IMG/VR virus record: IMGVR_UViG_3300028591_000161 | Coordinates: 19,179-83,178 of that record | Length of the DNA stretch: 64,000 nucleotides | Source: a virus | Lineage: Duplodnaviria; Caudoviricetes | Direction: 5' to 3' (one strand) | In this document: positions 1 through 64,000 of the stretch, piece after piece | Layout of the letters: every line of letters starts with the position of its first letter | Numbering within the stretch: position 1 is the stretch's first letter | Translations under genes and position numbers: made by a program | Notes under the pieces: model-generated | Told to the model about the DNA's origin: nothing | The model's input: only the letters and a program-made list of their open reading frames with translations | Database searches by the model: none

Positions 1-726
1 AAGAAAACAAAATTTGAGGATGTTAAGATTGAAATCCAGCACACAACATTCTTTGGAACAAGCATGTCCGGCGACAATAGAATGGAGAATTCTCAAGCTG
101 CTGCGATGAAGATATATGCGGATCCATTGATTAATGGATTTGATGAATTAAAATCAAACGGATATTCTAATCAAGCAAAGAGAAAGTATGCCACCGTTCT
201 TGAAGAAATTCATGAAAACTGGTTGGACACCGTCGACTATATCATCAATAATCGTATAATTGGTAAAACAATATACGTTACGTTTGGTGAGGTTGTCAAA
301 GTATTTGAACAGATGAAGCAAATCTTTGAAAATGATGTAAAAGAATCAAAGAAGTCGTGCGATGCTATCAATCAACTCATTAAAAAAATTAACGATGAAT
401 ATGATACATTTAATTCTGCCGGCGTTCCGGGACAGGCTGGTATGTCGCAAGGAGAATTATTAATGTATTTGAAAGACGTCATCACAGTATTGTCTAACAT
501 CGTTGAGATGGCTTCGCGTTGTCTTGAAGGCTGGGAGATGATATGGAACATCAATTGGAACGCTGTTCAAGATGTACTCAAAGATGATAATTTCAAAAAT
601 GATACACATCCAACGTTCCATATGCCATTCATTAATAGCTACACTCATCCGGTATATGATGGATGGGAAAACAAAATACGCAAGGATCTCAACAGATGGA
701 AACACACACCCATGCCCGCGAAGTGA
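1..726 (+). CDS. Hypothetical protein, 5'-truncated by the window edge
   Basis: Frame is open from nt 1 (KKTKFEDVKIEIQH...) into the ORF-track ATG at 64 and ends at TGA 724-726; directly upstream of the endolysin RBS AAGGAGG. Confidence 0.75.
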   Translation, partial: KKTKFEDVKIEIQHTTFFGTSMSGDNRMENSQAAAMKIYADPLINGFDELKSNGYSNQAKRKYATVLEEIHENWLDTVDYIINNRIIGKTIYVTFGEVVKVFEQMKQIFENDVKESKKSCDAINQLIKKINDEYDTFNSAGVPGQAGMSQGELLMYLKDVITVLSNIVEMASRCLEGWEMIWNINWNAVQDVLKDDNFKNDTHPTFHMPFINSYTHPVYDGWENKIRKDLNRWKHTPMPAK

Positions 727-754
727 AATTAATCATATAAAGGAGGAATAACAC

Positions 755-2941
755 ATGGCAAAACCGAGAAAGACGGAAAACCCTGATGAGGTCATCAAGT
801 GGATGAATCCGGATATGGAAGAGGAAACGACGTCCGGAAAGGGTGATGATGAAGACCTCGATGCAACGCCGGAAGGTGTTGGTGCTGGTGGATTTACCAA
901 TTCGCCCCTGGTGACATACACAAAGCTGTCACCATTTAAGAACTCTCCAAGAAACCAGCCGATCTCAAAGATCATCATTCACCATATGGCAGGTGTTGCA
1001 TCAGTTGAATCATTCGGTACAATTGTCACAACACCTGGACGCGAGATGTCTGCGAACTATGCAATCGGTAATGATGGACGGATTGGTCTGTATTGCCCTG
1101 AAGAAGACAGATGCTGGTGTTCTTCTTCTGCATGGGTGGATAACCGTGGCATCGCAATCGAAGTATCAAATTCCAAGCTTGGTGAACCATGGCCGATCTC
1201 CAAAAAAGCATGGGATTCGATGATTGCGTTGTGCGCAGATATCTGCAAGCGCAACAATATTCCGAAGCTCACATATACTGGTGACAAGGAAGGATCCCTC
1301 TGTTTCCACAGATGGTTCGCGCCAACAGGTTGTGTTCCGATCGATACAACAGAAGTGCTGACACCGACCGGTTGGGTTCCAATTCGGGATGTACAGATCG
1401 GTGATGTGATTGCAACGGTATCGCCACAAGATTTCTCAATCCGGTTCGACAAGGTTGAGAACATGGTTCCTGTTCATAAGGATACCATATTCAATCTTCG
1501 TGGCATGGATATCACAAAAGATCATCGTATTCTGTATTCCGTGGAAGGTGGTAGTGGATATCATCTGAACGAGTATCAGAAGGTCGCAGAAGGACAGATG
1601 CTGAATATTCCTGAAGCAGGTATCTATGACGCCAAAGGCATGGATATCACATCATCACAAATGATATTCCTGCTCGAGATGCAACGAGTTGGAATGTATG
1701 ATGATGAATTCCATACACTCGAATTCGCATATATATCCGAACAACAGGTTGGATATATGGACGGGCTTCTGAAGAATCTCGAGTATTCATTCACACGAGA
1801 ACAAGACGACCTGGGTCCTGTTAGATTCGTTGTCACTGATCCGAGAGCATGGAATCTTTGCATCTCCTATTTGTCAGGAAGCGATTTCAACTGGAAATGG
1901 TTGGAGATGAATCCAACACAGTTCTCGTATTTCATCTACAAGGCAACATCTCATGTGCGTACAGGATGGACCCGTCGGTACACATCTAATTCAATGACGA
2001 ATATCGATATCGTTCAAGCAATCTGTGCTTTGAATGGACGTGGAACGGAATTTGATCCCGAAACGAATTCATTGTATGTGAAGAATGGATATCGTCAGGT
2101 ATCGACAAAGGAAGCTCGCACAACTGATGACGTCGATGTTGCATGTGTAACCGTCAAGTCCGGATGCTTCCTGATGCGTCAGCATGGAATGACGACTCTG
2201 ACAGGTAACTGCCCTGGTGAGTACATTTATTCACGTGCACAACAGATTTGCGATGAAGTCAACGCGAAGTTGGCTGAAATGCCTGAACCAACACCTGAAC
2301 CGGATCCTGAACCAGTGCCGGTTCAAATCAAACCTGGTGTGCTGGTATCTGTGAAAACAGGTGCAAGCTATTACAATGGTGCAAAGATCCCTGACTGGGT
2401 CACAAAACAAAGATGGTACGTAACATCAGTATCTGGTGATCGTGCTGTACTTGGCAAGAATGAAGCTGGAAATTCCAATATCAATTCACCGGTTTCAACC
2501 AAGAATCTCACCGTTGTCCAGAACGCATCTGCACAACCGGAAACAAAATTCATGCCATACTTGACAAAGCTTGCTGCTGGCACAAATATCTATGACATCA
2601 ATACTCTGAATCTGAAAGGACAAATCATGATTTCGACGGCATATACAATTGTCGAAGAGACTGTTCTGAATGGTGCTAAGTATGGTAAGTTGAAATCGGG
2701 TGCAGGATGGGTTCGTCTGGGATCCGATACTACTCAGCCTGTTGACAATACGATTCATCCCGGTGATAAAGTGTCTGTCATAAGTAAAGATGGAACTGCT
2801 CCTACATATGAAGGTGGTTCATTCCATGTTTACGAGAAGGAATATACCGTTCTTCGTGTCAACGGAGATCGTGTCGTGATTTCTTCGGATGGGAAAAATG
2901 TGACTGCTGCCGTTAAGGCATTGAATTTGATCAAAAAATAA
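755..2941 (+). CDS. Endolysin: N-acetylmuramoyl-L-alanine amidase (Amidase_2) with internal intein, Pro/Glu linker and C-terminal SH3b-like cell-wall-binding repeats
   Basis: RBS AAGGAGG. Amidase motifs TNSPLVTYTKLSP, IIIHHMAG, SANYAIGNDGRIG, NRGIAIEVSN, FHRWF...CPG. PEPTPEPDPEP linker. SH3-like segments (YGKLKSGAGWVRL; WYVTSVSGDRAVLG; YTVLRVNGDRVVI). Confidence 0.9.
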   Translation: MAKPRKTENPDEVIKWMNPDMEEETTSGKGDDEDLDATPEGVGAGGFTNSPLVTYTKLSPFKNSPRNQPISKIIIHHMAGVASVESFGTIVTTPGREMSANYAIGNDGRIGLYCPEEDRCWCSSSAWVDNRGIAIEVSNSKLGEPWPISKKAWDSMIALCADICKRNNIPKLTYTGDKEGSLCFHRWFAPTGCVPIDTTEVLTPTGWVPIRDVQIGDVIATVSPQDFSIRFDKVENMVPVHKDTIFNLRGMDITKDHRILYSVEGGSGYHLNEYQKVAEGQMLNIPEAGIYDAKGMDITSSQMIFLLEMQRVGMYDDEFHTLEFAYISEQQVGYMDGLLKNLEYSFTREQDDLGPVRFVVTDPRAWNLCISYLSGSDFNWKWLEMNPTQFSYFIYKATSHVRTGWTRRYTSNSMTNIDIVQAICALNGRGTEFDPETNSLYVKNGYRQVSTKEARTTDDVDVACVTVKSGCFLMRQHGMTTLTGNCPGEYIYSRAQQICDEVNAKLAEMPEPTPEPDPEPVPVQIKPGVLVSVKTGASYYNGAKIPDWVTKQRWYVTSVSGDRAVLGKNEAGNSNINSPVSTKNLTVVQNASAQPETKFMPYLTKLAAGTNIYDINTLNLKGQIMISTAYTIVEETVLNGAKYGKLKSGAGWVRLGSDTTQPVDNTIHPGDKVSVISKDGTAPTYEGGSFHVYEKEYTVLRVNGDRVVISSDGKNVTAAVKALNLIKK
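1331..2209 (+). mobile_element. Intein (293 aa) in the endolysin amidase domain, probably with a degenerate LAGLIDADG-type central region
   Basis: Block A CVPIDTTEVLTPTGWVPIRDVQIGD (Cys codon at 1331), block B ITKDHR (TxxH), block F DVACVTVKSGCF, block G TTLTGN followed by +1 Cys (TGC 2210). Excision restores HRWFAPTG-CPG. Confidence 0.9.
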
Positions 2942-2946
2942 ATGAA

Positions 2947-2971
2947 ATGGGGTGGCTGTACGCCACCCCAT
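2947..2971. terminator. Bidirectional intrinsic terminator
   Basis: ATGGGGTGGC-TGTAC-GCCACCCCAT between convergent genes ending at 2941 and 2980. Confidence 0.75.
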
Positions 2972-2979
2972 TCATCGCA

Positions 2980-3285
2980 TCAGTTTCGGTATGTAATCTC
3001 TGTGATATCTCCATCACGCAGTGCGCGGATAGAAATTACACAGAGACCTGTTCCCGAATGATCGAACTGAGTATACCAACCGATCAGAATTGCATCCATC
3101 TCAGCGGTGTCGACGATGACACGGATACGATCCCCGTTTGTGTATACCCAGTTTCCGTTACAAAAATCCATTCGTTCACGAATGGATCCATTTATAAACG
3201 TGATCCGGTTGCCACGGATCACGCATGTCATCCCCATAATTGATACGGGAATGAAAGGGATCTCTAATGTTTCTTTGTTCTTCAT
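2980..3285 (-). CDS. Hypothetical protein (101 aa)
   Basis: RBS AAGGAG 10 nt upstream; fills the gap between terminator and divergent intergenic region. Confidence 0.7.
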   Translation of the reverse strand: MKNKETLEIPFIPVSIMGMTCVIRGNRITFINGSIRERMDFCNGNWVYTNGDRIRVIVDTAEMDAILIGWYTQFDHSGTGLCVISIRALRDGDITEITYRN

Positions 3286-3312
3286 CTTTTTTAGTCTCCT
3301 TTTTATTTTTCT

Positions 3313-3385
3313 TGAGTACGTTGTCGGAGGTACTCATAATAATGATATATATACGAAAATAATGATTTTGCGTACACATATTATT
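3313..3385. promoter_or_regulatory. Divergent promoter region with ATATAT motifs and a 7-bp leader hairpin
   Basis: TGAGTAC-N10-GTACTCA (3313-3336), ATATATATA (3345-3353) and ACATATTATT (3376-3385) between divergent genes. Confidence 0.45.
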
Positions 3386-3458
3386 TGCGCGATGACCCAA
3401 AAACTATCTAACAATCCATATTGGGTTTATCAAAAATATTGAAAGTGAGGACTATGAT

Positions 3459-5291
3459 ATGGCCGAGCTAATCAAATCACAACCTCCACGTCCGATGAAA
3501 TTTGCACCGGATACATTACTCTTTGATGTGCGATATTATCGGCGGAGCAAGGATAATGCAGAATGTTTTGAAATCATCACATGGAATCCGGTGACACAAA
3601 CACTCGAGGTTGATTATGAGGATCCAATCATTGATATCTGGTTTTTGAAACCGGAATTCCGAAATAATAAGTATCAGATTGCACAAGTAGACATGGATAA
3701 ATGTTATCCATTCTATTGTAGGCCATCGCAGGTAGCGGCAGTTATTGCACAGGAGATCGGTGGCGAATGGGCAGATTGGTATCAACATAATAAAGACCAA
3801 TACCCACGAAATGATGTCCAGCGTCATATGTGTGAATGCCCATGGGTGTTTGCTGCAGACTTTGAACCACCTGTTTATTATAGACTGCGATGGTTCGAGC
3901 AGTATGGAAAACAGATCGACTTGACAAAAGTATCTGACAGCTATCTGGATATTGAGACCGATGTCATTGACCGCGAAATCAACATGAAAGATATCTTCAA
4001 TTCACCGCATCCTGTGAATGCAGTAACATTGATTCTTCCACATGTTAAAATCGCGGTATTGCTTGCATTGGGCCCGAGACCAAAGCACAAGATCGACAAG
4101 AAATTCTGGGGTCTGTTGGAAATGCAGCAAAAAGAATATGAATGGGTCATTTCCCATATGGATGAATTCAAACGAATGTTACGCGAAGATGATCCGGATA
4201 ATATGAAATATCTGGAAGGGTTTGATATTCGGGTACACATGTTTGAGTTTGATGATGAAATCAAACTGATCAAGACTGTGTTTGATTATATCAATAAATA
4301 TCGTCCGATGTTTGTTGAATCATGGAACGGCAAGTTTGACCATCCAAGACTGTGGCATCGCATTGAATATCTCGGATATGATCCAATCGACATTATGATT
4401 CCAAAGGAATTCAAAACGAAACGACTGTTCTATCAGGAAGACCAATCTGGTAACTTCCAGATGAAAAATTCACGTGACTGGTTCCATACATCTACATATT
4501 CAATCTATATCTGCCAGATGAGATTGTTTGCAGCGATCAGAAAATCGCAACAAGAACGACGGTCATATTCATTGAACTCGGTTGGTTCTGAAATGTGTGG
4601 AATCGTAAAGTTAACCGATACGAAATCTGGCTCATTCCGTGTGTTCGCATATACCGACTATATCAAGTTTCTCTTATATAACTTCCGTGACGTGGTTGTG
4701 CAGTATGCAATTGGTGAAACGACACATGATACACAGACACTCGTATCCCGTTCATTCAACTTTGCAACAGCATATCCGAAATGTTTCCAAGAGACACATA
4801 TCGTTCGGAATGCACGCGAATATTACTATCGGAAGTTTTCCAAGAAAGTACAAGCTTGTCGTCTGATTGTTGATAAGGACCGTGACACCGCATTCAAAGG
4901 CGCATTTGTTGCACCGCCTGAAAAGAATGCACCGACGGGTTTGATCTTAAATGGTAAGAACCATAACAACATCATATTCGGAGCGTTGGATGCTGATGCT
5001 GCATCATATTATCCGTCCACAAAGATGGGTATGAACATGGATCCGATGTCATTGTTGTACAAATGTATCATCATGAATGATCGGTTCCAAAACGGTGAGT
5101 GTACGAATCGTTCTTTGTGTCAGGTATATGAATGGTATGATTCAAAGAACAAACCACATCCGGAAGATATGTCCGGACCGATTATCAATGCATTCAAGAA
5201 TGGAAATCCGTGTTCATTGATGAATAACTGGTTTAGTCTTCCAACCGTATCGGAGTATTTCCAGTTCCTTGATACATGTGATACAAAATAA
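3459..5291 (+). CDS. Family B DNA polymerase, N-terminal subunit (3'-5' exonuclease plus motif A) of a split polymerase
   Basis: ExoI YLDIETD, ExoII WNGKFDHPRL, ExoIII LYNFRDV, motif A LDADAASYYPS; motifs B and C are absent here and occur in 49175-51106. Confidence 0.85.
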   Translation: MAELIKSQPPRPMKFAPDTLLFDVRYYRRSKDNAECFEIITWNPVTQTLEVDYEDPIIDIWFLKPEFRNNKYQIAQVDMDKCYPFYCRPSQVAAVIAQEIGGEWADWYQHNKDQYPRNDVQRHMCECPWVFAADFEPPVYYRLRWFEQYGKQIDLTKVSDSYLDIETDVIDREINMKDIFNSPHPVNAVTLILPHVKIAVLLALGPRPKHKIDKKFWGLLEMQQKEYEWVISHMDEFKRMLREDDPDNMKYLEGFDIRVHMFEFDDEIKLIKTVFDYINKYRPMFVESWNGKFDHPRLWHRIEYLGYDPIDIMIPKEFKTKRLFYQEDQSGNFQMKNSRDWFHTSTYSIYICQMRLFAAIRKSQQERRSYSLNSVGSEMCGIVKLTDTKSGSFRVFAYTDYIKFLLYNFRDVVVQYAIGETTHDTQTLVSRSFNFATAYPKCFQETHIVRNAREYYYRKFSKKVQACRLIVDKDRDTAFKGAFVAPPEKNAPTGLILNGKNHNNIIFGALDADAASYYPSTKMGMNMDPMSLLYKCIIMNDRFQNGECTNRSLCQVYEWYDSKNKPHPEDMSGPIINAFKNGNPCSLMNNWFSLPTVSEYFQFLDTCDTK

Positions 5292-5310
5292 AGAAAGGAA
5301 GGATGCCTTT

Positions 5311-7584
5311 ATGACAGACGAATACTTTGACGATATTGAGAGTATTGAACTCGGAGACATATCAAAGCGATATATGTGTTTATATGGATGGAACATCATC
5401 CTGCAAAGAGCAATCCCGATGCTTACTGACGGTTTGAAACCGTTGCACCGAAGAATCATGTGGGCATTGTATGAGAAGAACGGTGGAGACAAGATGAAAG
5501 TTGCAGAGATTCAGGGTTTGACGATGCGTTATTCGCCACACTCTGAATTGAACACGCGTTTCACGATTGCAGGTTTGGTCCAACCGTTCTCGAATAATGT
5601 ACCACTCATGACGGCAGACTCCGGTTTTGGTTCTTCCATTATGGGTGTTGATGTTGCTGCTGCGAGATACTGGGAAGCAGGAATCTCCCCGTTTGCTAAA
5701 GAAGTATTCTTCAAAGAATTCGATTCCTCAGTAAATATGAAAGATTCATATGACGGAAAATATAAAGAACCTATCACATTTCCCGCACGTTTTCCAGTGA
5801 TCCTTCTGAATGGATCGAATGGAATTGCATATTCCATGTCATCCAATATTCTCCCGTATAATATCAACGAAGTCGCTGATGCTACCATCAAACTGTTGAA
5901 GAATCCAGAAGCCAAAGTGCATCTGATACCAGATTCACCAACATGCTGTGATGTTATCAAGCGTGATGATACCACATTTGTTTTCCAATCAACATACGAT
6001 ATTGATACCGTGAATTACACGATATCGATTATGAACACCCCACCTGGTGAATATATCCATGTGATTGATAAAGCTTTGCGTGCAATTCAGGATTCACCGA
6101 ATCCAATCAAAGAGATTATCTCTCCGGATAATGAGTGTGAACTCACTGAGGACATCTTCAAGTATGTGATTCGTTGTAAACCGTGTAATCTGTATCAAGT
6201 CATCGAGACATTGTTCCGACGTGTCCCTGGATTCAGAATCACGGTATCTACACGAAACTGTTCTGTGATTGATCCACAATTCAGGACGCAATACTACAAT
6301 GAGCGTCAAATCCTGTTAGCGTGGATTGCCAACCGTTTGAAAGAAAAACGCTCATGGTTCCTGCGCAAGCTTGTTCATGTCCAGACGATGTATAACATGA
6401 TGGAAGGCAAACGGTTTATGTTGTCACCCGAGAATCTGAATAAGACGATTAAAGTATTCCGCAAATGTGAAGATGAGAATGAGATCGTTCAAGCGTTGGT
6501 ACAAGCGTACAATGGTAAAGTTTCCACTTCACAAGCAAACTTCGTATCGGGTTTGAGAATGTCCAAATTGACCAACGGCGAATACAAAAAGACTGTGGCT
6601 AAGATTGAAGAACTTGATGAACAGATCACAAGTCTGAAAGCAATCGTGAACAGTCCGGAATGTATTCGCGATAAAGTCATTGAAGACATTAAGATGATTC
6701 GAGAGAAGTTTGGTCATCCGCGTCGTTCTAAGATTCTGAATTTGAAGGACGGAATGACAGCGAATATCTCAACATGCCAGATTCTGAAGGACGGCACAGT
6801 CCTGTTCTCTGAAACAGAAAATCCGAATCATTTCGCGTCTGATGTAACTCCGATCAATGGCGATGAAGTTTGTCTGATTGATCAATATGGTAAGACATTG
6901 TGGGTGAATGTGAATAAGGTTCCGCATGACAGTCCAATTGCATTAACAGCAATCGGGAAAGAACCGATGGGTGCGTGCATCGCAGTAATTCCCAGATCTT
7001 CAAGATCCATTGTCATGCTCACAAATAAGGGGCGTATTAAACTGATGCCAATCGAGAAGATTCCATCAAATCAATCTAGAAAGCCATTGATTCCGTTGAA
7101 CAATGGCGAATATCTGGTATCTATTTTGAATGTCGATGGTTCTTCCGAAGACCTTCTCGTATACACGTCTGATGGTTTTGGCAAACGTTTCTCCGTAACA
7201 GATTTGAACTCTGTAAATTCTCCTGATGCGCAAGGACAGTTCATTGTGAAGGATTGTGATGTCGCTGGTATCTTTGTACTCAATCCGAATAAACCGTACA
7301 TTTTCTATGCTACAAAGCTCGGAAGGGTTCGGTTGAACAACAGTCGCTTCCTTGTTGCTACCAAGAAATTCGGAGGAATGAAACCGATCATCAAACTCTC
7401 TGCACAGGACGATCTGATTGCCGTATTCTGCACGGATAAAGATCAGACGGTGACGTTATATCATGAAGACGGTCGAATCTCATCCGTGAATATCGATACC
7501 ATGGATCCAGTCACGATGAATACGCCTCCAGCAAAACCCAAACATGTCCCAGGTGTAAGAGTGATACGCGCAACATTATCGTGA
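5311..7584 (+). CDS. gyrA: Type IIA topoisomerase subunit A (GyrA/ParC-like) with C-terminal pinwheel-like repeats
   Basis: RAIPMLTDGLKPLHRRIMWAL, YSPHSE (usual YHPHGD), AAARY catalytic Tyr, FPARFPVILLNGSNGIA, FGHPRRSKI. Start moved to ATG 5311 after AAAGGAAGG. Confidence 0.9.
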   Translation: MTDEYFDDIESIELGDISKRYMCLYGWNIILQRAIPMLTDGLKPLHRRIMWALYEKNGGDKMKVAEIQGLTMRYSPHSELNTRFTIAGLVQPFSNNVPLMTADSGFGSSIMGVDVAAARYWEAGISPFAKEVFFKEFDSSVNMKDSYDGKYKEPITFPARFPVILLNGSNGIAYSMSSNILPYNINEVADATIKLLKNPEAKVHLIPDSPTCCDVIKRDDTTFVFQSTYDIDTVNYTISIMNTPPGEYIHVIDKALRAIQDSPNPIKEIISPDNECELTEDIFKYVIRCKPCNLYQVIETLFRRVPGFRITVSTRNCSVIDPQFRTQYYNERQILLAWIANRLKEKRSWFLRKLVHVQTMYNMMEGKRFMLSPENLNKTIKVFRKCEDENEIVQALVQAYNGKVSTSQANFVSGLRMSKLTNGEYKKTVAKIEELDEQITSLKAIVNSPECIRDKVIEDIKMIREKFGHPRRSKILNLKDGMTANISTCQILKDGTVLFSETENPNHFASDVTPINGDEVCLIDQYGKTLWVNVNKVPHDSPIALTAIGKEPMGACIAVIPRSSRSIVMLTNKGRIKLMPIEKIPSNQSRKPLIPLNNGEYLVSILNVDGSSEDLLVYTSDGFGKRFSVTDLNSVNSPDAQGQFIVKDCDVAGIFVLNPNKPYIFYATKLGRVRLNNSRFLVATKKFGGMKPIIKLSAQDDLIAVFCTDKDQTVTLYHEDGRISSVNIDTMDPVTMNTPPAKPKHVPGVRVIRATLS

Positions 7585-7598
7585 AAGGATGAGGAACA

Positions 7599-7823
7599 AT
7601 GAGAAACCCCTTCAGATTCGGAAAGAAAATGCCAAGATCAAAGATCAACACAGATTCGGCAGGTCACAGTGTGTTGACAAAGACTGCGGATTTCAAAATG
7701 TATGCAATCCGTTCAACTGAAAACGAAGATGAGCTGTTAGGTGCTATCTTATTGACAGAAGCACAACAGCTCGAGTTGAACAAAGCCATCAACGAGAAGG
7801 GTATCAAATTCACGAGGAAGTGA
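7599..7823 (+). CDS. Hypothetical protein (74 aa)
   Basis: RBS GAGG, tightly packed in the operon between topoisomerase and helicase. Confidence 0.7.
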   Translation: MRNPFRFGKKMPRSKINTDSAGHSVLTKTADFKMYAIRSTENEDELLGAILLTEAQQLELNKAINEKGIKFTRK

Positions 7824-7828
7824 TGTAA

Positions 7829-9370
7829 TTGTCATTTAAGGTGACAATTCGTGCGACGTCCATAACGGTGCAACCGGGACAAGAATCATTACTCCCGTTA
7901 GCACCGTTATTGGATATGCATGAGTATGAAGACGAATACCAACAGACAACAAAGGTACTGGGGTATATGTTGGACGAGACTCATGATGTATTGTATCTGC
8001 ACAAAGGTGTTGACATTGATTATCTTCGCAGATTGCTAAGTGATGTTGAGTTCGCATATGATCCATATGACTCATACAAAGAAATGAATTATCAATTCGA
8101 AGAAGCATTCCCACCCAAGAATGAAGACCAAGAAGATGTTATCAAATTCTTATCCGGTAAACCACCATATCATGAAAATATGAAAGAATCGCAGATATTC
8201 TTGGTAAAGGTGGGAGGGTTCGGCAAATCGTTCTGTGCAGGATATGCAATGGGTGAACTCGGAATGAAGACATTGATTATCATGCACCGTGATAGTCTTC
8301 GTTCACAATGGGTCAATTCGCTATATGATCTAAATGGATATTCATCGAAGGAAGTACACGAATTAACATCGTCAGGTGAATTGGAAGCGATCGCAAATGG
8401 GCAACTAGAATTAGATTATGATATCTATCTAATGACACATGCAACATTCCAAGCAGCATGTAACCGAATTCGTGATTGTGAGAAGATTCATAACATCACA
8501 AAGAATCTTCATATTGGATTGAAGATCATCGACGAGGCTCACCTATATTTCAGAGACACATTGTTGATGGATTTCTTGTTCAATGTGAAACGTAATGTGT
8601 ACTTGACGGCAACAGATGGTCGCTCATCAAAAGATGAAGATGCTATTTTCCGGCATGCTTTCTCTAAAGCAGTCTTTTATCGAAAGATATCCGTTTCAGA
8701 TGAAAAATCACATCCAGACAAATGGGTTGAATATATCACGGTTGATATCAATACAAAATGTCCAACCAGTGTTTACAAGTATCGCGTAAATGGTGGTCGG
8801 GGCATGTCAGCTGTATCGTATGGCAAATGGGTTATTCAACGTGATAAAAAACAAACACACTTCAAAGTGTGTCGTGATATTTTGAAGACTATCTATGAGA
8901 ACGAACCAAGTGCGAAAGTGATCATATTCATGCCTCTGATTGATTTGTGTACAGACTGTGCATATTTCCTAAATATGGAATTGAGCAATGATCCATCGTT
9001 CGAATATTCGCTCGACGTTAGGACAGTGAATTCTCACAATTCCAAATCAGAGAATGAATACAACAAACGCTCTGCAGATGTGATTGTCACTACTGTACAA
9101 TCACTCGGAACAGGTTCAGACATCAAAGGAATCACGGACATCATTAATTGTTCGCCGATCGTTTCGAAAATTGTTGTGAAGCAGGTTTTGTGGCGTATTC
9201 GATACATTCCGAAACCGTGTCATTACTATGACATCGTAGATGTATCTGTTCCAATGGATCGACATTGGTGGAGTTCCCGCAAACGAACACTAGAAGCGAT
9301 GACGACGAAATATTCTCATATTGCATGGGTTGAGGAGGACTCACATGACACCGATCAAGTCAATAACTAA
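7829..9370 (+). CDS. Superfamily 2 (DExH) helicase
   Basis: Walker A VGGFGKS, Walker B IIDEAH, motif III LTAT, motif V TTVQSLGTGSDI, motif VI QVLWRIR. Confidence 0.85.
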   Translation: MSFKVTIRATSITVQPGQESLLPLAPLLDMHEYEDEYQQTTKVLGYMLDETHDVLYLHKGVDIDYLRRLLSDVEFAYDPYDSYKEMNYQFEEAFPPKNEDQEDVIKFLSGKPPYHENMKESQIFLVKVGGFGKSFCAGYAMGELGMKTLIIMHRDSLRSQWVNSLYDLNGYSSKEVHELTSSGELEAIANGQLELDYDIYLMTHATFQAACNRIRDCEKIHNITKNLHIGLKIIDEAHLYFRDTLLMDFLFNVKRNVYLTATDGRSSKDEDAIFRHAFSKAVFYRKISVSDEKSHPDKWVEYITVDINTKCPTSVYKYRVNGGRGMSAVSYGKWVIQRDKKQTHFKVCRDILKTIYENEPSAKVIIFMPLIDLCTDCAYFLNMELSNDPSFEYSLDVRTVNSHNSKSENEYNKRSADVIVTTVQSLGTGSDIKGITDIINCSPIVSKIVVKQVLWRIRYIPKPCHYYDIVDVSVPMDRHWWSSRKRTLEAMTTKYSHIAWVEEDSHDTDQVNN

Positions 9371-9722
9371 AATTACGATGCGTTATTTGACACGATTGCA
9401 TGCGGTGATGCTTTTTATGGCAATCCCATGGATATTATATATGATTCTCGATATCATGTATGGTTCATTTATGAATAATCATGGTATCGAGAAATCATTG
9501 ATCGTGTTACTCGCATATATGATTATCTGGAAATGGATGACGCATTATCTGAAAAAGAAATCGTTGTCAGATATTCTTGACTATAACAAACTGCGCGACG
9601 AAGAAAATCATGAATTTGCAAAGCTTGTTTTGGAAGGGAAACTTTATACAGATAATCGTATCTTGGATATTGTCAGAGAAATGGGCAAAATCATGATAGA
9701 AGAAGAACGTAAGAATGATTAA
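9345..9722 (+). CDS. Hypothetical membrane protein (two hydrophobic segments)
   Basis: RBS GAGGAGG before ATG 9345; two hydrophobic stretches in the N-terminal half. Confidence 0.7.
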   Translation: MTPIKSITKITMRYLTRLHAVMLFMAIPWILYMILDIMYGSFMNNHGIEKSLIVLLAYMIIWKWMTHYLKKKSLSDILDYNKLRDEENHEFAKLVLEGKLYTDNRILDIVREMGKIMIEEERKND

Positions 9723-9746
9723 CAGTGGGGCAAAAGCCCCACTGTT
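9721..9746. terminator. Bidirectional intrinsic terminator
   Basis: AACAGTGGGGC-AAAA-GCCCCACTGTT between convergent genes. Confidence 0.8.
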
Positions 9747-9755
9747 AATATACAC

Positions 9756-10229
9756 TCATTCTACTGGAGTGTCAGTTTTGTCATCAGCATAGACATTCGG
9801 CGGGTCTGAAGTATCCGGGAATCGAATCGAAGGATCAAGCTCTTGGAGCTTATTCTCGAGCCATTCACGATATCGTCTGTTGTCTCCCTCGACCCACGAC
9901 ATAAGAGAAGACAACTTGTGGTTCAGGTCCTTGACGGCGGCATCCAATACAGAATTGGATTCTTTGAGTTTGTCGATCTCTTCATGGAGAGATTGAATCT
10001 CGATTTTCGCCGATTCCCGGAACTCACTGAATTGCTTTTTCGTATCTTCATTCAATTCTTTGAACGACTTCTTGATGTATTCCATCTCAGTCTGTTCATT
10101 TGCAACGCGGGCAGCATCCGCTTCGGCTTTATATTTTCTATATTGGAAAATAGCGGTTAGTGTGGCAGCGATGCCTGTACCACCACCGATCGTACCGATG
10201 AGAACTGCAAGAGCGTTAATTGATTCCAT
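9756..10229 (-). CDS. Single-TM coiled-coil membrane protein (possible lysis accessory)
   Basis: N-terminal Gly-rich TM (LAVLIGTIGGGTGIAATLTAIF) then heptad-rich segment; RBS GAGG before ATG 10229; late-type motif upstream. Confidence 0.7.
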   Translation of the reverse strand: MESINALAVLIGTIGGGTGIAATLTAIFQYRKYKAEADAARVANEQTEMEYIKKSFKELNEDTKKQFSEFRESAKIEIQSLHEEIDKLKESNSVLDAAVKDLNHKLSSLMSWVEGDNRRYREWLENKLQELDPSIRFPDTSDPPNVYADDKTDTPVE

Positions 10230-10298
10230 GTCTGATAACCTCGTTTCTTTAAAAATAAAAATGATAAGTGTGATGTAAAAGTAGATGTCTAGTTCCAC

Positions 10299-10313
10299 TT
10301 ACATTTGAGTTTT
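10299..10313 (-). promoter_or_regulatory. Putative late promoter AAAC-N7-TAA
   Basis: Minus strand AAAAC-TCAAATG-TAA about 70 nt upstream of ATG 10229. Confidence 0.55.
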
Positions 10314-10369
10314 CTATGAAACAAACACGTTAACCGTTACGGTTAAACTATATCTTTTAGGAGGGTTAT

Positions 10370-10618
10370 ATGAAGAAAGGCGTTAAATTTATTACGATCG
10401 AGATTACATCAGGTGGTACTACGGCGTATGTCATTGACAAAAAACAACAGGTTTCCCGTTTTACTCTCACAAGAACACAGCGGGATATATTCGAACATTA
10501 CAATGCGAAGGATTTTCTCGAGAGAGTTCGGATGGAATTTAACGCCGATGTTCTCGATGAAAACTTCATCATTACAAAATTCGGAGAACAGGTATATCCG
10601 AAAAAGAAAGATTCATAA
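10370..10618 (+). CDS. Hypothetical protein (82 aa)
   Basis: RBS AGGAGG, followed by a terminator. Confidence 0.75.
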   Translation: MKKGVKFITIEITSGGTTAYVIDKKQQVSRFTLTRTQRDIFEHYNAKDFLERVRMEFNADVLDENFIITKFGEQVYPKKKDS

Positions 10619-10620
10619 AC

Positions 10621-10644
10621 AGGTGGGCGCCGAAGCGCCCACCT
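10621..10644. terminator. Bidirectional intrinsic terminator
   Basis: AGGTGGGCGC-CGAA-GCGCCCACCT then TTT, between convergent genes. Confidence 0.8.
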
Positions 10645-10650
10645 TTTACA

Positions 10651-11067
10651 TCAATCATTCTCACCGTTTTCATCGGTGCCGGGTTCTTCCGGGTCGTCGA
10701 CGTCTTCATCGCATTCATCATCAGCTTCATCATCGTCTGAGAGAAGCAGCTCTTCAATGACAGATGGATCGATCGCAGTGACTTGCACATTTGGTTTTGT
10801 CAACTGATGTCCAACCTGATGACCACCTGTTGCAGCCAGACCGGATGCAATACCGGTGATGATTGCGGTGATAATGTTATCACCCATTTTCATAGACGGA
10901 ATGAAGTATCCGCCGACTCCAAGGATAAGTCCAAACGCGACTGAGAAAATGGGAATGAAACGATTGATATCCTTGCCGAGAGATTTCGCAATTCCTTTCG
11001 TTGCCTCATTGAGAATAAAAACAAATGCGACAATCGTCGGGATGCTGAGAGCATTCAGATCAGTCAT
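10651..11067 (-). CDS. Holin (Firmicutes-phage type, resembles Phage_holin_5_2) with long acidic C-terminal tail
   Basis: Three TM-like segments, NRFIPIFSVAFGLILG and GIASGLAATGGHQ motifs; RBS AAGGAG before ATG 11067. Confidence 0.75.
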   Translation of the reverse strand: MTDLNALSIPTIVAFVFILNEATKGIAKSLGKDINRFIPIFSVAFGLILGVGGYFIPSMKMGDNIITAIITGIASGLAATGGHQVGHQLTKPNVQVTAIDPSVIEELLLSDDDEADDECDEDVDDPEEPGTDENGEND

Positions 11068-11156
11068 GATTTTCACTCCTTAAATATATATTCTTGACAT
11101 GATACCACAGGAGTCGGATGTGGTATTATTACAACGTATTTGATTGGAGGAAATGT

Positions 11157-11333
11157 ATGCGAATACCCAGAAGGAAAGTGACAAATCCGGGTACTAAGAT
11201 ATGGAGAATGTCACGGAAACAGAAAACACATCGATCTGATCAACGGGAAAAGGTTGTGAATGAAGAACCAATTCAACCCGTTTTCAGAAATAAAGTAACC
11301 AGAAAGGATGAGAACCCCAATGACAAATTATGA
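11157..11333 (+). CDS. Small basic hypothetical protein (58 aa)
   Basis: RBS GGAGG before ATG 11157; overlaps start of the next gene. Confidence 0.55.
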   Translation: MRIPRRKVTNPGTKIWRMSRKQKTHRSDQREKVVNEEPIQPVFRNKVTRKDENPNDKL

Positions 11334-11838
11334 AGATATCACCGATGACAGAGATGTATCAGAAGCTGTCATGGATCATGACGAGGCAACAGCGCCGGAT
11401 ACCGAGATACCATTGTATCAGGAAGTGCCGGATAATGCTTTCGTTTTCCATTCCATGGATGGACATCATTATCTGATCGACAGAACATTGATCGACTGGG
11501 AACAGACTGCTGCAAATGAGGAAGTCATTCAGCAGAATATGTTTGTTGTTCGGCAGCAATTGTTGAATCTGTTTCTGAGTCGTGATGGTGTCACGGAATC
11601 AGATACTGAATTTGCTAATACTGTTGTCAAGGATATTGTAACAGGATTTGGCTGTACACCTAAATATACAGCAACTTTTCCGGAAGCGGATCATTATGAT
11701 ATTGCACAGATGTACTGCATCGATGCATTGGAAATTATGAATCTGCTTTTGAAGGAAATTGCGGTATTCAATGTGAACAAATCCATCGCGGATTGTTTAA
11801 ATTCATTTACACAGGAGGATACAACCCATGAAGACTGA
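11320..11838 (+). CDS. Hypothetical protein
   Basis: RBS AAAGGA-TGAG before ATG 11320; operon-like packing. Confidence 0.75.
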   Translation: MTNYEDITDDRDVSEAVMDHDEATAPDTEIPLYQEVPDNAFVFHSMDGHHYLIDRTLIDWEQTAANEEVIQQNMFVVRQQLLNLFLSRDGVTESDTEFANTVVKDIVTGFGCTPKYTATFPEADHYDIAQMYCIDALEIMNLLLKEIAVFNVNKSIADCLNSFTQEDTTHED

Positions 11839-12649
11839 ATTCCAAATGATCAACCCGCCGTTCCCGGAGGGAACCCAACAAATCACTGAGAGCGTGCATC
11901 TGCGTGAATTGATGGACGAAGAGTCGAAAACACTGAAGATCGAGCTCTATTTTCCGTCCAAAGCAAATCCGGCGAACATTTATATGTTCACACTGTATCC
12001 GGATGCAAACTTCGGTTCACTGACCGAAATCACAAACGATATGGTCCGTCAGCTGTATACCGGGGAACTTCAGCTTCCGGATGATGTCAAGCTGGATGCC
12101 ATGCGTGTTGTCCAGATCGGTGTCGGCGAAATGGCTGCTGATGGACGTGACTATGATGACGGTGATAAGATCTACTATCGTCTGCTGAATGGTTCTGTAC
12201 TGACGACACCTGCTGCAGCGGTTGACTGGGAGAACAACATCAAACGCATTCATGAAATGCAATATGTGATGGATCATACCCGTAACTTGATTGTGGCATT
12301 GCTCACAAAAGAAACGGTTGAGATCAAGAAAGCGAACGAAGACGGCAGCGAAGGTGAGACGATTCAGAAGAATATCATCGAACTCGCAACCGAAGAACTC
12401 CAGAAATTCCATGAGAGCAATCGGTTGAACATCGACTACAGTATGTTTACTGATAACGGTATCACAACCGAACGGGATGTGCTGATTGCACAGCTGATCG
12501 ATGTTCTCGAGATTCATCAGCAGATGATCACTGCAACGATCGCGGTTGCAACACGGAAGCAGGTCGCTGATATGTATGAACAGCGGGTTGCTGCAGAGAA
12601 AGAAGCTGAACCGGAAACTGTTCAGGCTGAAGTTGTGAGTGAGGAGTAA
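11828..12649 (+). CDS. Hypothetical protein (273 aa)
   Basis: RBS AGGAGG; long ORF with C-ending codon bias. Confidence 0.8.
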   Translation: MKTEFQMINPPFPEGTQQITESVHLRELMDEESKTLKIELYFPSKANPANIYMFTLYPDANFGSLTEITNDMVRQLYTGELQLPDDVKLDAMRVVQIGVGEMAADGRDYDDGDKIYYRLLNGSVLTTPAAAVDWENNIKRIHEMQYVMDHTRNLIVALLTKETVEIKKANEDGSEGETIQKNIIELATEELQKFHESNRLNIDYSMFTDNGITTERDVLIAQLIDVLEIHQQMITATIAVATRKQVADMYEQRVAAEKEAEPETVQAEVVSEE

Positions 12650-12654
12650 TCGTT

Positions 12655-12825
12655 ATGAAGAAGCTGCTGATTGGAGTTACAATTGCTACTGTAGCAGCAA
12701 TTCTTCTCAAACGGTTCTATGAAAAACACGATAATGATCAAATACGGACAGCCGATGAAGACTGTCCGTATTTGATTGAACGTGATAACGGAGGAAAATA
12801 CAATGCCATTTATTTTTCATCATAA
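12655..12825 (+). CDS. Small single-TM protein (56 aa, not in ORF track)
   Basis: RBS GAGGAG, MKKLLIGVTIATVAAILLKRFYEK..., TAA at 12823-12825. Confidence 0.6.
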   Translation: MKKLLIGVTIATVAAILLKRFYEKHDNDQIRTADEDCPYLIERDNGGKYNAIYFSS

Positions 12826-13825
12826 TGATGATGATGGTCGGTGTTCTGCCGCGATCATTTATAATGAACTCTGCGCGGAATCAAAGCCAACATTCATTGA
12901 GTATTCTCATGGAATGAAAATGCCTACAGTTCCCGCAGATGAGTTCCACGATAATGACACCGTCTACATTGTGGATCTCGCATTGGATCAGGTCATTTTC
13001 AGCACCATTCAGCGTATTCAGAATATCAATCCGACCGTCAAGATCGTACATATCGATCATCACAAGACGACATTCGATTTCATGGACGACATGAATGATG
13101 AACAACGGGAAACCATGAAGAATGTCCGGAAGTTCTATCGGAATGGTATTTCTGCATCCATGTTATGCTGGGTATATGCATGCATGTTGGAAGATGATCG
13201 TAATCGGATGGATGATGACACAATTCCTGTGGGGTCTCGCGATACATTTGACTTTACTGAGAATTTTTCACATGTCGGCTTTAATCTGGGTAAACGGAAT
13301 GAAAGAGTCATCAGAGTCCCGATGATCATTCGTTGGATTGATGATTGGGATGTATGGCGTCATGCACTCGACGGGACAAGGGAATTCAATGCTGGATTTG
13401 GTCTTGTAGAAGATAAACTTCCAGAGAATAAATTCTGGGCAGATTATTTCTATACGAACAATGAAATGATTCTGCATGATAGATTTATAAGACCAGGTGC
13501 AACCATTCTTGAATACAACACAAAGCAGTACAAGAGAATGATGAAGCATGCTTTTGAATATACACTTCCGTCTGGCGAGACGATCTTGTGCTTGAATGCA
13601 GACGGCAATTCCACAGTGTTTGGCGATCAGATCAATGATTATCCGGCATGTTGTCTGTTCAACTATGAAGGAGACAAGGGTCTCTGGATGTACTCCATGT
13701 ATTCAAAAGAAGACGGCGCTGATGTATCCGCCATTTGCAAGAGTTATGGTGGTGGTGGTCATGTTCATGCTGCCGGTTTCCAGAGTCCGGATAATATATT
13801 CGCGGATCACAATAAAATGAAATGA
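12803..13825 (+). CDS. DHH/DHHA1 family phosphoesterase (NrnB/oligoribonuclease-like)
   Basis: HHNDDDGRCSA, YIVDLAL, HIDHHKT, GGGGHVHAAGF; RBS GGAGG before ATG 12803. Confidence 0.9.
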   Translation: MPFIFHHNDDDGRCSAAIIYNELCAESKPTFIEYSHGMKMPTVPADEFHDNDTVYIVDLALDQVIFSTIQRIQNINPTVKIVHIDHHKTTFDFMDDMNDEQRETMKNVRKFYRNGISASMLCWVYACMLEDDRNRMDDDTIPVGSRDTFDFTENFSHVGFNLGKRNERVIRVPMIIRWIDDWDVWRHALDGTREFNAGFGLVEDKLPENKFWADYFYTNNEMILHDRFIRPGATILEYNTKQYKRMMKHAFEYTLPSGETILCLNADGNSTVFGDQINDYPACCLFNYEGDKGLWMYSMYSKEDGADVSAICKSYGGGGHVHAAGFQSPDNIFADHNKMK

Positions 13826-13826
13826 A

Positions 13827-13849
13827 ATGTGGGGGCTTTGCCCCCACAT
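13827..13849. terminator. Intrinsic terminator
   Basis: ATGTGGGGGC-TTT-GCCCCCACAT right after the DHH stop. Confidence 0.75.
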
Positions 13850-13882
13850 ACTCATGTACTGATTTTTTTTTGTAAAGTAGAT

Positions 13883-14035
13883 GTGTATGTCCCGCCTCAT
13901 AGCTCGAATCGAGGCGGGACTCACACACTGCTTTCTTTTGACATTACCGACCGAAAATCAGGATCCTGTACAGAAACTGACTTCGACAAAATCGATCGGC
14001 TGTGACGATTCAGAATAATGTCAAAATTCTGAATC
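13883..14035 (-). ncRNA. Candidate structured non-coding RNA with a pseudoknot
   Basis: Four stems plus loop-to-distal pairing in an ORF-free region; imperfect pairs are G-U wobbles only on the minus strand (see findings). Confidence 0.45.
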
Positions 14036-14339
14036 CATTTCAGAGGTTTCCATGACCATCAATGTCATTGCCAATTAGCCCTTCAATTGTGGATCATGAA
14101 TAAAGTATATGTATAAATTACACGAAACCATTGCATCATGCGTCATGTTCCGGATCCGTGTGCGTGATCACGGAGATGGCCATCATTTACCGAATTCATA
14201 TGTCCACATGAATCATATATAAAACAGGGCGTTTTCATTTTTTTAAACATAACCTGTTTGAGTTTCCCGTTATGTATATTTTCACATGAAACATATTACA
14301 CGATGCATGATACTTTGACATCATGTAATTGTCAACATA

Positions 14340-16259
14340 TCAAGCTTTTACAACCTTTTCAAGAGGTGTTGTTGTTGGTGTAATACCGTCGATATTCTGT
14401 GACAAACCAACATTAATTGCAGTTGAGATATCTTGGAATAATAATCCTTGGAGGATACCGGCACGTTGAACTGCAACGCGGAATGGCTCCTTGTCGTATG
14501 ACATTGGATCAACACCACCTTGACCATATCGCAATGCGAATGACTTTCCACCTGAACGACACACACGACGTGCCATAATTTCATATGTGATGGACGGACC
14601 GGTCAAGTCGATCTTGTTGATTTCCAAACAACGGAACATCATTTCTGTCATCATGTTGTATGGAATTTGTGCCGTTTTTGAATGCAAATATATTTGGTTG
14701 ATATAATATTCGACATTCTTGACGGATTGCCGAATCGCTACGGAGCAGATATTAGAATCCGGCTCATATTGTAGAATGTAGTAGTCTGGATCTTCTTGTA
14801 CATCGTCGTAGATATGGAAGTCCAATGTCGCAGGTACCGTCATGCGTGTTGACAATACTTCACGTCCAGAATTATCATAGAACTTGACAGGAACAACACC
14901 GAATGATGAGCATGTCGTTGCTTCCAATGAGAAACCTTTAAACTCTTCGAACATTCTCGGAATAAAAATTTTCATTGGGATTTTGTTCACGATAAAACCT
15001 TCCCGAATGTCAAAGTAATTGTTCGGCTGTTCGAACAACCACTTCTTGTCGATAACTGATGCAGACTGTGAAAGGTCGTGTTTGGATTTCAATTTTAGGT
15101 TCAGAAGTTTCTGTGTAATAGATGTAACCAACAAACCGATCTGTGTGACTTCCAAATTATGGAATACGCGTCCTGCACACTTTCCACAAATGGATTCGTG
15201 CTTACAACATTGCGGGGAATACAGATTGACAGTCTTACCAACGTACTGACCAATGTTATCAAGTGTAGTAAGAACTTTCTTACCACCCTCATTAATGTAT
15301 CGATACAATACGTACTGTTTATTGTTGTCTGTAATTGTCAGCGGAATTGTTTGCGTAGTTCCACAATCTGAATTTGGATTCGGATCAATGTTGACAGATT
15401 GCAATAATGCGAGAATGATTTTTGCCATGTAACCTGCATCGGCAGTACCAATTGCAGACGGATATGCACCTGCAACAACCGAATTTGCAAATGATGGGAT
15501 ATCTTTGACTTTAATACCATCCATCAATGATGATTCACATACATCAAACTTTCCGGTCAGACCATTGAAAACTGCGCCACGCATGACATTGATTGTCTTG
15601 TAATTATTGTCAAGATTACCATCTCCTGATGCATACATGTCATAACCATAATCGTTCTTAAGATTCTGACGGACAAGAGTCATGAGTTCCTTTTCCATAG
15701 CATTTGATGCAATCAGTTGTTTCGTTGGATCGGATGAATGTAAATCATCTTTGTATTTCTCCAACAATTGCAATTTCAATTGTTGTACATTATGCATCGG
15801 GCGAACAAGCGATGGTGAAATCGATGATGAAAGAAATGCCGCACATTGGAATCCGAGTTTGTCACGACGATCGACAAACTTTCCAAGAATTTTCGTGTCA
15901 ATGACACCGGTAATAACAAGGTTGTTCACGAAGATGTTTAACTTCTTCAAACCCTTTGAATCCAAAGGTGTATTCCAGTATCCAAGATGTTGTATGATAC
16001 CAGTATATTCCAATAGGTATCGATTCATGAACAGGAGTCCGAGTGTTGTCTCGATCTCCTCGGTCACATATTGATATTCAGATTTTGTCAACTTGATATG
16101 ATCATTTGCATTGAATGCCGAAGATTTCTGGGAGTTTGTCGTTCGATCAAAATATGATGCGAACATACCTTCCAACAATGCTTTGTTGAATTCATTAATA
16201 TCCGCCGCAAGAATACGTTGTTTTCCAACCTGTGCGGTAGATGATGTAGGCTGAGCCAT
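14340..16259 (-). CDS. rpoC: Multisubunit RNA polymerase beta' C-terminal subunit (probably virion RNAP)
   Basis: Bridge helix SAIGTADAGYMAK, Zn site DCGT...SPQCC...ICGKCAG, trigger loop IGLLVTSITQKLLNLKLKSKH; lacks NADFDGD, so it is a split subunit. Confidence 0.9.
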   Translation of the reverse strand: MAQPTSSTAQVGKQRILAADINEFNKALLEGMFASYFDRTTNSQKSSAFNANDHIKLTKSEYQYVTEEIETTLGLLFMNRYLLEYTGIIQHLGYWNTPLDSKGLKKLNIFVNNLVITGVIDTKILGKFVDRRDKLGFQCAAFLSSSISPSLVRPMHNVQQLKLQLLEKYKDDLHSSDPTKQLIASNAMEKELMTLVRQNLKNDYGYDMYASGDGNLDNNYKTINVMRGAVFNGLTGKFDVCESSLMDGIKVKDIPSFANSVVAGAYPSAIGTADAGYMAKIILALLQSVNIDPNPNSDCGTTQTIPLTITDNNKQYVLYRYINEGGKKVLTTLDNIGQYVGKTVNLYSPQCCKHESICGKCAGRVFHNLEVTQIGLLVTSITQKLLNLKLKSKHDLSQSASVIDKKWLFEQPNNYFDIREGFIVNKIPMKIFIPRMFEEFKGFSLEATTCSSFGVVPVKFYDNSGREVLSTRMTVPATLDFHIYDDVQEDPDYYILQYEPDSNICSVAIRQSVKNVEYYINQIYLHSKTAQIPYNMMTEMMFRCLEINKIDLTGPSITYEIMARRVCRSGGKSFALRYGQGGVDPMSYDKEPFRVAVQRAGILQGLLFQDISTAINVGLSQNIDGITPTTTPLEKVVKA

Positions 16260-16286
16260 ATTCTTTCCTCCTTTATAGAATCAAGA

Positions 16287-16300
16287 TTATCGTTCGGTTT
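16287..16300 (-). promoter_or_regulatory. Putative late promoter AAAC-N7-TAA
   Basis: Minus strand GAAAC-CGAACGA-TAA 28 nt upstream of the beta'-C start. Confidence 0.6.
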
Positions 16301-16301
16301 C

Positions 16302-16320
16302 GTGGGGCATGAAGCCCCAC
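16302..16320. terminator. Terminator-like hairpin
   Basis: GTGGGGC-ATGAA-GCCCCAC followed by TTTTT. Confidence 0.6.
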
Positions 16321-16403
16321 TTTTTCGAACGTTCATATGTATATAATTAAAATGACATCATGGTGCAATCATAATTAAAAATACATGAAAGGAGTGAAGA
16401 ACC

Positions 16404-16577
16404 ATGCGTCATGAAATAAGTCGGATTCTGACTGCCAGAGATGAGAGAGCATCCAAAGCACAGTCAGAATGCGCAACGATTGTTGCATGTGGCGATTCGA
16501 GAGAATCGTTCCATGCGATGATCGAAAAGATCGCGACGGTTATCCCGAAACATACATCGGGGTGCTTTGTTCGCTGA
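16404..16577 (+). CDS. Small hypothetical protein (57 aa, not in ORF track)
   Basis: RBS AAAGGAG, MRHEISRILTARDERAS..., TGA 16575-16577; AT-rich promoter-like sequence upstream. Confidence 0.55.
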   Translation: MRHEISRILTARDERASKAQSECATIVACGDSRESFHAMIEKIATVIPKHTSGCFVR

Positions 16578-16650
16578 TCTTTTTAATAGGGAGATGTGTC
16601 CGCATCTCCCCATTTCATTATTGTTTCAGAAAGTGAGGAATTAATTAATT

Positions 16651-17259
16651 ATGATTATCGAAGATCGTCTGCTTGAAACTATCATCAGACAAAACCTGAA
16701 CATGTTGTTCTCTGAAGACATGTTCAAAATCCGTATCGAGCATAATGAATACGGTGACAGAACAAAGATTACTGTGCATCAAAGCGAGTTGCATGAAGTC
16801 ATCCTCTCAAGTATATTTGAGATTCAGACAGATACGAAGCATCAGTGCTCTTCAATGCGAGTCGTCGCAACTCAATTCTATTGTGAAGATATCAATGACA
16901 CGTTTGAAGACTTCGTAAAGTGCTGCAAAGAAATCAAAGCGAAAATTGAAGAAATCTCATCTCACAGAACTATGTATCACGAAACTGAAGATGGGATCAT
17001 CGTTAATTTCCGCGAGATCGGCATCGAGTATGTAGATTCATATATATCAACACGTGATCTTTTTGTGAAAAGATCCAATGACATCTCGTATGTGAAATTC
17101 AATAATGGCGGTGTCATAACACAATCGCTTGACAGAGATGCTTTCGATGTCATGTTAATGAAATACATCAATGATGAAAATGTGTATCTCGATTTTAGCG
17201 CAGCAGATATGATCCAATTCGTCGATTATGACAAATATATTCGTGATGACGGCGAGTAA
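16651..17259 (+). CDS. Hypothetical protein (202 aa)
   Basis: RBS GAGG; followed by a terminator. Confidence 0.8.
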   Translation: MIIEDRLLETIIRQNLNMLFSEDMFKIRIEHNEYGDRTKITVHQSELHEVILSSIFEIQTDTKHQCSSMRVVATQFYCEDINDTFEDFVKCCKEIKAKIEEISSHRTMYHETEDGIIVNFREIGIEYVDSYISTRDLFVKRSNDISYVKFNNGGVITQSLDRDAFDVMLMKYINDENVYLDFSAADMIQFVDYDKYIRDDGE

Positions 17260-17262
17260 TGG

Positions 17263-17284
17263 TGTGGGGGCTTTCGCCCCCACA
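17263..17284. terminator. Bidirectional intrinsic terminator
   Basis: TGTGGGGGC-TTTC-GCCCCCACA between convergent genes. Confidence 0.8.
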
Positions 17285-17296
17285 TTCCATTTTTTT

Positions 17297-17749
17297 TTAT
17301 CTTGGTTTCTTCTTGAAAAGAATGTAACGTGGACGCTCCTCATTGAACCAGGCCCATCGGATACAATCATCAAGAACAACTGCAACCCCGGATAATATGA
17401 ACCATAAACAGGAATTTGCAAGACAGATTTGCCCTTTCAGATTCAAAAACCGACCGGTGTAGTCCCATACATTCCATCCAAGTCGAATATTGATGAAATA
17501 TCCGGAGATTAATTCCAATGCCGTGATCACAAATGCCCCATAGAACATTTGCAATGGAAAAGGAATATCCCATGTGTACCATTCATTCAACAAACCGATG
17601 ATGACGAAACAGAGTCCGCCAACAATGAACATCGTCCAGTGCGTGAATCCGCGCATCGCGATTTCGATCATTGCGTATATAATGCCTCCGATTAGAAATA
17701 ATACCGATTCACGTAACATCCATTTCATCACTGTTTGGGCTGTTTTCAT
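17297..17749 (-). CDS. Membrane protein of the 'putative ABC transporter permease' (CmpB/TMEM229B-like) family
   Basis: FLIGGIIYAMIEIAMRGFTHWTMFIVGG, ITALELISGYFINIRLGWNVWDY, NLKGQICLANSCLWF; four TM segments; RBS GGAGG before ATG 17749. Confidence 0.75.
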   Translation of the reverse strand: MKTAQTVMKWMLRESVLFLIGGIIYAMIEIAMRGFTHWTMFIVGGLCFVIIGLLNEWYTWDIPFPLQMFYGAFVITALELISGYFINIRLGWNVWDYTGRFLNLKGQICLANSCLWFILSGVAVVLDDCIRWAWFNEERPRYILFKKKPR

Positions 17750-18155
17750 TTTGATCACCCTCCAAAACAATATCAGTTGCGGTTTTGATTGTATCGAAGA
17801 TTACTGAGAATACATTGACGATTGCTGCATGCAGATTTGGATTCTGAATGTTATTAATAACTTCTTGGGTTGCGAGTCGTGATGTGATCGTCATTGTCGC
17901 AACACGTGAAGCACCCATGCCGGAGATGTCGTTTGCGTTGATGGCAATAACAACAGTTCCACCAGCAAGGCCTTCATTCAGAATCACAATGTAATCCGCG
18001 AGTTCGGTTTCGATTCTGTACGTCATTTCACCAGCCTGCTCTGACGTCAAATTCAAAGTGCTCTCGATTGTTGAGATAACACGGTCGAAAATGACGTACT
18101 GATTTTGCAGATCTGATACATTCTCTGACATACGTGTTTGGATTTCTTCTCTCAT
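17709..18155 (-). CDS. Hypothetical protein (148 aa), tail operon
   Basis: RBS AAGGAGG; co-oriented with the tail-fibre block. Confidence 0.75.
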   Translation of the reverse strand: MREEIQTRMSENVSDLQNQYVIFDRVISTIESTLNLTSEQAGEMTYRIETELADYIVILNEGLAGGTVVIAINANDISGMGASRVATMTITSRLATQEVINNIQNPNLHAAIVNVFSVIFDTIKTATDIVLEGDQNENSPNSDEMDVT

Positions 18156-18168
18156 GATATAGACCTCC

Positions 18169-18849
18169 TTAAGTCATAAAATCTGGAAGCGTGTCATTCA
18201 CAAACTCCCGTTGTGGATGCACAATCGTGTCATAATCGAATGGGTCATCGATTGTTGTCTCGAAATGAATCTGCGTTGTCTCGATGATCCTTTGCATTTG
18301 TTGATTCAAATCAGGATCGTCGATTGGTGAGCCATATTTGAAATTCTTGATTTTGTCAAAGTCTCGCAGTGATTCGATATATGCTTTCGCAAAGTTGTTG
18401 TATGTTGTATGGTATGTAACCCATGCAACGCCAATTTGAGAAATTTGAAGAATCTCCTGTGGGGTATATTGCCGACACAGCTTTCCGTCAGCATGATAGA
18501 ACAGTGGCATTTCCGGCATCATTGCAGCTTGTGTTGCAAGCTTGGACAGATTCATCTGGTCTGTTGCGTCCAGAGAATAATGGTCTTCACCAATCTGAAT
18601 ACCCGATTCAATCACAGTGTGGCATGTTGCTGAAATGAATGCGAGCTTGTGATGTTTTGCTTCGCGAATATGTTCCGCATCTGCATCAGTACGAAGTACA
18701 AATTGCCCATCAAAATATCTGTATGAGAAGATGTCTTCCATGATATCTGGTGGAACAGCTTGTACCTCACAACACCCTTCATCATTCGGATTACCACCGA
18801 CAGTGATTGCTTCAATGATGTTGTAATCATTATCGAGTCTAAGAATCAT
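18169..18849 (-). CDS. Tail-fibre-associated protein (DUF4376-like, possible fibre assembly chaperone)
   Basis: HKLAFISATCHTVIESG...HYSLDATDQMNL...YHADGKLCRQYT pattern; immediately downstream of a fibre gene; RBS AAGGAGG before ATG 18849. Confidence 0.65.
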   Translation of the reverse strand: MILRLDNDYNIIEAITVGGNPNDEGCCEVQAVPPDIMEDIFSYRYFDGQFVLRTDADAEHIREAKHHKLAFISATCHTVIESGIQIGEDHYSLDATDQMNLSKLATQAAMMPEMPLFYHADGKLCRQYTPQEILQISQIGVAWVTYHTTYNNFAKAYIESLRDFDKIKNFKYGSPIDDPDLNQQMQRIIETTQIHFETTIDDPFDYDTIVHPQREFVNDTLPDFMT

Positions 18850-18862
18850 TTGATTTCCCTCC

Positions 18863-21800
18863 TTAATAAATTCCGTAAATACGGATGATACCAACCTTTG
18901 CATTGCTTGCATGTGTAAACACAATCGTGTTGTCGTCTTTCCATTGCACAAGCATTCTTGTTGCACTGGATGAACCTGTATTTGATGGGTTATATCCTTC
19001 ACCGGCATAATATCCAGGATTCGATGAACTAATCGCTGCATTGTAATTTGATTTCGATTTCACGTATTCAAGCGGTACAAGGAAATTGTAATTTGTCGCA
19101 TTCGTGTTTGATGACGTCCAAGTTGAATTCTGGATGCATACATACACGACTTTCCAGTTTGTAAATAGATTGGTAACACTACATTGCGCGGATGTCGTGG
19201 ATGAAGATGATGCTTCATATAACAATGATTGCCCTGAAGCTTTGCGAATCATGATGTTTCCATTTTCATTTGGCAAATATAATGTTCGATTTTCGCCAGA
19301 AACATTCGACATGATTTGTGAATAATATGCACCTGCACCACATATTCTACAATAACCACGCTTATTACCAGCGGTGCCGGTTGGTATAGTATTACCCAAT
19401 TCAATCAAACCATATCCAGCGGTACTTGACGTACCTTCGACCGTTCGATACTTTAAACCATCATTCTTCAATGGATCCACACCAATTAAATCTGAATCTG
19501 ATTGTGCCATGAATGGAATCTGATATGTCGTTGCTGAAGCAGGATTAGTATTTTTTGGATGGATAATATCAGCATAGTCCATGGTCAATGCGGTTCCTTC
19601 GTATGTCGACGAACCGTTACCGGCATTATTGATTACTTCCCATCCAGAGTTTAGTGAGTAGCCATTTAATCCAGCTTCGAAAATAGGTGCGACAGAAATA
19701 GATTCATATCTGGCTTTTTCACATTTCACCCAAATTTGAAATGTAACATGGGTTGGTGATGTTGTTGATACATTTGTTGTTACAACAACTTTGTCATGAA
19801 TCTGTCCATCTGTTACGAGCCATTTAACGGTTGATCCATTTATGACTCCCGTTGATCCGTTTGCATTAATGACTACATATAATATACCAATACCTGTATG
19901 CGATGTATAGTTTGCTGATACGATAAAAGTCGTCGCTCTGTAGGTATTTGCAGTTGTGGAAGTGAATTCAGCAACTTTTGCCCAACAATTTGTTGCATAT
20001 GCGGTATTCGAATTATAAAACCAACCAGAGCGGTGTTTTAATTGCCATGCAAATGATGTTGTTGCAATCTTTGTAGATGAATCCGCATTACGCGGTTTTA
20101 CATCCTGTGTCACACCTGTTGTAGATCCATCGATGGTTCCGATTAACTTTCCAGATATGTTTGTGAAGTATCCATAGTTCCATCGTTTTGATGCAGCACC
20201 GACTGAGTACATATCATCATTCCACGGACGTAATGTTCCGGCTGAAGACCAGATAAACGTCTTTAAGTTTGTACCTTCTTCATGCGTTGTATCGGTAAGT
20301 GAATTCGCTCCTGATACGAAGTACACATCACTGTCTGCACCAATCATAACAGATTCTGAACCATATGTCATGGCGGAACTATACGGTGTTGTATCAGCAT
20401 CGGTAACAGTCGTACGCAGATTGTGTCCAGCTTCACCACCACCAATGATTGTCAATCCACCGCTGCCTTCACCGATACACAAACAGTATCCATATCGATC
20501 ATATGGGTACAGACCAATGAAAGCACCTTCGAATGTACCCGAGGTGCCGCTTGCGGACCATGGGTACCTGTATCGAAGCAGCCATCCATGTAAATCATTA
20601 TCGACAATCGAGTGTTCCCCGTATGCAAATTCATACCATTGATTATTGTAAGCCTTTCCAATAAAGAAATATCCCATCATATTGTTGGCTGATGTTTCTG
20701 CATTGCCGAACATTCCATATGAACCGAGGGCTGTGCCAGAAAAATCATCTTTATAGGCGGTGACAGATCGGCCCCATCCATACAATGAAGAGACTTTGTA
20801 TACTTGACCTGTTGATTTATACTGGACACCTTGCGACTCCGATGCATCGCTGTATATCGATATAATTGCACCGGTATCCATTTTACCACCTGCAAGTGGT
20901 AAATAATCATCAGCCAATGCGAAATCATCAAGATTATATGTCGTTGCATTTGTACCGGTTAGAGAAAAATACCACCGCGGTGAAAGTTCACTTGCAGTTC
21001 GCTGACCACCACCGAATGTAATTTTTTCTGTATCATATGCACTTGACATGAAGCACTTAACATCGCCGCCACCGTACACCAATCCTGCTGAATAATTACC
21101 CGCAAGATATGGCGGCGTTGTTGCAGCTGTATTTCCTCTGATTACATATAACGCATGACCCGAACCAGTGATACCCATTGCTTCCCATGTGGCATCATTC
21201 GATGTTGTCAAGTAATATGTATTACCAGTATGCAGTATGGAATAAATACTGTCATTTGTGTTGGCATCGTTTGGGACAGAAATCAGAACAGATTTATTAC
21301 CGGTTCCCGTAGTGGGATTGTATCCAGTACTGATATATGTTTCACCGATGTGGTCGTGTGTTGCTCGTTGTGATTTTCCAATCCATAGGTTTGAAGTATT
21401 ATATGATATTAATGAAAATTCATAACCATCTGGATTGGTAGAGTCGCCTCGATCCTTGGTGTAAATGTATGAACCTTTTCGATTCATACGGAATATTCCG
21501 TTACTCGGATTAAATGTCAGCAGATTTGATCGGTTTACAGTCTGTGCAGTAGTTCCTGTTTGTGATGCTGTGTAATATGAAAGAAGCAAAGGGACTTCTG
21601 CATTTACGGTTGTTATGTTCTGAGTCACCTTTGTATCAGTTGGAGTCCCTGTTGTCAATACAATATTCCCATTTTCAATAGAAATGTCTGAGATAAAACC
21701 ACCTGAAGATGATCTCGATATTGAAGGTAATGAGAAAACCCATGGTGAAAAATTTTCATACCAGGAGTGAATTTTTCCAAGACCGATTGCCAAATCTTCT

Positions 21801-21916
21801 GTGTGATTGAGATTCGGTCCTTGTATCTCATGTGTCCAATCTATATCTGATGAATCACCAGTCCATGGTTTCAATTCAACGGGAATAATTGCTCCATAGA
21901 AATGTTTCTCACTCAC
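18863..21916 (-). CDS. Tail fibre / receptor-binding protein (1017 aa)
   Basis: Ser/Thr/Gly-rich beta-type composition, LAIGLGKIHSWY fibre motif, PWNDDMYSVGAASKRW motif; GTG start with AAGGAGG. Confidence 0.75.
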   Translation of the reverse strand: MSEKHFYGAIIPVELKPWTGDSSDIDWTHEIQGPNLNHTEDLAIGLGKIHSWYENFSPWVFSLPSISRSSSGGFISDISIENGNIVLTTGTPTDTKVTQNITTVNAEVPLLLSYYTASQTGTTAQTVNRSNLLTFNPSNGIFRMNRKGSYIYTKDRGDSTNPDGYEFSLISYNTSNLWIGKSQRATHDHIGETYISTGYNPTTGTGNKSVLISVPNDANTNDSIYSILHTGNTYYLTTSNDATWEAMGITGSGHALYVIRGNTAATTPPYLAGNYSAGLVYGGGDVKCFMSSAYDTEKITFGGGQRTASELSPRWYFSLTGTNATTYNLDDFALADDYLPLAGGKMDTGAIISIYSDASESQGVQYKSTGQVYKVSSLYGWGRSVTAYKDDFSGTALGSYGMFGNAETSANNMMGYFFIGKAYNNQWYEFAYGEHSIVDNDLHGWLLRYRYPWSASGTSGTFEGAFIGLYPYDRYGYCLCIGEGSGGLTIIGGGEAGHNLRTTVTDADTTPYSSAMTYGSESVMIGADSDVYFVSGANSLTDTTHEEGTNLKTFIWSSAGTLRPWNDDMYSVGAASKRWNYGYFTNISGKLIGTIDGSTTGVTQDVKPRNADSSTKIATTSFAWQLKHRSGWFYNSNTAYATNCWAKVAEFTSTTANTYRATTFIVSANYTSHTGIGILYVVINANGSTGVINGSTVKWLVTDGQIHDKVVVTTNVSTTSPTHVTFQIWVKCEKARYESISVAPIFEAGLNGYSLNSGWEVINNAGNGSSTYEGTALTMDYADIIHPKNTNPASATTYQIPFMAQSDSDLIGVDPLKNDGLKYRTVEGTSSTAGYGLIELGNTIPTGTAGNKRGYCRICGAGAYYSQIMSNVSGENRTLYLPNENGNIMIRKASGQSLLYEASSSSTTSAQCSVTNLFTNWKVVYVCIQNSTWTSSNTNATNYNFLVPLEYVKSKSNYNAAISSSNPGYYAGEGYNPSNTGSSSATRMLVQWKDDNTIVFTHASNAKVGIIRIYGIY

Positions 21917-21942
21917 ATTATCTCCTCCTTATTTAGTAAAGA

Positions 21943-21957
21943 TTACCTTAGCGTTTT
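21943..21957 (-). promoter_or_regulatory. Putative late promoter AAAC-N7-TAA
   Basis: Minus strand AAAAC-GCTAAGG-TAA 27 nt upstream of the fibre start. Confidence 0.65.
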
Positions 21958-21968
21958 CCGAATATAAT

Positions 21969-22005
21969 GATGTAATACGCGGGGTCAAGCCCCGCGTATT
22001 ACATC
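21969..22005. terminator. Intrinsic terminator (16-bp stem)
   Basis: GATGTAATACGCGGGG-TCAAG-CCCCGCGTATTACATC. Confidence 0.8.
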
Positions 22006-22010
22006 TTGTT

Positions 22011-23636
22011 TCATGAACCTGCTACGACATGAAGTACGAGTGTATCCGCTGTTGTAACCGGATCATCACTCCATGCACCATCGCTTCGGAGATAATGTCG
22101 ATTTCCGTTTGCATTATATGTATCCGCTGCAGGTGCTGGTACGATACCACGTGTTCCAGCAGCAGAAGCCGTTGCACCAGTAAAGTTGTTCAGCTGACCC
22201 CATTTTGCAGTACCGGATGAACCCCCATACATCAATACGGCAAATCCTGCATATGACCCAGAAGCATATGCTGTCAAGACGCCAGATGAATCATCACCAC
22301 CACCAGTTGGAATGTGTTTATTTCCTGCAGTCGTTGGATGTGTATAGATTGTCAGATCTGCGTCCGCAGCATTTGTGTATTTTCTCGTAATAACACCGTT
22401 AGATTTATAAATCACATCCGACAATGCATCGACAGATGGAGACTTCAGTGAAATCCATGCAGAACCACTCCAACGATATGTCGGACCATCTGCTTTTGTT
22501 GGTGTACTGACATCGACATAGATCTTACCCTTTTCCGGTGTAAGTTCGGTTGTTGGGGAATCGGGATCATAAATCTTTCCGGTCGTGGCATCATAAAGTA
22601 CTTCGACGGTATCGTCAACATACGACGGAAGATACTTTGAGTTGACAACCAGACCGGAATCCAGGAAGTCGACAGTTCCATCTGGTTTTGCAGGAACAAA
22701 TGCCGTTGTAGCTTCATATGCTGCGGATCCGAGTCCGTGAATAGAGATCGTTTTTGCAGATCCGCCAGCTGGTGTCACGGTGAATGCACCATTTGTAGAA
22801 CCTTCGGCAAATGTGTAAGTCGTATCTGTAAATACAGCATCCGCGGGAACCGTTTTTCCGATTGTAAACCCATTGACAGTACCAAGGAAATTCGTTGCAG
22901 TCAATGTTCCTGTTGATGGATTCACATAAATGGAATTGTTTCTGTTTGCAAAATCAGCTGCAGGAGATGCTGATGTATTTGATGTTTCAAACACAGAGAA
23001 CAACAGTGGATACATTTTGTTGTCGCTCTTCAGTTGTTGCATAACACGGTCATTACCAGTTCCTGCAGGCGCATACAGAGTTACCGCTGTTCCATCGATT
23101 GTCAGGGTGCCGACTTCAGATCCAGATGTCATCGTTTGTGTAAATGAAACCGTAGACTTTCCAGCAGCGAGATCATATGCAGACTTAACTGCAGATGGAG
23201 TTGCTGCAAGTGATGTTGACGTGGATGATGTCGAAGTTGACAACTTGACCAAACCGTATGTGGAAGTCGAACCAGCTGGAACAGTCGCAGTTGTCGCAGT
23301 TCCAGAAGATGGTGTCAACGTTATGACATATGTGTCATCACTTGCTGCTCCAGAAAGTGAGAATGTTGTATCAGTAAATACAGCTGTCGAAGGGACATCC
23401 TTGGCAACAGTATGACCGGATACTTTAGAAGCATTACCAGTCCACACAACTGGATTCCAGTTGTTATACCAGTTTTGAATTTTACCAAATGCAAGAGCAA
23501 GGTCTTGTTCGGTAGGGGAACCTGATATGTTCGAAGCATGATTGTTTCCACCTTCGACAGTAACGTCCGAAGCAGCTTCGGTAAACGCCATAGGAATGAT
23601 GACGTTTGTAAATATCTTTTGAGGCATATCATTCAT
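22011..23636 (-). CDS. Tail fibre protein (541 aa) with phage tail-fibre repeat
   Basis: YGLVKLSTSTSSTSTSLAATPSAVKSAYDLA matches the Phage_fiber_2 repeat pattern; LALAFGKIQNWY; FTGATASAAGTRGIVPAP. Confidence 0.8.
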   Translation of the reverse strand: MNDMPQKIFTNVIIPMAFTEAASDVTVEGGNNHASNISGSPTEQDLALAFGKIQNWYNNWNPVVWTGNASKVSGHTVAKDVPSTAVFTDTTFSLSGAASDDTYVITLTPSSGTATTATVPAGSTSTYGLVKLSTSTSSTSTSLAATPSAVKSAYDLAAGKSTVSFTQTMTSGSEVGTLTIDGTAVTLYAPAGTGNDRVMQQLKSDNKMYPLLFSVFETSNTSASPAADFANRNNSIYVNPSTGTLTATNFLGTVNGFTIGKTVPADAVFTDTTYTFAEGSTNGAFTVTPAGGSAKTISIHGLGSAAYEATTAFVPAKPDGTVDFLDSGLVVNSKYLPSYVDDTVEVLYDATTGKIYDPDSPTTELTPEKGKIYVDVSTPTKADGPTYRWSGSAWISLKSPSVDALSDVIYKSNGVITRKYTNAADADLTIYTHPTTAGNKHIPTGGGDDSSGVLTAYASGSYAGFAVLMYGGSSGTAKWGQLNNFTGATASAAGTRGIVPAPAADTYNANGNRHYLRSDGAWSDDPVTTADTLVLHVVAGS

Positions 23637-23644
23637 CCTTTCTA

Positions 23645-25999
23645 TTATGAGTTATCAGATATCACATGTAATACGAGATTCTGGTAATCGGGTATTGATA
23701 CGACACCATTTGAAACGGTAAAATCATTTGTAAACTGCATCACAGATGTCGTTTCACCATTTTCAACAGAAACCAATTTGTTTCCTTGCGTCTCAAGATG
23801 TGTAACGCCCGTATTTGTGATAACGTACTTTCCAATTTCGATTGGCCATGATAATTCGCATGTCAACAAATCATTTTCATCGATTGTCGTTTCTGGATCA
23901 TCTCGGAGGACAATGATGAAATACGATGCATTTGAAGGTTTTGTGTCATCGCCTTCAAATGTTTGCCAATTCGATGTCATCGATATGAACTGGTGTGCTG
24001 AATCATAGAACGCAGCTTTCCATTTCATATTATGACCGCCAACTGTCTGTGCCGACACATTCAACATTGGCGTCAAACCAACTTCGATTTCCGGAGAACG
24101 AATCGCGGTCGTCACAGCATTATCCAATTCGCCATTATCCGAACGAACCGAGCCCTGTGACCATTGCAAGGAAGTGATATCCGTTGTTGTTGACCCAGGA
24201 TCGATGGATATACCATCTCCGGCCGTGTATTCTGTTCCACTTCCACCGCCAGTTACAGTCAAAGCGCCATTCTGATCAAGGGACAGACCATCACCATATT
24301 TGACGTTGATTGCCTGTATGCCGATTATTACAGGGAAACTGTTCGTATATGTATTTCTGACGGTCGGAATTGATTCATTTCCTTTTGTATCAATTGTAAA
24401 CCATGTTAACCCATTATCGGATGATGCGAAAACAGTCCATGATACAGGATCACGCGCCGGAAAATCATTACCTGTGCAATACCGATATGACTTTAACGTA
24501 CCCACAGTAATCGGTGTCGTCAGCACCATATCAATACGAATTCCAACATCATACCAATAACAACACATTTTTGTTGTAATGTCTCCGTCGAATAACTTAG
24601 TGACATTATCGGCTGCAACAGGATAACTTGGCGATGATGAAGATTCGCCGACGTATGCTGCAACTGACGAAAATGTGATCAAATTGTCTGACGTATTGTA
24701 GAACTCGAGTTCTGACATTTGGAAATAGGTATCAGAAGAACGTTTGGATGTAGCAAAGAATCGGAGATTTGTAATTGGTATTTGTGAACCTGCACGGCGG
24801 AATTCGATTGCGTCTCCCGCTGTATAGTTTCCGCCACCACTACCACCGCCGCCTATTGCGGACAATACACCATCTTGATCAATAGACAATCCATCACCAA
24901 CTTTGACACCACCTAATGTATTTGATGATGCTGCTGGTAATGTGTATACGGTGTCGGTTGCAGATAGAACGCCATTCGAATCAACCGAAAGGTTTTCTCC
25001 AATTTTAATACCACCGAGTGTATCGGCAGCAGCAATCGGCAATTCATAGGGTGGATCTAATACCGCAGACAGAACACCTTCGGGTGTAATTGTCAGATGT
25101 GCTCCAACAATGATTCCACCGAGTGTTGTTGTTGTAGCAGGATCGATTGATCCTGCTGAAACCGATTTCCATGTACCGTCCGCACATAAAAATTTTGTGT
25201 AATCAGAAGCGGTCGGTGCTGGTACCAAACCAGATGTGCCATCATGAGATGATGTTGCACCCGTGAATGGTTCATAGTTATGTAAACTAGCGAGTTTTTG
25301 TTTCTCAGCAGTTGTATAATTCGCAGTCGTCGCATTCAGAATATCAATGTTATTGTGCGTATGCGCCTTTCGTTCAAGGGATGCTAATTCGGATTTCACT
25401 TCAGTATCATCATAATTCTCTAATGACCGAAGTTTTGTCTGTTGTTCGATTGTAAACGCTGCACTGGTTGCATCCAATATTGGTTTGTTTGGATGTGTAT
25501 GTGAAGCGGCATCAAGCCTGTTAATCGTGGGCATGATTTCGCTTCGTTTCACATATTCAGATAGATCAATATCAAATACACCACCAATGGAAATCCATCG
25601 AGATTCATTCCATAAATATGTGATTGGATCTGGATAACCTGGGTTTTCTACAAATCGAATTTCACCGAGTTTATTACCGGCAATCGGCAATGATTCTTTT
25701 GATGGATAGATACGAGTTGTCGGAATGGTGACAGCCTTCAGGTTTGTGATGATTCGGTCGACTTCTTCTTTGGTATAATAATTTGATAAATCTCCACCGC
25801 CTTCCCCACCAACATACGGTAGTTGACGATAAAATTTGTTTCCTTCACCGACTTTCAACTTTGTAGTTCCATCAGTGAATAATTCGATACACAATACACC
25901 GCGTGGAATTGCAAAATTCGCAATACCTGCTTCGGCCCATTGCGCCGAAGTGCGGATGATATGTTCAAAATGATCATATTGAACATTTTGAGAAGGCAT
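23645..25999 (-). CDS. Tail fibre/adhesin (784 aa): Mtd_N-like N-terminus, HTH-N-K repeats, three LGG-I-VG repeats, F5/8 type C (discoidin)-like domain
   Basis: RTSAQW...KLKVGEGNKFYRQLPY; HTHPNK/HTHNNI; LPxAxxxTLGGxKxGxxLSxDxxGVLSA x3; SELEFYN...KLFDGDITTK...RDPVSWTVFASSDNGLTW. Confidence 0.8.
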   Translation of the reverse strand: MPSQNVQYDHFEHIIRTSAQWAEAGIANFAIPRGVLCIELFTDGTTKLKVGEGNKFYRQLPYVGGEGGGDLSNYYTKEEVDRIITNLKAVTIPTTRIYPSKESLPIAGNKLGEIRFVENPGYPDPITYLWNESRWISIGGVFDIDLSEYVKRSEIMPTINRLDAASHTHPNKPILDATSAAFTIEQQTKLRSLENYDDTEVKSELASLERKAHTHNNIDILNATTANYTTAEKQKLASLHNYEPFTGATSSHDGTSGLVPAPTASDYTKFLCADGTWKSVSAGSIDPATTTTLGGIIVGAHLTITPEGVLSAVLDPPYELPIAAADTLGGIKIGENLSVDSNGVLSATDTVYTLPAASSNTLGGVKVGDGLSIDQDGVLSAIGGGGSGGGNYTAGDAIEFRRAGSQIPITNLRFFATSKRSSDTYFQMSELEFYNTSDNLITFSSVAAYVGESSSSPSYPVAADNVTKLFDGDITTKMCCYWYDVGIRIDMVLTTPITVGTLKSYRYCTGNDFPARDPVSWTVFASSDNGLTWFTIDTKGNESIPTVRNTYTNSFPVIIGIQAINVKYGDGLSLDQNGALTVTGGGSGTEYTAGDGISIDPGSTTTDITSLQWSQGSVRSDNGELDNAVTTAIRSPEIEVGLTPMLNVSAQTVGGHNMKWKAAFYDSAHQFISMTSNWQTFEGDDTKPSNASYFIIVLRDDPETTIDENDLLTCELSWPIEIGKYVITNTGVTHLETQGNKLVSVENGETTSVMQFTNDFTVSNGVVSIPDYQNLVLHVISDNS

Positions 26000-26023
26000 T
26001 GTAATTCCTCCTTTCTTACAAGG

Positions 26024-26038
26024 TTACTGAAACGTTTT
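26024..26038 (-). promoter_or_regulatory. Putative late promoter AAAC-N7-TAA
   Basis: Minus strand AAAAC-GTTTCAG-TAA 25 nt upstream of ATG 25999. Confidence 0.65.
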
Positions 26039-26043
26039 GGGTG

Positions 26044-26071
26044 TATGTGCGGGGGATATCCCCCGCACATA
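26044..26071. terminator. Intrinsic terminator
   Basis: TATGTGCGGGGG-ATAT-CCCCCGCACATA. Confidence 0.75.
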
Positions 26072-26078
26072 TTATTCG

Positions 26079-26753
26079 TTATTCGTCTTTTATCACGATT
26101 GCACCATCCGTATAATATTTTTCGTCATTTAACGTAATGATGCCTTCGTATGCCTTGAATTGTGTGAATGGCATGTAGTACGTATTGACAGAATAATTTC
26201 CGGTCGGACTGTTTGTTGGGATTGACATCAGTCCGGTAAAAGATTGATGTGAATTCGAATCAATATTTACATTCGAATATGGATTCTGGTCGTTCCATGC
26301 AACAAAATATCCAGTATATATTACACTTCCTGTAGTTGAGTAACGAACAAAACAACCAGTTTCGCCTCCCTTCGTTTCTGTGAAGAGAATAATACCACCC
26401 TGTGACGTCGATCCGCTGGATGTTGCGGTTTTGAACAAAACGCCGTGTTTACAAACAATCATTCTGTAAATGAATCTGGATCTACTGACACCCGTTGAAT
26501 TTGGGGAAACCCACGCATCAGTCGGATTTCCAAACAGCGAAACTTTGTAACTACCTGAGCCAGCCATGTTTGCAAATTCAGCAATTATCTTGTCCCCATT
26601 GAAAAACCGAATACTGTCATCAGCGTCTGTTGTTGTAAATACCTCAACACGCGTGAAGACTTTAATGTCACCGCTTGTGATATATTTGGTGATCAATGTA
26701 GCGAGCTCGTTCATATTTGTACTCGCATAACCCTGTATGTTTTCTACATACAC
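26079..26753 (-). CDS. Hypothetical (probable virion) protein (224 aa)
   Basis: GTG start with AAGGAG; within the structural operon. Confidence 0.7.
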   Translation of the reverse strand: MYVENIQGYASTNMNELATLITKYITSGDIKVFTRVEVFTTTDADDSIRFFNGDKIIAEFANMAGSGSYKVSLFGNPTDAWVSPNSTGVSRSRFIYRMIVCKHGVLFKTATSSGSTSQGGIILFTETKGGETGCFVRYSTTGSVIYTGYFVAWNDQNPYSNVNIDSNSHQSFTGLMSIPTNSPTGNYSVNTYYMPFTQFKAYEGIITLNDEKYYTDGAIVIKDE

Positions 26754-26767
26754 AATGTATCACTCCT

Positions 26768-27109
26768 TTATTCATGTTCAGCCGATTCTACAACGATTCC
26801 CTCGAAGTAGACAGGTTTTGGAAAAGCATATCCCCATGGAGAACTTGTTCCTGATGGAGAAGGTTCGGGTCCAGGTCCAGGATCAGGTCGATAATCTGGG
26901 AATAAATCGTAGAAGGTGGTTCCGTCAACAGGTTTATGATTGTCAGTTTGTGTGATGTAGTATCGCGGGAAATGAAGTAATTCAAGAATCTGATCTGGTG
27001 TTGCAGTGTAACCTATGACGGGGTTGGGTTGATTAATGACCGTGATGTTTTTATGGCTGTCTGGTGGCAATGTAACATCAACGACATTAATTTTCAAAGT
27101 GTCTGCCAT
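26768..27109 (-). CDS. Hypothetical (probable virion) protein with Pro/Gly linker (113 aa)
   Basis: Co-oriented, tightly packed; PDPGPGPEPSPSG linker. Confidence 0.7.
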   Translation of the reverse strand: MADTLKINVVDVTLPPDSHKNITVINQPNPVIGYTATPDQILELLHFPRYYITQTDNHKPVDGTTFYDLFPDYRPDPGPGPEPSPSGTSSPWGYAFPKPVYFEGIVVESAEHE

Positions 27110-27129
27110 TCAACTCAACCCCCATTCAT

Positions 27130-28296
27130 TCAAATTTGTGTATTGAGTTCGATCAGCTTGCCATCAAGAACATCTTGTGCAAGCGCTTCTTCAACCGTGA
27201 CTTGCTCACTGTTTGTCGTTGTATATGTGAGCAGAGATTGATACAGTGTACCCGGTGTGATCCAGGTAATTGCGCCCTTGCGAATCTCTGTACTCTTCTT
27301 GTATTCGAGATTCATCGGGTACAGCGTGTTCAACTTCATCTGCATTTCGGTGACGGTTGTCTCGAGTGCTTCGATACGCTGCAGCAGTGTTGCGATGATA
27401 TGCTCGGTCGGATTGTACAGAGCTTTGTAGATTCCATACGCGTCGGTTGTCTTGATTGTATTGGACATGTATACGGTAAACGCAATACGGAGTCTCGTTG
27501 TAATATTCAGCTGAACCGCAATGCTGTAATTGATATTCACGGATCCGATCATGATCTGTGAATCCTGCGCGGTTGATTGAACCGTGTCATGCTGAATAGC
27601 AATCTTCGTGTTGTTGTCGGTCCACTGGTAATATGGATTCAACGTTGCAGTTGCATGTGTCTTAGTATCAACAACACCGACATATGCTTCAATACGATCG
27701 ATTGACAGAGAATAGATACCGGCATAATCCAGCTGCGGGATGTTCGTAACAGCAACATTCTTGAATGAGGTGATGAAGAAATCCTGAATGTCCGTGTAAT
27801 GGAACAAATGATTCGGGCAGATGGAATCAACATGATTCGAATATGCCAGGCCGCCGTTCTGATCACGCAGCGAATAATAAATGCGGAATGTCACGGAAGA
27901 CTTCTGAATCGGGAGAACGTTCTCCAGTGTTTCAAATTGAGATGAAATCACGCTCTCGATGAATGCTTCCATTGAAGTATTCGTGATGATATCACCAGTC
28001 ATATCGATTGCTGCGGTCAGATTGATGCAGCTTGGATCGGTTGACTTCGAAATTTTTGTGTAAATATTTTCGGACACGCTGATCTTCGTACCATAGTTCG
28101 TCGTGGTATTATCCAGCAGATATGGTACAGAATTGATGAGCATAAAAGCATTTTCTTGCATCGGACCTGAAATCGGATATTGTGCTGAATTCGGCTGATG
28201 CATCTGTGTGCAACAATCGCATTGGTACAACGGTGCCTTCTTGAAGGGGAAGGCAGGGATCAGTACCGGGTTGCATCCACAACCAGTTGTGTTCAT
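27130..28296 (-). CDS. Hypothetical (probable virion) protein (388 aa)
   Basis: RBS AAGGAGG; Cys-rich N-terminus, short coiled coil near the C-terminus. Confidence 0.75.
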   Translation of the reverse strand: MNTTGCGCNPVLIPAFPFKKAPLYQCDCCTQMHQPNSAQYPISGPMQENAFMLINSVPYLLDNTTTNYGTKISVSENIYTKISKSTDPSCINLTAAIDMTGDIITNTSMEAFIESVISSQFETLENVLPIQKSSVTFRIYYSLRDQNGGLAYSNHVDSICPNHLFHYTDIQDFFITSFKNVAVTNIPQLDYAGIYSLSIDRIEAYVGVVDTKTHATATLNPYYQWTDNNTKIAIQHDTVQSTAQDSQIMIGSVNINYSIAVQLNITTRLRIAFTVYMSNTIKTTDAYGIYKALYNPTEHIIATLLQRIEALETTVTEMQMKLNTLYPMNLEYKKSTEIRKGAITWITPGTLYQSLLTYTTTNSEQVTVEEALAQDVLDGKLIELNTQI

Positions 28297-28311
28297 AAAG
28301 GTTCCTCCTTG

Positions 28312-29592
28312 TTATTTGATTTTCAAAGTTTGTTTGATAATATAGATGATCAACGGCGTCCATAAGAATACCTGTTGCGACATCGAATTATCAAACAATT
28401 GATCACCCGTATAGAGTGATAAATCCTGAATGGTTCTCAGTCGTCCATGAATATAATCATGAATCAATGAAATATAATCATGACGTGAGAGTTTGTATGC
28501 TCGAATACATGTTTCACGACATTTGCAACAACAGCAATTGCATTCATCACATGTACGAATGTCATTCTCAGCCGCGAGAATTTCATATACAGGCATTGGA
28601 AAATACAGATCTTCTCCTGGATTCAGACACCATTCATCACCGTAAATCATGATATCCACATCATCTCCGTATTTTGCAAAAGATGAATCTGGATAATTAT
28701 CGGCTTTGACTGTACGATATTTGAATGTTGACAGATATCGAAGCGGTGCCTCTCGTTCAATCCATTTGTAAGGAGAACGTTGATAATGGAACAACATCTC
28801 GGGATTTCGAATTTTGTTCTCATTCAACACAATGTTGCGATGACCATTGTCGCGAATCACAGTTCCTTGTCGAGCCATGAACATGTTTCCACACAGATCA
28901 AACAGCGTTCTGCCATTCAAATGCAATAGGAAACAATTATGCTTATGATCGTAGAAATTCGCAATGTAATTTTCGACCATGTCATCGATCATTTTGATCA
29001 ATCTCGACCGCAATTCGTAATCTTCTTTTCCGATAACCGGAGTCAGGTCTTCACCACCGATTGTCTGCAAATCTGTGACATATTCTCCGATAACTTGTTT
29101 CTCCAACGCTTGGAGATCTCTTGGTTCGGTTGAATACAAACTGTACGTAATGCGATACGAACCGTCTGTATTCAATCCATCCTGAATGACTTCTGTAATA
29201 CGAATCAGATGCGTCATCCGCAAATGTTCAACAACCATGAAGTCATTTTCTTTCGGCATAACAGTTCCTGGAATGATGAAACCATCGCCATTCAGTTTAT
29301 AATCCCGAACGTTGGTTGATCCAGCATTGCCGTTTTCAGGATTCAGCGGTGAAAATCCCAATATCGGGAAATGCCGAATTTTATTATATCGGAACGGTGA
29401 ATCAGTTCCAAGGATCTGATAAGCCGCATTCAATCCAACAGAATCGGTTGTGTTCCGCTCATCAATGCTGTAATATGTAACAAGCGTACGTCCCTGTCCT
29501 GTATATTTGTTGGTGCGAGAATGCATGAATTTGTCATATTTGTATATTTGCTGATCAATCAATGCGTGCTCATCATAAATAAGCTGATTCAT
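28312..29592 (-). CDS. Putative virion structural protein (head-closure/neck-like) with Cys-rich C-terminal patch
   Basis: TYYSID...LG.DSPFRYNKI..FP and IIPGTVMPKENDF pattern reminiscent of jumbo-phage virion proteins (recalled, unverified); start moved to ATG 29592 after AGGTG. Confidence 0.6.
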   Translation of the reverse strand: MNQLIYDEHALIDQQIYKYDKFMHSRTNKYTGQGRTLVTYYSIDERNTTDSVGLNAAYQILGTDSPFRYNKIRHFPILGFSPLNPENGNAGSTNVRDYKLNGDGFIIPGTVMPKENDFMVVEHLRMTHLIRITEVIQDGLNTDGSYRITYSLYSTEPRDLQALEKQVIGEYVTDLQTIGGEDLTPVIGKEDYELRSRLIKMIDDMVENYIANFYDHKHNCFLLHLNGRTLFDLCGNMFMARQGTVIRDNGHRNIVLNENKIRNPEMLFHYQRSPYKWIEREAPLRYLSTFKYRTVKADNYPDSSFAKYGDDVDIMIYGDEWCLNPGEDLYFPMPVYEILAAENDIRTCDECNCCCCKCRETCIRAYKLSRHDYISLIHDYIHGRLRTIQDLSLYTGDQLFDNSMSQQVFLWTPLIIYIIKQTLKIK

Positions 29593-29636
29593 ACCATCAC
29601 CTACTTTCTGTATAGAATAAAACGTAATAGGCACGT

Positions 29637-29650
29637 TTACAATGCGGTTT
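29637..29650 (-). promoter_or_regulatory. Putative late promoter AAAC-N7-TAA
   Basis: Minus strand TAAAC-CGCATTG-TAA 45 nt upstream of ATG 29592. Confidence 0.6.
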
Positions 29651-29675
29651 AATGAAAATATTTTATTTCTGAACA

Positions 29676-29723
29676 CATATATTATTCGGGTGCACGGATA
29701 CAAAATATTCTTCATACCGTGCA
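29676..29723 (+). promoter_or_regulatory. Putative early promoter CATATATT plus leader hairpin
   Basis: CATATATTATT (29676-29686) then TGCACGG...CCGTGCA (29691-29723) just before the RBS AAAGGA. Confidence 0.5.
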
Positions 29724-29740
29724 GAAAGGATTGATTTATT

Positions 29741-30349
29741 ATGGTACGAGTTAAGATTAATGCAAATGCACAGTCAGATGTCACTGATATGCGAGCAAAG
29801 GGATGGCATATCCTTGTATTCAGGGGACAGACTCCCGATGCGGACTTCGTAACAGCTGAAAAGAAAGATGTTCGGTTCGTCATGAGAGTCGTTAACAATG
29901 ACAATACAAAATGTGTCGAGATCACAAAATATCTCGACGGATATGTCAAAGACGTTAAGAAATTCTATGAGAACGGCTGCTATTTGAATGGCACATTGTG
30001 TATTTCGGAAGGGAAGGATACTGACCAAACGTACGCATTTTTCAGAAATGAGAAACTGCAGGAAATCATTGACGAATTCGGTCTTCGCCGAATTGTATTT
30101 CCACGTGAAGACGGCAATACATTCTCGAAGATTGTATGGACAAAAGAAGACAAACAATCGCATGGCGTACCAACTCCGATGTTTCATACCGATGGTTCAT
30201 ATGAGGACCAGGGTGTCGAGAATGATACACGCAAATGGCTTGTATCGGGTGCGTCATATATCTATGAATACGTCAGTGGTACACTGACAATCCCACAGCA
30301 GTATGATACTGAAAAAATCCGTGAGATTCTGACCAGTCTGACGGAATGA
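29741..30349 (+). CDS. Hypothetical protein (202 aa)
   Basis: RBS AAAGGA; long ORF. Confidence 0.8.
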   Translation: MVRVKINANAQSDVTDMRAKGWHILVFRGQTPDADFVTAEKKDVRFVMRVVNNDNTKCVEITKYLDGYVKDVKKFYENGCYLNGTLCISEGKDTDQTYAFFRNEKLQEIIDEFGLRRIVFPREDGNTFSKIVWTKEDKQSHGVPTPMFHTDGSYEDQGVENDTRKWLVSGASYIYEYVSGTLTIPQQYDTEKIREILTSLTE

Positions 30350-30365
30350 TCAAAGGAGGATTGGA

Positions 30366-31559
30366 ATGGCAATCCAATATAATTATCCCATCGAACAATT
30401 GGATGAATTAATCCAAGACATATATGAACGTGGGATAACTCCCATGATGACACCTGACCTCAAAGCAGAAGTCGAGCTTCGTTATCAAGAGCTGATTCAT
30501 GGTGGAGATGACGATGATGATTTCTATGACGATGAAGATGAAGATGAAAATGAAGCCAACGCATTCAGGATTGCAAAACGAAAGCATGAAGAAGCGATGG
30601 CGAAAATCGAACAGGAACGTCGAAAATCACATTCTCGAAATGTCATAATTCTGGATTTGACAGATGAAGAACAACAGGAGCTCCATGAATCGATGGAATC
30701 CTCTTATGTCAGATCGGATCCGAATTCTATCTATAATATGTCTGATGATGATATCGCCGGTGATGCAGAACGCAGAAGAATCTACAAACAGCTGCAAGGA
30801 CTGGGTAAAGTATATTATCATCAGGAAGATTATCGGAATGCGATCAATATCATTCGGGAAGCAATCGATTATTCGTTGCGGAATGATTATCCGTGGATGA
30901 CATATGAAGAAGCCTGTCGTGAATTTGCAGCAGGAAAGATTCGATATACATTTGCAGAGCTTCCAATTCTGTATATCGATTATAATACACAAATCACTGA
31001 TCCGAAGATTCTTGCAGGTATTGTATCTGGAGAAATCAATCTCATCGATAAGGATTCTGTACCGGTCAAGAAGAAGAAAGTTAAAGCAAAACCTGTTTCG
31101 ATGCCGTATGATGTTATTGGTCCAGAACAGCATGCTGAAATGGCGAGAATGCATCAGGCAGGTTTCAATACTGATATCTCCACGATTCTCAAATCACGGT
31201 CTACGATTTACAATCGTTATGTGATTCCACAATCACTTTTCCAAGAGCAGCAGCAAAAATCTGAAATGGGACCGCCGATTGACTGGTCACTGCCCGGTAC
31301 AGGTGAATCGTATTTCAATCAGGTGTACGGAAAGAAGACCAATCCGCTGAATGAAATCGTTTCGTTGTTGAATACAGAGAATGATGGAAAGCTGAATCAT
31401 TCTATCGGTCATCAGTTAAAGATGTTCACCGACTCATGGAAACCTGAAACAGTCACGGGATATTCTGTGTTATCAACATCACTGGAACAAGACAAACAAG
31501 CGGTTGAAATCGAGAAGAAGCTGATGGATCAGATCCGAATGACCAATCCAAATCTATGA
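30366..31559 (+). CDS. Hypothetical protein (397 aa) with an acidic tract
   Basis: RBS AAGGAGG; GGDDDDDFYDDEDEDENE tract followed by a helical region. Confidence 0.85.
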   Translation: MAIQYNYPIEQLDELIQDIYERGITPMMTPDLKAEVELRYQELIHGGDDDDDFYDDEDEDENEANAFRIAKRKHEEAMAKIEQERRKSHSRNVIILDLTDEEQQELHESMESSYVRSDPNSIYNMSDDDIAGDAERRRIYKQLQGLGKVYYHQEDYRNAINIIREAIDYSLRNDYPWMTYEEACREFAAGKIRYTFAELPILYIDYNTQITDPKILAGIVSGEINLIDKDSVPVKKKKVKAKPVSMPYDVIGPEQHAEMARMHQAGFNTDISTILKSRSTIYNRYVIPQSLFQEQQQKSEMGPPIDWSLPGTGESYFNQVYGKKTNPLNEIVSLLNTENDGKLNHSIGHQLKMFTDSWKPETVTGYSVLSTSLEQDKQAVEIEKKLMDQIRMTNPNL

Positions 31560-31633
31560 CAAAACAGTAAATCATGACCTATACCGTTCCCGTGTATATG
31601 GTTCATGACAACTTCTCCTTCTCGAAAGGATAT

Positions 31634-31655
31634 TGGCGGGGCGAAAGCCCCGCCA
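31634..31655. terminator. Bidirectional intrinsic terminator
   Basis: TGGCGGGGC-GAAA-GCCCCGCCA then T-rich run, between convergent genes. Confidence 0.8.
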
Positions 31656-31669
31656 CATCCTTTATTTTT

Positions 31670-34600
31670 TTATTCGATTTTGATTGCTGTTGTGTTCGGA
31701 ATCGTGGAATGCAACCAGTTTCCAGCAAATCGTTCATGAATCAGTACATGTGTTCCAGGTCTGATCATCGGGATGATTTGTTGTGTTTTGTCAGTCTCAT
31801 CAATCTTTCCATATTTGGATGTAGAGATGTACAATGTGAAGCAATCATCAGACAAACCTGTTGCGTATACTTCATAACCATCTGCCACTTTCTCAACATG
31901 AAGTGATTGCGCTTCACCGACGGTGTCAATATATGCGGACATGTGTTTGAATGGTGTCACACCATCAAGACCTTCACGTTTCCATACTTTGTCAAATGTA
32001 TGGAGAATTTCCCGATTTGGAATTTCTTGGAATCCAATATCCGATGTGCGAAGATTGAATATCGACACACCATTGATTGTCGGGATGTTGTGAAGCTCCA
32101 AATAAGATGTAACTTCAGGCTGTACGATATAATTCATGATGTCCGTCTCATAATCATGATTGTGTGCATCACGAATCTTCTCGTACAGATATGTGTCAAA
32201 GTCAGAATGTGTATCCTGATTGAACATGAATGTCACAGATTGATCCACAATATCAGCACGTTTCCGGAGAATCTCCAGATAAGAGGAATATGTATTGCCA
32301 TCAAAGTCGATGTATGTTGGTCCCAACCGGTTGATCATATTTGGCATGATATCATCCACCAGTTCAATCACATCCAGATTCTTCAATGATGTCATATTCC
32401 GAAGTTGGAATGTGGTTGGTGACAGAATGATGATTTGATCCGGATTCGATACGTATCGTCCATTCACCCAGAACTCATAACGATCACGAGATAACGGTGT
32501 TGGAATCAATCCGGTAAGATCAATCACACCGTTAGATGGAATCTTCTGAGTTGCATATCGACAGATGCCGATAAAGTTTGAACGAATTGACTCGACGTCT
32601 GTATTTGATACCAGATCGGGAACGAAACGGTTTTGTGGTTTGTTTGTCAGCACGTTACCGACCGGATATCTGATGTCATGTGCTTTGTCGTAATAGTATA
32701 CGTACATATCGTCATGTCCAGAGTTATCCGTCTCAACAGTATGTGATGTATCGCGTGCATAGTGATTGCTTAACGTGATATATGTTGACCCATCCAGAAT
32801 GACATCCTGATGTGGTAACAACGCAACACGTTTTGGAATCAGTTTATATGCAATATCCGGTGTTGCTGGGAGAAGAATCCATGGACCAACATCAGGTGTG
32901 GATATACGTTCAGATGATACTGAAACGCGATACACGCCGCCAATCATGGGATGTGATCTGTTTGGAATAATTGTACAGGTGTATTCCCGATTTTGATAAT
33001 CTGGCATAACCGCATTTTGAATTACGATGCCATCATCCGTTGTGATGCCGGTGAACATGACGCTTGATGCACTCTTTCCGAATGTTACATAGTCATTGTC
33101 ATCCACAGCAATCAATGTAACAGTATGGCCAACTTCGTAATTGTCAACAGCATGGATCGAAGAAACAGCATATGAAACATTGAGATGATTCTGTTCCATA
33201 GAGTTATATTCCAAAGGATCTTCGATATAGATATCAAAATCTCCATAGGTATATTCTGTGGCGCTGGTATGCACAATCAAATCTCCGAATCGGATTGGAG
33301 AACCTGTCGTATATCGTCCAGAACGGTTTGGACGTTCAAATACGAAACCATTGACCGAACCAAACGATTCTGGCAATGGTTGCAAGTTGCCGGTTCGATA
33401 TGTTTCATTCTCATCGTAGTGTTTTCTGATACGAATGTTCTCATACATGTTCTTCTCGTCATTGATGTCTGCTTTGTACACCGTCAGAACAGGTTGGAAT
33501 CGAACAACACATCCCATATCGTTCAATGGAATATTGTCGAATACATCCGATGTTTCATATGCAAAGTAAATCAGAATCCGTTTCGACTTGAATGACGCAT
33601 CGGCAAATGTAATACACATCGTTGTCAGAACATTGTCCGTGTTGGAACTGCATACTGGATCAATTGAGATGTCATCTTCCATCAATGTCTCAACAGAGTA
33701 CATGATTGGATTAATCCATTCCTTTGCATCCCAATCATACAGCAGTACTTGCAATTGATCGGAATATGGAATATCTTGTACATGTGGAATGAATGTCTTT
33801 GCAAGTTTTGCACGACCATTGTTGATATACACCAATGCATCGTCATATGCTCTGACATTATACCAGGTTGTCGGAGTTTCCAATTGCTTCAAATATTCAT
33901 CCATTCTGTTCGTGTAATCTTGCCAATACTTCAGTTTCAGCTCTTTGTCTTCAATCTTCAAACGAATCTCTTGACGGCGCTCTTCGGTTGACGCATATGA
34001 AAGTTGTCTATACAACGATACAATCTGCATCGAGAATTGATTTGCCGCCATGACACCCTTTGAAGCTTCTCGTAAAAAGACTTCACGTTCTTCATTCCAA
34101 ACGATATGATCATCCGGTTCTGAACGAAGAATCTCATACAACTCTGGCAATGTAAATGGATTGAAATTGTGATTGATCATGTTTACATAGATTTCTCGAT
34201 CTTCCGTTACAACCTCACCGGATCCGATGTACACGAAATGATGACGAACATCTGTATCAACATGGAACCGATTCGGAATTTCATCATGGAACATCCAAGC
34301 CAATCGTGTATACACGTATTCAGAATTCGATTGTACATAAAGTGGGTCGCCGGGAAGTTCGACCATTGTACCATCTTTTTTCTTACGAAGTTCCGGAATC
34401 ATATACACCGATCCGTCATATTCGGAAAACTCGTCCAAGAAGTTGCGGATGTTGTCATCCACGACGGTACAATTGATGTCGGTCGTCAGGTATTTATGCA
34501 TGACTTCCGGATCATTTGTTTCAAACCATTTTGTATGCTGCAGGTCGACTTTTGCCTCAATAAAACCACGTTCCAACGAATGGTCTATTGCCGTGATTAC

Positions 34601-37600
34601 GATTGGGAATAATGACAGACCGTCATCAGTCACAACGTAAACTGTCTGACCTTCGAAGTATTTACCGCCAATGGATGTAATTATGCCACCAGTGGGTTCG
34701 ATATGATATACATCACACGCACGGAAATGCATCGTTTGTGTTGGACGATTACTTTCGTCAACAACCGCAAGACGATTCATCTGTTCACATGACAGATACA
34801 TCTTATCGATTGGACCTTGGAGTTCGAAGATGTATGGTGAGCAATATTCGGATGTATGCTCGAGTGGTGTGAAATGATTTCCACACAACAACTCATAATG
34901 CAACTCGGCATGACGTTCCTGAATAATATCCGATCCGTCTACATCAAATGTCTCATGAACGTTCATCGTTTCGATCGGAACAGACTGACTGTTCAGATAC
35001 CGACGTGAATCATATTTAACATCGGACGATAAGCCGATTTTCGTGAATGATACATTCACATCGTTGAATATATGAATCTGGTTACCATTTGCATCATACA
35101 ATACGATTGTCACTGTTGTATCTTCACCAGACACGAAAGCATTCTCACAGGTTGGAATGATCTCTGTGATATAACTTACACCTGATGATCTATCACATTT
35201 GACTTGTGCCAACATCGCATAGATTTTATCCGAAACCGGATGAATATCCCATGCAACATGTGGATCGTCAGATGATATCTGGATTTCAGCATATGCCGGT
35301 ACGCCGTTTACCTGCTGGACAAATGGAATCTTATTCATGACATAGAAATCAAAAATGTAATTCTGAATAACATCGTCACAGAATGCAACCAATGTGTCGA
35401 TATACGATGTCTGAACATTACGCAAGAAATCGTCAATCACTGGTTGGATTGAATCAATCCGAGTATTCGCAATCAAAACGGATGCTTTGAAATTCCGAAT
35501 CGCATTACTAAGCTCGATACTTCCGTATGGTTTGTTCGGATTGTCAGTCAGATATGCATTCAGATTGTCAACAGTTTCCATATCGATGTCAGCCAACCAT
35601 TGTTTGTATTCATAAAGACCCATTGTTGTTTGAATCTGTTTCAGATGGATGTACAGCTCTCGCACATTTCGAATTGCAAACCGATCAAATCCAGACCATT
35701 CATGGATTTTACGAAGCATCATCAGTAAACGTTGTGTATTCGTAAAGATATTTGACTCGGTTCCTTGGGATGTAATGGTACCTTTGACAAATGGCAGCAT
35801 TGATTCCAATTCAGTCAATTTGAAATAGACTGGGTTTGATGTGTGTACACTCATGAACTGTTCGACCACATTTGCCGCACCAGCAGAATGGAATTGCAGA
35901 TCAGAACCACGTGTTGCAATATAATGTTGGATATCACGGGTTCGTTTTTCGATCATGTTCTTCATAGACGTAATGATCGGTTGACAATTCCAGCAACTCT
36001 TGTAGTTGGTTGTCAATTCACTAATCCCATCATATACTTCTGCCAAGAAGATGGATACCAGCGAAGCAAGTTGCGCGTCATCATAGTACGTTGTGATTGG
36101 ATGCTCACCCATGCACCCAGAAATGTTAGAATACTGAATGTAGTGTTCTGTATCAACACCCTCGGATGTCAGCATATAGAATGGAGACATTGATCGATAT
36201 GTATTGAACACGAACGGATACCGAACGATGTTACCAGACGGATCAATCGCAGTATATGTCGATGGATTCAGAGGGAACTGTAAACCATTAAAGATTTTCA
36301 GATCCGTTGTATCTGGTAAGGAAGCGTAAGATACATCAGGAGACAATGTTGTTGTTGGTGAATATGATATGACAGAATAATTGATATCTTCTTCTTTCAG
36401 ATCAATATCAATATCAGACAGCTTCAGATCAGCATATCGAGGATAGAATTCCTTTCTCGTGATCGCATTCAGCAAGAATGATTGCATCCGATTCTGATTG
36501 CCATAATACAATGACAATGTATAGAAAAGGAAATTGATTGTGAATGGAGCACGTATAGAAGTTTCGGTATACCCATCGATATTGTCGGAAGTCACATTCG
36601 ACAACTCGTAATTTACATCCGAAGCATATTCAAGGAAGATATCTCCGTCAAGCTTGTGTTTCATGATTTTTGTGATGATTGCAAGCTCTGAAATCTGATC
36701 ACGTGTGCGGTAGAACATGTGACACAACTTCATCAACCGGTTGGATACGTCCCAGTATCGGATATAACCCATGTGCTTCTCGACTTCTTTTGAGAACAGA
36801 TCGAAATCGAGCAGCTGTTCATCCGTCATTTCTGACATAACTGGTTCAGAAGGATTCTCGGTATCTGTGTACAGATATAAGAATTTGAATAGTTCATCAC
36901 CATTCAATTCCGTATCAATGTAGAACATGTTGTCAATACCATGGAAATGTTTGATATTCGGGAGATCAAACACCCAACAACCATAACCTTCGTTGGTGTT
37001 GTACCGAAGTGGAATGAAACATTGTTCAGACACCGGACGATTCACACATACTGGCATTGCTGGGAAGAAGTCTGGATATGTCACCTGACCGAATGTAGAA
37101 AACGGAGGTTTATTCAACGGCTCGCAGATCTTCTTCATGAGCAGTTCATAGTTATCACCATACAACAGCTCGAATGAATGTTCCTGAATGGATTCATAGG
37201 TCGGTTGACAAAACGCGAGTGTATTGAAACGTTCGATTTCATTTTCAAATGTTGAAATCAGATCTAACGGTATCAACGCAGTCATCATTGCTCCGGCAGT
37301 ATAATGTGTATATGCCATATAGAGCGTATTGAAGATACTCCGGGACAAATCCAGCACATTTGTCTGATACCAGTCTTGTACAGATTGTCCTTCCTTGAGC
37401 GGTGGATTTTTTGTGTTTACATTATTTCCGAGAGCACGAATTGCGAGTCTGACTGACTCCATATCAGATTTCACTTTGTAGCAGCTCGTAATCACAGTAT
37501 GACGGTTGTCATCTTGAGATACATGGGACAACGAAATCGGAGGTGTACAGATAGGAAGTTTCTCATCAATCTGTTGATTCTGTAAAGCGATTCGTTTTCC

Positions 37601-38647
37601 CTCATTACTCGCAACACGTCCATAGTCTTCCGTGTATGCATATTTACCCGACATCATGTCGTAGTAATTTACAGCAGGGAAAATACCAGGGACTTCACGA
37701 AGATATTTCAGAATGTAGATACGAATCTTTGCAGTTGTCGACTTGTAATTTGTGAAATCCTGATATGTTTTGGCTTGCAGATTCGGGCATCTCAAACCAG
37801 TTTCTGTGAAATATCCGAAGTTCGGAGCAATCACAACAGACTTCCGAACAACGGTATCCATTATCTGGAGAATCGCATTTTTACCAATCACATACTCAGG
37901 ATTCAAGCCGAGCTCTTCATACGAGATCTCACGGTCTGAACGGATTTTGTTTGTATCGATGTCAACATCATACACGAAGGACTCATCGAGTTTCATGATC
38001 ATAAACTCAACATCAGCAGAATATCTCCAACCAATCTTGAATCGAAAACCCTGTTCAGAGATGCCGACATACCAATCATCGGACATAAATCCATTTGTGC
38101 AACAGATAATTGTGAATCCGAGAATCTTGGAGATCTCGTCTGACAAGAACCTGTCTGCAGGCATGAAGTATTGACTTTCCGTTTCATAGAAAGCATGCAA
38201 CTTTTGACGGACAAATTCATCTCTTTCGCCAAAGTGCATCTGTGCAAATGGGACATCGATGATGTAATAATGATCATATTTGTCATGAGATACATGACGT
38301 TTATCATTATATTTGTACTTGGCAATGACTGCATGGGTATTCACCATCATATTACCCATAGCATTCTGCAAAGTAGCACGATATGTTTCAATCAATGATT
38401 GGTCAATATCTTCAAAGGTATAATTCGATTTTGTCATCAGATCGAAATATTGCTGATACCCTGTGTAGTTGCCGATGACATTATACGGTTGCTCATCCAG
38501 CAATGTAGAGAACGTCTCGGTCAGCTGTGTATACCGATCATTGATCGTCTTCCATTTTGTATCATTGAATGTCCTGGTCCCATTTCGGATACCTGTCAGG
38601 TATCTATGGTATTTATTGAACCAGGCTTTATAGTTCATAATACTCAT
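31670..38647 (-). CDS. Very large probable virion structural protein (about 2325 aa; baseplate/tail-associated?)
   Basis: Uninterrupted 7-kb ORF; RBS AAGGAG before ATG 38647; late-type motif upstream; no enzyme motif recognised. Confidence 0.75.
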   Translation of the reverse strand: MSIMNYKAWFNKYHRYLTGIRNGTRTFNDTKWKTINDRYTQLTETFSTLLDEQPYNVIGNYTGYQQYFDLMTKSNYTFEDIDQSLIETYRATLQNAMGNMMVNTHAVIAKYKYNDKRHVSHDKYDHYYIIDVPFAQMHFGERDEFVRQKLHAFYETESQYFMPADRFLSDEISKILGFTIICCTNGFMSDDWYVGISEQGFRFKIGWRYSADVEFMIMKLDESFVYDVDIDTNKIRSDREISYEELGLNPEYVIGKNAILQIMDTVVRKSVVIAPNFGYFTETGLRCPNLQAKTYQDFTNYKSTTAKIRIYILKYLREVPGIFPAVNYYDMMSGKYAYTEDYGRVASNEGKRIALQNQQIDEKLPICTPPISLSHVSQDDNRHTVITSCYKVKSDMESVRLAIRALGNNVNTKNPPLKEGQSVQDWYQTNVLDLSRSIFNTLYMAYTHYTAGAMMTALIPLDLISTFENEIERFNTLAFCQPTYESIQEHSFELLYGDNYELLMKKICEPLNKPPFSTFGQVTYPDFFPAMPVCVNRPVSEQCFIPLRYNTNEGYGCWVFDLPNIKHFHGIDNMFYIDTELNGDELFKFLYLYTDTENPSEPVMSEMTDEQLLDFDLFSKEVEKHMGYIRYWDVSNRLMKLCHMFYRTRDQISELAIITKIMKHKLDGDIFLEYASDVNYELSNVTSDNIDGYTETSIRAPFTINFLFYTLSLYYGNQNRMQSFLLNAITRKEFYPRYADLKLSDIDIDLKEEDINYSVISYSPTTTLSPDVSYASLPDTTDLKIFNGLQFPLNPSTYTAIDPSGNIVRYPFVFNTYRSMSPFYMLTSEGVDTEHYIQYSNISGCMGEHPITTYYDDAQLASLVSIFLAEVYDGISELTTNYKSCWNCQPIITSMKNMIEKRTRDIQHYIATRGSDLQFHSAGAANVVEQFMSVHTSNPVYFKLTELESMLPFVKGTITSQGTESNIFTNTQRLLMMLRKIHEWSGFDRFAIRNVRELYIHLKQIQTTMGLYEYKQWLADIDMETVDNLNAYLTDNPNKPYGSIELSNAIRNFKASVLIANTRIDSIQPVIDDFLRNVQTSYIDTLVAFCDDVIQNYIFDFYVMNKIPFVQQVNGVPAYAEIQISSDDPHVAWDIHPVSDKIYAMLAQVKCDRSSGVSYITEIIPTCENAFVSGEDTTVTIVLYDANGNQIHIFNDVNVSFTKIGLSSDVKYDSRRYLNSQSVPIETMNVHETFDVDGSDIIQERHAELHYELLCGNHFTPLEHTSEYCSPYIFELQGPIDKMYLSCEQMNRLAVVDESNRPTQTMHFRACDVYHIEPTGGIITSIGGKYFEGQTVYVVTDDGLSLFPIVITAIDHSLERGFIEAKVDLQHTKWFETNDPEVMHKYLTTDINCTVVDDNIRNFLDEFSEYDGSVYMIPELRKKKDGTMVELPGDPLYVQSNSEYVYTRLAWMFHDEIPNRFHVDTDVRHHFVYIGSGEVVTEDREIYVNMINHNFNPFTLPELYEILRSEPDDHIVWNEEREVFLREASKGVMAANQFSMQIVSLYRQLSYASTEERRQEIRLKIEDKELKLKYWQDYTNRMDEYLKQLETPTTWYNVRAYDDALVYINNGRAKLAKTFIPHVQDIPYSDQLQVLLYDWDAKEWINPIMYSVETLMEDDISIDPVCSSNTDNVLTTMCITFADASFKSKRILIYFAYETSDVFDNIPLNDMGCVVRFQPVLTVYKADINDEKNMYENIRIRKHYDENETYRTGNLQPLPESFGSVNGFVFERPNRSGRYTTGSPIRFGDLIVHTSATEYTYGDFDIYIEDPLEYNSMEQNHLNVSYAVSSIHAVDNYEVGHTVTLIAVDDNDYVTFGKSASSVMFTGITTDDGIVIQNAVMPDYQNREYTCTIIPNRSHPMIGGVYRVSVSSERISTPDVGPWILLPATPDIAYKLIPKRVALLPHQDVILDGSTYITLSNHYARDTSHTVETDNSGHDDMYVYYYDKAHDIRYPVGNVLTNKPQNRFVPDLVSNTDVESIRSNFIGICRYATQKIPSNGVIDLTGLIPTPLSRDRYEFWVNGRYVSNPDQIIILSPTTFQLRNMTSLKNLDVIELVDDIMPNMINRLGPTYIDFDGNTYSSYLEILRKRADIVDQSVTFMFNQDTHSDFDTYLYEKIRDAHNHDYETDIMNYIVQPEVTSYLELHNIPTINGVSIFNLRTSDIGFQEIPNREILHTFDKVWKREGLDGVTPFKHMSAYIDTVGEAQSLHVEKVADGYEVYATGLSDDCFTLYISTSKYGKIDETDKTQQIIPMIRPGTHVLIHERFAGNWLHSTIPNTTAIKIE

Positions 38648-38671
38648 GAAGGATGCTCCTTTCATTTAAAG

Positions 38672-38686
38672 TTACAGAACCGTTTT
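38672..38686 (-). promoter_or_regulatory. Putative late promoter AAAC-N7-TAA
   Basis: Minus strand AAAAC-GGTTCTG-TAA 25 nt upstream of ATG 38647. Confidence 0.65.
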
Positions 38687-38689
38687 TAA

Positions 38690-38710
38690 TGTGGGGCATA
38701 TAGCCCCACA
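38690..38710. terminator. Terminator-like hairpin
   Basis: TGTGGGGC-ATATA-GCCCCACA. Confidence 0.6.
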
Positions 38711-38894
38711 AAATCACGATTTTCATATATATATTATTATTATGAATAGAAGATAAATGCATTCAATTCCCAGGTGATAGCGGAGAATTGAATTAGTCAT
38801 TATCTAATATTCATAATACACAATAAAACATAGACGGCGTAAAAGCTTAACGCCGTCGCATCGCCGCTTCAGCGGCAGAAAGTGAAGGTACATT

Positions 38895-39680
38895 ATGACA
38901 ACTATCAATGAAAAGCTCGAAAAGGCAACTTCTCTGGAGGATAAGCTCTGGGCAATCCACCGTGAATTCCATGCAATCCCGGTCAGAGTCAGCTATGGCT
39001 CGTGGGAAGGATTCGAGATCCGGCTGACTACCGAGGGTGAATCGCTCTGCTATGGCCCGATGCGTTGGCAGGTCAACGTTGACGACATCGAGCTCGTCGG
39101 AAATCTGATCAAAGCATTCCAGCATATTGACCACACGATGCTGGATGTGCTCAACAAGGTGTGGGGGTACCAGCACCTCGGGATGCATCTCGGATTCATG
39201 GAGAAATGTGATCCCGAAGAGATGCTCCACCGCTGGGAACGGTTCAACAACTGGGTCGGAAAGTATTATCCCGACTACCAGAAGGAACCGCTCGATCGGA
39301 AATTCGACTGGATGAAGCACAAGTCCCTCCCGGAGAATTCTATCGCATGGGCGGCACGTGTGATCCTTTACGGGATCAAGCCGTCGGCGGTTGGTCTGAA
39401 GCTCTACACGGAGCACAAGACCGAAGTTACTGAGAGTGGCATCCTCAAGCTGACAGAAGATTCCAATCTTGTCGGCAGATGGCACTTCTCTGATGAGTCT
39501 GGCACCGTCAGCACTATCGACAGCTTTGGCCTCAGTGGTTGCATCGGTGCTGCAATGCAGAAAGCATTCGGTGACGAAAAGGATATCGTCGAATGCGAGA
39601 AGGTCCCCGAACAGTGGGAAATTGAGGCCAATGTTTTCATCGGCCTCAAGACCAAGAAGAATGGACTTTTCAAGAAGTGA
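38895..39680 (+). CDS. Hypothetical protein (261 aa), isolated GC-richer gene
   Basis: RBS-like AAGG; own AT-rich promoter region and terminator; visibly higher GC than the flanks. Confidence 0.75.
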   Translation: MTTINEKLEKATSLEDKLWAIHREFHAIPVRVSYGSWEGFEIRLTTEGESLCYGPMRWQVNVDDIELVGNLIKAFQHIDHTMLDVLNKVWGYQHLGMHLGFMEKCDPEEMLHRWERFNNWVGKYYPDYQKEPLDRKFDWMKHKSLPENSIAWAARVILYGIKPSAVGLKLYTEHKTEVTESGILKLTEDSNLVGRWHFSDESGTVSTIDSFGLSGCIGAAMQKAFGDEKDIVECEKVPEQWEIEANVFIGLKTKKNGLFKK

Positions 39681-39811
39681 TCCTTCTCCCCGATGAGCAG
39701 GGGCAAGCTCACAGATCGAGCCGGTCACAGTAGGGCGTTCAGTGCCTATAGATTCCTGTGACCGGCGAAACGGAACTGGGAGGTGAATCCCTGATGATGA
39801 AGAAGATGGTT

Positions 39812-39837
39812 ATGGGCGGGGATTCACCCCGCCCATA
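39812..39837. terminator. Bidirectional intrinsic terminator
   Basis: ATGGGCGGGG-ATTCA-CCCCGCCCAT followed by a T8 run. Confidence 0.8.
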
Positions 39838-39850
39838 TCATTCTTTTTTT

Positions 39851-42800
39851 TTATCCGTTATATATACGATTGATTTGACGTTTGAGATTGATCAAAACTT
39901 TGTTGGCTGCAGCCGTCAAAACGATTGAAGGAATCATACGTTTCAACACAGCACCAGGTGCGACAAACATTGAAATCTCTTCATCAGGATCAGTCTCACC
40001 ATATGGCTCCAAACCTTCTGGAACAACCTCGGAGATAACCTGTTTGGATGCGGCGTAAACAACGCACTTATCACCAACGGATACATCATCGCCATGCTCG
40101 ATATAGATTTCAATCAGAACATCACAACGGATACCCTTGATAGTCTGACCCTGCAAAGGAGCTGTTGGATAAGAATACAGCGTTCCGAGTTTGTAAACAG
40201 AATCTGAATTATCATACTTATCCAGAATCTTTTTTCGCTCTTTGTTCTCTTTAAAGTGTGCATCCAGCAATGAGAACAATGACGGAGAAAGCTTATCCAT
40301 ACTCTTGTTGGTGTACATCTTAATCGATTTCACAACACCGGCATGTTTCGATTTGACTACTCGCTTTGCAGTATCGAGATTCGATCCAGCGGTTCGGAAT
40401 GAATTCAAGAATGCGTCAACTGATTTGTCTCCAGTATCACCCAGACCGAATACAATGAGAGGATCACCGATTTCAACTTCATCGCCAACCTTGACGACAC
40501 TTTCTATATCATCAAGCGCTTCGATCTTGGTTGCCTGACACATTGTAACATGTGTTCCAAGACGTCGAGACATCTTATTTGTGATAATACCAGCATCTTC
40601 ATATGTTGCGTATGTACCACAGAATGCAACCTTTGCCAACGGTCCGAGATTCATTCTCACCATTCCAGTTGAATCCTTTGAGAAGAATTTTGTATGATAC
40701 GCGAGGATATCATTCTTCACAAACTTGTCACCCTTTTGGAAATTGGAGACCAGCTTGTTATCGGTATAAAATCCCGAACCGGGGTTGAATGAATATCTGG
40801 AATCAACAGGAATTGCCTGTTTCTTCTTAGAGGCATATTGGACGATCATATATCCGTCAGAGATATCAATGACTTGTCCATCTTCTTTTGCCACGACGGC
40901 AAACTCATCGGACAAGTATGATGGTGCAATCTCATCCATACCGTTCGAAATCAATACTGGTTCTGCATCATCAACCGGAAGAATATGTCCTGTCTGCGAT
41001 GTTGCGATAGCGGTACGAATTGCATCATCATGGGTAACAGTACCAGGTGTCAGCAGTTCGGAGAATGATGCGAGTTGCAGATCATTGTACTCTGTTTGAG
41101 AGGGATCATCTGCAATTGTATAACCACGAACTGATGAGACTTTTGGATCAACAGACAACTGACGTACCATACCAACGTTCGCAGAGTTCGGCGTAGACAT
41201 ACCCATCTTACCGATCATTGACTCGTCAAATGAACGTTTTGCTTCGGTATAAGCTTTGTCTTGGTTGACACCGCCGTATCCCTTTTTGGATATGGTTTCA
41301 TCCTCATGCAATTCGATCATTGGGTTCAGTGCAGATGATGTTGAAACCGTTTGTGTTGCCATCAGTTCGTTCAGAATCGTCATGCGGTTAAACACAAGCT
41401 TCGCATCACGAGTCTTTGAACCAACCGAGTTATTGTATTTTGCGATTGCAACTGCGAGATGATAATGAATCATTGCAGGAATGATCTCGGATGAACGAAT
41501 GCGATACAATGAAGCATTATTCTCAGATGTGAAATTGTTATCAGCCAACAAATTCGCGGCATAGATCAACATATCTGCGATGTTATTCGGGACATGATAA
41601 TGTTGACACACGTCTGCCGTGATCGCGTCCACAAAGAAATGATAATATGTAATGAATGTCGTTCTCTGAGAATATTGCTTGAAGAACATCTGATTGAAGA
41701 TGTCGACATATACCGAATTATCATCCATGATGGATGTTTCAAAATCTGTCGTAGAATACTGCCGTGTATTCAGCCGATAGAAACCGTTGAAGATCAATTG
41801 ATTTGGTACCGTATTCTTGATCGCGAGTGTCTTGTCCTTGAATGGGATCTTTAAGAATCCAGGGACATCGTCACGTGGACCAACATACTTGTATTCTGTA
41901 CCAGATCTCTTCAGCAATGAAGACAATCCTTCCCATGCAGCAATCGCAACACCGAGCGGAATTTGCACACCGATTTTAATGTCGGCATACATTGACAACT
42001 TGGTCGGTTTGCCCTTGTTGTAATCCGCAACGATATCTGACGGCAATGCACCAATGATCACTTCCGTCAGAGATTTTCCATGACGATCCAATCCCGTTTC
42101 CGTATTCAATACGATCGGAACTTGGTTGATCATACCGCAGCAGAATTCATTATCATTGACTTGTACGAATCCAAAGTCGCGCAAACATTGGTCGCGGTTG
42201 AAAATGATTTTACAACCAGCTTCTTTGTTTTCGAACTTAAACCACTTTCGAGCATATTCATCATACTCGATTGTCGAAATGAATCGGCTGTTTGTCACCA
42301 TCGAACTTCCATATTGTACATATGGATTCCGACCATCGTTCAGATTCCGCTTTGCGACAGCTTTCAGCATCATAGTGATATCCACGAGAGATTTCGTATC
42401 ATAACGAGACACGGTAATCTTATTGTAGTTGGATGTCAACATGACCTTCTTTTTGTTGATTTTCAGAATCGGAATCGGGAAATCTTGTTTGCCGATATTG
42501 TATGTTGAACCATTATAAAGAAACTTGCCGTTCTTCATAACTGGTACCACAATGTCAATATGACTCTGGGTTCCTGAACGCTTATTCTTCAATTGAACAC
42601 GCCAATTGTGCAACATGGAAATCGGTGATGAGATATCAGTAACATCGATCTTTGTGACATTGAAACCTTCCGGAAGTTTCTGAAGTGTCATAAAGGTCGC
42701 GATGATATCTTGGTCCATCATTTGTTCCTCATATGCTTCTGCAATCCTTGGGAATGATGAACCCCGCTGTGCACCAGGATTCAATGTTGTGATATGTGCA

Positions 42801-44038
42801 GGACGAATTGGTGGTGGCATCGGAATATCCGTTACAGAACTCACGGAATCAGCATTCAATTCTTTCAAACTGATTTGTCCGATGTTCTGTCGCAGTTGGA
42901 ATTCACGTGGAGATGTTGTCGTACGGAATACGGATTCCTCATTGGATGATTGACGCATCGTTGCCAATGATTTGGATGCTTGTTGAATCAGCTGGTTCTC
43001 AACTGGATTATCTCCACCAACTTCCAAATCACGCGCAATGTGTTTGTAATTGGCAACCGCAGTTTCATTCGGTGTGATACGATGCATCAATTTCGTGTTG
43101 ATGTCGAGTGTCTGTGCACGATACATCTTATCATCTTGCTTTACACCTGGAGCGATACCATACCGATCACGGAGTGATTGTAAAGAAGCTGCAAGTGATG
43201 ATGATTGACGAGCAGGGATCGGTTCTTCACCTGCTTCGGATGCAGATTTATCCGCATTGATGGAATCGATCATTTCATCAATGGATTCATCCGGTTCGGT
43301 AGCTGTCTGATTTGATGAAGATTTATACGGCGTTCCGACTGTGGAACACATTGTACGGAGTGATTCAGCGTCACTCTGTGAAGTTGACCGAAGATCCATC
43401 TTATAATCATTGGATGCTGAGCGGAAGATCACGGTGATGTCTTGTGAAAGTGATCCGTTCTTTCCCGACAGATAAGAACCGATTAAACCATTCACAAGGT
43501 CAGAAGTAACGGTTTCATCCGAATCATAAATACGGAATCGATCTGTATTTACGATAAGAATTTTCTTTTGTGCACCCGTAAATTGTTGCATCAATGTAGA
43601 CAGCATCTGAGGCGCATTTCGTTCAATGTATTCCTGAGACAGTGAACGAACAGAACGATTCATTTGAAGCATAACATCCGACATTGAAATGTAGACACCG
43701 TCTTTTGACAGTTTATTGATTGGCGGTTTGGCAACCTGAATCGCCGGAGCCAGTTTCTGTTTCATCAGATAATCAACCTTTTTCCGATACTCGGAATCAG
43801 AAATTGAATATCTGAAGTTCACAGGACCTATTTTACCATTTACGGAAAACGGAATAATAATTTTCGTTATCATCCGGGGTGGTGGCATCTTCTTGATCAA
43901 TTCGATATCATATTCGAATGATCCAGCCAACAGAAATACTGCAACGTCATTGGCTTCTTTCGGAAGCATGAATGGTGTTGATGTTGGTTGCAGATTCTTT
44001 CCAGATGATAGATCGATGGATTCTTTAAAGAATTGCAT
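39851..44038 (-). CDS. rpoB: Multisubunit RNA polymerase beta N-terminal (large) subunit, probably virion RNAP, with N-terminal extension
   Basis: FLYNGSTYNI, STPNSANVGMVRQL, DDAIRTAIATSQ, ATYEDAGII (FED), VGDKCVVYAASKQVIS (both conserved Lys spaced as in GDKxxxRHGNKG), PGAVLKRM; ends before the clamp region (no GGQRFGEME). Confidence 0.9.
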   Translation of the reverse strand: MQFFKESIDLSSGKNLQPTSTPFMLPKEANDVAVFLLAGSFEYDIELIKKMPPPRMITKIIIPFSVNGKIGPVNFRYSISDSEYRKKVDYLMKQKLAPAIQVAKPPINKLSKDGVYISMSDVMLQMNRSVRSLSQEYIERNAPQMLSTLMQQFTGAQKKILIVNTDRFRIYDSDETVTSDLVNGLIGSYLSGKNGSLSQDITVIFRSASNDYKMDLRSTSQSDAESLRTMCSTVGTPYKSSSNQTATEPDESIDEMIDSINADKSASEAGEEPIPARQSSSLAASLQSLRDRYGIAPGVKQDDKMYRAQTLDINTKLMHRITPNETAVANYKHIARDLEVGGDNPVENQLIQQASKSLATMRQSSNEESVFRTTTSPREFQLRQNIGQISLKELNADSVSSVTDIPMPPPIRPAHITTLNPGAQRGSSFPRIAEAYEEQMMDQDIIATFMTLQKLPEGFNVTKIDVTDISSPISMLHNWRVQLKNKRSGTQSHIDIVVPVMKNGKFLYNGSTYNIGKQDFPIPILKINKKKVMLTSNYNKITVSRYDTKSLVDITMMLKAVAKRNLNDGRNPYVQYGSSMVTNSRFISTIEYDEYARKWFKFENKEAGCKIIFNRDQCLRDFGFVQVNDNEFCCGMINQVPIVLNTETGLDRHGKSLTEVIIGALPSDIVADYNKGKPTKLSMYADIKIGVQIPLGVAIAAWEGLSSLLKRSGTEYKYVGPRDDVPGFLKIPFKDKTLAIKNTVPNQLIFNGFYRLNTRQYSTTDFETSIMDDNSVYVDIFNQMFFKQYSQRTTFITYYHFFVDAITADVCQHYHVPNNIADMLIYAANLLADNNFTSENNASLYRIRSSEIIPAMIHYHLAVAIAKYNNSVGSKTRDAKLVFNRMTILNELMATQTVSTSSALNPMIELHEDETISKKGYGGVNQDKAYTEAKRSFDESMIGKMGMSTPNSANVGMVRQLSVDPKVSSVRGYTIADDPSQTEYNDLQLASFSELLTPGTVTHDDAIRTAIATSQTGHILPVDDAEPVLISNGMDEIAPSYLSDEFAVVAKEDGQVIDISDGYMIVQYASKKKQAIPVDSRYSFNPGSGFYTDNKLVSNFQKGDKFVKNDILAYHTKFFSKDSTGMVRMNLGPLAKVAFCGTYATYEDAGIITNKMSRRLGTHVTMCQATKIEALDDIESVVKVGDEVEIGDPLIVFGLGDTGDKSVDAFLNSFRTAGSNLDTAKRVVKSKHAGVVKSIKMYTNKSMDKLSPSLFSLLDAHFKENKERKKILDKYDNSDSVYKLGTLYSYPTAPLQGQTIKGIRCDVLIEIYIEHGDDVSVGDKCVVYAASKQVISEVVPEGLEPYGETDPDEEISMFVAPGAVLKRMIPSIVLTAAANKVLINLKRQINRIYNG

Positions 44039-44070
44039 GTGATCATCTCCTTAAGAAAAGAGGGATTTAA

Positions 44071-44226
44071 ATGTTATTTGAAGAAAAGCATACATATTAT
44101 CACACGTGCCCATATTGCGGAGCGAATCTCGACCCCAATGAGAAATGTGACTGTCAGGATACTGAGGTTACAGAAAAGTCACAGGAAAGTGAAGTGAAAA
44201 ACAACAATGAATGCCATAACACCTGA
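44071..44226 (+). CDS. Small zinc-ribbon protein (51 aa, not in ORF track)
   Basis: YYHTCPYCGANLDPNEKCDC, four Cys; RBS AGAGGG; TGA 44224-44226. Confidence 0.65.
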   Translation: MLFEEKHTYYHTCPYCGANLDPNEKCDCQDTEVTEKSQESEVKNNNECHNT

Positions 44227-44467
44227 TATCCGATTTGTAACAATGGAAGATATCGCCGACACACCGCAAGAACCGAATTATGTGGTATACAATACCGCAT
44301 TGAAGCCGGATCGTCGTAGAATGCTATTCCAAGCATTCATGGCAAAAAAATATGATCATGTCTTTACAGAAGACGAACTTGATCGGTTGATGAAATTCGA
44401 TGAGTTTCATCTTGTCGAATTTGTGAATGCCGTCAAGAATATAATTCGAAATGTAAAGTCACAATAA
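44207..44467 (+). CDS. Hypothetical protein (86 aa)
   Basis: Overlaps the upstream small ORF; plausible helical protein. Confidence 0.65.
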   Translation: MNAITPDIRFVTMEDIADTPQEPNYVVYNTALKPDRRRMLFQAFMAKKYDHVFTEDELDRLMKFDEFHLVEFVNAVKNIIRNVKSQ

Positions 44468-44473
44468 CAGTAA

Positions 44474-44599
44474 TTTCAGAGCAGGGGCGTTCGTGTTCCA
44501 TGGGTACTGTCAAACCTCCTTTCGTTTGTTCTGCTGGGATTCGCTTCAGATCGTTCCTCATGCATGTCGGCATGAGTTTGTCAACGACCTGCTCTGAAA
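44474..44599 (+). ncRNA. Candidate structured small RNA / 3' UTR containing an anti-SD-like CCTCCTTT
   Basis: 12-bp perfect closing stem TTTCAGAGCAGG/CCTGCTCTGAAA, internal 7-bp hairpin, followed by a terminator; strand uncertain. Confidence 0.35.
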
Positions 44600-44608
44600 G
44601 AAAAAATG

Positions 44609-44632
44609 AGACGGCGGGGAAACCCGCCGTCT
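44609..44632. terminator. Bidirectional intrinsic terminator
   Basis: AGACGGCGGG-GAAA-CCCGCCGTCT with an A-run before and T-run after. Confidence 0.8.
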
Positions 44633-44642
44633 TCATTCTTTT

Positions 44643-45239
44643 TTATTCGTCATCGATGAATTCAGCATTCAACATTCCCCCAGACATGTTTGCAAGTCTA
44701 TGGATTGTTGAAATTGAAATCACCATTTTATCACGTTCGTCCGGGCTTGCTTTGTAGAATTTTGAAACCAACTGGGAAACATTATTTACGATTGTCGGTT
44801 TCAATGTTGCTGTCAGTTTCTTACGGACATCCGTCGGTGTAATCTGATAATGCATCAGAATCTCTGAAAACATCTGTGTGAAATTAACTTCATCCTTGAA
44901 GAACCATTCAGAGGTCTTTGCCATACAGACGTCATCCGGGTCTTCCAACCAAATATAGCAGTATATATTCGGCTGATGTACATGAAGAATATCAAGAATT
45001 TCTTTCAGTTTGGATTGGGAAATTGTGTTCGTCTCCGAATTCAACAATTTCACCAAGCGGTCATTCAACGATGAAGGTTTGATAACACCGTCACCGACAC
45101 CACGACACAAAGCCGCCATGATGATATCGTTATTGACTTTCTTTGAGAAATCGATAACGGGTTTCACATCAACGACTTCATGAAGCTGTGAGATAGCATC
45201 TGGTGTGATCAACCCCTTCGCTTCCTCAAGAGTCATCAT
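44643..45239 (-). CDS. Hypothetical protein (198 aa)
   Basis: RBS AGGAGAGG; coupled to the upstream gene. Confidence 0.8.
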   Translation of the reverse strand: MMTLEEAKGLITPDAISQLHEVVDVKPVIDFSKKVNNDIIMAALCRGVGDGVIKPSSLNDRLVKLLNSETNTISQSKLKEILDILHVHQPNIYCYIWLEDPDDVCMAKTSEWFFKDEVNFTQMFSEILMHYQITPTDVRKKLTATLKPTIVNNVSQLVSKFYKASPDERDKMVISISTIHRLANMSGGMLNAEFIDDE

Positions 45240-45603
45240 TTGTATCCTCTCCTAACTCTGTATAGTCAGCTTCTTCTCCTTCAAATTCAATACAATCGGT
45301 TTTGCTGTTTGTTCCTTTTGTGTATACATCTTTGTATCTTTCCATTAGTTGTGAAGCACATTCGATCGAGCAAAGATCCCATCGTTGGAATGATTCACAT
45401 GAGTCATTCCCCCAATCGTTGTGCGATGTATTTGCTTTGATATAATTGGAACCACTATGAATAACTTTTCCGCATATATCACATTTCATTCCGATGACAA
45501 CTTTTTCCCGAAATGGTTTCGCACCCGGATGATCCTTTACATATTTTTCAAACATTTTGTCTGTCATAGGGACACACAACACATCGACTTCAGTTTTGGA
45601 CAT
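45226..45603 (-). CDS. Hypothetical zinc-finger-like protein (125 aa)
   Basis: CDICGK ... DLCSIEC pairs; RBS AAAGGAGG. Confidence 0.75.
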   Translation of the reverse strand: MSKTEVDVLCVPMTDKMFEKYVKDHPGAKPFREKVVIGMKCDICGKVIHSGSNYIKANTSHNDWGNDSCESFQRWDLCSIECASQLMERYKDVYTKGTNSKTDCIEFEGEEADYTELGEDTNDDS

Positions 45604-45656
45604 ATACAGTCCCTCCTTTCAAAAAAATGATATAAATATATAAAAATAAAAAATAT

Positions 45657-45680
45657 TATGCGGGGCCGAAGCCCCGCATA
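45657..45680. terminator. Intrinsic terminator
   Basis: TATGCGGGGC-CGAA-GCCCCGCATA. Confidence 0.75.
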
Positions 45681-45692
45681 ACACCTCTTGTA

Positions 45693-46484
45693 TTAGTATG
45701 CACACAGATGCCGCATCGATGGATCCAGTTTGAACAGATAATCCATATGACACATAGCATACTCGATGAATGCACGATTCATGCCCTCTTCAGTGGAGAT
45801 GCGATTGCCTTCCACAGCAGATTCAGCAACGAACTTTCCAGTCATTCTGAAGATGACAGATTCATTTGTGAGATCTTCTTCTCCTTCATCTGTTTCCGGT
45901 TTTGAAGTCTTGCGCTCCACAAGCTTCTCATCCAGATCAGAAAATACCGGCGCATCGTTGGACTTGCGAATGACGTTTGCCACATCATCGACAACCTTTT
46001 GGGAGACGATCTCCTTGATTCTTTCCCGAAGCTCATCGTAGTTCTCGATATTCTTCAGCTCGTCCTTCAGATTCTCAGCATCCGCAACACATGCATCATC
46101 CTGCTTGTCAACAACCTTGGATTGAATCTGCATCGTCTTACCATCGATTTCCTGAATAATATCAGAGAGAACCGGTGATTTGCCGAGTGCACATTTTGCC
46201 TTATTCAGATAATCATAGCATGTACAGCCATAATCGTCATGAATATGCTTCATGATGGATTGATCAATCATTCCATCAAGATCCTTTGTGTCGTCATGCA
46301 GCATAGCACAGACGAGATCTTTGAGAACGTACAGTGACAGCTTTTCGCGGAACTTACCGGCATCAAATGTCGTAGGTGTATTGACGCCCGGATTCTGATG
46401 AATGGTAGAGTTCACAGTGTTCGGAAACTTGTTATTGGCACCATCAATGATGGCATCCAACATACCTTTGATATCAGCTGGCAT
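45693..46484 (-). CDS. Hypothetical (probable head/internal virion) protein (263 aa)
   Basis: RBS AAAGGAG; coupled to the 807-aa protein. Confidence 0.75.
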   Translation of the reverse strand: MPADIKGMLDAIIDGANNKFPNTVNSTIHQNPGVNTPTTFDAGKFREKLSLYVLKDLVCAMLHDDTKDLDGMIDQSIMKHIHDDYGCTCYDYLNKAKCALGKSPVLSDIIQEIDGKTMQIQSKVVDKQDDACVADAENLKDELKNIENYDELRERIKEIVSQKVVDDVANVIRKSNDAPVFSDLDEKLVERKTSKPETDEGEEDLTNESVIFRMTGKFVAESAVEGNRISTEEGMNRAFIEYAMCHMDYLFKLDPSMRHLCAY

Positions 46485-46502
46485 TGTATTTCACTCCTTT
46501 CA

Positions 46503-48926
46503 TTAATTGATTTCAGATGATTGGTTAATTTCATCCAAGAATCGTGCGACAATAGACTTCATCTCCGGTATAAATGCCTTCAATTCCTGAAGTGTTTCAT
46601 ATTCGGAAATTGTCAATTCACGATCATCTCTAGCCGCCATCAAGTCATTGAATCTGTTTGCAAAGTTTTCGAACTTCGTCTGCAATTCTTTGAATTGATT
46701 GCATGCCGTCGGATGTTCATAAATACATTTATCAACAATGAGACTGCATTTCAATGCTGATTCAGGTAACCAGTCTGCAATGAATGTCTGGAGCATCAAT
46801 GGATTTTTTTCATTGACAAACTCACTGAGTTCCTTCGCATTCCAGACTGTATCATCAACGTCCCACATATCAATGAGTCCACGACAAAGTCCTTCAAGAT
46901 CTTTTGGTTCTTTCGAGAATTTGTCTTTTAGTTTGCTGAAGAATCCTTCTTGAACGGGACGACCAGACTTCGCTTCGACCATCTTGAGAACACCAGACGC
47001 TTCAGCAACAAATGCTTGAATCATTCTCTTGACGGTCATAATCGAGTTCTTATCGATATCAGGACGAAGCATTGACATCAAATCCGACAAACAATGATTC
47101 AATTTCAAAAGCTGATTACGTTCTGTTTCGTCATATACTTTACCCATTTTGGATGCAGCGTGTACAACACGATTCAGCTTACGTCCTTCTTTTTTGAAGT
47201 CAGAGCAGATTTCAGCAATCTCAAGCTCGGAGCTATTCAGGATTCCCAACGCTTTTCTGAGGTGAACATCCAGCTCCCGGTTAATGTTACCTCGCGTCAG
47301 AAAAAAAGCTTCTTGCTGAACCCCTTCATCTTCCGGCGCTGGAGCATCATCGGTTGGAGGTGGTGCTTCCGCCATACCAGTGTAGTCACCCTGCAGGAAA
47401 GCCTTGATCTGCTGCATGGTCATGCCCTTCATCTTCTCCTGACCCTGTGCGAGCATTTCGTCCATGGTCATGTTGTCGAAGTCGGCATCCGATGTCTCTG
47501 CCGGTGCGGAATCGACAGTATCTTCGGTTCCTTCTGTAGGAGCATCACCAAGTTCTGCATTCAGTTCTTCCTCAGTGGGTTGCTCACCCTCAGAATCGGA
47601 TGCATCCATACCATCAATATTGATGTCATTTTCCGCAGCCGCATCATTCTGTGTTTCGTCAGCAACTTTCTCGGCAATCTGATCGGATACATTATTGGTA
47701 TCAACGACCTCTTTGTTCTCGTCTCCTTCTGTAGGAGCATCAGCAGCAGGATCACCTTCAGCTGGAGCAGCTGCTGCATCACCATCTGCGGGTGGAGCAT
47801 CAGTACCGTCACCAGCAGGCTGTTGCATGCCATCAGCAGGAGGAGCATCAAAGGATACAGATGCTGCATTCGGATCAGCTGCAGGCGGTTCATTCGGATC
47901 ACCGAAGTCAATTGCTTCCTGATAGAAACGGTCTGGTGCATGATATCCGGATGCGATCAATGCAGCCTCTTGACGGATTGCTTCACCCTTTGTCATGACT
48001 GAAAGCTTCTTGATTTCTCCGGTAGAAGGAGTGGTAGTCTCAACATTCTTTGAGAACCCGGTATCTGTCTGACCTTTGATAGAAGCATGCCATTCAATGT
48101 ACTGAAGATCGTCACCAGTACCGTCAAGCTCGAAGCCGACAGCAACACAAAACTTGTCGGAAGGCTTTGCAGGAATGACAAGTTCAACGGGAGTTACCTT
48201 CGACCAGATCTCTTCAGGAGTCTCAATGCCGACTTTGGTGCCGAATGCAGCATACGCAGCCCCTTGCATAGCATGATCTCGTGAAGTTTGCGCCTGGAAT
48301 GACATGAGGCTGTCAAGTTGCTTCTTCAGAATACGATTCTTTTTATCGACTTCAAACTTGACAGGAAGCTTGACAGTATAATCTTTACCGTTCAGCTTAC
48401 CAAACTCGATAGAAACACGTGCTGGAACACGGGAATCATTGACGGAGAGTTTATCGAAACCGAACAAACCTTCCTGAATGCAGTAATTTTTGTATGCTGC
48501 AAACTTGTGATTGGCGATTTCATGAACTCTGGTATTGTATGCTTCATCGGATTCACGCATATACTGCGTGGTTTCATTGTATGCTTCCTGAATGAAATCT
48601 TCGGGCGTCCGCATACCAACATACACAGTGTCAGATTCCTGAACAGTAGCATCTGTTGGAATGTTCGTGACACGGCCATCCAGAAGATTCATTTCAACCG
48701 CAGTGATCTCCGGATCATCTTCAAGCGGAATATCAATCTTTGTAAATGGACGCGTGCTGTTTGCTTCCGTGCCTTCGATTGAGAGGTCATCCAGTTCTTG
48801 GACCAGATGTGCATACTCCAGAATCGCATCATTCATTTGCGCTTCTTCATTCACGGCTTCAACTGCAGCGGCTTCTCCAGCCGCCTTTGCCCGTGCCTGA
48901 AGTTGCTCATTGATGAAACTAAGCAT
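46503..48926 (-). CDS. Probable internal head protein (807 aa), acidic with a long disordered Pro/Ala/Asp linker and repeated QE[AGS] motifs
   Basis: RBS AAAGGAG; motifs TVQES, FIQEA, CIQEG, IRQEA, FYQEA, VQQEA, PVQEG. Confidence 0.7.
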   Translation of the reverse strand: MLSFINEQLQARAKAAGEAAAVEAVNEEAQMNDAILEYAHLVQELDDLSIEGTEANSTRPFTKIDIPLEDDPEITAVEMNLLDGRVTNIPTDATVQESDTVYVGMRTPEDFIQEAYNETTQYMRESDEAYNTRVHEIANHKFAAYKNYCIQEGLFGFDKLSVNDSRVPARVSIEFGKLNGKDYTVKLPVKFEVDKKNRILKKQLDSLMSFQAQTSRDHAMQGAAYAAFGTKVGIETPEEIWSKVTPVELVIPAKPSDKFCVAVGFELDGTGDDLQYIEWHASIKGQTDTGFSKNVETTTPSTGEIKKLSVMTKGEAIRQEAALIASGYHAPDRFYQEAIDFGDPNEPPAADPNAASVSFDAPPADGMQQPAGDGTDAPPADGDAAAAPAEGDPAADAPTEGDENKEVVDTNNVSDQIAEKVADETQNDAAAENDINIDGMDASDSEGEQPTEEELNAELGDAPTEGTEDTVDSAPAETSDADFDNMTMDEMLAQGQEKMKGMTMQQIKAFLQGDYTGMAEAPPPTDDAPAPEDEGVQQEAFFLTRGNINRELDVHLRKALGILNSSELEIAEICSDFKKEGRKLNRVVHAASKMGKVYDETERNQLLKLNHCLSDLMSMLRPDIDKNSIMTVKRMIQAFVAEASGVLKMVEAKSGRPVQEGFFSKLKDKFSKEPKDLEGLCRGLIDMWDVDDTVWNAKELSEFVNEKNPLMLQTFIADWLPESALKCSLIVDKCIYEHPTACNQFKELQTKFENFANRFNDLMAARDDRELTISEYETLQELKAFIPEMKSIVARFLDEINQSSEIN

Positions 48927-48999
48927 GGCTTATTCTCCTTTACATTTTTTTTTTGAATAGAGACATATATCGTTTTCGAGTGTGGGGATATAATGGCTC

Positions 49000-49146
49000 T
49001 TATAGTATCACACCCATTGTTTCAAGGAAGAGTTCTGAAACCATTTCGGGTGTTAACTCACTAATACCGATGTCTTCCAATGTCAAATCACCCTCAAGAA
49101 CGGTGCCATTGATGGAAGGCTTGTTTTCGAGATCATTATAATCCAT
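49000..49146 (-). CDS. Small protein (48 aa, not in ORF track): MDYNDLENKPSINGTVLEGDLTLEDIGI...
   Basis: RBS GGAGGT; DYNDLxNKPxING motif typical of phage fibre/structural modules; TAA at 49000-49002. Confidence 0.7.
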   Translation of the reverse strand: MDYNDLENKPSINGTVLEGDLTLEDIGISELTPEMVSELFLETMGVIL

Positions 49147-49174
49147 AATTTTACCTCCAGAAAGGAATGATGGT

Positions 49175-51106
49175 ATGAATCCGTACAGAGAGTATCAGGA
49201 TCGAATCCTCAATATGTATATGCAGATGCATCCGGATCGAAATCCGGATAAAGTTCGACAGCATATACAAGAAATGACGGACCGTTCTTTTCGTGATATT
49301 CCATGCGAATTGAACAATAACATCACCCATGAGACAATCAATACAAGTGTATGCGCAACCTTTGATTGGATCGAGCAACGTTCACCGATTATCTCTGGCA
49401 ATGGTACGTTCTTTATGCAACATGAGGAATATCTTGCACCGATCGTGGTCATGCTTGAAACACTTCAGGCTGAACGTAAAGGCGTTAAGAAAGAAATGTA
49501 TAAGTATGATAAAGAATCCGTGCAATATGCTCTGCTGAACACAGAACAAGGTTCGATTAAGGTCATTATGAATGCTGACTACGGCGGGTCTGGAACGACG
49601 TTGTCACCATTCTATTCTTGTTACATCCCACCGGCAACGACGGGATCTGCCAAGGTTATGACCACAACCTTAATCTGCTGTTTGGAAATGCTCTCGGGAA
49701 ACAAAGACAAATGGGCCAAGATACAGAACATCAACGGGTTGTACGATTTCATCTATATTGTGTTGGATAATAAGGAAGATCGTCCAAATATGATTCATGA
49801 TAAATTCAGCATTGATGAAACTGCAGAAGCGTTGCTCAGCTTCGTATATGCATACACATTGACAGATGTTGAATATCTGAAGAAATTTCTCATGACATTA
49901 TCCGATGAGCAAATTTGTAAACTCCGGTTGGCATTCCAAGTCAAATATGTTTTGTCCACATATTTGGAAACCGAGATCAATGCGACGATGGATTATTTGA
50001 AGTCACATAAGATTGATTGGTCCAATATTACAAAAGAGACACTATATATTTCTGGCTTTGGTACAGAGATTCCTACAGAAATCAAAGACTATGTCGACCG
50101 AATTAGCAAGGTTGTTCTCGATAGTTGTTGTTATCCATTCATCCTAAATGACAATGAAGTTCGTGCGGCTGAAATGCAGAATCGTTTGATTGTCTGTATC
50201 ACAGATACGGATTCGTTGATGGTTCATTTTGCACATTATATAGACGAATTCCATTCCCGTGTATCAAACTTCCGTGATAGCTGTATTATCGCATCAGCAC
50301 TCGGTATGCGCCTGTTTGTCGAAAATATCATCCCTCGGATGGTTAGATATCTAACGATGGGATGCAATATTAAAGATGAATACTATCGTAAGAAGTTCGT
50401 CTTCAAGAATGAATTCGGATTCTTAGCACAAGCTTTGATTGCAAAGAAGATGTATGCATCGTCTATGTTTGTACAAGAGGGTACGCCGCGTAACATTCAT
50501 TCGATTGCAGTCTCCGGTTTGTCATTCAAGAAACGTGACTCGGCAGAGTTCCTTGAAGACATCATGGTTCATCTCTATGATAAGTACATTCTGACACCGG
50601 ATCATGTATCCGTTGAAGGTATCATGGATGAATATTATGCATTACGAGAACGATTGAAAGGAGAGCTCGAACATAATCCAAAGTTTTATCAGGTACTTGG
50701 ATTGAAGGACGTTTCTGCATATGATTCAAGCAAGATTCTACCAGAGCAAATGCGTGGTGCTCTGGTTTGGAACGAACTGATGCCTGATGAACAGCTGATG
50801 CCTATGGACCGCGTCATTGTTGTACGCCTCTCGTTTGAGAAGATGCAACAATATGCTTCACGTGATCCGAAAATTGCAGCAGTACTGCGAATGTCATTGG
50901 TCAATAATGAAAAAATGAAAGACACACCATTCATTTGTCTCCCTGAACATTATCGTGAGATTCCTGATTGGATTTCATTGATCATTGACAAAGAAGGTAT
51001 GGTCGACAAATTACTGACTCCATTCAAGCAACTGTTGAGTCTGTTCGATATCATGGTTGCTGATACAAAAGCTGGTTCTATGTCTTCCAGAATGATCTGT
51101 TTATAA
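49175..51106 (+). CDS. Family B DNA polymerase, C-terminal catalytic subunit (motifs B and C) of a split polymerase
   Basis: Motif B RKGVKK...KVIMNADYG, motif C ITDTDSL, KKMYA, SGLSFKKRD. Confidence 0.85.
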   Translation: MNPYREYQDRILNMYMQMHPDRNPDKVRQHIQEMTDRSFRDIPCELNNNITHETINTSVCATFDWIEQRSPIISGNGTFFMQHEEYLAPIVVMLETLQAERKGVKKEMYKYDKESVQYALLNTEQGSIKVIMNADYGGSGTTLSPFYSCYIPPATTGSAKVMTTTLICCLEMLSGNKDKWAKIQNINGLYDFIYIVLDNKEDRPNMIHDKFSIDETAEALLSFVYAYTLTDVEYLKKFLMTLSDEQICKLRLAFQVKYVLSTYLETEINATMDYLKSHKIDWSNITKETLYISGFGTEIPTEIKDYVDRISKVVLDSCCYPFILNDNEVRAAEMQNRLIVCITDTDSLMVHFAHYIDEFHSRVSNFRDSCIIASALGMRLFVENIIPRMVRYLTMGCNIKDEYYRKKFVFKNEFGFLAQALIAKKMYASSMFVQEGTPRNIHSIAVSGLSFKKRDSAEFLEDIMVHLYDKYILTPDHVSVEGIMDEYYALRERLKGELEHNPKFYQVLGLKDVSAYDSSKILPEQMRGALVWNELMPDEQLMPMDRVIVVRLSFEKMQQYASRDPKIAAVLRMSLVNNEKMKDTPFICLPEHYREIPDWISLIIDKEGMVDKLLTPFKQLLSLFDIMVADTKAGSMSSRMICL

Positions 51107-51125
51107 TAGTATAGGGAGTGATAAT

Positions 51126-51680
51126 ATGTTGGACGAAATATACTCGTGGCTTGAATCATACGCGGGTGTATCATTTGACTTCGATGAGAGTATGCAAGAA
51201 ATTGAAGGGCAGATTGCAATCATTGAGCCTTTCACTTGGCATGCTGGTGTCATCATTGTCCTTTCACAATTGGATGATGCATGTGATATCATCGACACGT
51301 ATTGGCGGGCTATTCCGGAAGGACTCCCGCCAAAGAACAAGATGAAGCGTACAATTACGCAACATTTGTTTGAACTGATTCTCAAGAATATCAATAACAT
51401 CTGTAACATGTTGAATCTGGATACTCCGGAAATCACAACGCTTGATGTTCTCAAGAATGTTATCGAAGCATTGTATGATTTGCTTCGGATGTTGAAAGAA
51501 CATGATACAGATGAGATTTCCACACGCGGCATGTATGAAGATCATGAAGAAGCCAACGACGATAGTTTCTCACAGTTGCTTGGTGTTATGAAAGAAGATA
51601 TGCCGCAACTTTCCATGGCAACCAATGCAATCATTGATGCATATTATGATGCATTGGATGTGAATGATAATATGCAATAA
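51126..51680 (+). CDS. Hypothetical protein (184 aa)
   Basis: RBS GGGAG; follows the polymerase gene. Confidence 0.8.
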   Translation: MLDEIYSWLESYAGVSFDFDESMQEIEGQIAIIEPFTWHAGVIIVLSQLDDACDIIDTYWRAIPEGLPPKNKMKRTITQHLFELILKNINNICNMLNLDTPEITTLDVLKNVIEALYDLLRMLKEHDTDEISTRGMYEDHEEANDDSFSQLLGVMKEDMPQLSMATNAIIDAYYDALDVNDNMQ

Positions 51681-51690
51681 TTCGGAACAT

Positions 51691-51700
51691 AATATATATT
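51691..51700 (+). promoter_or_regulatory. Putative early promoter AATATATATT
   Basis: Intergenic, heads the operon that includes the sigma-like and beta'-N genes. Confidence 0.4.
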
Positions 51701-51755
51701 GTTCTGAATAGGTGTAACCTTAACATACATTATATTTGAAAGGGGGCTGGCTTTT

Positions 51756-52346
51756 ATGCCATTCCAAAATTCATCAAATGGTTTCAATAACCAAAACAAT
51801 TCTCAGGGTGAGAAGAAGCGTACCAACTTCCCGGTTGGTCGTCTGTATGCAACGGATGCGATTCTTGATGTTCGTGTCTGGGTTACCGAGTCATCGGTGT
51901 TCACGATCTTCTCTGCAAAGCAGGCTGTCGGTAAGGATCCGTCAACCGGCGCAAACGTATATGAGCAGAAGATGCCGAATGAACTGCCGAGAATCTTCCT
52001 GAATCCGGAATATCTCCGTGCATTCCTTGAGGCTGCTAAGGCGCATGATATTACCAAGGGTGGTACGCTCACGATTTCGCCGAAGAAGGGTTCCACGCTC
52101 ACTGTCGTCGGTACTCCGGAAGGTCAGGTCAAGGTTACGATGGAGAATGATAAGGGATCTCGTACGGCGACATTCGAACCGATTCCTTGTGGTATGGGTT
52201 CTATCAATTCATCATGGAAGAACCTCATCGCACTTTGCGAAGTCGCGATGAAGAAGGGCCTGTACGCAAAACTGGATCCGGAGGAGTTCGGCAATGCACT
52301 TGCAGCATCCGCTGTGGAAAGTGACGACAACGAGCTTCCGATCTGA
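51756..52346 (+). CDS. Hypothetical protein, possible ssDNA-binding protein
   Basis: Acidic-hydrophobic C-terminal tip (ESDDNELPI) like SSB tails; strong C-ending codon bias; replication/transcription operon. Confidence 0.55.
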   Translation: MPFQNSSNGFNNQNNSQGEKKRTNFPVGRLYATDAILDVRVWVTESSVFTIFSAKQAVGKDPSTGANVYEQKMPNELPRIFLNPEYLRAFLEAAKAHDITKGGTLTISPKKGSTLTVVGTPEGQVKVTMENDKGSRTATFEPIPCGMGSINSSWKNLIALCEVAMKKGLYAKLDPEEFGNALAASAVESDDNELPI

Positions 52347-52969
52347 TGATTGACTTCTCCCATATCGGACAAGATGCATTCGTGATTCAATACGAGGACT
52401 TGATCTCGTTAATCGGATTGAATACCGTTCGATTTCTGCGTGAAAAACAGAATCTTCCGAATACAGACGATTTGACACTGGAATACTTGAATAGAACTGA
52501 CTACGATATCCCAAAGTTTATACAGACTCACAACTGTACATCTATGGTGATACCGGTGATACCGGAGTCTTCTATGTGGCATTCCAAGATTGCGTGTCGT
52601 CCGAATTTAGCATATGCATTCAAGATGATGCGCGCTGCTGCGGACAACGGCATTCATCGTTTTGTGATTCATTCGAATGTGTATTCTCCAGTGATCGAAG
52701 AATTTGTCAATGGGTTAGAAATCAAAACAACGTATGAGCACGGGGATATTGTCCCCGTGCTTCGTGCGTTACCCAATTGCACATATACGACATCGAATCC
52801 TGATAATATTCGGAAGTGTATGGATGTGCAAGTACCATTTGCACTCACGATTGTAGACGATTTTCAATATGTCGCTCCAATCGTAATGGATCAATCATTC
52901 ATTGACAAATTAAGAGAGAAGAATGTATACGTCCAATTCACCGGCGTGATATCCGCCGGAATTATTTGA
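52346..52969 (+). CDS. Hypothetical protein (207 aa; possibly degenerate HAD-like fold)
   Basis: TGATG overlap with the upstream gene; weak HAD-like pattern only. Confidence 0.7.
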   Translation: MIDFSHIGQDAFVIQYEDLISLIGLNTVRFLREKQNLPNTDDLTLEYLNRTDYDIPKFIQTHNCTSMVIPVIPESSMWHSKIACRPNLAYAFKMMRAAADNGIHRFVIHSNVYSPVIEEFVNGLEIKTTYEHGDIVPVLRALPNCTYTTSNPDNIRKCMDVQVPFALTIVDDFQYVAPIVMDQSFIDKLREKNVYVQFTGVISAGII

Positions 52970-52994
52970 TATCATCCCATTACGTCAGGAGGTT

Positions 52995-54635
52995 GTGGCA
53001 GTGGCAGAGCCTGTAAACAAAACGCTGTTGTATTTATATAATCCAGATGAAGTGTATGAATACAATGCGACCCATGGAACAAATTATCCGTATAATGGCT
53101 TTCCGACAGGTCAGTACGGAAGAAAGTATAAGAAAACTAGATTCATCAACTGGGAACCAATACCGGAAGATATTATCATCCGCCATACCGGTTCGCAGAT
53201 CTTTGTGAATTTTTCCGCATTGTTTCCGAATGATATTCCTGACCCCGCGATTCAACTGTTTCAGATGAGAACCAGAAGACTTGATCTTCAAAACCTCATA
53301 TGTGAACAGATCAATTTCTTTACGGCATTATATGATGACGATAATGATCTCATCACATCAATGTTGATTGCGAAACTTATGACCGATTCCCAGACATATA
53401 CGATCGTGACATTTGAAGAATATCAACAGCAGTTGTTCGACATTCTATTTCCCGAAAGAACTATCGCTAAAATCAGAAAGATGGTAGAAGAGAATGATGT
53501 CGGAGATGACGTCAAAGGTCTCTTCCCAGAGGATATGCCGCGTGATATCTTTATCGTTTCTTTCATGATAAAGGTCATGCATATCTTCATCGAACACTTC
53601 ATCATTTCAACGGGCAATTCCCCGAAGGATCTGTATGAATTGTTTGCAACGGCATTCACCAACATTATGAATCACATCAATCCGAACATTTACAAACTTC
53701 TGTATGACTACGTATACAACTCGGTCGTTCAGAGCTGCTCATCCAATTCTAATATTTATGACATGCAGGCAATCGACGGTGTCACAATTCCGACAACCGC
53801 ACAGTTTGTCATGCGAAAGAGTTTGCTTTGCGACGGCTTGATCAAACTTACCTTCGCTTCGGCGTGGGACAATCAACAAAAACGCCCGACGTTTTCATGT
53901 GTCGGTTTAATCAAGGCAATTATCACACAGGCTTCATTTGTCACAAGAAAGGTTCAACTCCGGTACACACTTGTCAATGTCGATGATATCTCTCAGCTTC
54001 TCCCAGATCAGATTTCAAATAATTCTCCGATCTCAACGATTCGGTCATTTAATCCGGGAGAATATGCATGCATTTATGAAGATCTGAAAGGTATCATTGC
54101 ACACATTGCAATGGAAATCGATGTTTCACCGGTGAAATTCTATCTGGAGAATCTTCCTCAGATGAACGACCTTTCAAAGGTGCTTGTGGAAGCTGTGTTG
54201 TACAATAAATTCCATTCATCGATCCCGATCAATGTGATGTCGATGTATCAGAAATACATTCTTCTCCTGTATGTACGTCACATGGTCATGCAGTTATATA
54301 ATTTAACAGAAGAAGACACAAAGTCCAATCTGTTGATCAATATGCTGATGGCAAAGACTGTGACACATACAACCAAGACTCTGACGGCGAAGGATCTGAA
54401 CTCCATCAAGAAGTTCGTGAAACTGAACAATCTTCGTCAATTCTTGTTGTCCGAAAAGAATGTAACAACATTTATCGAAGCAATCATGCATTCGGTTCTC
54501 TCGTCGTATACAATCGTCAATCATAATGATCCAGACTTGTTGAATACGACACTGCAGTATGACGCAAATTCAATGACGGTTGATCTTTTGGACCTGACGG
54601 TCATGCTGCTGGATAAGTGTGCACCACAAGGATGA
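52995..54635 (+). CDS. Putative sigma-like promoter-specificity subunit of the non-virion RNAP (AR9 gp226 / phiKZ gp68-like)
   Basis: By-eye colinear similarity to recalled AR9 gp226 (FVNFSALF, ICEQINFF...NDLITSML, KIRKMVEEND, NIYKLLYDYVY, LYNKF); directly upstream of beta'-N; RBS AGGAGG with GTG start. Confidence 0.65.
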   Translation: MAVAEPVNKTLLYLYNPDEVYEYNATHGTNYPYNGFPTGQYGRKYKKTRFINWEPIPEDIIIRHTGSQIFVNFSALFPNDIPDPAIQLFQMRTRRLDLQNLICEQINFFTALYDDDNDLITSMLIAKLMTDSQTYTIVTFEEYQQQLFDILFPERTIAKIRKMVEENDVGDDVKGLFPEDMPRDIFIVSFMIKVMHIFIEHFIISTGNSPKDLYELFATAFTNIMNHINPNIYKLLYDYVYNSVVQSCSSNSNIYDMQAIDGVTIPTTAQFVMRKSLLCDGLIKLTFASAWDNQQKRPTFSCVGLIKAIITQASFVTRKVQLRYTLVNVDDISQLLPDQISNNSPISTIRSFNPGEYACIYEDLKGIIAHIAMEIDVSPVKFYLENLPQMNDLSKVLVEAVLYNKFHSSIPINVMSMYQKYILLLYVRHMVMQLYNLTEEDTKSNLLINMLMAKTVTHTTKTLTAKDLNSIKKFVKLNNLRQFLLSEKNVTTFIEAIMHSVLSSYTIVNHNDPDLLNTTLQYDANSMTVDLLDLTVMLLDKCAPQG

Positions 54636-54647
54636 AAGGAGATTAGA

Positions 54648-56030
54648 ATGAAAGCTGAAAGATGTAATCTCGAAATTGAATATCTTTCTGATATCGCAAC
54701 ACACAATGGTTTTCGTATCGAGAAAGAAGATCCTTATGCACCGACCAATGTAAATGCATTGGTAGATTCATCGAAATTCACAGATTGTGAATACAGATGT
54801 GATTGCGGAGCATTCATCGGTCAGGACCTGATCGGTCAGACTTGTCCGTGTTGCCATTCTGAAATCACATTGCATTCTCTGAACTTTGGTTATACAGGAT
54901 GGATTGATCTTCATGAACACAAGGTCATTACGCCTGTATATTACATCATGCTGAAACGTGTCCTCGGTACAAACATGCTGCGGTATATTCTCGGCGATTA
55001 CAAATCGAAACTCGATATCAAGTATAACGAGAATGACAAAGGTGAACCGGAGGAGAAAAAGCAGAAACGTGCTGGACGAGTCTCACAGGATGATATTCGG
55101 TATATCGAAAAGAAAATTCCGAAGACGAAGCTGATGTATAAAGGTATCGGACATGATGGGTTCTATCAGAGATTTGAAGAAATCATCACAGCATGTGCTC
55201 CAAAGAGCAATGAAGAAGTGCCGATTCTTTTGGCAAATAAGGAGTCAGTATTTACATCCAAGATCCCACTGTACTCAACCGCATTCCGTCCGGTATCAAA
55301 GACTTCTGAAACGAAGTTTTATCCGAAGATCAATAAGTGGTTTGCACAGATGGTTTCGGTTGCATGCCGTATGGAAAATATGGTGCTTGACATCGAGAAA
55401 ATGCAGGCGTTGAATTACATTCAGAAATGCTGGATGGATGCCGCCGAGCATATCATCAAGAATGAGATGTCGAAGAAAGAAGGTTTCGTTCGTTCTGAAA
55501 TCGTTGGTGGTTCCTTCGCATTCTCAGCACGTTCTGTCATCACGCTTGACATTTCATTGAATGTTGATGAGGTTGATCTGCCGTACTCCATGGTCTTGAC
55601 AGCATATCAGTATCGTCTGACATATATGCTTGCGACACGTTATAACATGACGCTTGAACAAGCATACCTGTTCATCAATACTTATGAACAGAATGACATC
55701 ATCATCAGTCTGCTGAATGAAATTATCGATGAAGGACAATGGGTCATGTATTTGCGTGAACCGACAAACAATCTCGGTTCAATCGTTCTGGCTAAGATCC
55801 GCAGATACAAAATTGGTGATGACACAATGTCAGTGCCGCTCGAAGTTCTGTCGCTTCTGAATGCAGACTTTGATGGAGACCAGCTCGATATTCTGTTCCT
55901 TCTGGATCCACAGTTGGTTCCGAAGTTTGATGCATTCCATTATTCTTGTCTCACCGACAGAATCAACGAGACAGTGTCACTCGATATCTTGTCATGGTCG
56001 GATGTTGCGCTTGGTCGTATGACTGAATAA
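54648..56030 (+). CDS. rpoC: Multisubunit RNA polymerase beta' N-terminal subunit with catalytic motif (probably non-virion RNAP)
   Basis: Zn ribbon CDCG...CPCC, YTGWIDL, KIPLYSTAFRP, KEGFVRSEIVGGSFAFSARSVI, LREPT, LNADFDGDQL. Confidence 0.92.
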   Translation: MKAERCNLEIEYLSDIATHNGFRIEKEDPYAPTNVNALVDSSKFTDCEYRCDCGAFIGQDLIGQTCPCCHSEITLHSLNFGYTGWIDLHEHKVITPVYYIMLKRVLGTNMLRYILGDYKSKLDIKYNENDKGEPEEKKQKRAGRVSQDDIRYIEKKIPKTKLMYKGIGHDGFYQRFEEIITACAPKSNEEVPILLANKESVFTSKIPLYSTAFRPVSKTSETKFYPKINKWFAQMVSVACRMENMVLDIEKMQALNYIQKCWMDAAEHIIKNEMSKKEGFVRSEIVGGSFAFSARSVITLDISLNVDEVDLPYSMVLTAYQYRLTYMLATRYNMTLEQAYLFINTYEQNDIIISLLNEIIDEGQWVMYLREPTNNLGSIVLAKIRRYKIGDDTMSVPLEVLSLLNADFDGDQLDILFLLDPQLVPKFDAFHYSCLTDRINETVSLDILSWSDVALGRMTE

Positions 56031-56034
56031 GAAG

Positions 56035-56059
56035 AAAGGAGGGGTATTACCCCTCCTTT
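56035..56059 (+). terminator. Intrinsic terminator
   Basis: AAAGGAGGGG-TATTA-CCCCTCCTTT then T-rich run. Confidence 0.8.
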
Positions 56060-56076
56060 TCTTTTTTCTATCTTCA

Positions 56077-56125
56077 AATATATATTCTTATTTTGAACAA
56101 TAGAGCGTATTCAAAAAAACGCTCT
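56077..56125 (+). promoter_or_regulatory. Putative early promoter AATATATT plus leader hairpin
   Basis: AATATATT (56077-56084) then AGAGCGT-N10-ACGCTCT (56102-56125) before AAGGAGG. Confidence 0.5.
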
Positions 56126-56143
56126 GATAAGGAGGCGATTAAC

Positions 56144-56821
56144 TTGACATATTTCGATCGAGTTATACAGGAATATTCTCGAGAGTTGGAAGATAAAGTC
56201 CAGGAGGAAATCCAAGATGCGAATACACAGGACTCTTCACCGATTTCGAGTATGATTCGGAGTGCATTGAAAGCTGGGCACAAAGTTTATCTATGCACAG
56301 ATTGGCATCTGTGGCGATATGACAAAAAGAAGAAAACGATCTATCAACGGTCAGACTTCCAAAGTATCATCAATGCTTACAATAATAAAGTGACAGATGA
56401 TGATGTCGTGATTTATCTCGGAGATCTGATTGATGGTGAATGTGAACCCAAAAAGAAAGAACTCGCCGCTGTTCTGGATTCATTGAAAGGGAAACGTGTT
56501 ATGATTCGTGGGAACAATGATTTGTTCCCAGACGAGTTCTATTTGCAACACGGGTTCAAATACATAACGCCGAAGTTTGTCTATAACGACATTTTGTTTA
56601 CACATATGCCGGAAGACCACAAACACCGAATGAATATCCATGGTCATATCCACGGATACAAAACATATTGGCTGCCGTATCATGATATGATCGATGTTGC
56701 GTTTCTTAATGGGCGAAAAGAACCCGTTGAGATGAATGCAGTGATTGACGCACTCCCGAAGTATCGGAAGGTTGCAAAAGAAGTTCCTGAGAGATTTGAA
56801 CAGGAGTTTGCATTTATGTAA
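56144..56821 (+). CDS. Calcineurin-like metallophosphoesterase
   Basis: TDWH, YLGDL, RGNND, FTHMP, IHGHIH; TTG start after AAGGAGG. Confidence 0.9.
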   Translation: MTYFDRVIQEYSRELEDKVQEEIQDANTQDSSPISSMIRSALKAGHKVYLCTDWHLWRYDKKKKTIYQRSDFQSIINAYNNKVTDDDVVIYLGDLIDGECEPKKKELAAVLDSLKGKRVMIRGNNDLFPDEFYLQHGFKYITPKFVYNDILFTHMPEDHKHRMNIHGHIHGYKTYWLPYHDMIDVAFLNGRKEPVEMNAVIDALPKYRKVAKEVPERFEQEFAFM

Positions 56822-56822
56822 A

Positions 56823-56848
56823 TAATGGGCGGGTCATCCCGCCCATTA
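56823..56848 (+). terminator. Intrinsic terminator
   Basis: TAATGGGCGGG-TCAT-CCCGCCCATTA. Confidence 0.7.
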
Positions 56849-56871
56849 AATATATTTTTGAGGTGAAGAAT

Positions 56872-57222
56872 ATGGTAGACGCCGATACCCAATATGAGGT
56901 ATTACATTCCCCATTTGATGTAAATGTGCATAAAGAAACATTCATCAACTACCTCGAAGTTATCATCAAATCTGATGGAACCATCGAATACGCAGTTCCG
57001 TCACACATGATGAAACTAACCGAGATATACGGGAAAACATCAGACGAGATGTTTGAGGACTATTACAAATCCGACGGAATGATGGATCCGGTTCAATGGA
57101 TCTGTAAACAAACAGGTTGTATATCTGTATGGGATGATGGGTATACAGGACATGCAAATGCTGCACAGAAACGAGCATTATGGATGCTCAAAAGAAATGG
57201 AGTTTATGGAGGACCGATATGA
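56872..57222 (+). CDS. Hypothetical protein
   Basis: RBS GAGGTG; FINYLEVIIKSDGTIEYAVPSH. Confidence 0.75.
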   Translation: MVDADTQYEVLHSPFDVNVHKETFINYLEVIIKSDGTIEYAVPSHMMKLTEIYGKTSDEMFEDYYKSDGMMDPVQWICKQTGCISVWDDGYTGHANAAQKRALWMLKRNGVYGGPI

Positions 57223-57581
57223 AATACTTTATTAGTCAACCGATGGCTGGACTCACGGATGAAGAGATCCTTGCCAGAAGAAACCAGTTGATCGAACTGA
57301 TCAAATCCACCCGACCGGGAGAAAACGTCGAGATAATCGACTCGTTTACCAAAAGTGAGGAAATTCAGGGACGTGGTCGAATCGCGATGTTGGGAGATTC
57401 GATCATGAAGATGTATGATGCAGACGTCACATTCTTTGCAAAGGGATGGGAAAAATCTGCAGGTTGCAAAGTCGAACATGAAGTATGTGTTCAATATCAT
57501 ATTCGTCGACTGTATGAAGAGACGATGAACACAGACTACAGGCAGATGCATCATGATGAATCAACAACGTATTGGAGGTAA
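57219..57581 (+). CDS. DUF4406 / nucleoside 2-deoxyribosyltransferase-like protein
   Basis: MKYFISQPMAG ... DADVTFFAKGWEKSAGCKVEH pattern; RBS GGAGG; ATGA overlap. Confidence 0.75.
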   Translation: MKYFISQPMAGLTDEEILARRNQLIELIKSTRPGENVEIIDSFTKSEEIQGRGRIAMLGDSIMKMYDADVTFFAKGWEKSAGCKVEHEVCVQYHIRRLYEETMNTDYRQMHHDESTTYWR

Positions 57582-57583
57582 GT

Positions 57584-57925
57584 ATGAGACGAAAACCATT
57601 TAATTCAAGTGGATGGCCACCGCTGTTACAACAATTAGGCATTGTCAACAAACGGAAACATGCGGGCACCATCAAAGCAAGCGCAATCGTAATTCACACA
57701 ATGGTCCGGAACTATACTTATGAGATCTATATGTACAATGTCTCAAAAGATATCTGGGAGAACATCGGTACATATAAATTTATTGGTGAGGACGCTTTGA
57801 ACTATCAATTCGAAGAAGTTGAAAGCAAACTCTCCAATATCGAGTTCAAGACTATTACGCTGCCGAAGACAATGGATGATCGGTATTTCTTCCGTGCAGC
57901 GAGTGAGTACGACAAGGAGCCGTGA
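57584..57925 (+). CDS. Hypothetical protein
   Basis: RBS GGAGGT before ATG 57584. Confidence 0.7.
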   Translation: MRRKPFNSSGWPPLLQQLGIVNKRKHAGTIKASAIVIHTMVRNYTYEIYMYNVSKDIWENIGTYKFIGEDALNYQFEEVESKLSNIEFKTITLPKTMDDRYFFRAASEYDKEP

Positions 57926-57929
57926 AAAT

Positions 57930-58982
57930 ATGTATGCATTTATCGCCGATTTACATCTCGGCGTAAAGTTACCCAAGATCGATTTCGTGAAATCGTTATC
58001 TGATTTTCTCGGAATCATTCAAAACCACAAAGAAGACTGTCATGCAATCTTTGTATGTGGAGATATGTTCGATCATAGATTGTCTGTTGATGATGCCAAG
58101 TTTGCGGCGCAATTCATGGCTGCATTGGTATACAATCATTCCGGACCAAACCATCAGAATATTCCCGTGTACTTCATCGCCGGAACGGATTCACATGATC
58201 TTGACCAGTATCCGATCTTTCTGTCAATGATTGATGAATCCGTTCGCGCGAATATCTTCTATATTGACAAAGCATGCTCGTTGACAGTATTTGGTGACAA
58301 AAAGGTATTATTCCTACCACAAGAATATGGGGATGTGGATTATACAAAACTTTTTGAAGACACATACGACATTATTGTTGGACACGGTCCAATGTCATCT
58401 GAAACTAAGAATCCTTGCAAGTCTGCTAAATACGAGATTGTACATTCGGCAGACTTGCTTGGAAAGATTTCGAAATTATGTGTATTCGGTCATTATCATG
58501 GCTTTACGGATTTCGGAAATAATGTATATTATGCAGGTCCGTGGTTGCGATGGAAGTATGGTGAAGATGAACAACGTGTGTTCTTCTGCTGTGATGACAA
58601 TCTGAAAGTTTTCACAGAACCGAACACCAATGCAATGGAATTCGAAACCATCGAGATCCATAATCCGGAAGAATTACGAGAGCACTTGTCGAAAGAGATT
58701 TCAAATCCGCATCGTTTTGTGGTTCATTTAACACCTGATGAAATGTCTGTCTATAACGGAATCTATCATACGAACAATTCTCCCATGATAAAATTTGTGG
58801 AAGAATACACAATGCCGGAAGATGATTTGGTTCTTACTGTCGATGAGACATTGTCTGCACAAGAAGAAGCAGTTCCCCCTATGACAATTCTGGCGACATA
58901 CATCAAAGACAAATCTGGACTTGATGCATCGGAACAGCTTCAACAATATGAAGCACAAATCAAGAAGGAGGAGAAATCATGA
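57930..58982 (+). CDS. sbcD: SbcD/Mre11-like DNA nuclease subunit
   Basis: FIADLHLG, CGDMFD, AGTDSHD, VGHG, FGHYH, YYAGP; start moved to ATG 57930 after AAGGAG. Confidence 0.85.
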   Translation: MYAFIADLHLGVKLPKIDFVKSLSDFLGIIQNHKEDCHAIFVCGDMFDHRLSVDDAKFAAQFMAALVYNHSGPNHQNIPVYFIAGTDSHDLDQYPIFLSMIDESVRANIFYIDKACSLTVFGDKKVLFLPQEYGDVDYTKLFEDTYDIIVGHGPMSSETKNPCKSAKYEIVHSADLLGKISKLCVFGHYHGFTDFGNNVYYAGPWLRWKYGEDEQRVFFCCDDNLKVFTEPNTNAMEFETIEIHNPEELREHLSKEISNPHRFVVHLTPDEMSVYNGIYHTNNSPMIKFVEEYTMPEDDLVLTVDETLSAQEEAVPPMTILATYIKDKSGLDASEQLQQYEAQIKKEEKS

Positions 58983-59197
58983 ATGAAAATGATTTTCCGT
59001 GGATGCCTGATAGGGTATCGCCGGAGAAAGCAGCTGTACAGGAACGTATTGAACGGGAAGCTGCTGAAGAACGGGAACGTGAGAAAAAGCGTTCTCGAAT
59101 AAAATTCTGGATTTTGGTCATCGGCGTAATCAGTGTCATCAGTCTGATGGCATTATGGCTGACGATTGAAATTATAAGAAAAATCGCAAACGGTTGA
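58979..59197 (+). CDS. Small single-TM membrane protein (72 aa)
   Basis: RBS AAGGAGGAG; charged N-terminus then FWILVIGVISVISLMALWL. Confidence 0.75.
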   Translation: MNENDFPWMPDRVSPEKAAVQERIEREAAEEREREKKRSRIKFWILVIGVISVISLMALWLTIEIIRKIANG

Positions 59198-59208
59198 GGA
59201 GGAAACAC

Positions 59209-59568
59209 ATGAAAAAGAAAGGCTTCACACTTATCGAACTGATCGTGGTTATTGCGATCATTGCTGTCATCGGGGTTATCCTGTTGCCAGGGATCCTGAA
59301 AGTCTGTAATAAACAACGTGTAACAGTCACTGTTACAGACAAGGGTACAAAACGCAAGGGAGACGATGATGACAAGTATCTCGTATATACAGACGTCACA
59401 ACATATGAGATCACCGATTCTCTTTTCAAATGGAGATGGGATTCGTCGGATCTTTATGGCTCGATCGAAGTCGGAAAGACATACGAGATTGAAATTGGCG
59501 GATACCGGATTCCGCTTCTGTCGACATATCAGAATATCTATTCCGTAAGGGAGGTCACTCCTGAATGA
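59209..59568 (+). CDS. Prepilin-type (class III signal) protein with DUF1523-like C-terminal domain
   Basis: MKKKG/FTLIELIVVIAIIAVIGVILLPG; then VTVTDK...KYLVYTD...EITDSLF...SSDLYG.IEVGKTY...GYRIPLLS.YQNI; RBS GAGGAGG. Confidence 0.85.
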   Translation: MKKKGFTLIELIVVIAIIAVIGVILLPGILKVCNKQRVTVTVTDKGTKRKGDDDDKYLVYTDVTTYEITDSLFKWRWDSSDLYGSIEVGKTYEIEIGGYRIPLLSTYQNIYSVREVTPE

Positions 59569-59735
59569 ATGAGGAATATTCAGAAGGAATACTGGCAATG
59601 ATCGGACTGATCACAATCTGTGCGGTTGTGATCTATTTGATACTCAAAGTCTGTATCAAGTTTGTCAAGTTTCTGAAAAAGAAACAGTCTGAACGTTTAC
59701 AAATTGAGGAGGATTGTAATGTCAAAGAAGATTGA
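59565..59735 (+). CDS. Small single-TM membrane protein (56 aa, not in ORF track)
   Basis: ATGA overlap with the pilin-like gene; GILAMIGLITICAVVIYLILKVC then KFVKFLKKK; RBS GGGAGG. Confidence 0.65.
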   Translation: MNEEYSEGILAMIGLITICAVVIYLILKVCIKFVKFLKKKQSERLQIEEDCNVKED

Positions 59736-60456
59736 TGAAACATATAATGAGCCTGGAAAGATTATGTTTTTCCGGGGTGATTACCATTTCCTGTCAAATT
59801 TCTACCCGTGCAAAATAACCGACTTTGAAGGCAACGTGTTCGAATGCGCGGAAGCAATGTTTCAGTCATATAAAACGACTGATCCAGAAGAGCGTAAGAA
59901 ATTCACAAAGATGAACGGCAAGGAATCAAAAGCTGCTGGTCGTAAAGTGAAGCTTCGTGATGACTGGGAGAAGATCAAACGGTATGTGATGTGGTATGTT
60001 GTATATCAAAAGTTTTCACAAGATAAAGATCTCGGAAGACTTTTGATTCAGACTGGTCGGGCTGATATCATTGAAGGAAACAACTGGAATGATCAGTACT
60101 GGGGTCGTTGCTTCAAAAAGATCCCGTATAAAGATGGTGACCGAGAAGTACTGGTCGGTCAGAATAATCTCGGATCCATTCTGATGCAAGTACGTGATGT
60201 GATTGTCAGCAGACAGCTTCCATCATATACAAATGGTTGGAATTGGGATTATGATGATGAAGAAGATGATCGTCCTGTGAAACGATCAATACAACAACGG
60301 AATCACCGAAACGATCTCTCTCCATCAATCACATATATATGTGATCGGCGTCCGCTCGATGAATATCTCTCGATGCTGAAAGACCTTCGGGCGATGATAC
60401 TTGCCCAGACCGAATCTGAGACATCTGAGACAGTTGATGAGAATCCGGCTGAATAA
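59719..60456 (+). CDS. NADAR (YbiA-like) hydrolase with acidic C-terminal extension
   Basis: FLSNFYP, AEAMFQSYK, GRKVKLRDDWE, QKFSQ, IEGNNWNDQYWG, GQNNLGSILMQVR; RBS GAGGAGG before ATG 59719. Confidence 0.92.
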   Translation: MSKKIDETYNEPGKIMFFRGDYHFLSNFYPCKITDFEGNVFECAEAMFQSYKTTDPEERKKFTKMNGKESKAAGRKVKLRDDWEKIKRYVMWYVVYQKFSQDKDLGRLLIQTGRADIIEGNNWNDQYWGRCFKKIPYKDGDREVLVGQNNLGSILMQVRDVIVSRQLPSYTNGWNWDYDDEEDDRPVKRSIQQRNHRNDLSPSITYICDRRPLDEYLSMLKDLRAMILAQTESETSETVDENPAE

Positions 60457-60461
60457 ATTAT

Positions 60462-60487
60462 GAATGGTGGGCTTCGGCCCACCATTC
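60462..60487 (+). terminator. Intrinsic terminator with UUCG tetraloop
   Basis: GAATGGTGGGC-TTCG-GCCCACCATTC. Confidence 0.75.
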
Positions 60488-60513
60488 CATACATATTTTT
60501 GTGAGGTGATAAG

Positions 60514-61041
60514 ATGATTCGGTATATCAAAGTCGGTGAACTGCATGAAGTAGATCTCGACAGCGCTGCTAAGACTTATCTTAAGACATATTATACGTGT
60601 CCGAGATGTGGTCTGTCAAACCCAAAGATCGAGAATGCTTTACGTGAACCGGTGGTAAAACACCACAATATTCGCACATATTACAAGTGGCATCTTGGTC
60701 TGTTTCGAACAACACACATCATTGCTGCCGAAAATTGGTGCGAGAAATGCAATTCACGTTGGAGTGAGTCCCAAAAAATAAAGGGTGAATTTACATGGAG
60801 ACCAATCGGAAAATGCATTAAGTATTGGATCATTATGCTGATTGCTATATGTATCGCAATTCCAACACTTACATGGTGCATTCATATATCCGGTATTCCT
60901 ACTGTCGAACAGGAAGTCACGAGTGGTCAATTCGCGTGTGTATTGATTCCAGCACTTGTGAGCATGGCTGTAATAATCTATGCAATTGTAAAAATTGCAT
61001 CAATAACATGCAAGAAAAATAGGGATGAAAAACGAAGTTAA
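60514..61041 (+). CDS. Zn-ribbon plus two-TM membrane protein (175 aa)
   Basis: CPRCG ... CEKC then two hydrophobic segments; RBS GAGGTG. Confidence 0.75.
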   Translation: MIRYIKVGELHEVDLDSAAKTYLKTYYTCPRCGLSNPKIENALREPVVKHHNIRTYYKWHLGLFRTTHIIAAENWCEKCNSRWSESQKIKGEFTWRPIGKCIKYWIIMLIAICIAIPTLTWCIHISGIPTVEQEVTSGQFACVLIPALVSMAVIIYAIVKIASITCKKNRDEKRS

Positions 61042-61056
61042 GGAGGATTTATTCGT

Positions 61057-61587
61057 ATGCTGTTATTTGATTCTATTCTTTCTCTCAAGGAGTATCTGTA
61101 TCATGGAATGATATTCGCGGCCAATCAGTATATCATTGGACATGGTGTTGCTCCAAATGATATCTTTTGGTCATTCTTGAGCATTGTTCCGAATCAAAAT
61201 ATAACATATCTGGAAGCCCTCACATCTGACAATGTTATTGCGATGGGTGATGGATGTGTGATCGCAGATCGCAATGATGAGGACAATCCGTGGTTCACTA
61301 TCATCAAGGATCGTTCGCGAGGATTTGTTCGTATCGTGTGCGAGCGGATTGTCACTCGTAATGGACCCGTGATTATGGACATCAAGATCAATTATGATCC
61401 AAAAACAACCGATTATAATTTCTGGATCGGATTTGCCGTTGCACCGGCGGAAGATGAATGTGCACTTCATGAAGAGTGTCAACTCGCTTTTGCTACATTC
61501 CTTGGTATGGGGCAACAGATCGAATCCGAATCTTATGTCAAAATGAAACAACGGGAACTCGACGGTGTTGAAGAATCCGACGAGTAA
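61057..61587 (+). CDS. Hypothetical protein (176 aa)
   Basis: RBS AAGGAGG. Confidence 0.75.
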   Translation: MLLFDSILSLKEYLYHGMIFAANQYIIGHGVAPNDIFWSFLSIVPNQNITYLEALTSDNVIAMGDGCVIADRNDEDNPWFTIIKDRSRGFVRIVCERIVTRNGPVIMDIKINYDPKTTDYNFWIGFAVAPAEDECALHEECQLAFATFLGMGQQIESESYVKMKQRELDGVEESDE

Positions 61588-61602
61588 CGAGGAGATGATC
61601 GA

Positions 61603-62157
61603 GTGAATATTGATTTGGTATTCAAGGATGAAGAACAGCTGACGCTGTATTTGTTTCATCATATCATATCCAGATTGATGTTTTCATTTCAAACATTCGA
61701 AGATGCACACAAAAACTGTTCGTTGTGGTATGTCGGACCTGGGCATTCAGATCATGTGTCATCTGATGATTTTGAGATTCTCGACTGTGCATATATTTAC
61801 ACATACATTCGAAATCATCCGGGTGAACCTGAGAATGCGCCCGTAAGAAGAATCATGTCGATTTATGCTGTACGAAATCTGATAAAAGATGACGGTACAT
61901 GCCATATATCAGTTAGAATACCTGATAACAATATGATCGTCAAAATTCAGATTGACAAAGTGTATTCAGACAGGATTGATACAATGATACCACACGCAAA
62001 TATCAATTTCTGTTCAATTGACAAAAATGTGGAATGTGATCCAAGTGCCGTCCAATATTACAAAGATCTATTCGATGACGCATTTAGACAAATCATCTGT
62101 GAATCAGCATTCTTTGAATATGATGATGACGGAAACATCACAGGATATTCAAACTGA
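61603..62157 (+). CDS. Hypothetical protein (184 aa)
   Basis: GTG start after GAGGAG. Confidence 0.7.
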   Translation: MNIDLVFKDEEQLTLYLFHHIISRLMFSFQTFEDAHKNCSLWYVGPGHSDHVSSDDFEILDCAYIYTYIRNHPGEPENAPVRRIMSIYAVRNLIKDDGTCHISVRIPDNNMIVKIQIDKVYSDRIDTMIPHANINFCSIDKNVECDPSAVQYYKDLFDDAFRQIICESAFFEYDDDGNITGYSN

Positions 62158-62187
62158 AAACTCTGAATAGAAGGAGGGATTTAAACG

Positions 62188-62490
62188 ATGGATCATAAAG
62201 CAATTGATGAGGCGTATGCAAATGCGACAGAACAGGAACTGATCTCTGGTTTCAAAGTAAAAATGACACATGCCAAAATGACATTTGCTCCATATGGTTT
62301 TCCACGTGAAATCACATTATATGGACTCTTGGGGGATGTTTTATATGCTGCCAAGCTGAGTGTTGAAGAACGTTCAAAATACATGGAAATGTCAGATGGA
62401 TGTAATCTGGAATGGTGGTGTGGTATCTCACCGGATTACGTCATGGCATTGCCAAAACCGAGAGGAGGTAGTAAAGATGAAGGAGGATGA
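62188..62490 (+). CDS. Hypothetical protein (100 aa)
   Basis: RBS AAGGAGG. Confidence 0.75.
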   Translation: MDHKAIDEAYANATEQELISGFKVKMTHAKMTFAPYGFPREITLYGLLGDVLYAAKLSVEERSKYMEMSDGCNLEWWCGISPDYVMALPKPRGGSKDEGG

Positions 62491-62765
62491 CAATCGTGAC
62501 GGAGAAGGAGAGAATTGAACAACTTGAAGCTGAAGTTGCGAAACTCAAGATTCTTGTGCAACTTGCACTTGGAATGGGTGGTAATGCCATGTTTGTTCAG
62601 CACAATGATTCTGAACACTGGAACGGATTGTGCAAATATATGGCACATATGGGTCTCGATAATAATACTGGATTCGAGATCACTGGTGACGGCGTTATCG
62701 TTCGCCGTGATGGAAAGGAGATTCCTGAATGTTCGTTAAAGAGCACAAAGGAAAATGAGAAATGA
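62487..62765 (+). CDS. Hypothetical protein (92 aa)
   Basis: ATGA overlap, RBS AAGGAGG. Confidence 0.75.
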   Translation: MTIVTEKERIEQLEAEVAKLKILVQLALGMGGNAMFVQHNDSEHWNGLCKYMAHMGLDNNTGFEITGDGVIVRRDGKEIPECSLKSTKENEK

Positions 62766-62778
62766 GGTGAAATCGACA

Positions 62779-63255
62779 ATGTTCACACAACGATACAAAC
62801 ATAAATTCACCATTGTTCAGTCCCAATTGATTGATGCATGGAATTCAATCAGCGATAAAATGATTGAAATATTTGGGAATCTGGGACCAAGACGACCAAA
62901 TGAATATTTCAAGAAAAGTTTCGATGCCATGGAGTATGAATTGAAAAAGCAGGATAATCTGATATCAAGAGTTCAATTCATGTTTCTGTATGATCCCATT
63001 TCTATGTGCACGTCATTCGCAATGATTGTTACTGTTAACGCGTCATTCATACCGGAGTGCGTTGATGAGATTTGTCAGAAATACTTTGATAAAATCGAAG
63101 ACGAAATGATGGATCATTTTAGACTTCCAAATGGTCATATTGCATCCGACGATGATATTAATGCCGTCATTAAGAATATGATCGAGAACTATGGAGCTGT
63201 GGTTATAGGATGGCGTTACGGCGATGGCGAATGGATGAATACTATTCCGTATTGA
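62779..63255 (+). CDS. Hypothetical protein
   Basis: RBS GAGGTG before ATG 62779. Confidence 0.7.
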   Translation: MFTQRYKHKFTIVQSQLIDAWNSISDKMIEIFGNLGPRRPNEYFKKSFDAMEYELKKQDNLISRVQFMFLYDPISMCTSFAMIVTVNASFIPECVDEICQKYFDKIEDEMMDHFRLPNGHIASDDDINAVIKNMIENYGAVVIGWRYGDGEWMNTIPY

Positions 63256-63267
63256 AGGAGGAAACAT

Positions 63268-63972
63268 ATGTCAATTAATTATGAATCCGCATGGAAACAA
63301 CTGAAAACATTTGTTTCAGATACGGAGGGTTATTCAAAGCCATATTCTTCCATTGGATTCAAGGCTGTCTTGCTTAAAATGGAAGAGCTGGAAAAGGCTT
63401 TGACCGATGAAGATATTATGGCGCCAAAAGACGAATCATCAACAATGATATCCAATATTCTCCACAAGTATAATTTGTCAACAGACGATACCGCATTACC
63501 GGATATCAAGATTAGTGACTTCGTGGTTGAACGTTCAAAACTCCCGAAATTCACTGCAGAAGATTTCAAGGTTGCAAAAGAAAATTTCGAGGCAAACAAC
63601 ATTGCTTATGGGATTGCTCATGAAATTGAAAGTCAATTGATTGAAGCTTCAAATGCTGCAGCACGAGAAATTGATACATGGATTCTGGATATATTCAAAA
63701 CGCTTTACGGTTGTAAAAGCGTTGACGATGTATATCTCAAGATAACTCATCAGCAATATTTCAACGAATTCAAACGTGTCATTGAACGCGTCAATGAACG
63801 ATTGGAATATATTGACAAATCGCAATCCCAATGCGAACGTAACGGAGACACAATAACATATTATCCGTTACATGGATATCGATTGAGTGCTCCTCGGGAA
63901 CCCATCAAACCTTCTGAGGAACTGTATCAGAGTCTGAAATCATTGTGGGAGGACGTATACAATGAAAATTGA
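63268..63972 (+). CDS. Hypothetical protein (234 aa)
   Basis: RBS AAGGAGG. Confidence 0.75.
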   Translation: MSINYESAWKQLKTFVSDTEGYSKPYSSIGFKAVLLKMEELEKALTDEDIMAPKDESSTMISNILHKYNLSTDDTALPDIKISDFVVERSKLPKFTAEDFKVAKENFEANNIAYGIAHEIESQLIEASNAAAREIDTWILDIFKTLYGCKSVDDVYLKITHQQYFNEFKRVIERVNERLEYIDKSQSQCERNGDTITYYPLHGYRLSAPREPIKPSEELYQSLKSLWEDVYNEN

Positions 63973-64000
63973 AAGCTGGAATATCAAACAGTCATCGACA
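63962..64000 (+). CDS. Start of a further gene, 3'-truncated (MKIESWNIKQSST...)
   Basis: RBS GGAGG before ATG 63962; frame open to the window end. Confidence 0.5.
   Translation, partial: MKIESWNIKQSST

What the first reader, a model, noticed from the sequence alone, without database searches (positions are those of the whole stretch)
1331..2212. Intein in the endolysin whose +1 nucleophile is the predicted zinc-ligand cysteine
Seen: a complete intein (C-VPIDTTEVLT...TKDH...TTLTGN) splits the amidase motif HRWFAPTG|CPG. It ends in Gly-Asn rather than His-Asn. Its middle of about 190 aa looks like a decayed LAGLIDADG domain. Established: in Amidase_2/T7-lysozyme-type enzymes the His...CP Cys is the third Zn ligand, and inteins are concentrated in replication, repair and nucleotide enzymes and terminases, rarely in lysis proteins. 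Inference: the endolysin is inactive until it splices, so splicing rate (sensitive to metal, redox or temperature) could act as a post-translational lysis timer. Zn itself is a known splicing inhibitor.
Basis: partly seen in the sequence, partly recalled or inferred. Interest (0 to 1): 0.8.

Follow-up and report, generated by a model that had tools for sequence, protein, structure and literature searches.

The report
Stranded intein inside a phage endolysin
The cell-wall-cutting enzyme of an uncultured jumbo phage is interrupted, directly in front of its zinc-binding cysteine, by a genuine self-splicing protein element whose mobility enzyme is dead; it belongs to a large family of lysin inteins that I did not find in standard databases or papers, and nothing shows that it times lysis.

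Summary
ORF 755-2941 (728 aa) is an Amidase_2 endolysin. Residues 193-485 (window 1331-2209) are a 293-aa insert that starts with Cys, ends in Gly-Asn and sits directly before the conserved CPG. Intein-less homologues read straight across the site.

Pfam and NCBIfam miss the insert. An AlphaFold model (pLDDT 96.6) matches endonuclease-bearing inteins (TliVMA Z 21) and the AceL NrdHF class 3 intein (Z 18.7). The +1 Cys aligns with the zinc-ligand Cys of PlyL, XlyA and T7 lysozyme.

At least 291 protein clusters carry related inteins, nearly all at this site in Amidase_2 lysins. None is in 50,697 GenBank phage records. The family keeps C1, TxxH, a block-F Cys, Arg-Gln and Gly-Asn, a signature between class 1 and class 3.

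Both LAGLIDADG catalytic acids are Val in this copy. Its clade is all intein-bearing with a dead endonuclease that is still under purifying selection. A sister clade with intact acids mixes intein-bearing and empty alleles.

The best reading is a stranded selfish element that must splice to give active lysin. The lysis-timer idea is untested and is weakened by intein-less orthologues. The scan has noted this family before on other DNA.

The parts
740..746 (+). Shine-Dalgarno-like AAGGAGG, 8 nt before the ATG
   Evidence: Read directly from the sequence.
755..2941 (+). Endolysin precursor gene: 728 aa (P0001) plus stop codon
   Evidence: ORF list and translation. Pfam Amidase_2 scores 58.5 bits against a cut-off of 26.
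755..889 (+). Acidic N-terminal extension, residues 1-45, predicted disordered
   Evidence: pLDDT is below 50 for residues 1-45. It is absent from most relatives and present in L033.
890..1330 (+). N-extein: main part of the Amidase_2 fold, residues 46-192. It holds His76 (980-982), Glu136 (1160-1162) and His185 (1307-1309).
   Evidence: Pfam match. H76, E136 and H185 are invariant. The profile aligns to PlyL, XlyA and T7 lysozyme. VIA gives Z 16-17.
1331..2209 (+). Intein, 293 aa (P0002)
   Evidence: AF2 pLDDT is 96.6. Foldseek E is 2e-12 to the TliVMA intein. VIA gives Z 21.1 with model range 191-485. 291 relatives were found.
1331..1333 (+). Cys1, the N-terminal splice nucleophile (block A)
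   Evidence: Cys in 208 of 212 family members and in 118 of 118 close relatives.
1514..1525 (+). Block B, T62-K-D-H65
   Evidence: T62 in 210 of 212 and H65 in 211 of 212. It aligns with the block B Ser-x-x-His (S-P-N-H) of AceL NrdHF.
1628..2065 (+). LAGLIDADG-type endonuclease-derived domain (intein residues about 100-245). Motif remnants lie at 1667-1702 and 1931-1969. The catalytic acids are replaced by Val120 and Val209.
   Evidence: Fold matches to PI-SceI, PI-PfuI, I-DmoI and I-SceI. Column counts. Omega is at most 0.34, with synonymous sites saturated.
2144..2146 (+). Cys272, at the block F position 4 equivalent, 21 residues before the terminal Asn
   Evidence: Cys in 211 of 212 members. 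The spacing equals that of the class 3 inteins Msm DnaB-1 (C118-N139) and Mle DnaB (C124-N145) (PMC5222942).
2177..2182 (+). Arg283-Gln284, a family-specific invariant pair in the region where the block F helper His normally lies
   Evidence: R in 211 of 212 and Q in 205 of 212. Its role is inferred.
2204..2209 (+). Gly292-Asn293, the C-terminal splice junction (block G). Thr291 is at G:5.
   Evidence: G in 211 of 212 and N in 211 of 212. T291 is Thr in 119 and Val in 76 of 212.
2210..2212 (+). Cys+1 (residue 486): the C-extein nucleophile and, after splicing, the third zinc ligand
   Evidence: Cys in 208 of 212 members. It aligns with PlyL/PlyG C137 and XlyA C141. T7 lysozyme ligands are His17, His122 and Cys130 (PMC4573324).
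2210..2278 (+). C-extein start: CPGEY motif and the last helix of the amidase fold (residues 486-508)
   Evidence: Helix 492-508 in the precursor model. Amidase structures align over model range 51-505.
2330..2938 (+). Cell-wall-binding region made of beta-strand repeats (residues 526-728)
   Evidence: It aligns with the C-terminal parts of gut-phage endolysins and shares the GKLKSGAGW motif with the SH3-annotated FP_Epona lysin. Pfam finds nothing here.
2945..2973 (.). 12-bp GC-rich hairpin just after the stop codon
   Evidence: Terminator-like scan. The T-run is on the minus strand, so its role for this gene is uncertain.

Best explanation
Window 1331-2209 encodes a genuine, splicing-competent intein inserted in an Amidase_2 endolysin of an uncultured jumbo phage. 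It sits directly before the Cys that becomes the third zinc ligand. The precursor (728 aa) must excise the 293-aa intein and join Gly192 to Cys486 to restore the H-x7-C zinc site and give a 435-aa lysin. Splicing most likely starts at Cys1 (the class 1 route). The invariant Cys272 lies where other inteins have the block F Asp. Arg283-Gln284 probably stand in for the two missing helper histidines during Asn293 cyclisation. The element arrived as a mobile homing intein that targets the conserved H...CPG coding sequence of lysin genes. In this phage lineage it became fixed and its LAGLIDADG endonuclease lost both catalytic acids. It is now inherited vertically. Selection keeps it because any defect in folding or splicing would destroy the endolysin. 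No regulatory role is needed to explain it. Shown here: the anatomy, the fold, the family, the insertion site, the loss of the endonuclease acids, the presence/absence pattern and purifying selection. Inferred: that it splices, by which route, and that the precursor is inactive.
For: The insertion is clean relative to intein-less homologues. The HINT plus LAGLIDADG fold is modelled at pLDDT 96.6, with Foldseek E 2e-12 and VIA Z 21.1 to TliVMA and Z 18.7 (rmsd 2.4 A) to AceL NrdHF. C1, T62, H65, C272, R283, G292, N293 and C+1 are each kept in 208-211 of 212 family members and in 118 of 118 close relatives. 66 of 69 sampled host proteins are Amidase_2. The +1 Cys aligns with the zinc ligand of PlyL, XlyA and T7 lysozyme. 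Val replaces both LAGLIDADG acids here. On the extein tree the window protein lies in a 99*-supported clade of 14 rows, all intein-bearing and all lacking the first acid. A sister clade interleaves intein-less alleles with intein-bearing ones that all keep Asp/Asp; starred branches force at least 5 changes and parsimony gives 9. A FastTree of 164 rows needs 19 changes against about 41 when shuffled. Mini-inteins of 138-150 aa and half-deleted 223-aa forms occupy the same site. For the endonuclease-derived domain dN is 0.20-0.51 with synonymous sites saturated, so omega is at most 0.34. AceL NrdHF also lacks both helper histidines and splices within minutes (PMC7891396).
Against: There is no experimental evidence of splicing for any member. 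Curated intein, Hint and LAGLIDADG models do not reach threshold. The penultimate His and the block F His are absent. The route (Cys1 or Cys272 first) cannot be settled from sequence, and three clusters in the family carry Pro instead of Cys1. The dead endonuclease domain is conserved as well as the splicing lobes, which would also fit an acquired function. The record is about 31% complete, so holins and other lysins of this phage were not seen.
Confidence: 0.8

Rival explanations
1. The intein is a conditional switch. Splicing is slowed or blocked by zinc, oxidation or temperature, so active endolysin appears only late or only in a permissive cytoplasm. This would add a post-translational delay to lysis.
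For: Three thiols (C1, C272 at block F:4, C+1) and two extein zinc-ligand histidines (H76, H185) meet at the splice junction. In the class 3 Msm DnaB-1 intein the F:4 Cys forms a disulfide on oxidation and reversibly blocks splicing (PMC6195587). The intein is kept with intact splicing residues and a conserved dead endonuclease domain across a whole clade. The segment just before the N-junction (residues 187-190) is the only low-confidence part of the amidase in the precursor model.
Against: Orthologous endolysins without the intein are common, some on contigs of 250-274 kb. Presence and absence flip between nearly identical exteins. Active-site insertion is the general habit of inteins, so it is not special evidence. 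Lysis timing in phages is normally set by holins, and in smaller phages of the family a small membrane-protein gene lies next to the lysin. [quoted passage not shown] There are no data on rates.
Confidence: 0.12
2. The endonuclease-derived domain has taken on a new, non-cleaving job, such as DNA binding, a maturase-like or chaperone role, or docking of the precursor. That job, rather than mere splicing competence, would explain why it is conserved.
For: Within the dead-endonuclease clade the domain is 59% identical on average, against 50-55% for the splicing lobes and 53% for the wall-binding region. Omega is at most 0.34. The fold is predicted with pLDDT above 90.
Against: Mini-inteins and half-deleted forms at the same site show that the domain is dispensable for the family. 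Conservation is also expected if misfolding of a nested domain would block splicing. No motif pointing to a new activity was seen.
Confidence: 0.06
3. The insert is a non-splicing HINT-like domain, or a dead intein, that stays in the mature protein, so this gene gives an inactive or differently acting amidase.
For: There is no curated intein model hit. The penultimate His is missing.
Against: Every splicing residue is invariant in 118 of 118 relatives, together with the amidase catalytic residues. That pattern is expected only if splicing is required to make a working enzyme. Gly-Asn is the family norm.
Confidence: 0.02

Closest known systems
Endonuclease-bearing inteins TliVMA and PhoVMA (PDB 7QSU, 7QSS, 7QST), PI-SceI (1VDE) and PI-PfuI (1DQ3)
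   Same: A HINT splicing domain with a nested LAGLIDADG domain. Whole-length structural match: Z 17-21, about 280 residues aligned, with model range 193-485 matching chain residue 1 to the last residue. Cys1 and the terminal Asn are shared.
   Different: Only 9-15% sequence identity. Those inteins sit in V-ATPase or ribonucleotide reductase genes of archaea and yeast and end in His-Asn with a block F Asp. This one sits in a phage lysin, ends in Gly-Asn, has Cys at block F:4, and has lost both endonuclease acids.
AceL NrdHF class 3 split intein (PDB 6ZGQ; PMC7891396)
   Same: It is the best PDB intein hit by sequence profile (E 4.5e-6; E 1.3e-4) and matches the HINT domain at Z 18.7, rmsd 2.4 A over 146 of 154 residues. 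It has Cys at F:4, Thr at G:5 and a hydrophobic non-Trp residue at B:12 (Met70; Ile67 here). It lacks both the F:13 and the penultimate histidine, and is probably of phage origin.
   Different: AceL has Ala1 and a Ser+1, is naturally split, carries no nested endonuclease and lies in a ribonucleotide reductase gene. The window intein has Cys1 and Cys+1 and is contiguous.
Msm DnaB-1 class 3 intein (PDB 6BS8; PMC6195587, PMC5222942)
   Same: His65 at B:10 and a Cys 21 residues before the terminal Asn (C118-N139; C272-N293 here). The fold matches at Z 15.2. It is a precedent for redox control through the F:4 Cys.
   Different: It has the Trp-Cys-Thr triplet with Trp67, no N-terminal nucleophile and a helicase host. 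Conditional splicing was shown by experiment there and not here.
Amidase_2 endolysins PlyL (1YB0), PlyG (2L47), XlyA (3HMB/3RDR) and T7 lysozyme (1LBA)
   Same: The exteins together form this fold (Z 16-17 over model residues 51-505) with the His, Glu, His-x7-Cys catalytic set.
   Different: None of these carries an insertion before the zinc-ligand Cys.

Membership tests
Intein (protein-splicing HINT element) | HINT fold with N and C termini brought together | tested here: met
   AF2 pLDDT is 96.6. Foldseek E is 2e-12 to 1e-7 to solved inteins. VIA gives Z 15-21 to more than 30 intein entries.
Intein (protein-splicing HINT element) | Cys/Ser/Thr at position 1, block B TxxH, C-terminal Asn, and Cys/Ser/Thr at +1 | tested here: met
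   C1, T62-x-x-H65, N293 and C+1 are present here and in 208-211 of 212 relatives.
Intein (protein-splicing HINT element) | In-frame insertion at a conserved site of a host protein, with intein-less homologues contiguous across the site | tested here: met
Intein (protein-splicing HINT element) | Penultimate His (typical, not obligatory) | tested here: not met
   Gly292. This is the family norm, 211 of 212. AceL NrdHF also lacks it and splices.
Intein (protein-splicing HINT element) | Match to curated intein models (Pfam Hint, Intein_splicing; NCBIfam) | tested here: not met
   Only Hint_2 at E 0.2, 12.5 bits against a cut-off of 28.4. NCBIfam finds nothing. PF14890 finds nothing in the record. 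This is a limit of the models, not a defining trait.
Intein (protein-splicing HINT element) | Excision and extein ligation actually occur | not testable with these tools
   This needs protein expression.
Class 1 intein | N-terminal Cys/Ser/Thr that forms the linear (thio)ester | tested here: met
   Cys1 is present (PMC5222942 definition). Its use as the first nucleophile is inferred.
Class 3 intein | No N-terminal nucleophile | tested here: not met
   Cys1 is present here. Three related clusters have Pro1.
Class 3 intein | Trp at B:12 | tested here: not met
   Ile67. In the family this position is Val, Met or Ile. AceL NrdHF has Met.
Class 3 intein | Cys at F:4 and Thr at G:5 | tested here: met
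   C272 lies 21 residues before N293, as in Msm and Mle DnaB, and is Cys in 211 of 212 members. T291 is Thr. The position was assigned by spacing and strand pattern, not by a residue-level structural alignment.
Active LAGLIDADG homing endonuclease | Double alpha-beta-beta-alpha-beta-beta-alpha fold | tested here: met
   Foldseek matches to I-DmoI, I-SceI, I-Tsp061I and the endonuclease domains of PI-SceI and PI-PfuI.
Active LAGLIDADG homing endonuclease | Acidic residue at the end of each LAGLIDADG helix, for metal binding | tested here: not met
   Val120 and Val209, where relatives have Asp in 139 of 212 and Asp/Glu in 161 of 212.
Amidase_2 (PF01510) zinc amidase | Family profile match and fold | tested here: met
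   58.5 bits against a cut-off of 26. Z 16-17 to XlyA and PlyL across both exteins.
Amidase_2 (PF01510) zinc amidase | His, His and Cys zinc ligands plus catalytic Glu | tested here: met
   H76, H185, C486 and E136 are invariant and align with the PlyL, XlyA and T7 residues. They are contiguous only after splicing.
Bacterial intein-like (BIL) domain | HINT domain in variable, non-conserved protein positions, without a nested endonuclease | tested here: not met
   This insert sits at an invariant catalytic site, carries an endonuclease domain and has empty-site alleles.

The most novel reading that the evidence does not exclude
The splice junction of this lysin-intein family may be a built-in metal and redox sensor. 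Cys1, the invariant block-F Cys272 and Cys+1 lie beside the two histidine zinc ligands of the amidase. Zinc loading or thiol oxidation of the precursor would then decide whether and when active endolysin is made. This would be a post-translational checkpoint on lysis, and the family would also bridge the class 1 and class 3 splicing routes (Cys1 members and Pro1 members on one scaffold).
Probability: 0.12. Interest if true: 0.85.

Novelty: new variant of a known kind. Interest (0 to 1): 0.55.

Why it matters
Inteins are thought of as parasites of replication, repair and nucleotide-metabolism genes. Here is a very large family that lives in phage lysis enzymes: at least 291 clusters at 50% identity. 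It is missed by Pfam and NCBIfam, absent from 50,697 GenBank phage records, and not described in the papers I could search. Automatic annotation therefore mis-sizes these lysins and overlooks the element. This matters for anyone mining metagenomic endolysins as antibacterials, because expressed as annotated they carry a 33-kDa insert at the active site. The catalytic signature is Cys1 together with the class 3 type Cys at F:4, often Thr at G:5, Gly-Asn, and an invariant Arg-Gln. With Pro1 variants in the same family, it offers a natural series for asking how class 3 splicing arose. The clean contrast between a mobile clade (acids intact, alleles polymorphic) and a fixed clade (acids lost) is a textbook case of the homing cycle that could be tested experimentally. 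If splicing proved conditional, it would be a new layer of lysis control.

Tried and rejected
- Pfam and NCBIfam scans of the insert gave nothing above threshold. A single-sequence PDB search of the insert and of an intein-less lysin gave nothing. Only profiles and structure worked.
- A tblastn search of GenBank phages with the intein gave one weak hit to an unrelated intein-like stretch in a methylase.
- The search for related loci on genome contigs failed twice for lack of a conserved stretch.
- A strict degenerate DNA pattern gave 5 genome hits. In one search, four of them (L028, L029, L030, L032) held an intein of this family. The Labrenzia locus L031 showed no intein and is taken as a chance match. 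The Bacteroidales MAG contig L030 is a near relative of the window gene, but MAG binning of phage contigs is unreliable, so I draw no host from it.
DNA of the closest relatives (81% and 75% identical) could not be fetched, so the dN/dS estimates rest on more distant loci with saturated synonymous sites.
- A hydrophobicity scan for holins next to the window gene gave only spurious overlapping frames. It did show plausible small membrane-protein genes next to the lysin in L007, L014, L017 and L027.
- Rfam and tRNA scans of the window found nothing.
- Literature searches on intein with endolysin, amidase or lysin found no natural lysin intein. The library lacks most subscription journals, so this is not proof of absence.
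- I considered a BIL domain, a non-splicing insert and a gene-fusion artefact, and rejected them (see membership tests and rivals).
- Model coordinates could not be read, so distances between C1, C272, C+1 and the His ligands were not measured.
Full report
**What is there**

The window is part of an 83-kb IMG/VR virus record that is about 31% complete. Close relatives of the gene lie on contigs of 228-285 kb. Neighbouring genes encode a DNA polymerase, topoisomerase II, a helicase and a multisubunit-type RNA polymerase beta subunit. This is an uncultured jumbo phage.

ORF 755-2941 (+) follows an AAGGAGG ribosome-binding site and encodes 728 aa. Pfam finds Amidase_2 at residues 67-172 (58.5 bits against a cut-off of 26). 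The best GenBank matches are endolysins of gut Clostridia phages (Faecalibacterium, Ruminococcus, Acutalibacteraceae) at 41-52% identity. Several of these align in two pieces that skip residues 193-485.

A four-way alignment shows that residues 193-485 are one clean insertion between HRWFAPTG and CPGEY.

**Is it an intein?**

Curated sequence models say almost nothing. Hint_2 scores E 0.2, NCBIfam finds nothing, a PDB phmmer search finds nothing, and PF14890 and PF14528 find nothing in the whole record.

An exhaustive HMMER search of 1.84 billion representative proteins found 291 relatives (114 at E below 1e-10). Nearly all match residues 1-293 end to end, at about residue 140-160 of proteins of 550-700 aa.

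With 69 of these as an alignment, AlphaFold2 gave a model with mean pLDDT 96.6 and pTM 0.92. It has beta-strands at both ends and an alpha/beta domain in the middle. The structural matches are:
- Foldseek's best PDB hits are endonuclease-bearing inteins: TliVMA at 2e-12, then PhoVMA, PI-PfuI and PI-SceI. Free LAGLIDADG enzymes, hedgehog HINT and mini-inteins follow.
- In a model of the whole precursor (pLDDT 84.6), VIA-align gives Z 21.1 to TliVMA (286 residues, model range 191-485).
- PI-SceI and PI-PfuI align from their residue 1 to their last residue onto 193-485.
- The AceL NrdHF class 3 intein matches at Z 18.7, rmsd 2.4 A over 146 of 154 residues.

The fold evidence is unambiguous.

**Splicing residues**

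I aligned 212 full-length family members to a family HMM. The counts are:

| Residue | Kept in (of 212) |
|---|---|
| Cys1 | 208 |
| Thr62 | 210 |
| His65 | 211 |
| Cys272 | 211 |
| Arg283 | 211 |
| Gln284 | 205 |
| Gly292 | 211 |
| Asn293 | 211 |
| +1 Cys | 208 |
| +2 Pro | 199 |
| His at -8 | 181 |

Among 118 close endolysin relatives, all of C1, C272, R283, G292, N293 and C+1, and the amidase residues E136 and H185, are kept in 118 of 118. H76 is kept in 115, with 3 gaps.

Gly-Asn is therefore the family rule, not decay. Cys272 lies 21 residues before the terminal Asn. That is the spacing of the block F:4 Cys in the class 3 inteins Msm DnaB-1 (C118-N139) and Mle DnaB (C124-N145), whose block B His is also residue 65 (PMC5222942).

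The closest intein in the PDB by sequence profile is AceL NrdHF. The paper on it reports Ala1, Met at B:12, Cys124 at F:4, Thr144 at G:5, no histidine at F:13 or G:6, and splicing within minutes (PMC7891396).

The window intein has Ile67, Cys272, Thr291 and Gly292, and it does have Cys1 and Cys+1. By definition it is class 1, because an N-terminal nucleophile is present, but it carries class 3 type hallmarks. Which thiol attacks first cannot be read from sequence. I favour Cys1 because it is 98% conserved.

**The zinc-ligand claim**

A profile of the family aligns the Cys at the junction with C137 of PlyL and PlyG and C141 of XlyA, and matches T7 lysozyme to the same end point. PMC4573324 states that the Amidase_2 zinc site of T7 lysozyme is His17, His122 and Cys130, and that the corresponding C139S mutant of Ts2631 loses activity.

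The spacing His185-x7-Cys is restored only after splicing. In the precursor model the amidase fold is assembled from both exteins (XlyA Z 16.9 and PlyL Z 16.2, model range 51-505), with the intein emerging at the zinc site. The four residues before the N-junction are the only low-confidence part of the amidase. That the precursor is inactive is a reasonable inference but is not shown.

**The endonuclease**

The family consensus has two LAGLIDADG-like helices ending in Q-A-D-G and D-G. The window copy reads Q-R-V-G and H-V-R. Asp occupies the first position in 139 of 212 members, and Asp or Glu the second in 161 of 212. By the established mechanism of LAGLIDADG enzymes, losing these metal-binding acids abolishes cleavage, so this copy cannot home.

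The domain is not falling apart, however:
- Within the dead-endonuclease clade it is 59% identical on average, against 50-55% for the splicing lobes and 53% for the wall-binding region.
- In codon comparisons of the window with five related loci, dN is 0.20-0.51 while synonymous sites are saturated (pS 0.6-0.8), so omega is at most about 0.34.

The simplest reason is that a misfolded nested domain would block splicing and kill the lysin.

**Life history**

66 of 69 sampled hosts are Amidase_2 proteins with many different wall-binding modules: PG_binding, SH3, CW_7, SPOR, LysM and choline-binding.

The site also holds mini-inteins of 138-150 aa and a 223-aa form with half the endonuclease deleted. 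Related Gly-Asn inteins occur in other large proteins.

Intein-less orthologues exist:
- P0308 (392 aa) is 63% identical end to end to the in-silico spliced product.
- Others lie on contigs of 250 and 274 kb.

On an IQ-TREE tree of exteins (35 intein-bearing and 25 intein-less rows), the window protein sits in a 99*-supported clade of 14 rows. All 14 are intein-bearing and all have lost the first acid.

The sister clade of 44 rows interleaves empty alleles with intein-bearing ones that all keep Asp/Asp, some on nearly identical exteins. Starred branches force at least 5 changes and parsimony gives 9, against 19.5 when shuffled. A FastTree of 164 rows needs 19 changes against about 41.

This is the homing cycle: invasion, fixation, endonuclease decay and size reduction.

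Family members occur in phage contigs of 25-144 kb. A few genomes or MAGs labelled Clostridia, Bacteroidota and Actinomycetota also carry them. In several smaller phages a small membrane-protein gene adjoins the lysin, as in a holin-endolysin cassette.

**The timer idea**

Nothing computed here supports it. Three points weaken it: empty-site orthologues exist, the presence/absence pattern is that of a selfish element, and a relative with the same missing histidines splices fast.

It is not excluded. Three thiols and two zinc-ligand histidines meet at the junction, and an F:4 Cys is a proven redox toggle in Msm DnaB-1 (PMC6195587). I rate it about 0.12.

**Novelty**

I found no natural lysin intein in the searchable literature. 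The survey of 224 mycobacteriophage LysA proteins states that none is interrupted by introns or inteins. No member of the family is in GenBank phage records.

Earlier notes of this same scan describe the same family on sister jumbo-phage genomes and a Pro1 member. I reached the same main conclusions independently here.

Noticed in passing
P0060, P0070, P0075; L029:1576-3393 (-) and L015:3479-5242: Members of the same lysin-intein family start with Pro instead of Cys1. They keep TxxH, the block-F Cys, Arg/Lys-Gln, Thr at G:5 and Gly-Asn|Cys. They may splice by a class 3-like route through the internal Cys.
   Followed up: partly
P0101, P0122, P0123, P0137, P0140, P0143; P0255-P0269: Mini-inteins of 138-150 aa, and a 223-aa form lacking half of the endonuclease domain, occupy the same site before CPG in other Amidase_2 lysins.
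   Followed up: partly
P0106, P0115, P0126, P0135, P0145, P0146, P0148: Related Gly-Asn inteins, followed by Ser or Thr, occur in larger proteins (587-2020 aa). Several of these proteins carry two copies. Their host proteins were not identified.
   Followed up: no
P0031, P0096 (297 aa each): There are proteins of intein length only. P0096 has degenerate splice motifs. They are possibly free-standing endonuclease derivatives or gene-call fragments.
   Followed up: no
window 755-889: A 45-residue acidic, disordered N-terminal extension precedes the amidase. It is shared with L033 but absent from most relatives and from intein-less homologues. It is not a signal peptide.
   Followed up: no
window 755-2938 versus P0153, P0154, P0164: The lysin is a mosaic. 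Relatives with 93-95% identical N-exteins have inteins that are 82%, 63% or 54% identical and wall-binding regions that are 59-81% identical. This suggests the modules recombine independently.
   Followed up: partly
window 14340-16259 (-): This ORF matches a phage multisubunit RNA polymerase beta subunit over residues 44-398 and a virion structural protein family over residues 413-585. That fits a phiKZ- or AR9-like jumbo phage with its own RNA polymerase.
   Followed up: no
window 3459-5291 and 5269-7584 (+): The DNA polymerase-like ORF (610 aa) overlaps the start of a topoisomerase II ORF by 23 nt. The polymerase match covers only part of the PHROG profiles, so the polymerase may be split or divergent.
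   Followed up: no
window 2945-2973: A 12-bp GC-rich hairpin lies immediately after the endolysin stop codon. Its T-run is on the opposite strand.
   Followed up: no

Follow-up and report, generated by a model that had tools for sequence, protein, structure and literature searches.

A very distant homolog of the AR9 promoter-specificity subunit gp226 in a jumbo phage lineage that probably has ordinary thymine DNA

We analysed a 64,000-nucleotide stretch of a jumbo phage genome (the window), in which a long open reading frame on the plus strand lies just upstream of a gene for one part of a split beta/beta' non-virion RNA polymerase (nvRNAP). The original prediction had described a 546-aa helical protein adjoining the beta'-N subunit, and the reading frame, its neighbour and the helical fold were all borne out. 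Profile searches and an AlphaFold2 (AF2) model place its product in the gp226/gp68 family, as the predicted sigma-like fifth subunit of this multisubunit enzyme. The features of the locus are as follows:

51691..51703, plus strand: AT-rich AATATATATTGTT, a possible early (virion-RNAP) promoter ahead of operon 51756-56030
52995..54635, plus strand: gp226/gp68-family sigma-like promoter-specificity (fifth) nvRNAP subunit, assigned from the family profile and AF2 model; N-terminal domain at residues ~56-325, flexible linker at 327-352, C-terminal domain at 353-546
53748..53777, plus strand: codons for residues 252-261, a short helix equivalent to the 2.1bis helix (205-214) of AR9 gp226, placed by AF2, MAFFT and hmmalign
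54648..56030, plus strand: nvRNAP beta'-N subunit (NADFDGD motif, N-terminal Cys cluster, PF00623, phrog_2987)

The specificity-subunit frame as called begins with GTG and encodes 546 aa. GTG 53001, giving 544 aa, is probably the true start, since AGGAGG lies 8 nt upstream and the resulting N-terminus, MAEPVNK..., is as in homologs. The AF2 model had a pLDDT of 84 and was almost entirely helical, with residues 327-352 below 50; it shows two domains, both wholly helical, with a flexible linker between them, as in the gp226/gp68 family.

Searches with the window protein (P0001) gave no match in Pfam or PHROGs, only noise by phmmer against the PDB, and no tblastn match among 50,697 phage records. 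Direct comparison with AR9 gp226, by BLASTP with P0001 or by hhalign with the close-family alignment, was not significant, so the link between the two depended on distant intermediates. Against a library of 1.8 billion proteins, phmmer with P0001 matched distant relatives (for example P0150 over the full length, E 5e-10), and AR9 gp226 matched the same proteins at 45-71 bits; the transitive links run through P0150, P0169 and P0160. Neither P0169 nor P0141, used as a single query, led to related loci; the alignments A4 and A5 did. When a family profile built from 29 members was used to search the PDB, the sole match was AR9 gp226 (7s01_A, E 2.3e-42), with profile positions 29-522 aligned to residues 11-462, that is, along the full length.

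Structural comparison led to the same relationship. Foldseek with the AF2 model gave an E-value of 3.8e-11, and VIA-align superposed model residues 56-538 on residues 3-464 of 7s01_A (Z 23.0, 408 residues aligned), in keeping with the colinearity with gp226 that had been proposed by eye. The C-terminal domain alone aligned to 7um1_A with a Z of 11.8 (rmsd 3.8 over 164 residues). Taken together, profile and model comparisons indicate that the product is a true but very distant homolog of AR9/PBS1 gp226 (PDB 7S01, 7UM0 and 7UM1 chain A; PMC5449584, PMC9209446), similar along its whole length and in its two helical domains and linker, but only ~15% identical and 80 residues longer. The fifth, sigma-like nvRNAP subunit of phiKZ, gp68 (PDB 7OGP/7OGR/8QUE/9RJS chain B), shares the two-domain architecture, and its C-terminal domain superposes with a Z of 10.6-11.7 and an rmsd of ~4; it is, however, far more distant, and the family profile misses the 201phi2-1 homolog. 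The part of the model that contains the 2.1bis-type helix (residues 229-325) also superposed on domain 2 (region 2) of sigma-70/sigma-A with a Z of ~5 by VIA-align. Despite the absence of detectable sequence similarity to sigma-70 region 2, this superposition agrees with the published view of gp226 as a diverged sigma factor.

The predicted model places the 10-residue helix 252-261 between two long helices, at the position that the short 2.1bis helix of AR9 gp226 occupies between the sigma-2.1-like and 2.2-like helices, and MAFFT and hmmalign both kept it in the same columns as gp226 205-214 throughout. Both alignments reproduced the original placement of NSNIY opposite DVVIW of AR9, and the pocket residues differ: V206 corresponds to N253, I207 to I254, W208 to Y255 and Y210 to M257, so that N253-I254-Y255-D256-M257 stands where AR9 has V206-I207-W208-T209-Y210. 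The roles of the AR9 promoter-binding helix residues were taken from PMC9209446, in which we also found the statement, cited in the original prediction, that the pocket mutation V206G relaxes the uracil requirement. Members of the window family share the helix signature S-S-N-[SA]-N-I-Y-D-M-Q. The three deoxyuridine (dU) lineages that we compared instead share S-D-x-V-I-W-x-[Y/F]-L, which is absent from the window family. Valine at gp226 position 206 together with an aromatic residue at 210, within that signature, was taken as the criterion for the dU subclass; the window family has Asn and Met there. Valine at 206 alone was rejected as a mark of dU genomes, as it also occurs in G013, G020, G025 (ThyX), G028 and G031-G033 (ThyA).

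The beta'-N gene starts 12 nt 3' of the specificity-subunit gene, and the two are probably in one operon; as in AR9, the gene lies among those for the nvRNAP core and is probably expressed early. The best solved relatives of beta'-N are AR9 nvRNAP gp270 (7s00_d/7s01_d, E 2e-20) and phiKZ gp55 (7ogp_A, E 2e-19). Its cysteines at 47, 51, 53, 66, 68 and 69 retain a Zn-binding cluster, a difference from AR9, which reportedly lacks it, and a likeness to phiKZ, whose beta'-N has a Zn site. The split polymerase continues in the complete relative G001, where homologs of beta-C and beta-N were found and 37 ORFs have AR9 homologs. Alignment of the G001 beta-N with AR9 gp105 (beta-N) was unreliable at the pocket residues R363, K375 and N382, and we draw nothing from it. 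Upstream of the operon, AATATATATTGTT at 51691 resembles AAATATATATTCTT at 11082 and 56076, as well as the early promoter annotated in AR9, AAATATATATTAT, which has a copy directly upstream of AR9 g226. The resemblance to AAATATATATTCTT comes from two or three sites, and AATATATATTGTT may, tentatively, be an early promoter.

The minus-strand late genes of the window are preceded by six sites of the type AAAC(G/C)-N6-(T/G):

16288..16300, minus strand: late promoter AAACCGAACGATA, ahead of the virion-RNAP beta-like gene 14340-16259; orthologous site at G001 148886
21944..21956, minus strand: late promoter AAACGCTAAGGTA, directly after a terminator hairpin and 39 nt before gene 18863-21916
26025..26037, minus strand: late promoter AAACGTTTCAGTA, ahead of gene 23645-25999; orthologous site at G001 161895
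29638..29650, minus strand: late promoter AAACCGCATTGTA, ahead of a head-tail-joining-like gene; orthologous site at G001 165467
38673..38685, minus strand: late promoter AAACGGTTCTGTA, ahead of the 2331-aa gene 31670-38665; orthologous site at G001 174483
48963..48975, minus strand: variant late-promoter candidate AAACGATATATGT, with G rather than T at -1, ahead of gene 46503-48926

The last of these departs from the consensus and is therefore weaker than the other five. At 29638..29650, the G001 ortholog lies 17 nt before a shorter ORF, and the head-tail-joining-like call at 28312-29949 is probably overlong at its 5' end. As in AR9, AAC occupies positions -11 to -9 and the start site is TA, and the distance between -11 and +1 is exactly conserved. 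The six promoters with AR9 geometry claimed originally thus stood as sites, in geometry and in enrichment, but their motif is AAAC(G/C)-N6-TA rather than AACA-N6-TA, with G or C instead of A at -8 and an extra upstream A, and one of them is the variant. In the 83-kb contig from which the window derives, five AAAC[GC]N6TA sites lay 15-100 nt upstream of gene starts against 0.7 expected (p 5e-4). G001 had 64 sites in total, 20 of them within the 6.4% of its DNA that is non-coding (p 2e-9), and 18 sites that were co-oriented with a gene and lay 15-100 nt before its start, where 2.4 would be expected (p 1e-11). AACA-N6-TA was enriched in AR9 (75 vs 12.3 expected), SA1 (36 vs 8.3) and phiR1-37 (58 vs 10), but not in the window's contig (0 vs 0.6) or G001 (6 vs 4.2).

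No promoter-specificity factor other than AR9 gp226 is known to read the template strand, and gp226 requires uracil. Published work associates this mode of recognition with dU genomes and sets it against phiKZ, whose promoter is different. The original prediction accordingly offered two possibilities, a new dU-DNA lineage or a natural thymine-reading version of the system. Its ~41% GC agrees with the 40-43% measured in the window, and AR9, which it described as much lower in GC, is at 27.8%. The window's own contig contains no thymidylate synthase gene and is a 31% fragment; we examined five near-complete relatives (G001-G005, 92-100% complete), the collinear ones at ~73% nucleotide identity. 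ThyX was present in all five, and in the collinear ones it lies ~11 kb past the point where the window's contig ends. In G001 it scored 71.8 bits against Pfam with the motif RHR...ES.RY intact, and a dCMP deaminase was also found there (71.8 bits; G001 was the only relative tested). G005, a less closely related phage, encodes a canonical ThyX (164 bits; match to Mycobacterium tuberculosis ThyX at 2e-19), and those of the closest relatives, G001-G004, carry an insertion of ~130 aa and score 50-76 bits. A phmmer comparison of the G001 protein with solved ThyX structures gave no direct match. ThyA and ThyX were both absent from five dU-type phages (AR9, Goe21, BpSp, phiR1-37 and SA1).

Family searches of the five relatives did not find ThyA, trimeric dUTPase, thymidylate kinase or MazG, and a search for uracil-DNA glycosylase (UDG) produced a single sub-threshold match. 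The AR9 UDG inhibitor Ugi (g104) had no phmmer or tblastn match in G001 or the window's contig, a weak negative because small inhibitors diverge quickly, and the same caution applies to the fast-diverging chimallin (201phi2-1 gp105), for which no match was found in G001. Overall, the lineage almost certainly makes thymidylate, to judge by these genes. As its close relatives make their own thymidylate, a system known for reading uracil most likely operates here on ordinary thymine DNA; the gene content of the relatives thus makes a thymine genome most probable for the window phage and uracil-DNA unlikely, and of the two original possibilities the thymine-DNA version fits better. The phage also proved less exceptional than had been thought, since a thymidylate synthase is encoded by the majority of gp226-family phages in IMG/VR: in a small survey, a gene of the thymidylate-synthase family was found in 31 of 35 other near-complete gp226-encoding jumbo phages, so thymine genomes look like the norm for gp226-type systems. 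In one of the 35, which has ThyA, AACA-N6-TA was strongly enriched.

The Yersinia phage phiR1-37 and the S6-like Staphylococcus phage SA1 belong to the same gp226 family (A3 profile, E 1e-34 and 6e-30) and have AAC-N7-TA-type promoters upstream of genes. Both, however, carry the helix signature S-D-x-V-I-W-x-[YF]-L, use the AACA promoter form and lack ThyA and ThyX, and the window lineage is unlike them on all three counts. AR9 also differs from it: the relatives of the window phage have ThyX and no detected Ugi, so that the template is probably T-DNA instead of dU-DNA. phiKZ is a thymine-DNA jumbo phage, but its late promoters have TATG at the start site and no -10-like AAC element (PMC7618050), unlike the AAC...TA layout of the window phage. 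phiKZ-like phages also build a chimallin nucleus, of which no homolog was detected here.

We propose that the specificity subunit is co-transcribed with beta'-N, probably early in infection, and joins the split beta/beta' core. The holoenzyme would be directed to late promoters of the form 5'-(A)AAAC(G/C)-N6-TA(A)-3', laid out like AR9 AACA-N6-TA, ahead of virion and virion-RNAP genes. By analogy with AR9, the template-strand bases at -11 to -9 (3'-TTG-5') would be held between the 2.1bis helix and beta-N, in a genome that is most probably ordinary thymine DNA, and the site formed by N253-I254-Y255-D256-M257 would prefer G or C over A at -8. On thymine DNA, this replacement of V206-I207-W208-T209-Y210 implies a site that must tolerate 5-methyl groups. 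We consider this explanation as a whole likely. What we observed directly is the homology and fold of the protein, its gene neighbourhood, the enrichment of the promoters and the presence of thymidylate synthase genes in the relatives; thymine DNA in this phage, template-strand read-out and acceptance of thymine are inferred.

Some observations sit uneasily with this explanation. The inference about the DNA base passes through collinear relatives, as the window's contig is a fragment lacking thymidylate synthase; the ThyX of the closest relatives has its insertion and no direct match to solved structures; dUTPase, MazG and thymidylate kinase were not detected in the relatives; and the pairwise comparison with gp226 fell short of significance. 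Like Val, the Asn at the V206 position has a C-beta, and a 5-methyl group would clash with either residue if the backbone is unchanged. In AR9, exclusion at the -11 uracil site comes from packing of the DNA backbone and not from a side chain (PMC9209446). Together, these two points mean that acceptance of thymine would need a rearranged site.

In one alternative, the phage has thymine DNA but reads its promoters unlike AR9: it would recognise the non-template strand or the duplex, in the manner of sigma factors and of the mode proposed for phiKZ gp68, and AAC...TA would be an inherited sequence under a different read-out. Replacement of V206 and Y210, the phiKZ-like Cys cluster of beta'-N and the unreliable alignment at beta-N R363/K375 are compatible with this, as is the additional binding of the complementary non-template-strand AACA by the N-terminal domain of AR9 gp226 (PMC9209446). 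We regard it as unlikely, because the adaptation behind the template-strand site, the 2.1bis helix, keeps its place and length, I207 is conserved as I254, and the -11 to +1 spacing is unchanged.

Another alternative is a new dU lineage whose subunit recognises uracils in the template strand in the AR9 manner; the ThyX-like gene seen in the relatives would then serve some other function or be absent from this phage. Such a lineage would account for the gp226 homology, the shared promoter layout with AA at -11/-10 and the C-beta of Asn253. It would also suit the lack of detected dUTPase, thymidylate kinase, UDG (beyond the sub-threshold match) and chimallin homologs, and of any Thy gene in the fragmentary contig. 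This reading is nevertheless quite improbable, given ThyX in five of five relatives and in none of the dU-type phages (where ThyA is missing as well), the dCMP deaminase of G001, the failure to find Ugi in G001 or the contig, the missing V-I-W-x-[YF] signature and the different base at -8. Less probable still is a modified pyrimidine other than T or U, for instance a 5-substituted deoxyuridine made by the insertion-bearing ThyX-like enzyme, to which the altered pocket would be adapted. The insertion, the modest scores in G001-G004 and the missing structural match point in this direction, and the absence of a detected nucleus-shell homolog might lead one to expect another form of DNA protection, given the correlation stated in PMC7598289. 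The ThyX signature motifs are intact, however, and G005 has a canonical enzyme. We also know of no ThyX-family enzyme that makes a base other than thymine.

Returning to the thymine-reading explanation, we suggest more tentatively that uracil dependence is a derived specialisation, that the prevailing gp226-type polymerase reads the -11/-10 template positions as thymines, and that the lineage with N253/M257 and G/C at -8 is a natural thymine reader; this broader proposal is plausible but short of probable. Here the gp226 family and the AR9 promoter layout are found in a lineage for which thymidylate synthesis is almost certain. Should its DNA contain uracil instead, it would represent a new dU lineage carrying ThyX, which would be equally unexpected. 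If the polymerase truly reads thymines, the need for uracil would be a late addition by which self is told from host. The natural pairs V-I-W-x-Y with AACA and N-I-Y-x-M with AAAC[G/C] could then be used to work out U/T discrimination, and comparison with AR9 would yield a structural rule for uracil versus thymine that goes beyond the engineered V206G.

The ORF at 52995-54635 (+) (P0001) had been read by eye as colinear with AR9 gp226, the specificity subunit of the non-virion RNA polymerase (nvRNAP). Its product had no match in Pfam, PHROGs, the PDB (phmmer) or 50,697 phage records (tblastn), and a direct BLASTP comparison with gp226 and an hhalign comparison of the close family with gp226 were both blank. 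Metagenomes yielded 347 homologs, many on 250-295 kb contigs, and searching 1.8 billion representatives exhaustively with HMMER added full-length relatives at 21-28% identity (e.g., P0150, E 5e-10). AR9 gp226 (query from KU878088) matched the same intermediates at 45-71 bits, and a 29-member family profile searched against the whole PDB retrieved a sole entry, 7s01_A (AR9 gp226), aligned end to end at E 2.3e-42. An AlphaFold2 model built on a 42-sequence alignment (mean pLDDT 84) contained two helical domains and a low-confidence linker (327-352). Foldseek ranked gp226 first (E 3.8e-11) and phiKZ gp68 third (1.8e-5). Using VIA-align, the model matched gp226 with Z 23.0 over 408 residues (C-terminal domain alone, Z 11.8, rmsd 3.8), gp68 with Z 10.6-11.7 and, through residues 229-325, sigma-70 region 2 with Z ~5. 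The large whole-chain rmsd against gp226 reflects a difference in how the two domains are placed relative to each other; in AR9, too, they are mobile (PMC9209446). The window protein is securely a gp226 relative, as the original prediction had it, and the AlphaFold comparison with the AR9 structure proposed there gave the same answer.

The following features of the window (40-43% GC) are relevant to this locus.

52995-54635 (+): gp226-like ORF, 546 aa
53001 (+): second GTG of this ORF, two codons on, with AGGAGG 8 nt upstream
12 bases downstream of the ORF: RNAP beta'-N piece, 460 aa, with an NADFDGD motif
54786-54857: Cys cluster of beta'-N residues 47-69 (C47, C51, C53, C66, C68, C69)
3459-5291 (+) and 49175-51106 (+): family-B DNA polymerase in two pieces, exonuclease part and polymerase part, 44 kb apart
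14340-16259 (-): 639-aa protein, RNAP beta-like piece (phrog_2962) fused to a virion-structural-like region (phrog_2926)

The Shine-Dalgarno sequence lies only 2 nt from the first GTG. Because the second GTG is better spaced from AGGAGG and its product begins MAEPVNK..., as in homologs, translation probably starts at 53001, giving a protein of 544 aa. The predicted beta'-N neighbor was borne out: the piece matched PF00623 and phrog_2987, and its closest solved relatives are the nvRNAP beta'-N subunits of AR9 (7s01_d, 2e-20) and phiKZ (7ogp_A, 2e-19). Its Cys cluster resembles the Zn site at the N terminus of phiKZ gp55, whereas AR9 gp270 lacks such a site (PMC7618050); since the cluster is kept in the window protein, the core looks intermediate between those of phiKZ and AR9, with AR9-like promoters. 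On the 5' side lie half of the split DNA polymerase and three small ORFs with no family assigned in Pfam or PHROGs; in G001 (IMGVR_UViG_3300033463_000004), a relative, each of the two polymerase parts has a homolog in AR9. A late promoter lies ahead of the gene for the 639-aa protein, probably a virion-RNAP subunit.

In AR9, the gp226 2.1bis helix (205-214) and beta-N bury the template-strand -10 uracil between them; the V206 C-beta lies 3.9 Å from C5, with I207 wedged against the base and Y210 stacked on the -9 guanine (PMC9209446). A V206G substitution allows the enzyme to use T at -10; at -11, the base packs against the DNA backbone, which keeps T from replacing uracil (PMC9209446). MAFFT and hmmalign both placed window residues N251-S-N-I-Y-D-M257 opposite AR9 D204-V-V-I-W-T-Y210, reproducing the predicted alignment. 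In the AlphaFold2 model, a helix of 10 residues spans exactly 252-261. The family profile also found gp226 homologs in phiR1-37 (E 1e-34) and the S6-like phage SA1 (6e-30), and S-D-x-V-I-W-x-[Y/F]-L is common to the three lineages of the deoxyuridine (dU) type.

Helix sequences of the three dU-type lineages
AR9: YSDVVIWTYL
SA1: YNDRVIWRFL
phiR1-37: YSDQVIWRYL

The window family instead has S-S-N-[S/A]-N-I-Y-D-M-Q, nearly invariant in close homologs. Ile is retained, but Val and the guanine-stacking aromatic are replaced, in line with the suggestion that the pocket may differ.

Six promoters with AR9 geometry had been proposed, and we found five exact AAAC(G/C)-N6-TA sites and one variant directly after terminator hairpins, 17-40 nt before minus-strand virion genes and the virion-RNAP gene. 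Counted window-wide, the bare pattern shows no significant excess (11 vs 6.7 expected); the excess is in its placement. In G001, the 6.4% of DNA that is non-coding holds 20 of the 64 sites (p 2e-9), and 18 sites are co-oriented and lie 15-100 nt ahead of a gene start, where 2.4 would be expected (p 1e-11); the 83-kb contig containing the window has 5 such upstream sites vs 0.7 expected (p 5e-4). The two phages share several of these sites as orthologs. The published AR9 form was counted as a control.

AACA-N6-TA upstream of genes in six genomes
AR9: 75 observed vs 12.3 expected, enriched
SA1: 36 observed vs 8.3 expected, enriched
phiR1-37: 58 observed vs 10.0 expected, enriched
201phi2-1 (thymine phage): 17 observed vs 12.1 expected, not enriched
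G001: 6 observed vs 4.2 expected, not enriched
Window contig: 0 observed vs 0.6 expected, not enriched

Because AAAC(G/C) is placed upstream of genes in the window and G001 while AACA is not enriched there, the geometry is that of AR9 but with -8 A changed to G/C and a preference for one more A at -12. The helix change and the promoter change occur together. Separately, AAATATATATTCTT precedes plus-strand genes (11082-11095 (+) and 56076-56089 (+); also 56848 and 51691) and is nearly identical to the annotated early (virion-RNAP) promoter of AR9, AAATATATATTAT; the window sites number just two or three, and G001 has no exact copy.

Since uracil and thymine cannot be distinguished in sequence, gene content was used as a proxy for the DNA base. 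G001 (262.7 kb, 37% GC, 242-bp terminal overlap) is collinear with the window contig at ~73% nucleotide identity. Its record (L033-L046) is listed as linear, yet the first 242 bases nearly repeat the last 242 and the nvRNAP beta-N gene spans the junction (537 aa when joined); the record probably represents a whole genome of ~262.45 kb, assembled as a circle. Among five relatives rated 92-100% complete (gp226-like gene, 66-90% protein identity), all encode ThyX above the Pfam cut-off and none ThyA. G001 ThyX (337 aa, 71.8 bits; L024:910-1923) has an intact RHR...ES.RY signature and an insertion of ~130 residues between Pfam positions 68 and 66, also found in the G002-G004 orthologs. In G005, a more remote relative, ThyX is canonical (164 bits; match to M. 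tuberculosis ThyX, 2e-19) and lacks this insertion but extends by ~150 residues at the C terminus. G001 also encodes dCMP deaminase and therefore a dCMP to dUMP to dTMP route. In G001, ThyX lies ~11 kb past the point corresponding to the end of the window contig (83,178 bp, viral, completeness rating 31%), so its absence from the window is uninformative.

The new dU-DNA lineage raised by the original prediction is therefore improbable: none of the five dU-type controls (AR9, Goe21, BpSp, phiR1-37, SA1) has ThyA or ThyX, the control 201phi2-1 has ThyA, and no homolog of the AR9 uracil-DNA glycosylase inhibitor Ugi was found in G001 or the window contig. In its favor, searches of the relatives for dUTPase, MazG, thymidylate kinase and UDG were negative, as was a search of G001 for a chimallin homolog. 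Judged from gene content, thymine DNA is likely, and another 5-substituted base is even more doubtful than uracil. The alternative that was offered, a natural T-reading version of template-strand recognition, fits better, leaving the overall interpretation partly supported. A different promoter read-out, through the non-template strand or duplex, is unlikely, though less so than a uracil genome. Asn at the V206 position retains a C-beta, so either the backbone or the base has to move to make room for a 5-methyl group, and in AR9 the conformation of the DNA by itself rules out T at -11; with both points unexplained, this read-out stays a real rival to T-reading of the template strand.

Two sub-family alignments yielded 118 further gp226-family loci from IMG/VR. 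A set of 35 contigs spanning 200-279 kb, of which 30 have a completeness rating of at least 90%, comprises 13 with ThyX, 18 with ThyA and 4 with neither, an upper bound for thymine because ThyA-family enzymes can also be hydroxymethylases. AACA-N6-TA is enriched in the complete, ThyA-encoding jumbo phage G031 (38 vs 3.9 expected, p 9e-28) and in an 80-kb part of the ThyX-encoding G020 (8 vs 1.2 expected). With 31 of 35 contigs encoding ThyX or ThyA, the combination of an AR9-type promoter and a gp226-type subunit is common in genomes encoding thymidylate synthase, and dU phages look like a special case. Val alone at the 206 position was rejected as a uracil marker, since it occurs in several Thy-encoding genomes. 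The 223-kb jumbo phage G010 (IMGVR_UViG_3300028171_000090; L129, L244-L255) has a gp226 homolog with S-D-R-G-H-W, a natural Gly at the position of AR9 V206. It encodes no ThyA or ThyX, and AACA-N6-TA occurs upstream of its genes 54 times vs 7.1 expected, which makes this phage a candidate for a new dU lineage or else for a host-dependent thymine one. G007 (IMGVR_UViG_3300025000_000053; L108, L115) carries two differing gp226-family genes on one 249.9-kb contig (~6.8-10.3 kb and 234.1-237.6 kb; helix motifs ATNKPMWEQQ and SSNKPMWEQQ). Alternative sigma factors occur in bacteria, and this pair may similarly be alternative specificity subunits.

Together, these findings suggest that the gp226-like gene would be an early gene co-transcribed with beta'-N, much as AR9 g226 has an annotated early promoter directly upstream. 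Its product would join the split core and direct it to AAAC(G/C)-N6-TA late promoters, including that before the virion-RNAP beta gene. By homology to AR9, the template-strand TTG (-11 to -9) would lie between helix 252-261 and beta-N; an attempted alignment of the beta-N pocket residues of AR9 and G001 was not reliable. The natural sequence pairs make discrimination between uracil and thymine testable.

Follow-up and report, generated by a model that had tools for sequence, protein, structure and literature searches.

A complete class III (prepilin) signal is joined, in a gene of a large phage, to an OB-fold domain that in most of its relatives stands behind an ordinary transmembrane (TM) helix. 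The gene lies in a stretch of 64,000 nucleotides of viral DNA (the window), part of IMG/VR record IMGVR_UViG_3300028591_000161. We interpret it, with moderate confidence, as the outcome of an anchor swap: its product would be an envelope protein of the phrog_301 family, from a lineage in which the ancestral gene was split, matured by a peptidase of the host and directed at a target at the membrane's outer face.

The class III signal and the OB-fold behind it

The gene and its parts are placed as follows:

59196..59202, + strand: ribosome-binding site GAGGAGG, 6 nt 5' of the ATG in the sequence, overlapping the TGA (59195-59197) of a 72-codon gene
59209..59568, + strand: class III signal/OB-fold gene, a 119-codon ORF with its ATG at 59209 and its TGA at 59566-59568 (ORF list and sequence)
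59209..59223, + strand: leader MKKKG, with Gly-1 as its last residue; predicted prepilin-peptidase cut between codons 5 and 6, from PF07963 and TIGR02532 matches above their cut-offs
59224..59289, + strand: pilin-type alpha1-N helix with mature Phe1, Glu5, 21 hydrophobic residues and Pro22 in the sequence, and helix 8-32 in the model
59314..59559, + strand: OB-fold ectodomain, residues 36-117, delimited by alignment A1, the AlphaFold2 model, the fold matches and phrog_301

The TGA of the gene overlaps the ATG of the following one (ATGA), a tight packing within a co-directional run. Residues 1-27 of the precursor form the complete signal, which starts MKKKG-FTLIELIVV... and comprises a basic leader of five residues, Gly-1, Phe+1, Thr+2, Glu+5, a run of 21 hydrophobic residues and, in mature numbering, Pro22, which we take as the equivalent of the kink proline conserved in type IVa pilins. 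The initial annotation had recognized in this start the pattern for prepilin cleavage and N-methylation, and the full motif bears this out: the N_methyl model PF07963 scores 32.9 bits against a cut-off of 21.2 (E 4e-8), and TIGR02532, proposed there as a check, scores 32.2 bits against 16.3. By these sequence measures the class III signal of the window protein is genuine and far beyond chance.

Type IV pilins have an alpha1 helix of about 50 residues, the C-terminal half of which is packed on a beta-sheet head. The model of the window protein, obtained with AlphaFold2 from an alignment of 60 sequences (A1) and with a pLDDT of 91.1, has one helix (residues 8-32) and then, over residues 36-116, a barrel of five strands with a short helix, and contains neither alpha1-C nor a pilin head. 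Named pilin and pseudopilin models match residues 1-44 only, with bit scores well short of their cut-offs (ComGC 25.6 against 75, GspG 23.2 against 88.85, PRK10574 29.3 against 138), and as judged from these scores the protein belongs to no named pilin family. Past residue 44 all matches belong to the phage OB family, with no homology to host pilins beyond the signal. Among the Foldseek and VIA matches no pilin was present except PilY2, a generic OB match (Z 7.8), and absence from these lists does not exclude the fold.

Across the family, alignment A1 shows eleven ectodomain positions as invariant: K45, D70, S79, S80, D81, Y83, Y92, G98, R100, Y107 and N109. These residues are polar and aromatic. 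The structural matches are OB-folds with Z values of 7-9.5, among them baculovirus LEF-3 (9.5), PriB (9.1), the B subunits of AB5 toxins (about 8) and SSBs. Those from VIA-align are generic OB-folds only, in which DNA-binding and sugar-binding types are not discriminated, and the OB-fold class gives no indication of the ligand. Foldseek against the PDB with the window model returned no match at E<=0.001, and alignment A1, run as a profile against the sequences of the PDB, gave none at E<=1. Family matches of the window protein in BFVD and the Atlas reach TM values of 0.7-0.8, and those in the viral structure library are uncharacterised proteins built of a TM segment plus a barrel, from Lactococcus, Gordonia, Streptomyces, Sulfitobacter and Vibrio phages and even from giant viruses.

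A full-length match is obtained with the profile phrog_301, named 'secreted protein', in which residues 11-117 align with positions 16-128 of the 130 in the profile (99.7 bits, E 2.5e-28). The domain had initially been called DUF1523-like, which stands as a remote relationship and falls as membership. PF07509 (DUF1523) is matched by 22 of the 60 aligned relatives at E<=0.01 (best E 2.9e-6), and 16% of the members of a structural neighbour cluster in the ESM Atlas carry it; the window protein itself obtains 15.9 bits (E 0.0087), below the gathering threshold of 23 bits, over profile positions 116-143 of 176 only. It is a remote DUF1523 relative and not a member by Pfam's rule. A word-index search yielded 291 homologues at E<=1e-3, with identities up to 92%, and an exhaustive profile search 3,343 clusters (50% identity) at the same threshold. 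With tblastn, 483 isolate phage records match in the ectodomain only, from phages of Vibrio, Staphylococcus, Bacillus, Mycobacterium, Microbacterium, Lactococcus and other hosts. A scan of IMG/VR with the window protein missed the close jumbo-phage relatives and gave Bacillus-type relatives with plain anchors, together with unrelated proteins having an MKKKGFTL start; small proteins with this same start are encoded on many other IMG/VR phage contigs. The sole phenotype in print for the family is that of Waterfoul gp49 (DUF1523), which is strongly toxic when overexpressed in M. smegmatis (PMC9339283).

Exchangeable anchors and a probable gene split

According to the initial annotation such proteins normally have an ordinary TM anchor, and a survey of the homologues for gain of the class III signal had been proposed. 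The N-termini were sorted into intact class III (Gly-1 and Glu+5), Ala-1 with Glu+5, E5D and no motif:

121 near relatives, query included: intact class III 22; Ala-1 with Glu+5 8; E5D 1; no motif 90
142 further cluster representatives: intact class III 3 (4 with P0158, whose called start lies too far upstream and thereby hides the motif); Ala-1 with Glu+5 1; E5D 0; the rest (138) no motif
35 loci in bacterial assemblies: intact class III 0; Ala-1 0; E5D 0; no motif 35

The first two lines bear out an ordinary anchor as the normal state. The third covers family loci in Clostridia, Bacillus, Lacrimispora, Saccharibacteria, Microbacterium and Marinobacter assemblies, in none of which is there a class III signal. 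All eight Ala-1 proteins among the near relatives also have a lipobox (VGGC or similar), their plain relatives having the lipobox alone, and gp42 of Mycobacterium phage Theia has a classical lipoprotein signal with the lipobox LSSC. The export and anchor signals of the family are exchangeable and of three kinds: a plain TM helix in most members, a lipobox in some and a class III signal in a minority. In alignment A1 the class III helix substitutes for the TM segment in register, with no alpha1-C segment added, and the spacing to the OB domain is that of the TM-anchored relatives. At least four phage backbones, unrelated to one another, carry intact class III versions. One is the jumbo lineage and another encodes rIIB and a methylase (L002, L003); a third is an SPbeta-like contig with YorF, YorH and YopX (L004), and the remaining one is L005.

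Because the lipobox and the class III signal both place the following domain outside the cytoplasm, the OB-fold is predicted to be extracytoplasmic. This is the first firm topological statement for the very large and uncharacterised phrog_301/DUF1523-like family, with its thousands of clusters, and with the domain so placed its target would be in the envelope and not in the DNA machinery encoded by the surrounding genes. These neighbours and the limits of the transcription unit are:

56823..56848, + strand: terminator-like hairpin of 11 bp with 7 GC, 5' of the gene's transcription unit (consensus scan only)
57930..58982, + strand: SbcD/Mre11-like nuclease gene, conserved left neighbour by which the synteny is fixed (phrog_100, E 3e-23; 58% identity to L009:3938-5005)
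58979..59197, + strand: 72-codon gene whose product starts with a charged cytoplasmic tail that includes PWMP, continues with a charged helix and a single TM helix, and ends in IIRKIAN
59565..59735, + strand: 56-codon single-TM gene, its start overlapping the stop of the OB gene; syntenic in related jumbo phages
59719..60456, + strand: NADAR-domain gene, conserved right neighbour and last of the apparent operon (PF08719, 94.2 bits against a cut-off of 35.1)
60462..60487, no strand: palindromic 11-bp GC-rich hairpin just past the NADAR gene, where the unit probably ends (consensus scan only)

The unit between the two hairpins also holds a deoxyribosyltransferase-like gene, and is a replication/takeover module and not one of the structural operons. 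With genes for replication and nucleases around it, the OB gene is likely to be expressed early or in the middle phase. The IMG/VR record has 83 kb, about 31% of the genome by CheckV, and encodes a multisubunit RNA polymerase with split genes, two DNA-polymerase pieces, a topoisomerase II, a helicase and an endolysin. By the large RNA-polymerase subunit, its nearest isolates are jumbo phages of Staphylococcus, Listeria and Bacillus, at about 30% identity, and close relatives of the OB gene, P0004 and P0009 among them, are on contigs of 277-279 kb. The gene belongs to a lytic-type jumbo phage that has phages of the AR9/PBS1 type as relatives and whose host is probably a Gram-positive-type bacterium. 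PADLOC gave no match for the OB protein or for either of its small TM neighbours.

Window and contig L011 share the gene order SbcD-like nuclease, gene of 72-73 residues, OB gene, small TM gene, NADAR. On the contigs of relatives P0004 and P0009 the NADAR gene is in the same position and genes of 76-77 residues fill the small-TM position. In L009 the SbcD-like gene (58% identity) is followed by one gene of 162 residues and by the small TM gene (42% identity, E 6e-13). The 162-residue product (P0124) comprises a charged tail of 50 residues with PWMP, a TM helix and the OB domain, and in its OB region shares 58% identity with the window protein. The positive-inside pattern of plain anchors and the cytoplasmic tails of such long forms agree with an extracytoplasmic OB-fold.

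Six relatives have the 72-residue protein at 79-100% identity, most of the changes falling in the TM helix, and an identical copy (P0263) is encoded on a contig of 228 kb. Its IIRKIAN end resembles the juxtamembrane I-[IL]-K-[VA]-x-N of the family. The similarity to the long forms is weak but exceeds that of segment-wise shuffles, which reach the score of the protein in 5 of 2000 cases against P0128 and in 37 of 2000 against P0124. When longer proteins were searched by word index for fusions that include the 72-residue protein, none was obtained, and the fused long forms P0124 and P0128 were recovered through the OB profile search. The 72-codon gene probably represents the N-terminal half, now detached, of an ancestral long-form member. 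We infer that the long-form gene was split in the window lineage and its OB half given a class III start; the direction of the event rests on the weak motif match, and it may instead have been the opposite one, a fusion in L009.

A proposed anchor swap and its alternatives

The absence of a pilus ATPase, platform or peptidase gene, which the initial annotation had noted for the window, extends to the whole 83-kb record (about 31% of the genome): T2SSE (PF00437), T2SSF (PF00482) and peptidase A24 (PF01478) are unmatched in it, and it holds no second N_methyl gene. Because the phage DNA at hand is without pilus machinery, maturation would need a PilD/ComC-type peptidase of the host, an enzyme whose presence is assumed from the Bacillota-type phage relatives and from the Bacillota-like pilin consensus of the signal.

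In the anchor swap that we propose, the constant part of the family would be an OB-fold of 85 residues displayed on the outside of the cytoplasmic membrane. The ancestral long-form gene, encoding a cytoplasmic tail, a TM helix and the OB domain, would have been split and the OB half re-equipped with a type IVa-like class III signal. The precursor would be inserted N-in/C-out in a Sec-dependent manner, the PilD/ComC-type prepilin peptidase of the host would remove MKKKG and N-methylate Phe1, and the mature protein of 114 residues would be held in the membrane by its pilin-type alpha1-N helix, with the OB-fold about ten residues above the membrane, as in the TM- and lipid-anchored relatives. The job of the OB-fold would be that of the family, an envelope-directed takeover or superinfection-exclusion-type function exerted on an incoming phage or on a component of the wall or membrane. 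Superinfection exclusion, or some other takeover function where membrane and wall meet, is what we would favour by analogy with Ltp, Llp, Imm and Sp, described below.

The best placed of the alternatives, in itself unlikely, is that of a decoy or poison pilin. After cleavage, the type IV pilus or competence-pseudopilus machinery of the host would take up alpha1-N and the filament would be capped, terminated or decorated; in a variant, peptidase or platform would simply be titrated. Pilus-dependent phages or DNA uptake would be blocked, or the OB-fold displayed beyond the cell wall. Glu5 matters for pilin assembly and not for cleavage, and the alpha1-N of the window protein is complete, from the leader, Gly-1 and Phe1 to Glu5 and Pro22. 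Both the recurrence of the class III form in at least four unrelated phage backbones and the small proteins with an MKKKGFTL start on many other phage contigs speak for such a use. So does the conservation of the motif, which is much better than that of ordinary anchors. Over 22 anchor positions, class III pairs with ectodomains 40-60% identical share 42-45% identity and plain pairs 19-20%, a gap that is partly circular, Gly-1 and Glu+5 being fixed by the motif used for picking members. Gly-1, Thr+2 and Glu+5 are invariant in 24 class III members and Ile+4 is present in 23 of them, and of these only Thr+2 and Ile+4, positions at which the class III filter permitted alternatives, are informative. 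In P0113, P0013 and P0014 the motif is near-identical to that of the window protein, with ectodomains only 40-50% identical. Conservation of this kind, Thr+2, Ile+4 and Pro22 included, suggests selection for something pilin-specific beyond anchoring, and the view of the signal as a neutral anchor is hard to square with a motif so strongly conserved across such divergent ectodomains.

The use of pilin mimics by phages has precedents. P-FimU, encoded by F10-like Pseudomonas prophages, replaces the minor pilin FimU of the host, is incorporated and blocks pilus-dependent phages (PMC12952977), and PilA-like proteins, one family of them truncated to about 60 residues, are encoded by non-temperate phages, exclusion being the proposed function (PMC12952977, Cell Rep 2026). 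The statement in the initial annotation that no lytic-phage system of this kind had been described is, as a concept, overtaken by these reports. P-FimU and the truncated PilA share with the window protein a phage-encoded class III signal without pilus machinery of its own, and are used, as shown or proposed, against pilus-dependent superinfection. However, P-FimU is a true minor-pilin homologue with a pilin fold and demonstrated incorporation, and the truncated PilA proteins are headless stubs, whereas in the window protein the signal has been joined to a phage-specific and unrelated OB-fold domain.

Against a decoy pilin stands the architecture of the protein, whose OB-fold begins about ten residues past the hydrophobic helix. 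As alpha1-C and the pilin head are absent, filament capping or termination would be the most that could be expected. The fold searches gave no pilin beyond the generic PilY2 match, and the ectodomain is the conserved and selected part, which works behind TM or lipid anchors in thousands of phages. Moreover, close relatives have lost Gly-1 and the record lacks pilus genes. The initial proposal that the phage hijacks the prepilin peptidase of the host to insert a decoy pilin is thus upheld as regards the intact signal on a normally TM-anchored domain without machinery of its own, and weakened as regards pilus incorporation by the presence of alpha1-N only and by the losses of Gly-1.

A broader reading, likewise improbable, is one in which several unrelated phage lineages would independently have fitted the OB-fold with alpha1-N and the type IV pilus or competence-pseudopilus machine of the host would take the protein up. 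The filament would be poisoned, with superinfection exclusion or a block to DNA uptake as the outcome, or the OB-fold would be pushed through the Gram-positive wall and displayed at the surface. If true, phages would here be using the type IV filament machine to deliver a non-pilin cargo.

Also doubtful is an unprocessed relic: a pilin-like start captured by recombination would now be a mere signal-anchor, uncleaved and drifting towards an ordinary TM helix, perhaps in a host without prepilin peptidase. Degenerate starts are indeed common among the relatives. P0003 and P0009, close relatives in the tree, have Asp or Ser at -1 with Glu+5 kept, and P0009 has lost Gly-1 despite a gene order as in the window; P0008 has E5D, P0035 has E5Q, P0039 lacks the Gly, and other relatives combine Ala-1 with a lipobox. 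The family tolerates any anchor, and pilin-type processing looks dispensable for the core function because close relatives with the same gene order do without Gly-1. Nevertheless, all diagnostic positions are intact in the window phage, and the near-identity of the motif in P0113, P0013 and P0014 is contrary to drift. On the ectodomain tree, built on 90 columns and of poor resolution, with 58 of 114 branches open, the class III trait changed at least twice when well-supported branches are counted and about 10-12 times by parsimony, gains and losses not being distinguishable on that tree and the number of each therefore not fixed. Finally, that there is no real gene here, or only a chance motif within a hydrophobic stretch, has the small size of the ORF and nothing else in its favour, and is ruled out by the strong ribosome-binding site, the 291 homologues, the conserved ectodomain residues, the high-confidence fold and the motif E value of 4e-8.

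Two further roles were considered for the protein and rejected. A membrane tether for replicating DNA, similar to phi29 p16.7, came into consideration because of the OB-fold and the neighbourhood of replication genes, and was discarded since with a class III or a lipoprotein anchor the domain comes to lie outside the cytoplasm. A holin- or spanin-like role in lysis, considered because three small TM genes are adjacent, was set aside as unsupported: the endolysin gene is 56 kb away, and the family is found in replication modules of other phages.

Related systems and the anchor series

The nearest known systems are the phrog_301/DUF1523 proteins themselves, such as Theia gp42, Waterfoul gp49, gp66 of Bacillus phage 268TH002 and ORFs of Lactococcus phages P078 and P162. 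They resemble the window protein in the OB-fold ectodomain with its invariant residues, in size, in the N-terminal anchor and in a setting of replication and nucleotide-metabolism genes, their genes adjoining RNR in Theia and 268TH002 for instance; they differ in having a plain TM helix or a lipoprotein signal where the window protein has a full class III signal.

Modular type IV pilins with grafted domains are widespread in bacteria, an InterPro survey describing 264 architectures (Raynaud et al. 2021, PMC8179133), and in the part of the supplement of that survey that we consulted DUF1523 was not found. Such proteins, exemplified by PilB and PilC of S. sanguinis, resemble the window protein in that a class III signal precedes a non-pilin functional module. 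Their signal and extra domain are, however, separated by a pilin module that is small but complete, with alpha1 and a beta-sheet, whereas alpha1-N alone precedes the OB-fold here; and they are cellular genes in pilus loci, whereas the window gene is viral. Our literature search found no paper joining a class III signal to a phrog_301/DUF1523-like domain.

A resemblance of another kind is offered by Ltp of S. thermophilus phage TP-J34, Llp of T5, Imm and Sp of T4 and the lactococcal Sie2009, small proteins with early or prophage expression which act on incoming phages and whose anchors hold them on the outer side of the cytoplasmic membrane. The likeness rests on location and timing only, as Pfam, PHROG and PDB matches reveal no relationship in sequence or fold with the window protein.

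Phage mimicry of pilins is thus already in print as a concept with P-FimU, and what is new here is a full pilin signal on a conserved phage envelope domain. The value of the case lies in a natural anchor series and a documented split, and not in a new principle. The series comprises TM and lipoprotein anchors as well as class III anchors, both intact and decayed, sometimes in near-identical gene order. Because the same ectodomain stands behind different anchors, what a pilin signal adds for a phage is directly testable by anchor swaps. Some members of the family already bear the automatic JGI name 'prepilin-type N-terminal cleavage/methylation domain-containing protein'.

Genes flanking the OB-fold gene

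The slot that contains the gene for the OB-fold protein and the gene directly 5' of it is filled differently in a related jumbo phage, where a single gene of 162 codons (locus L009) corresponds to these two genes of the window:

window 58979-59197, forward strand: 72-codon gene encoding a PWMP tail and a TM helix
L011:4768-4989: its counterpart in a second related jumbo phage
L009:5001-5489: single 162-codon gene filling the slot of the two window genes
window 59565-59735, forward strand: 56-codon gene with a single TM helix, overlapping the OB gene by ATGA
window 59719-60456, forward strand: NADAR-domain protein gene (PF08719, 94 bits)

The 72-codon gene seems to be an N-terminal half that has separated from a long-form OB-family member. 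Downstream, the 56-codon gene is translationally coupled to the OB gene through the ATGA overlap, and its position is kept in relatives (the L009 counterpart shares 42% identity), so that the three small membrane proteins make up a conserved trio. The NADAR gene is the conserved right-hand neighbour among related jumbo phages; its product gave a weak match of the T4 gp30.3 type and a PADLOC match to PDC-M42C, and may act as a reverser of ADP-ribosylation.

Class III starts and hybrid signals

The MKKKGFTL class III start was also found on unrelated proteins of 81-153 residues from large IMG/VR contigs, where it is followed by short beta-rich domains:

L055:2586-2831: small protein, 258-kb contig
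L069:3001-3318: small protein, 169-kb contig
L070:3001-3369: small protein, 147-kb contig
L064: small protein, 548-kb contig

In big phages, small domains that are not pilins seem commonly to bear a class III signal. Within the OB family, the P0033 subgroup (L002:5737-6105 and L003:6946-7314) carries the N-terminus MRKAFTLIE, which is pilin-like but has Ala at position -1, and, in the same proteins, a VGGC lipobox about 25 residues from the start. The closest plain relatives of this subgroup retain the lipobox alone. Between class III and lipoprotein export, the signal of this subgroup is a hybrid or a transitional form.

Distant branches and structural likenesses

A distinct OB-family branch with the motif TVCDK or TVCGK is frequent in Saccharibacteria (TM7) genome bins (L031-L047); these loci could belong to prophages or to phage contigs placed in the same bins. 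TM7 bacteria are pilin-rich, and none of these Saccharibacteria loci carries a class III signal on its OB-family protein. Some family members, P0121 (214 aa) and P0122 (198 aa), bear two tandem OB ectodomains behind a single signal or anchor. The whole model of TM helix plus OB domain matched predicted structures from several giant eukaryotic viruses, among them Fadolivirus, Pyramimonas orientalis virus and Indivirus, with TM-scores of 0.56-0.76 and sequence identities of 14-22%, a likeness between models that may reflect a common fold only.
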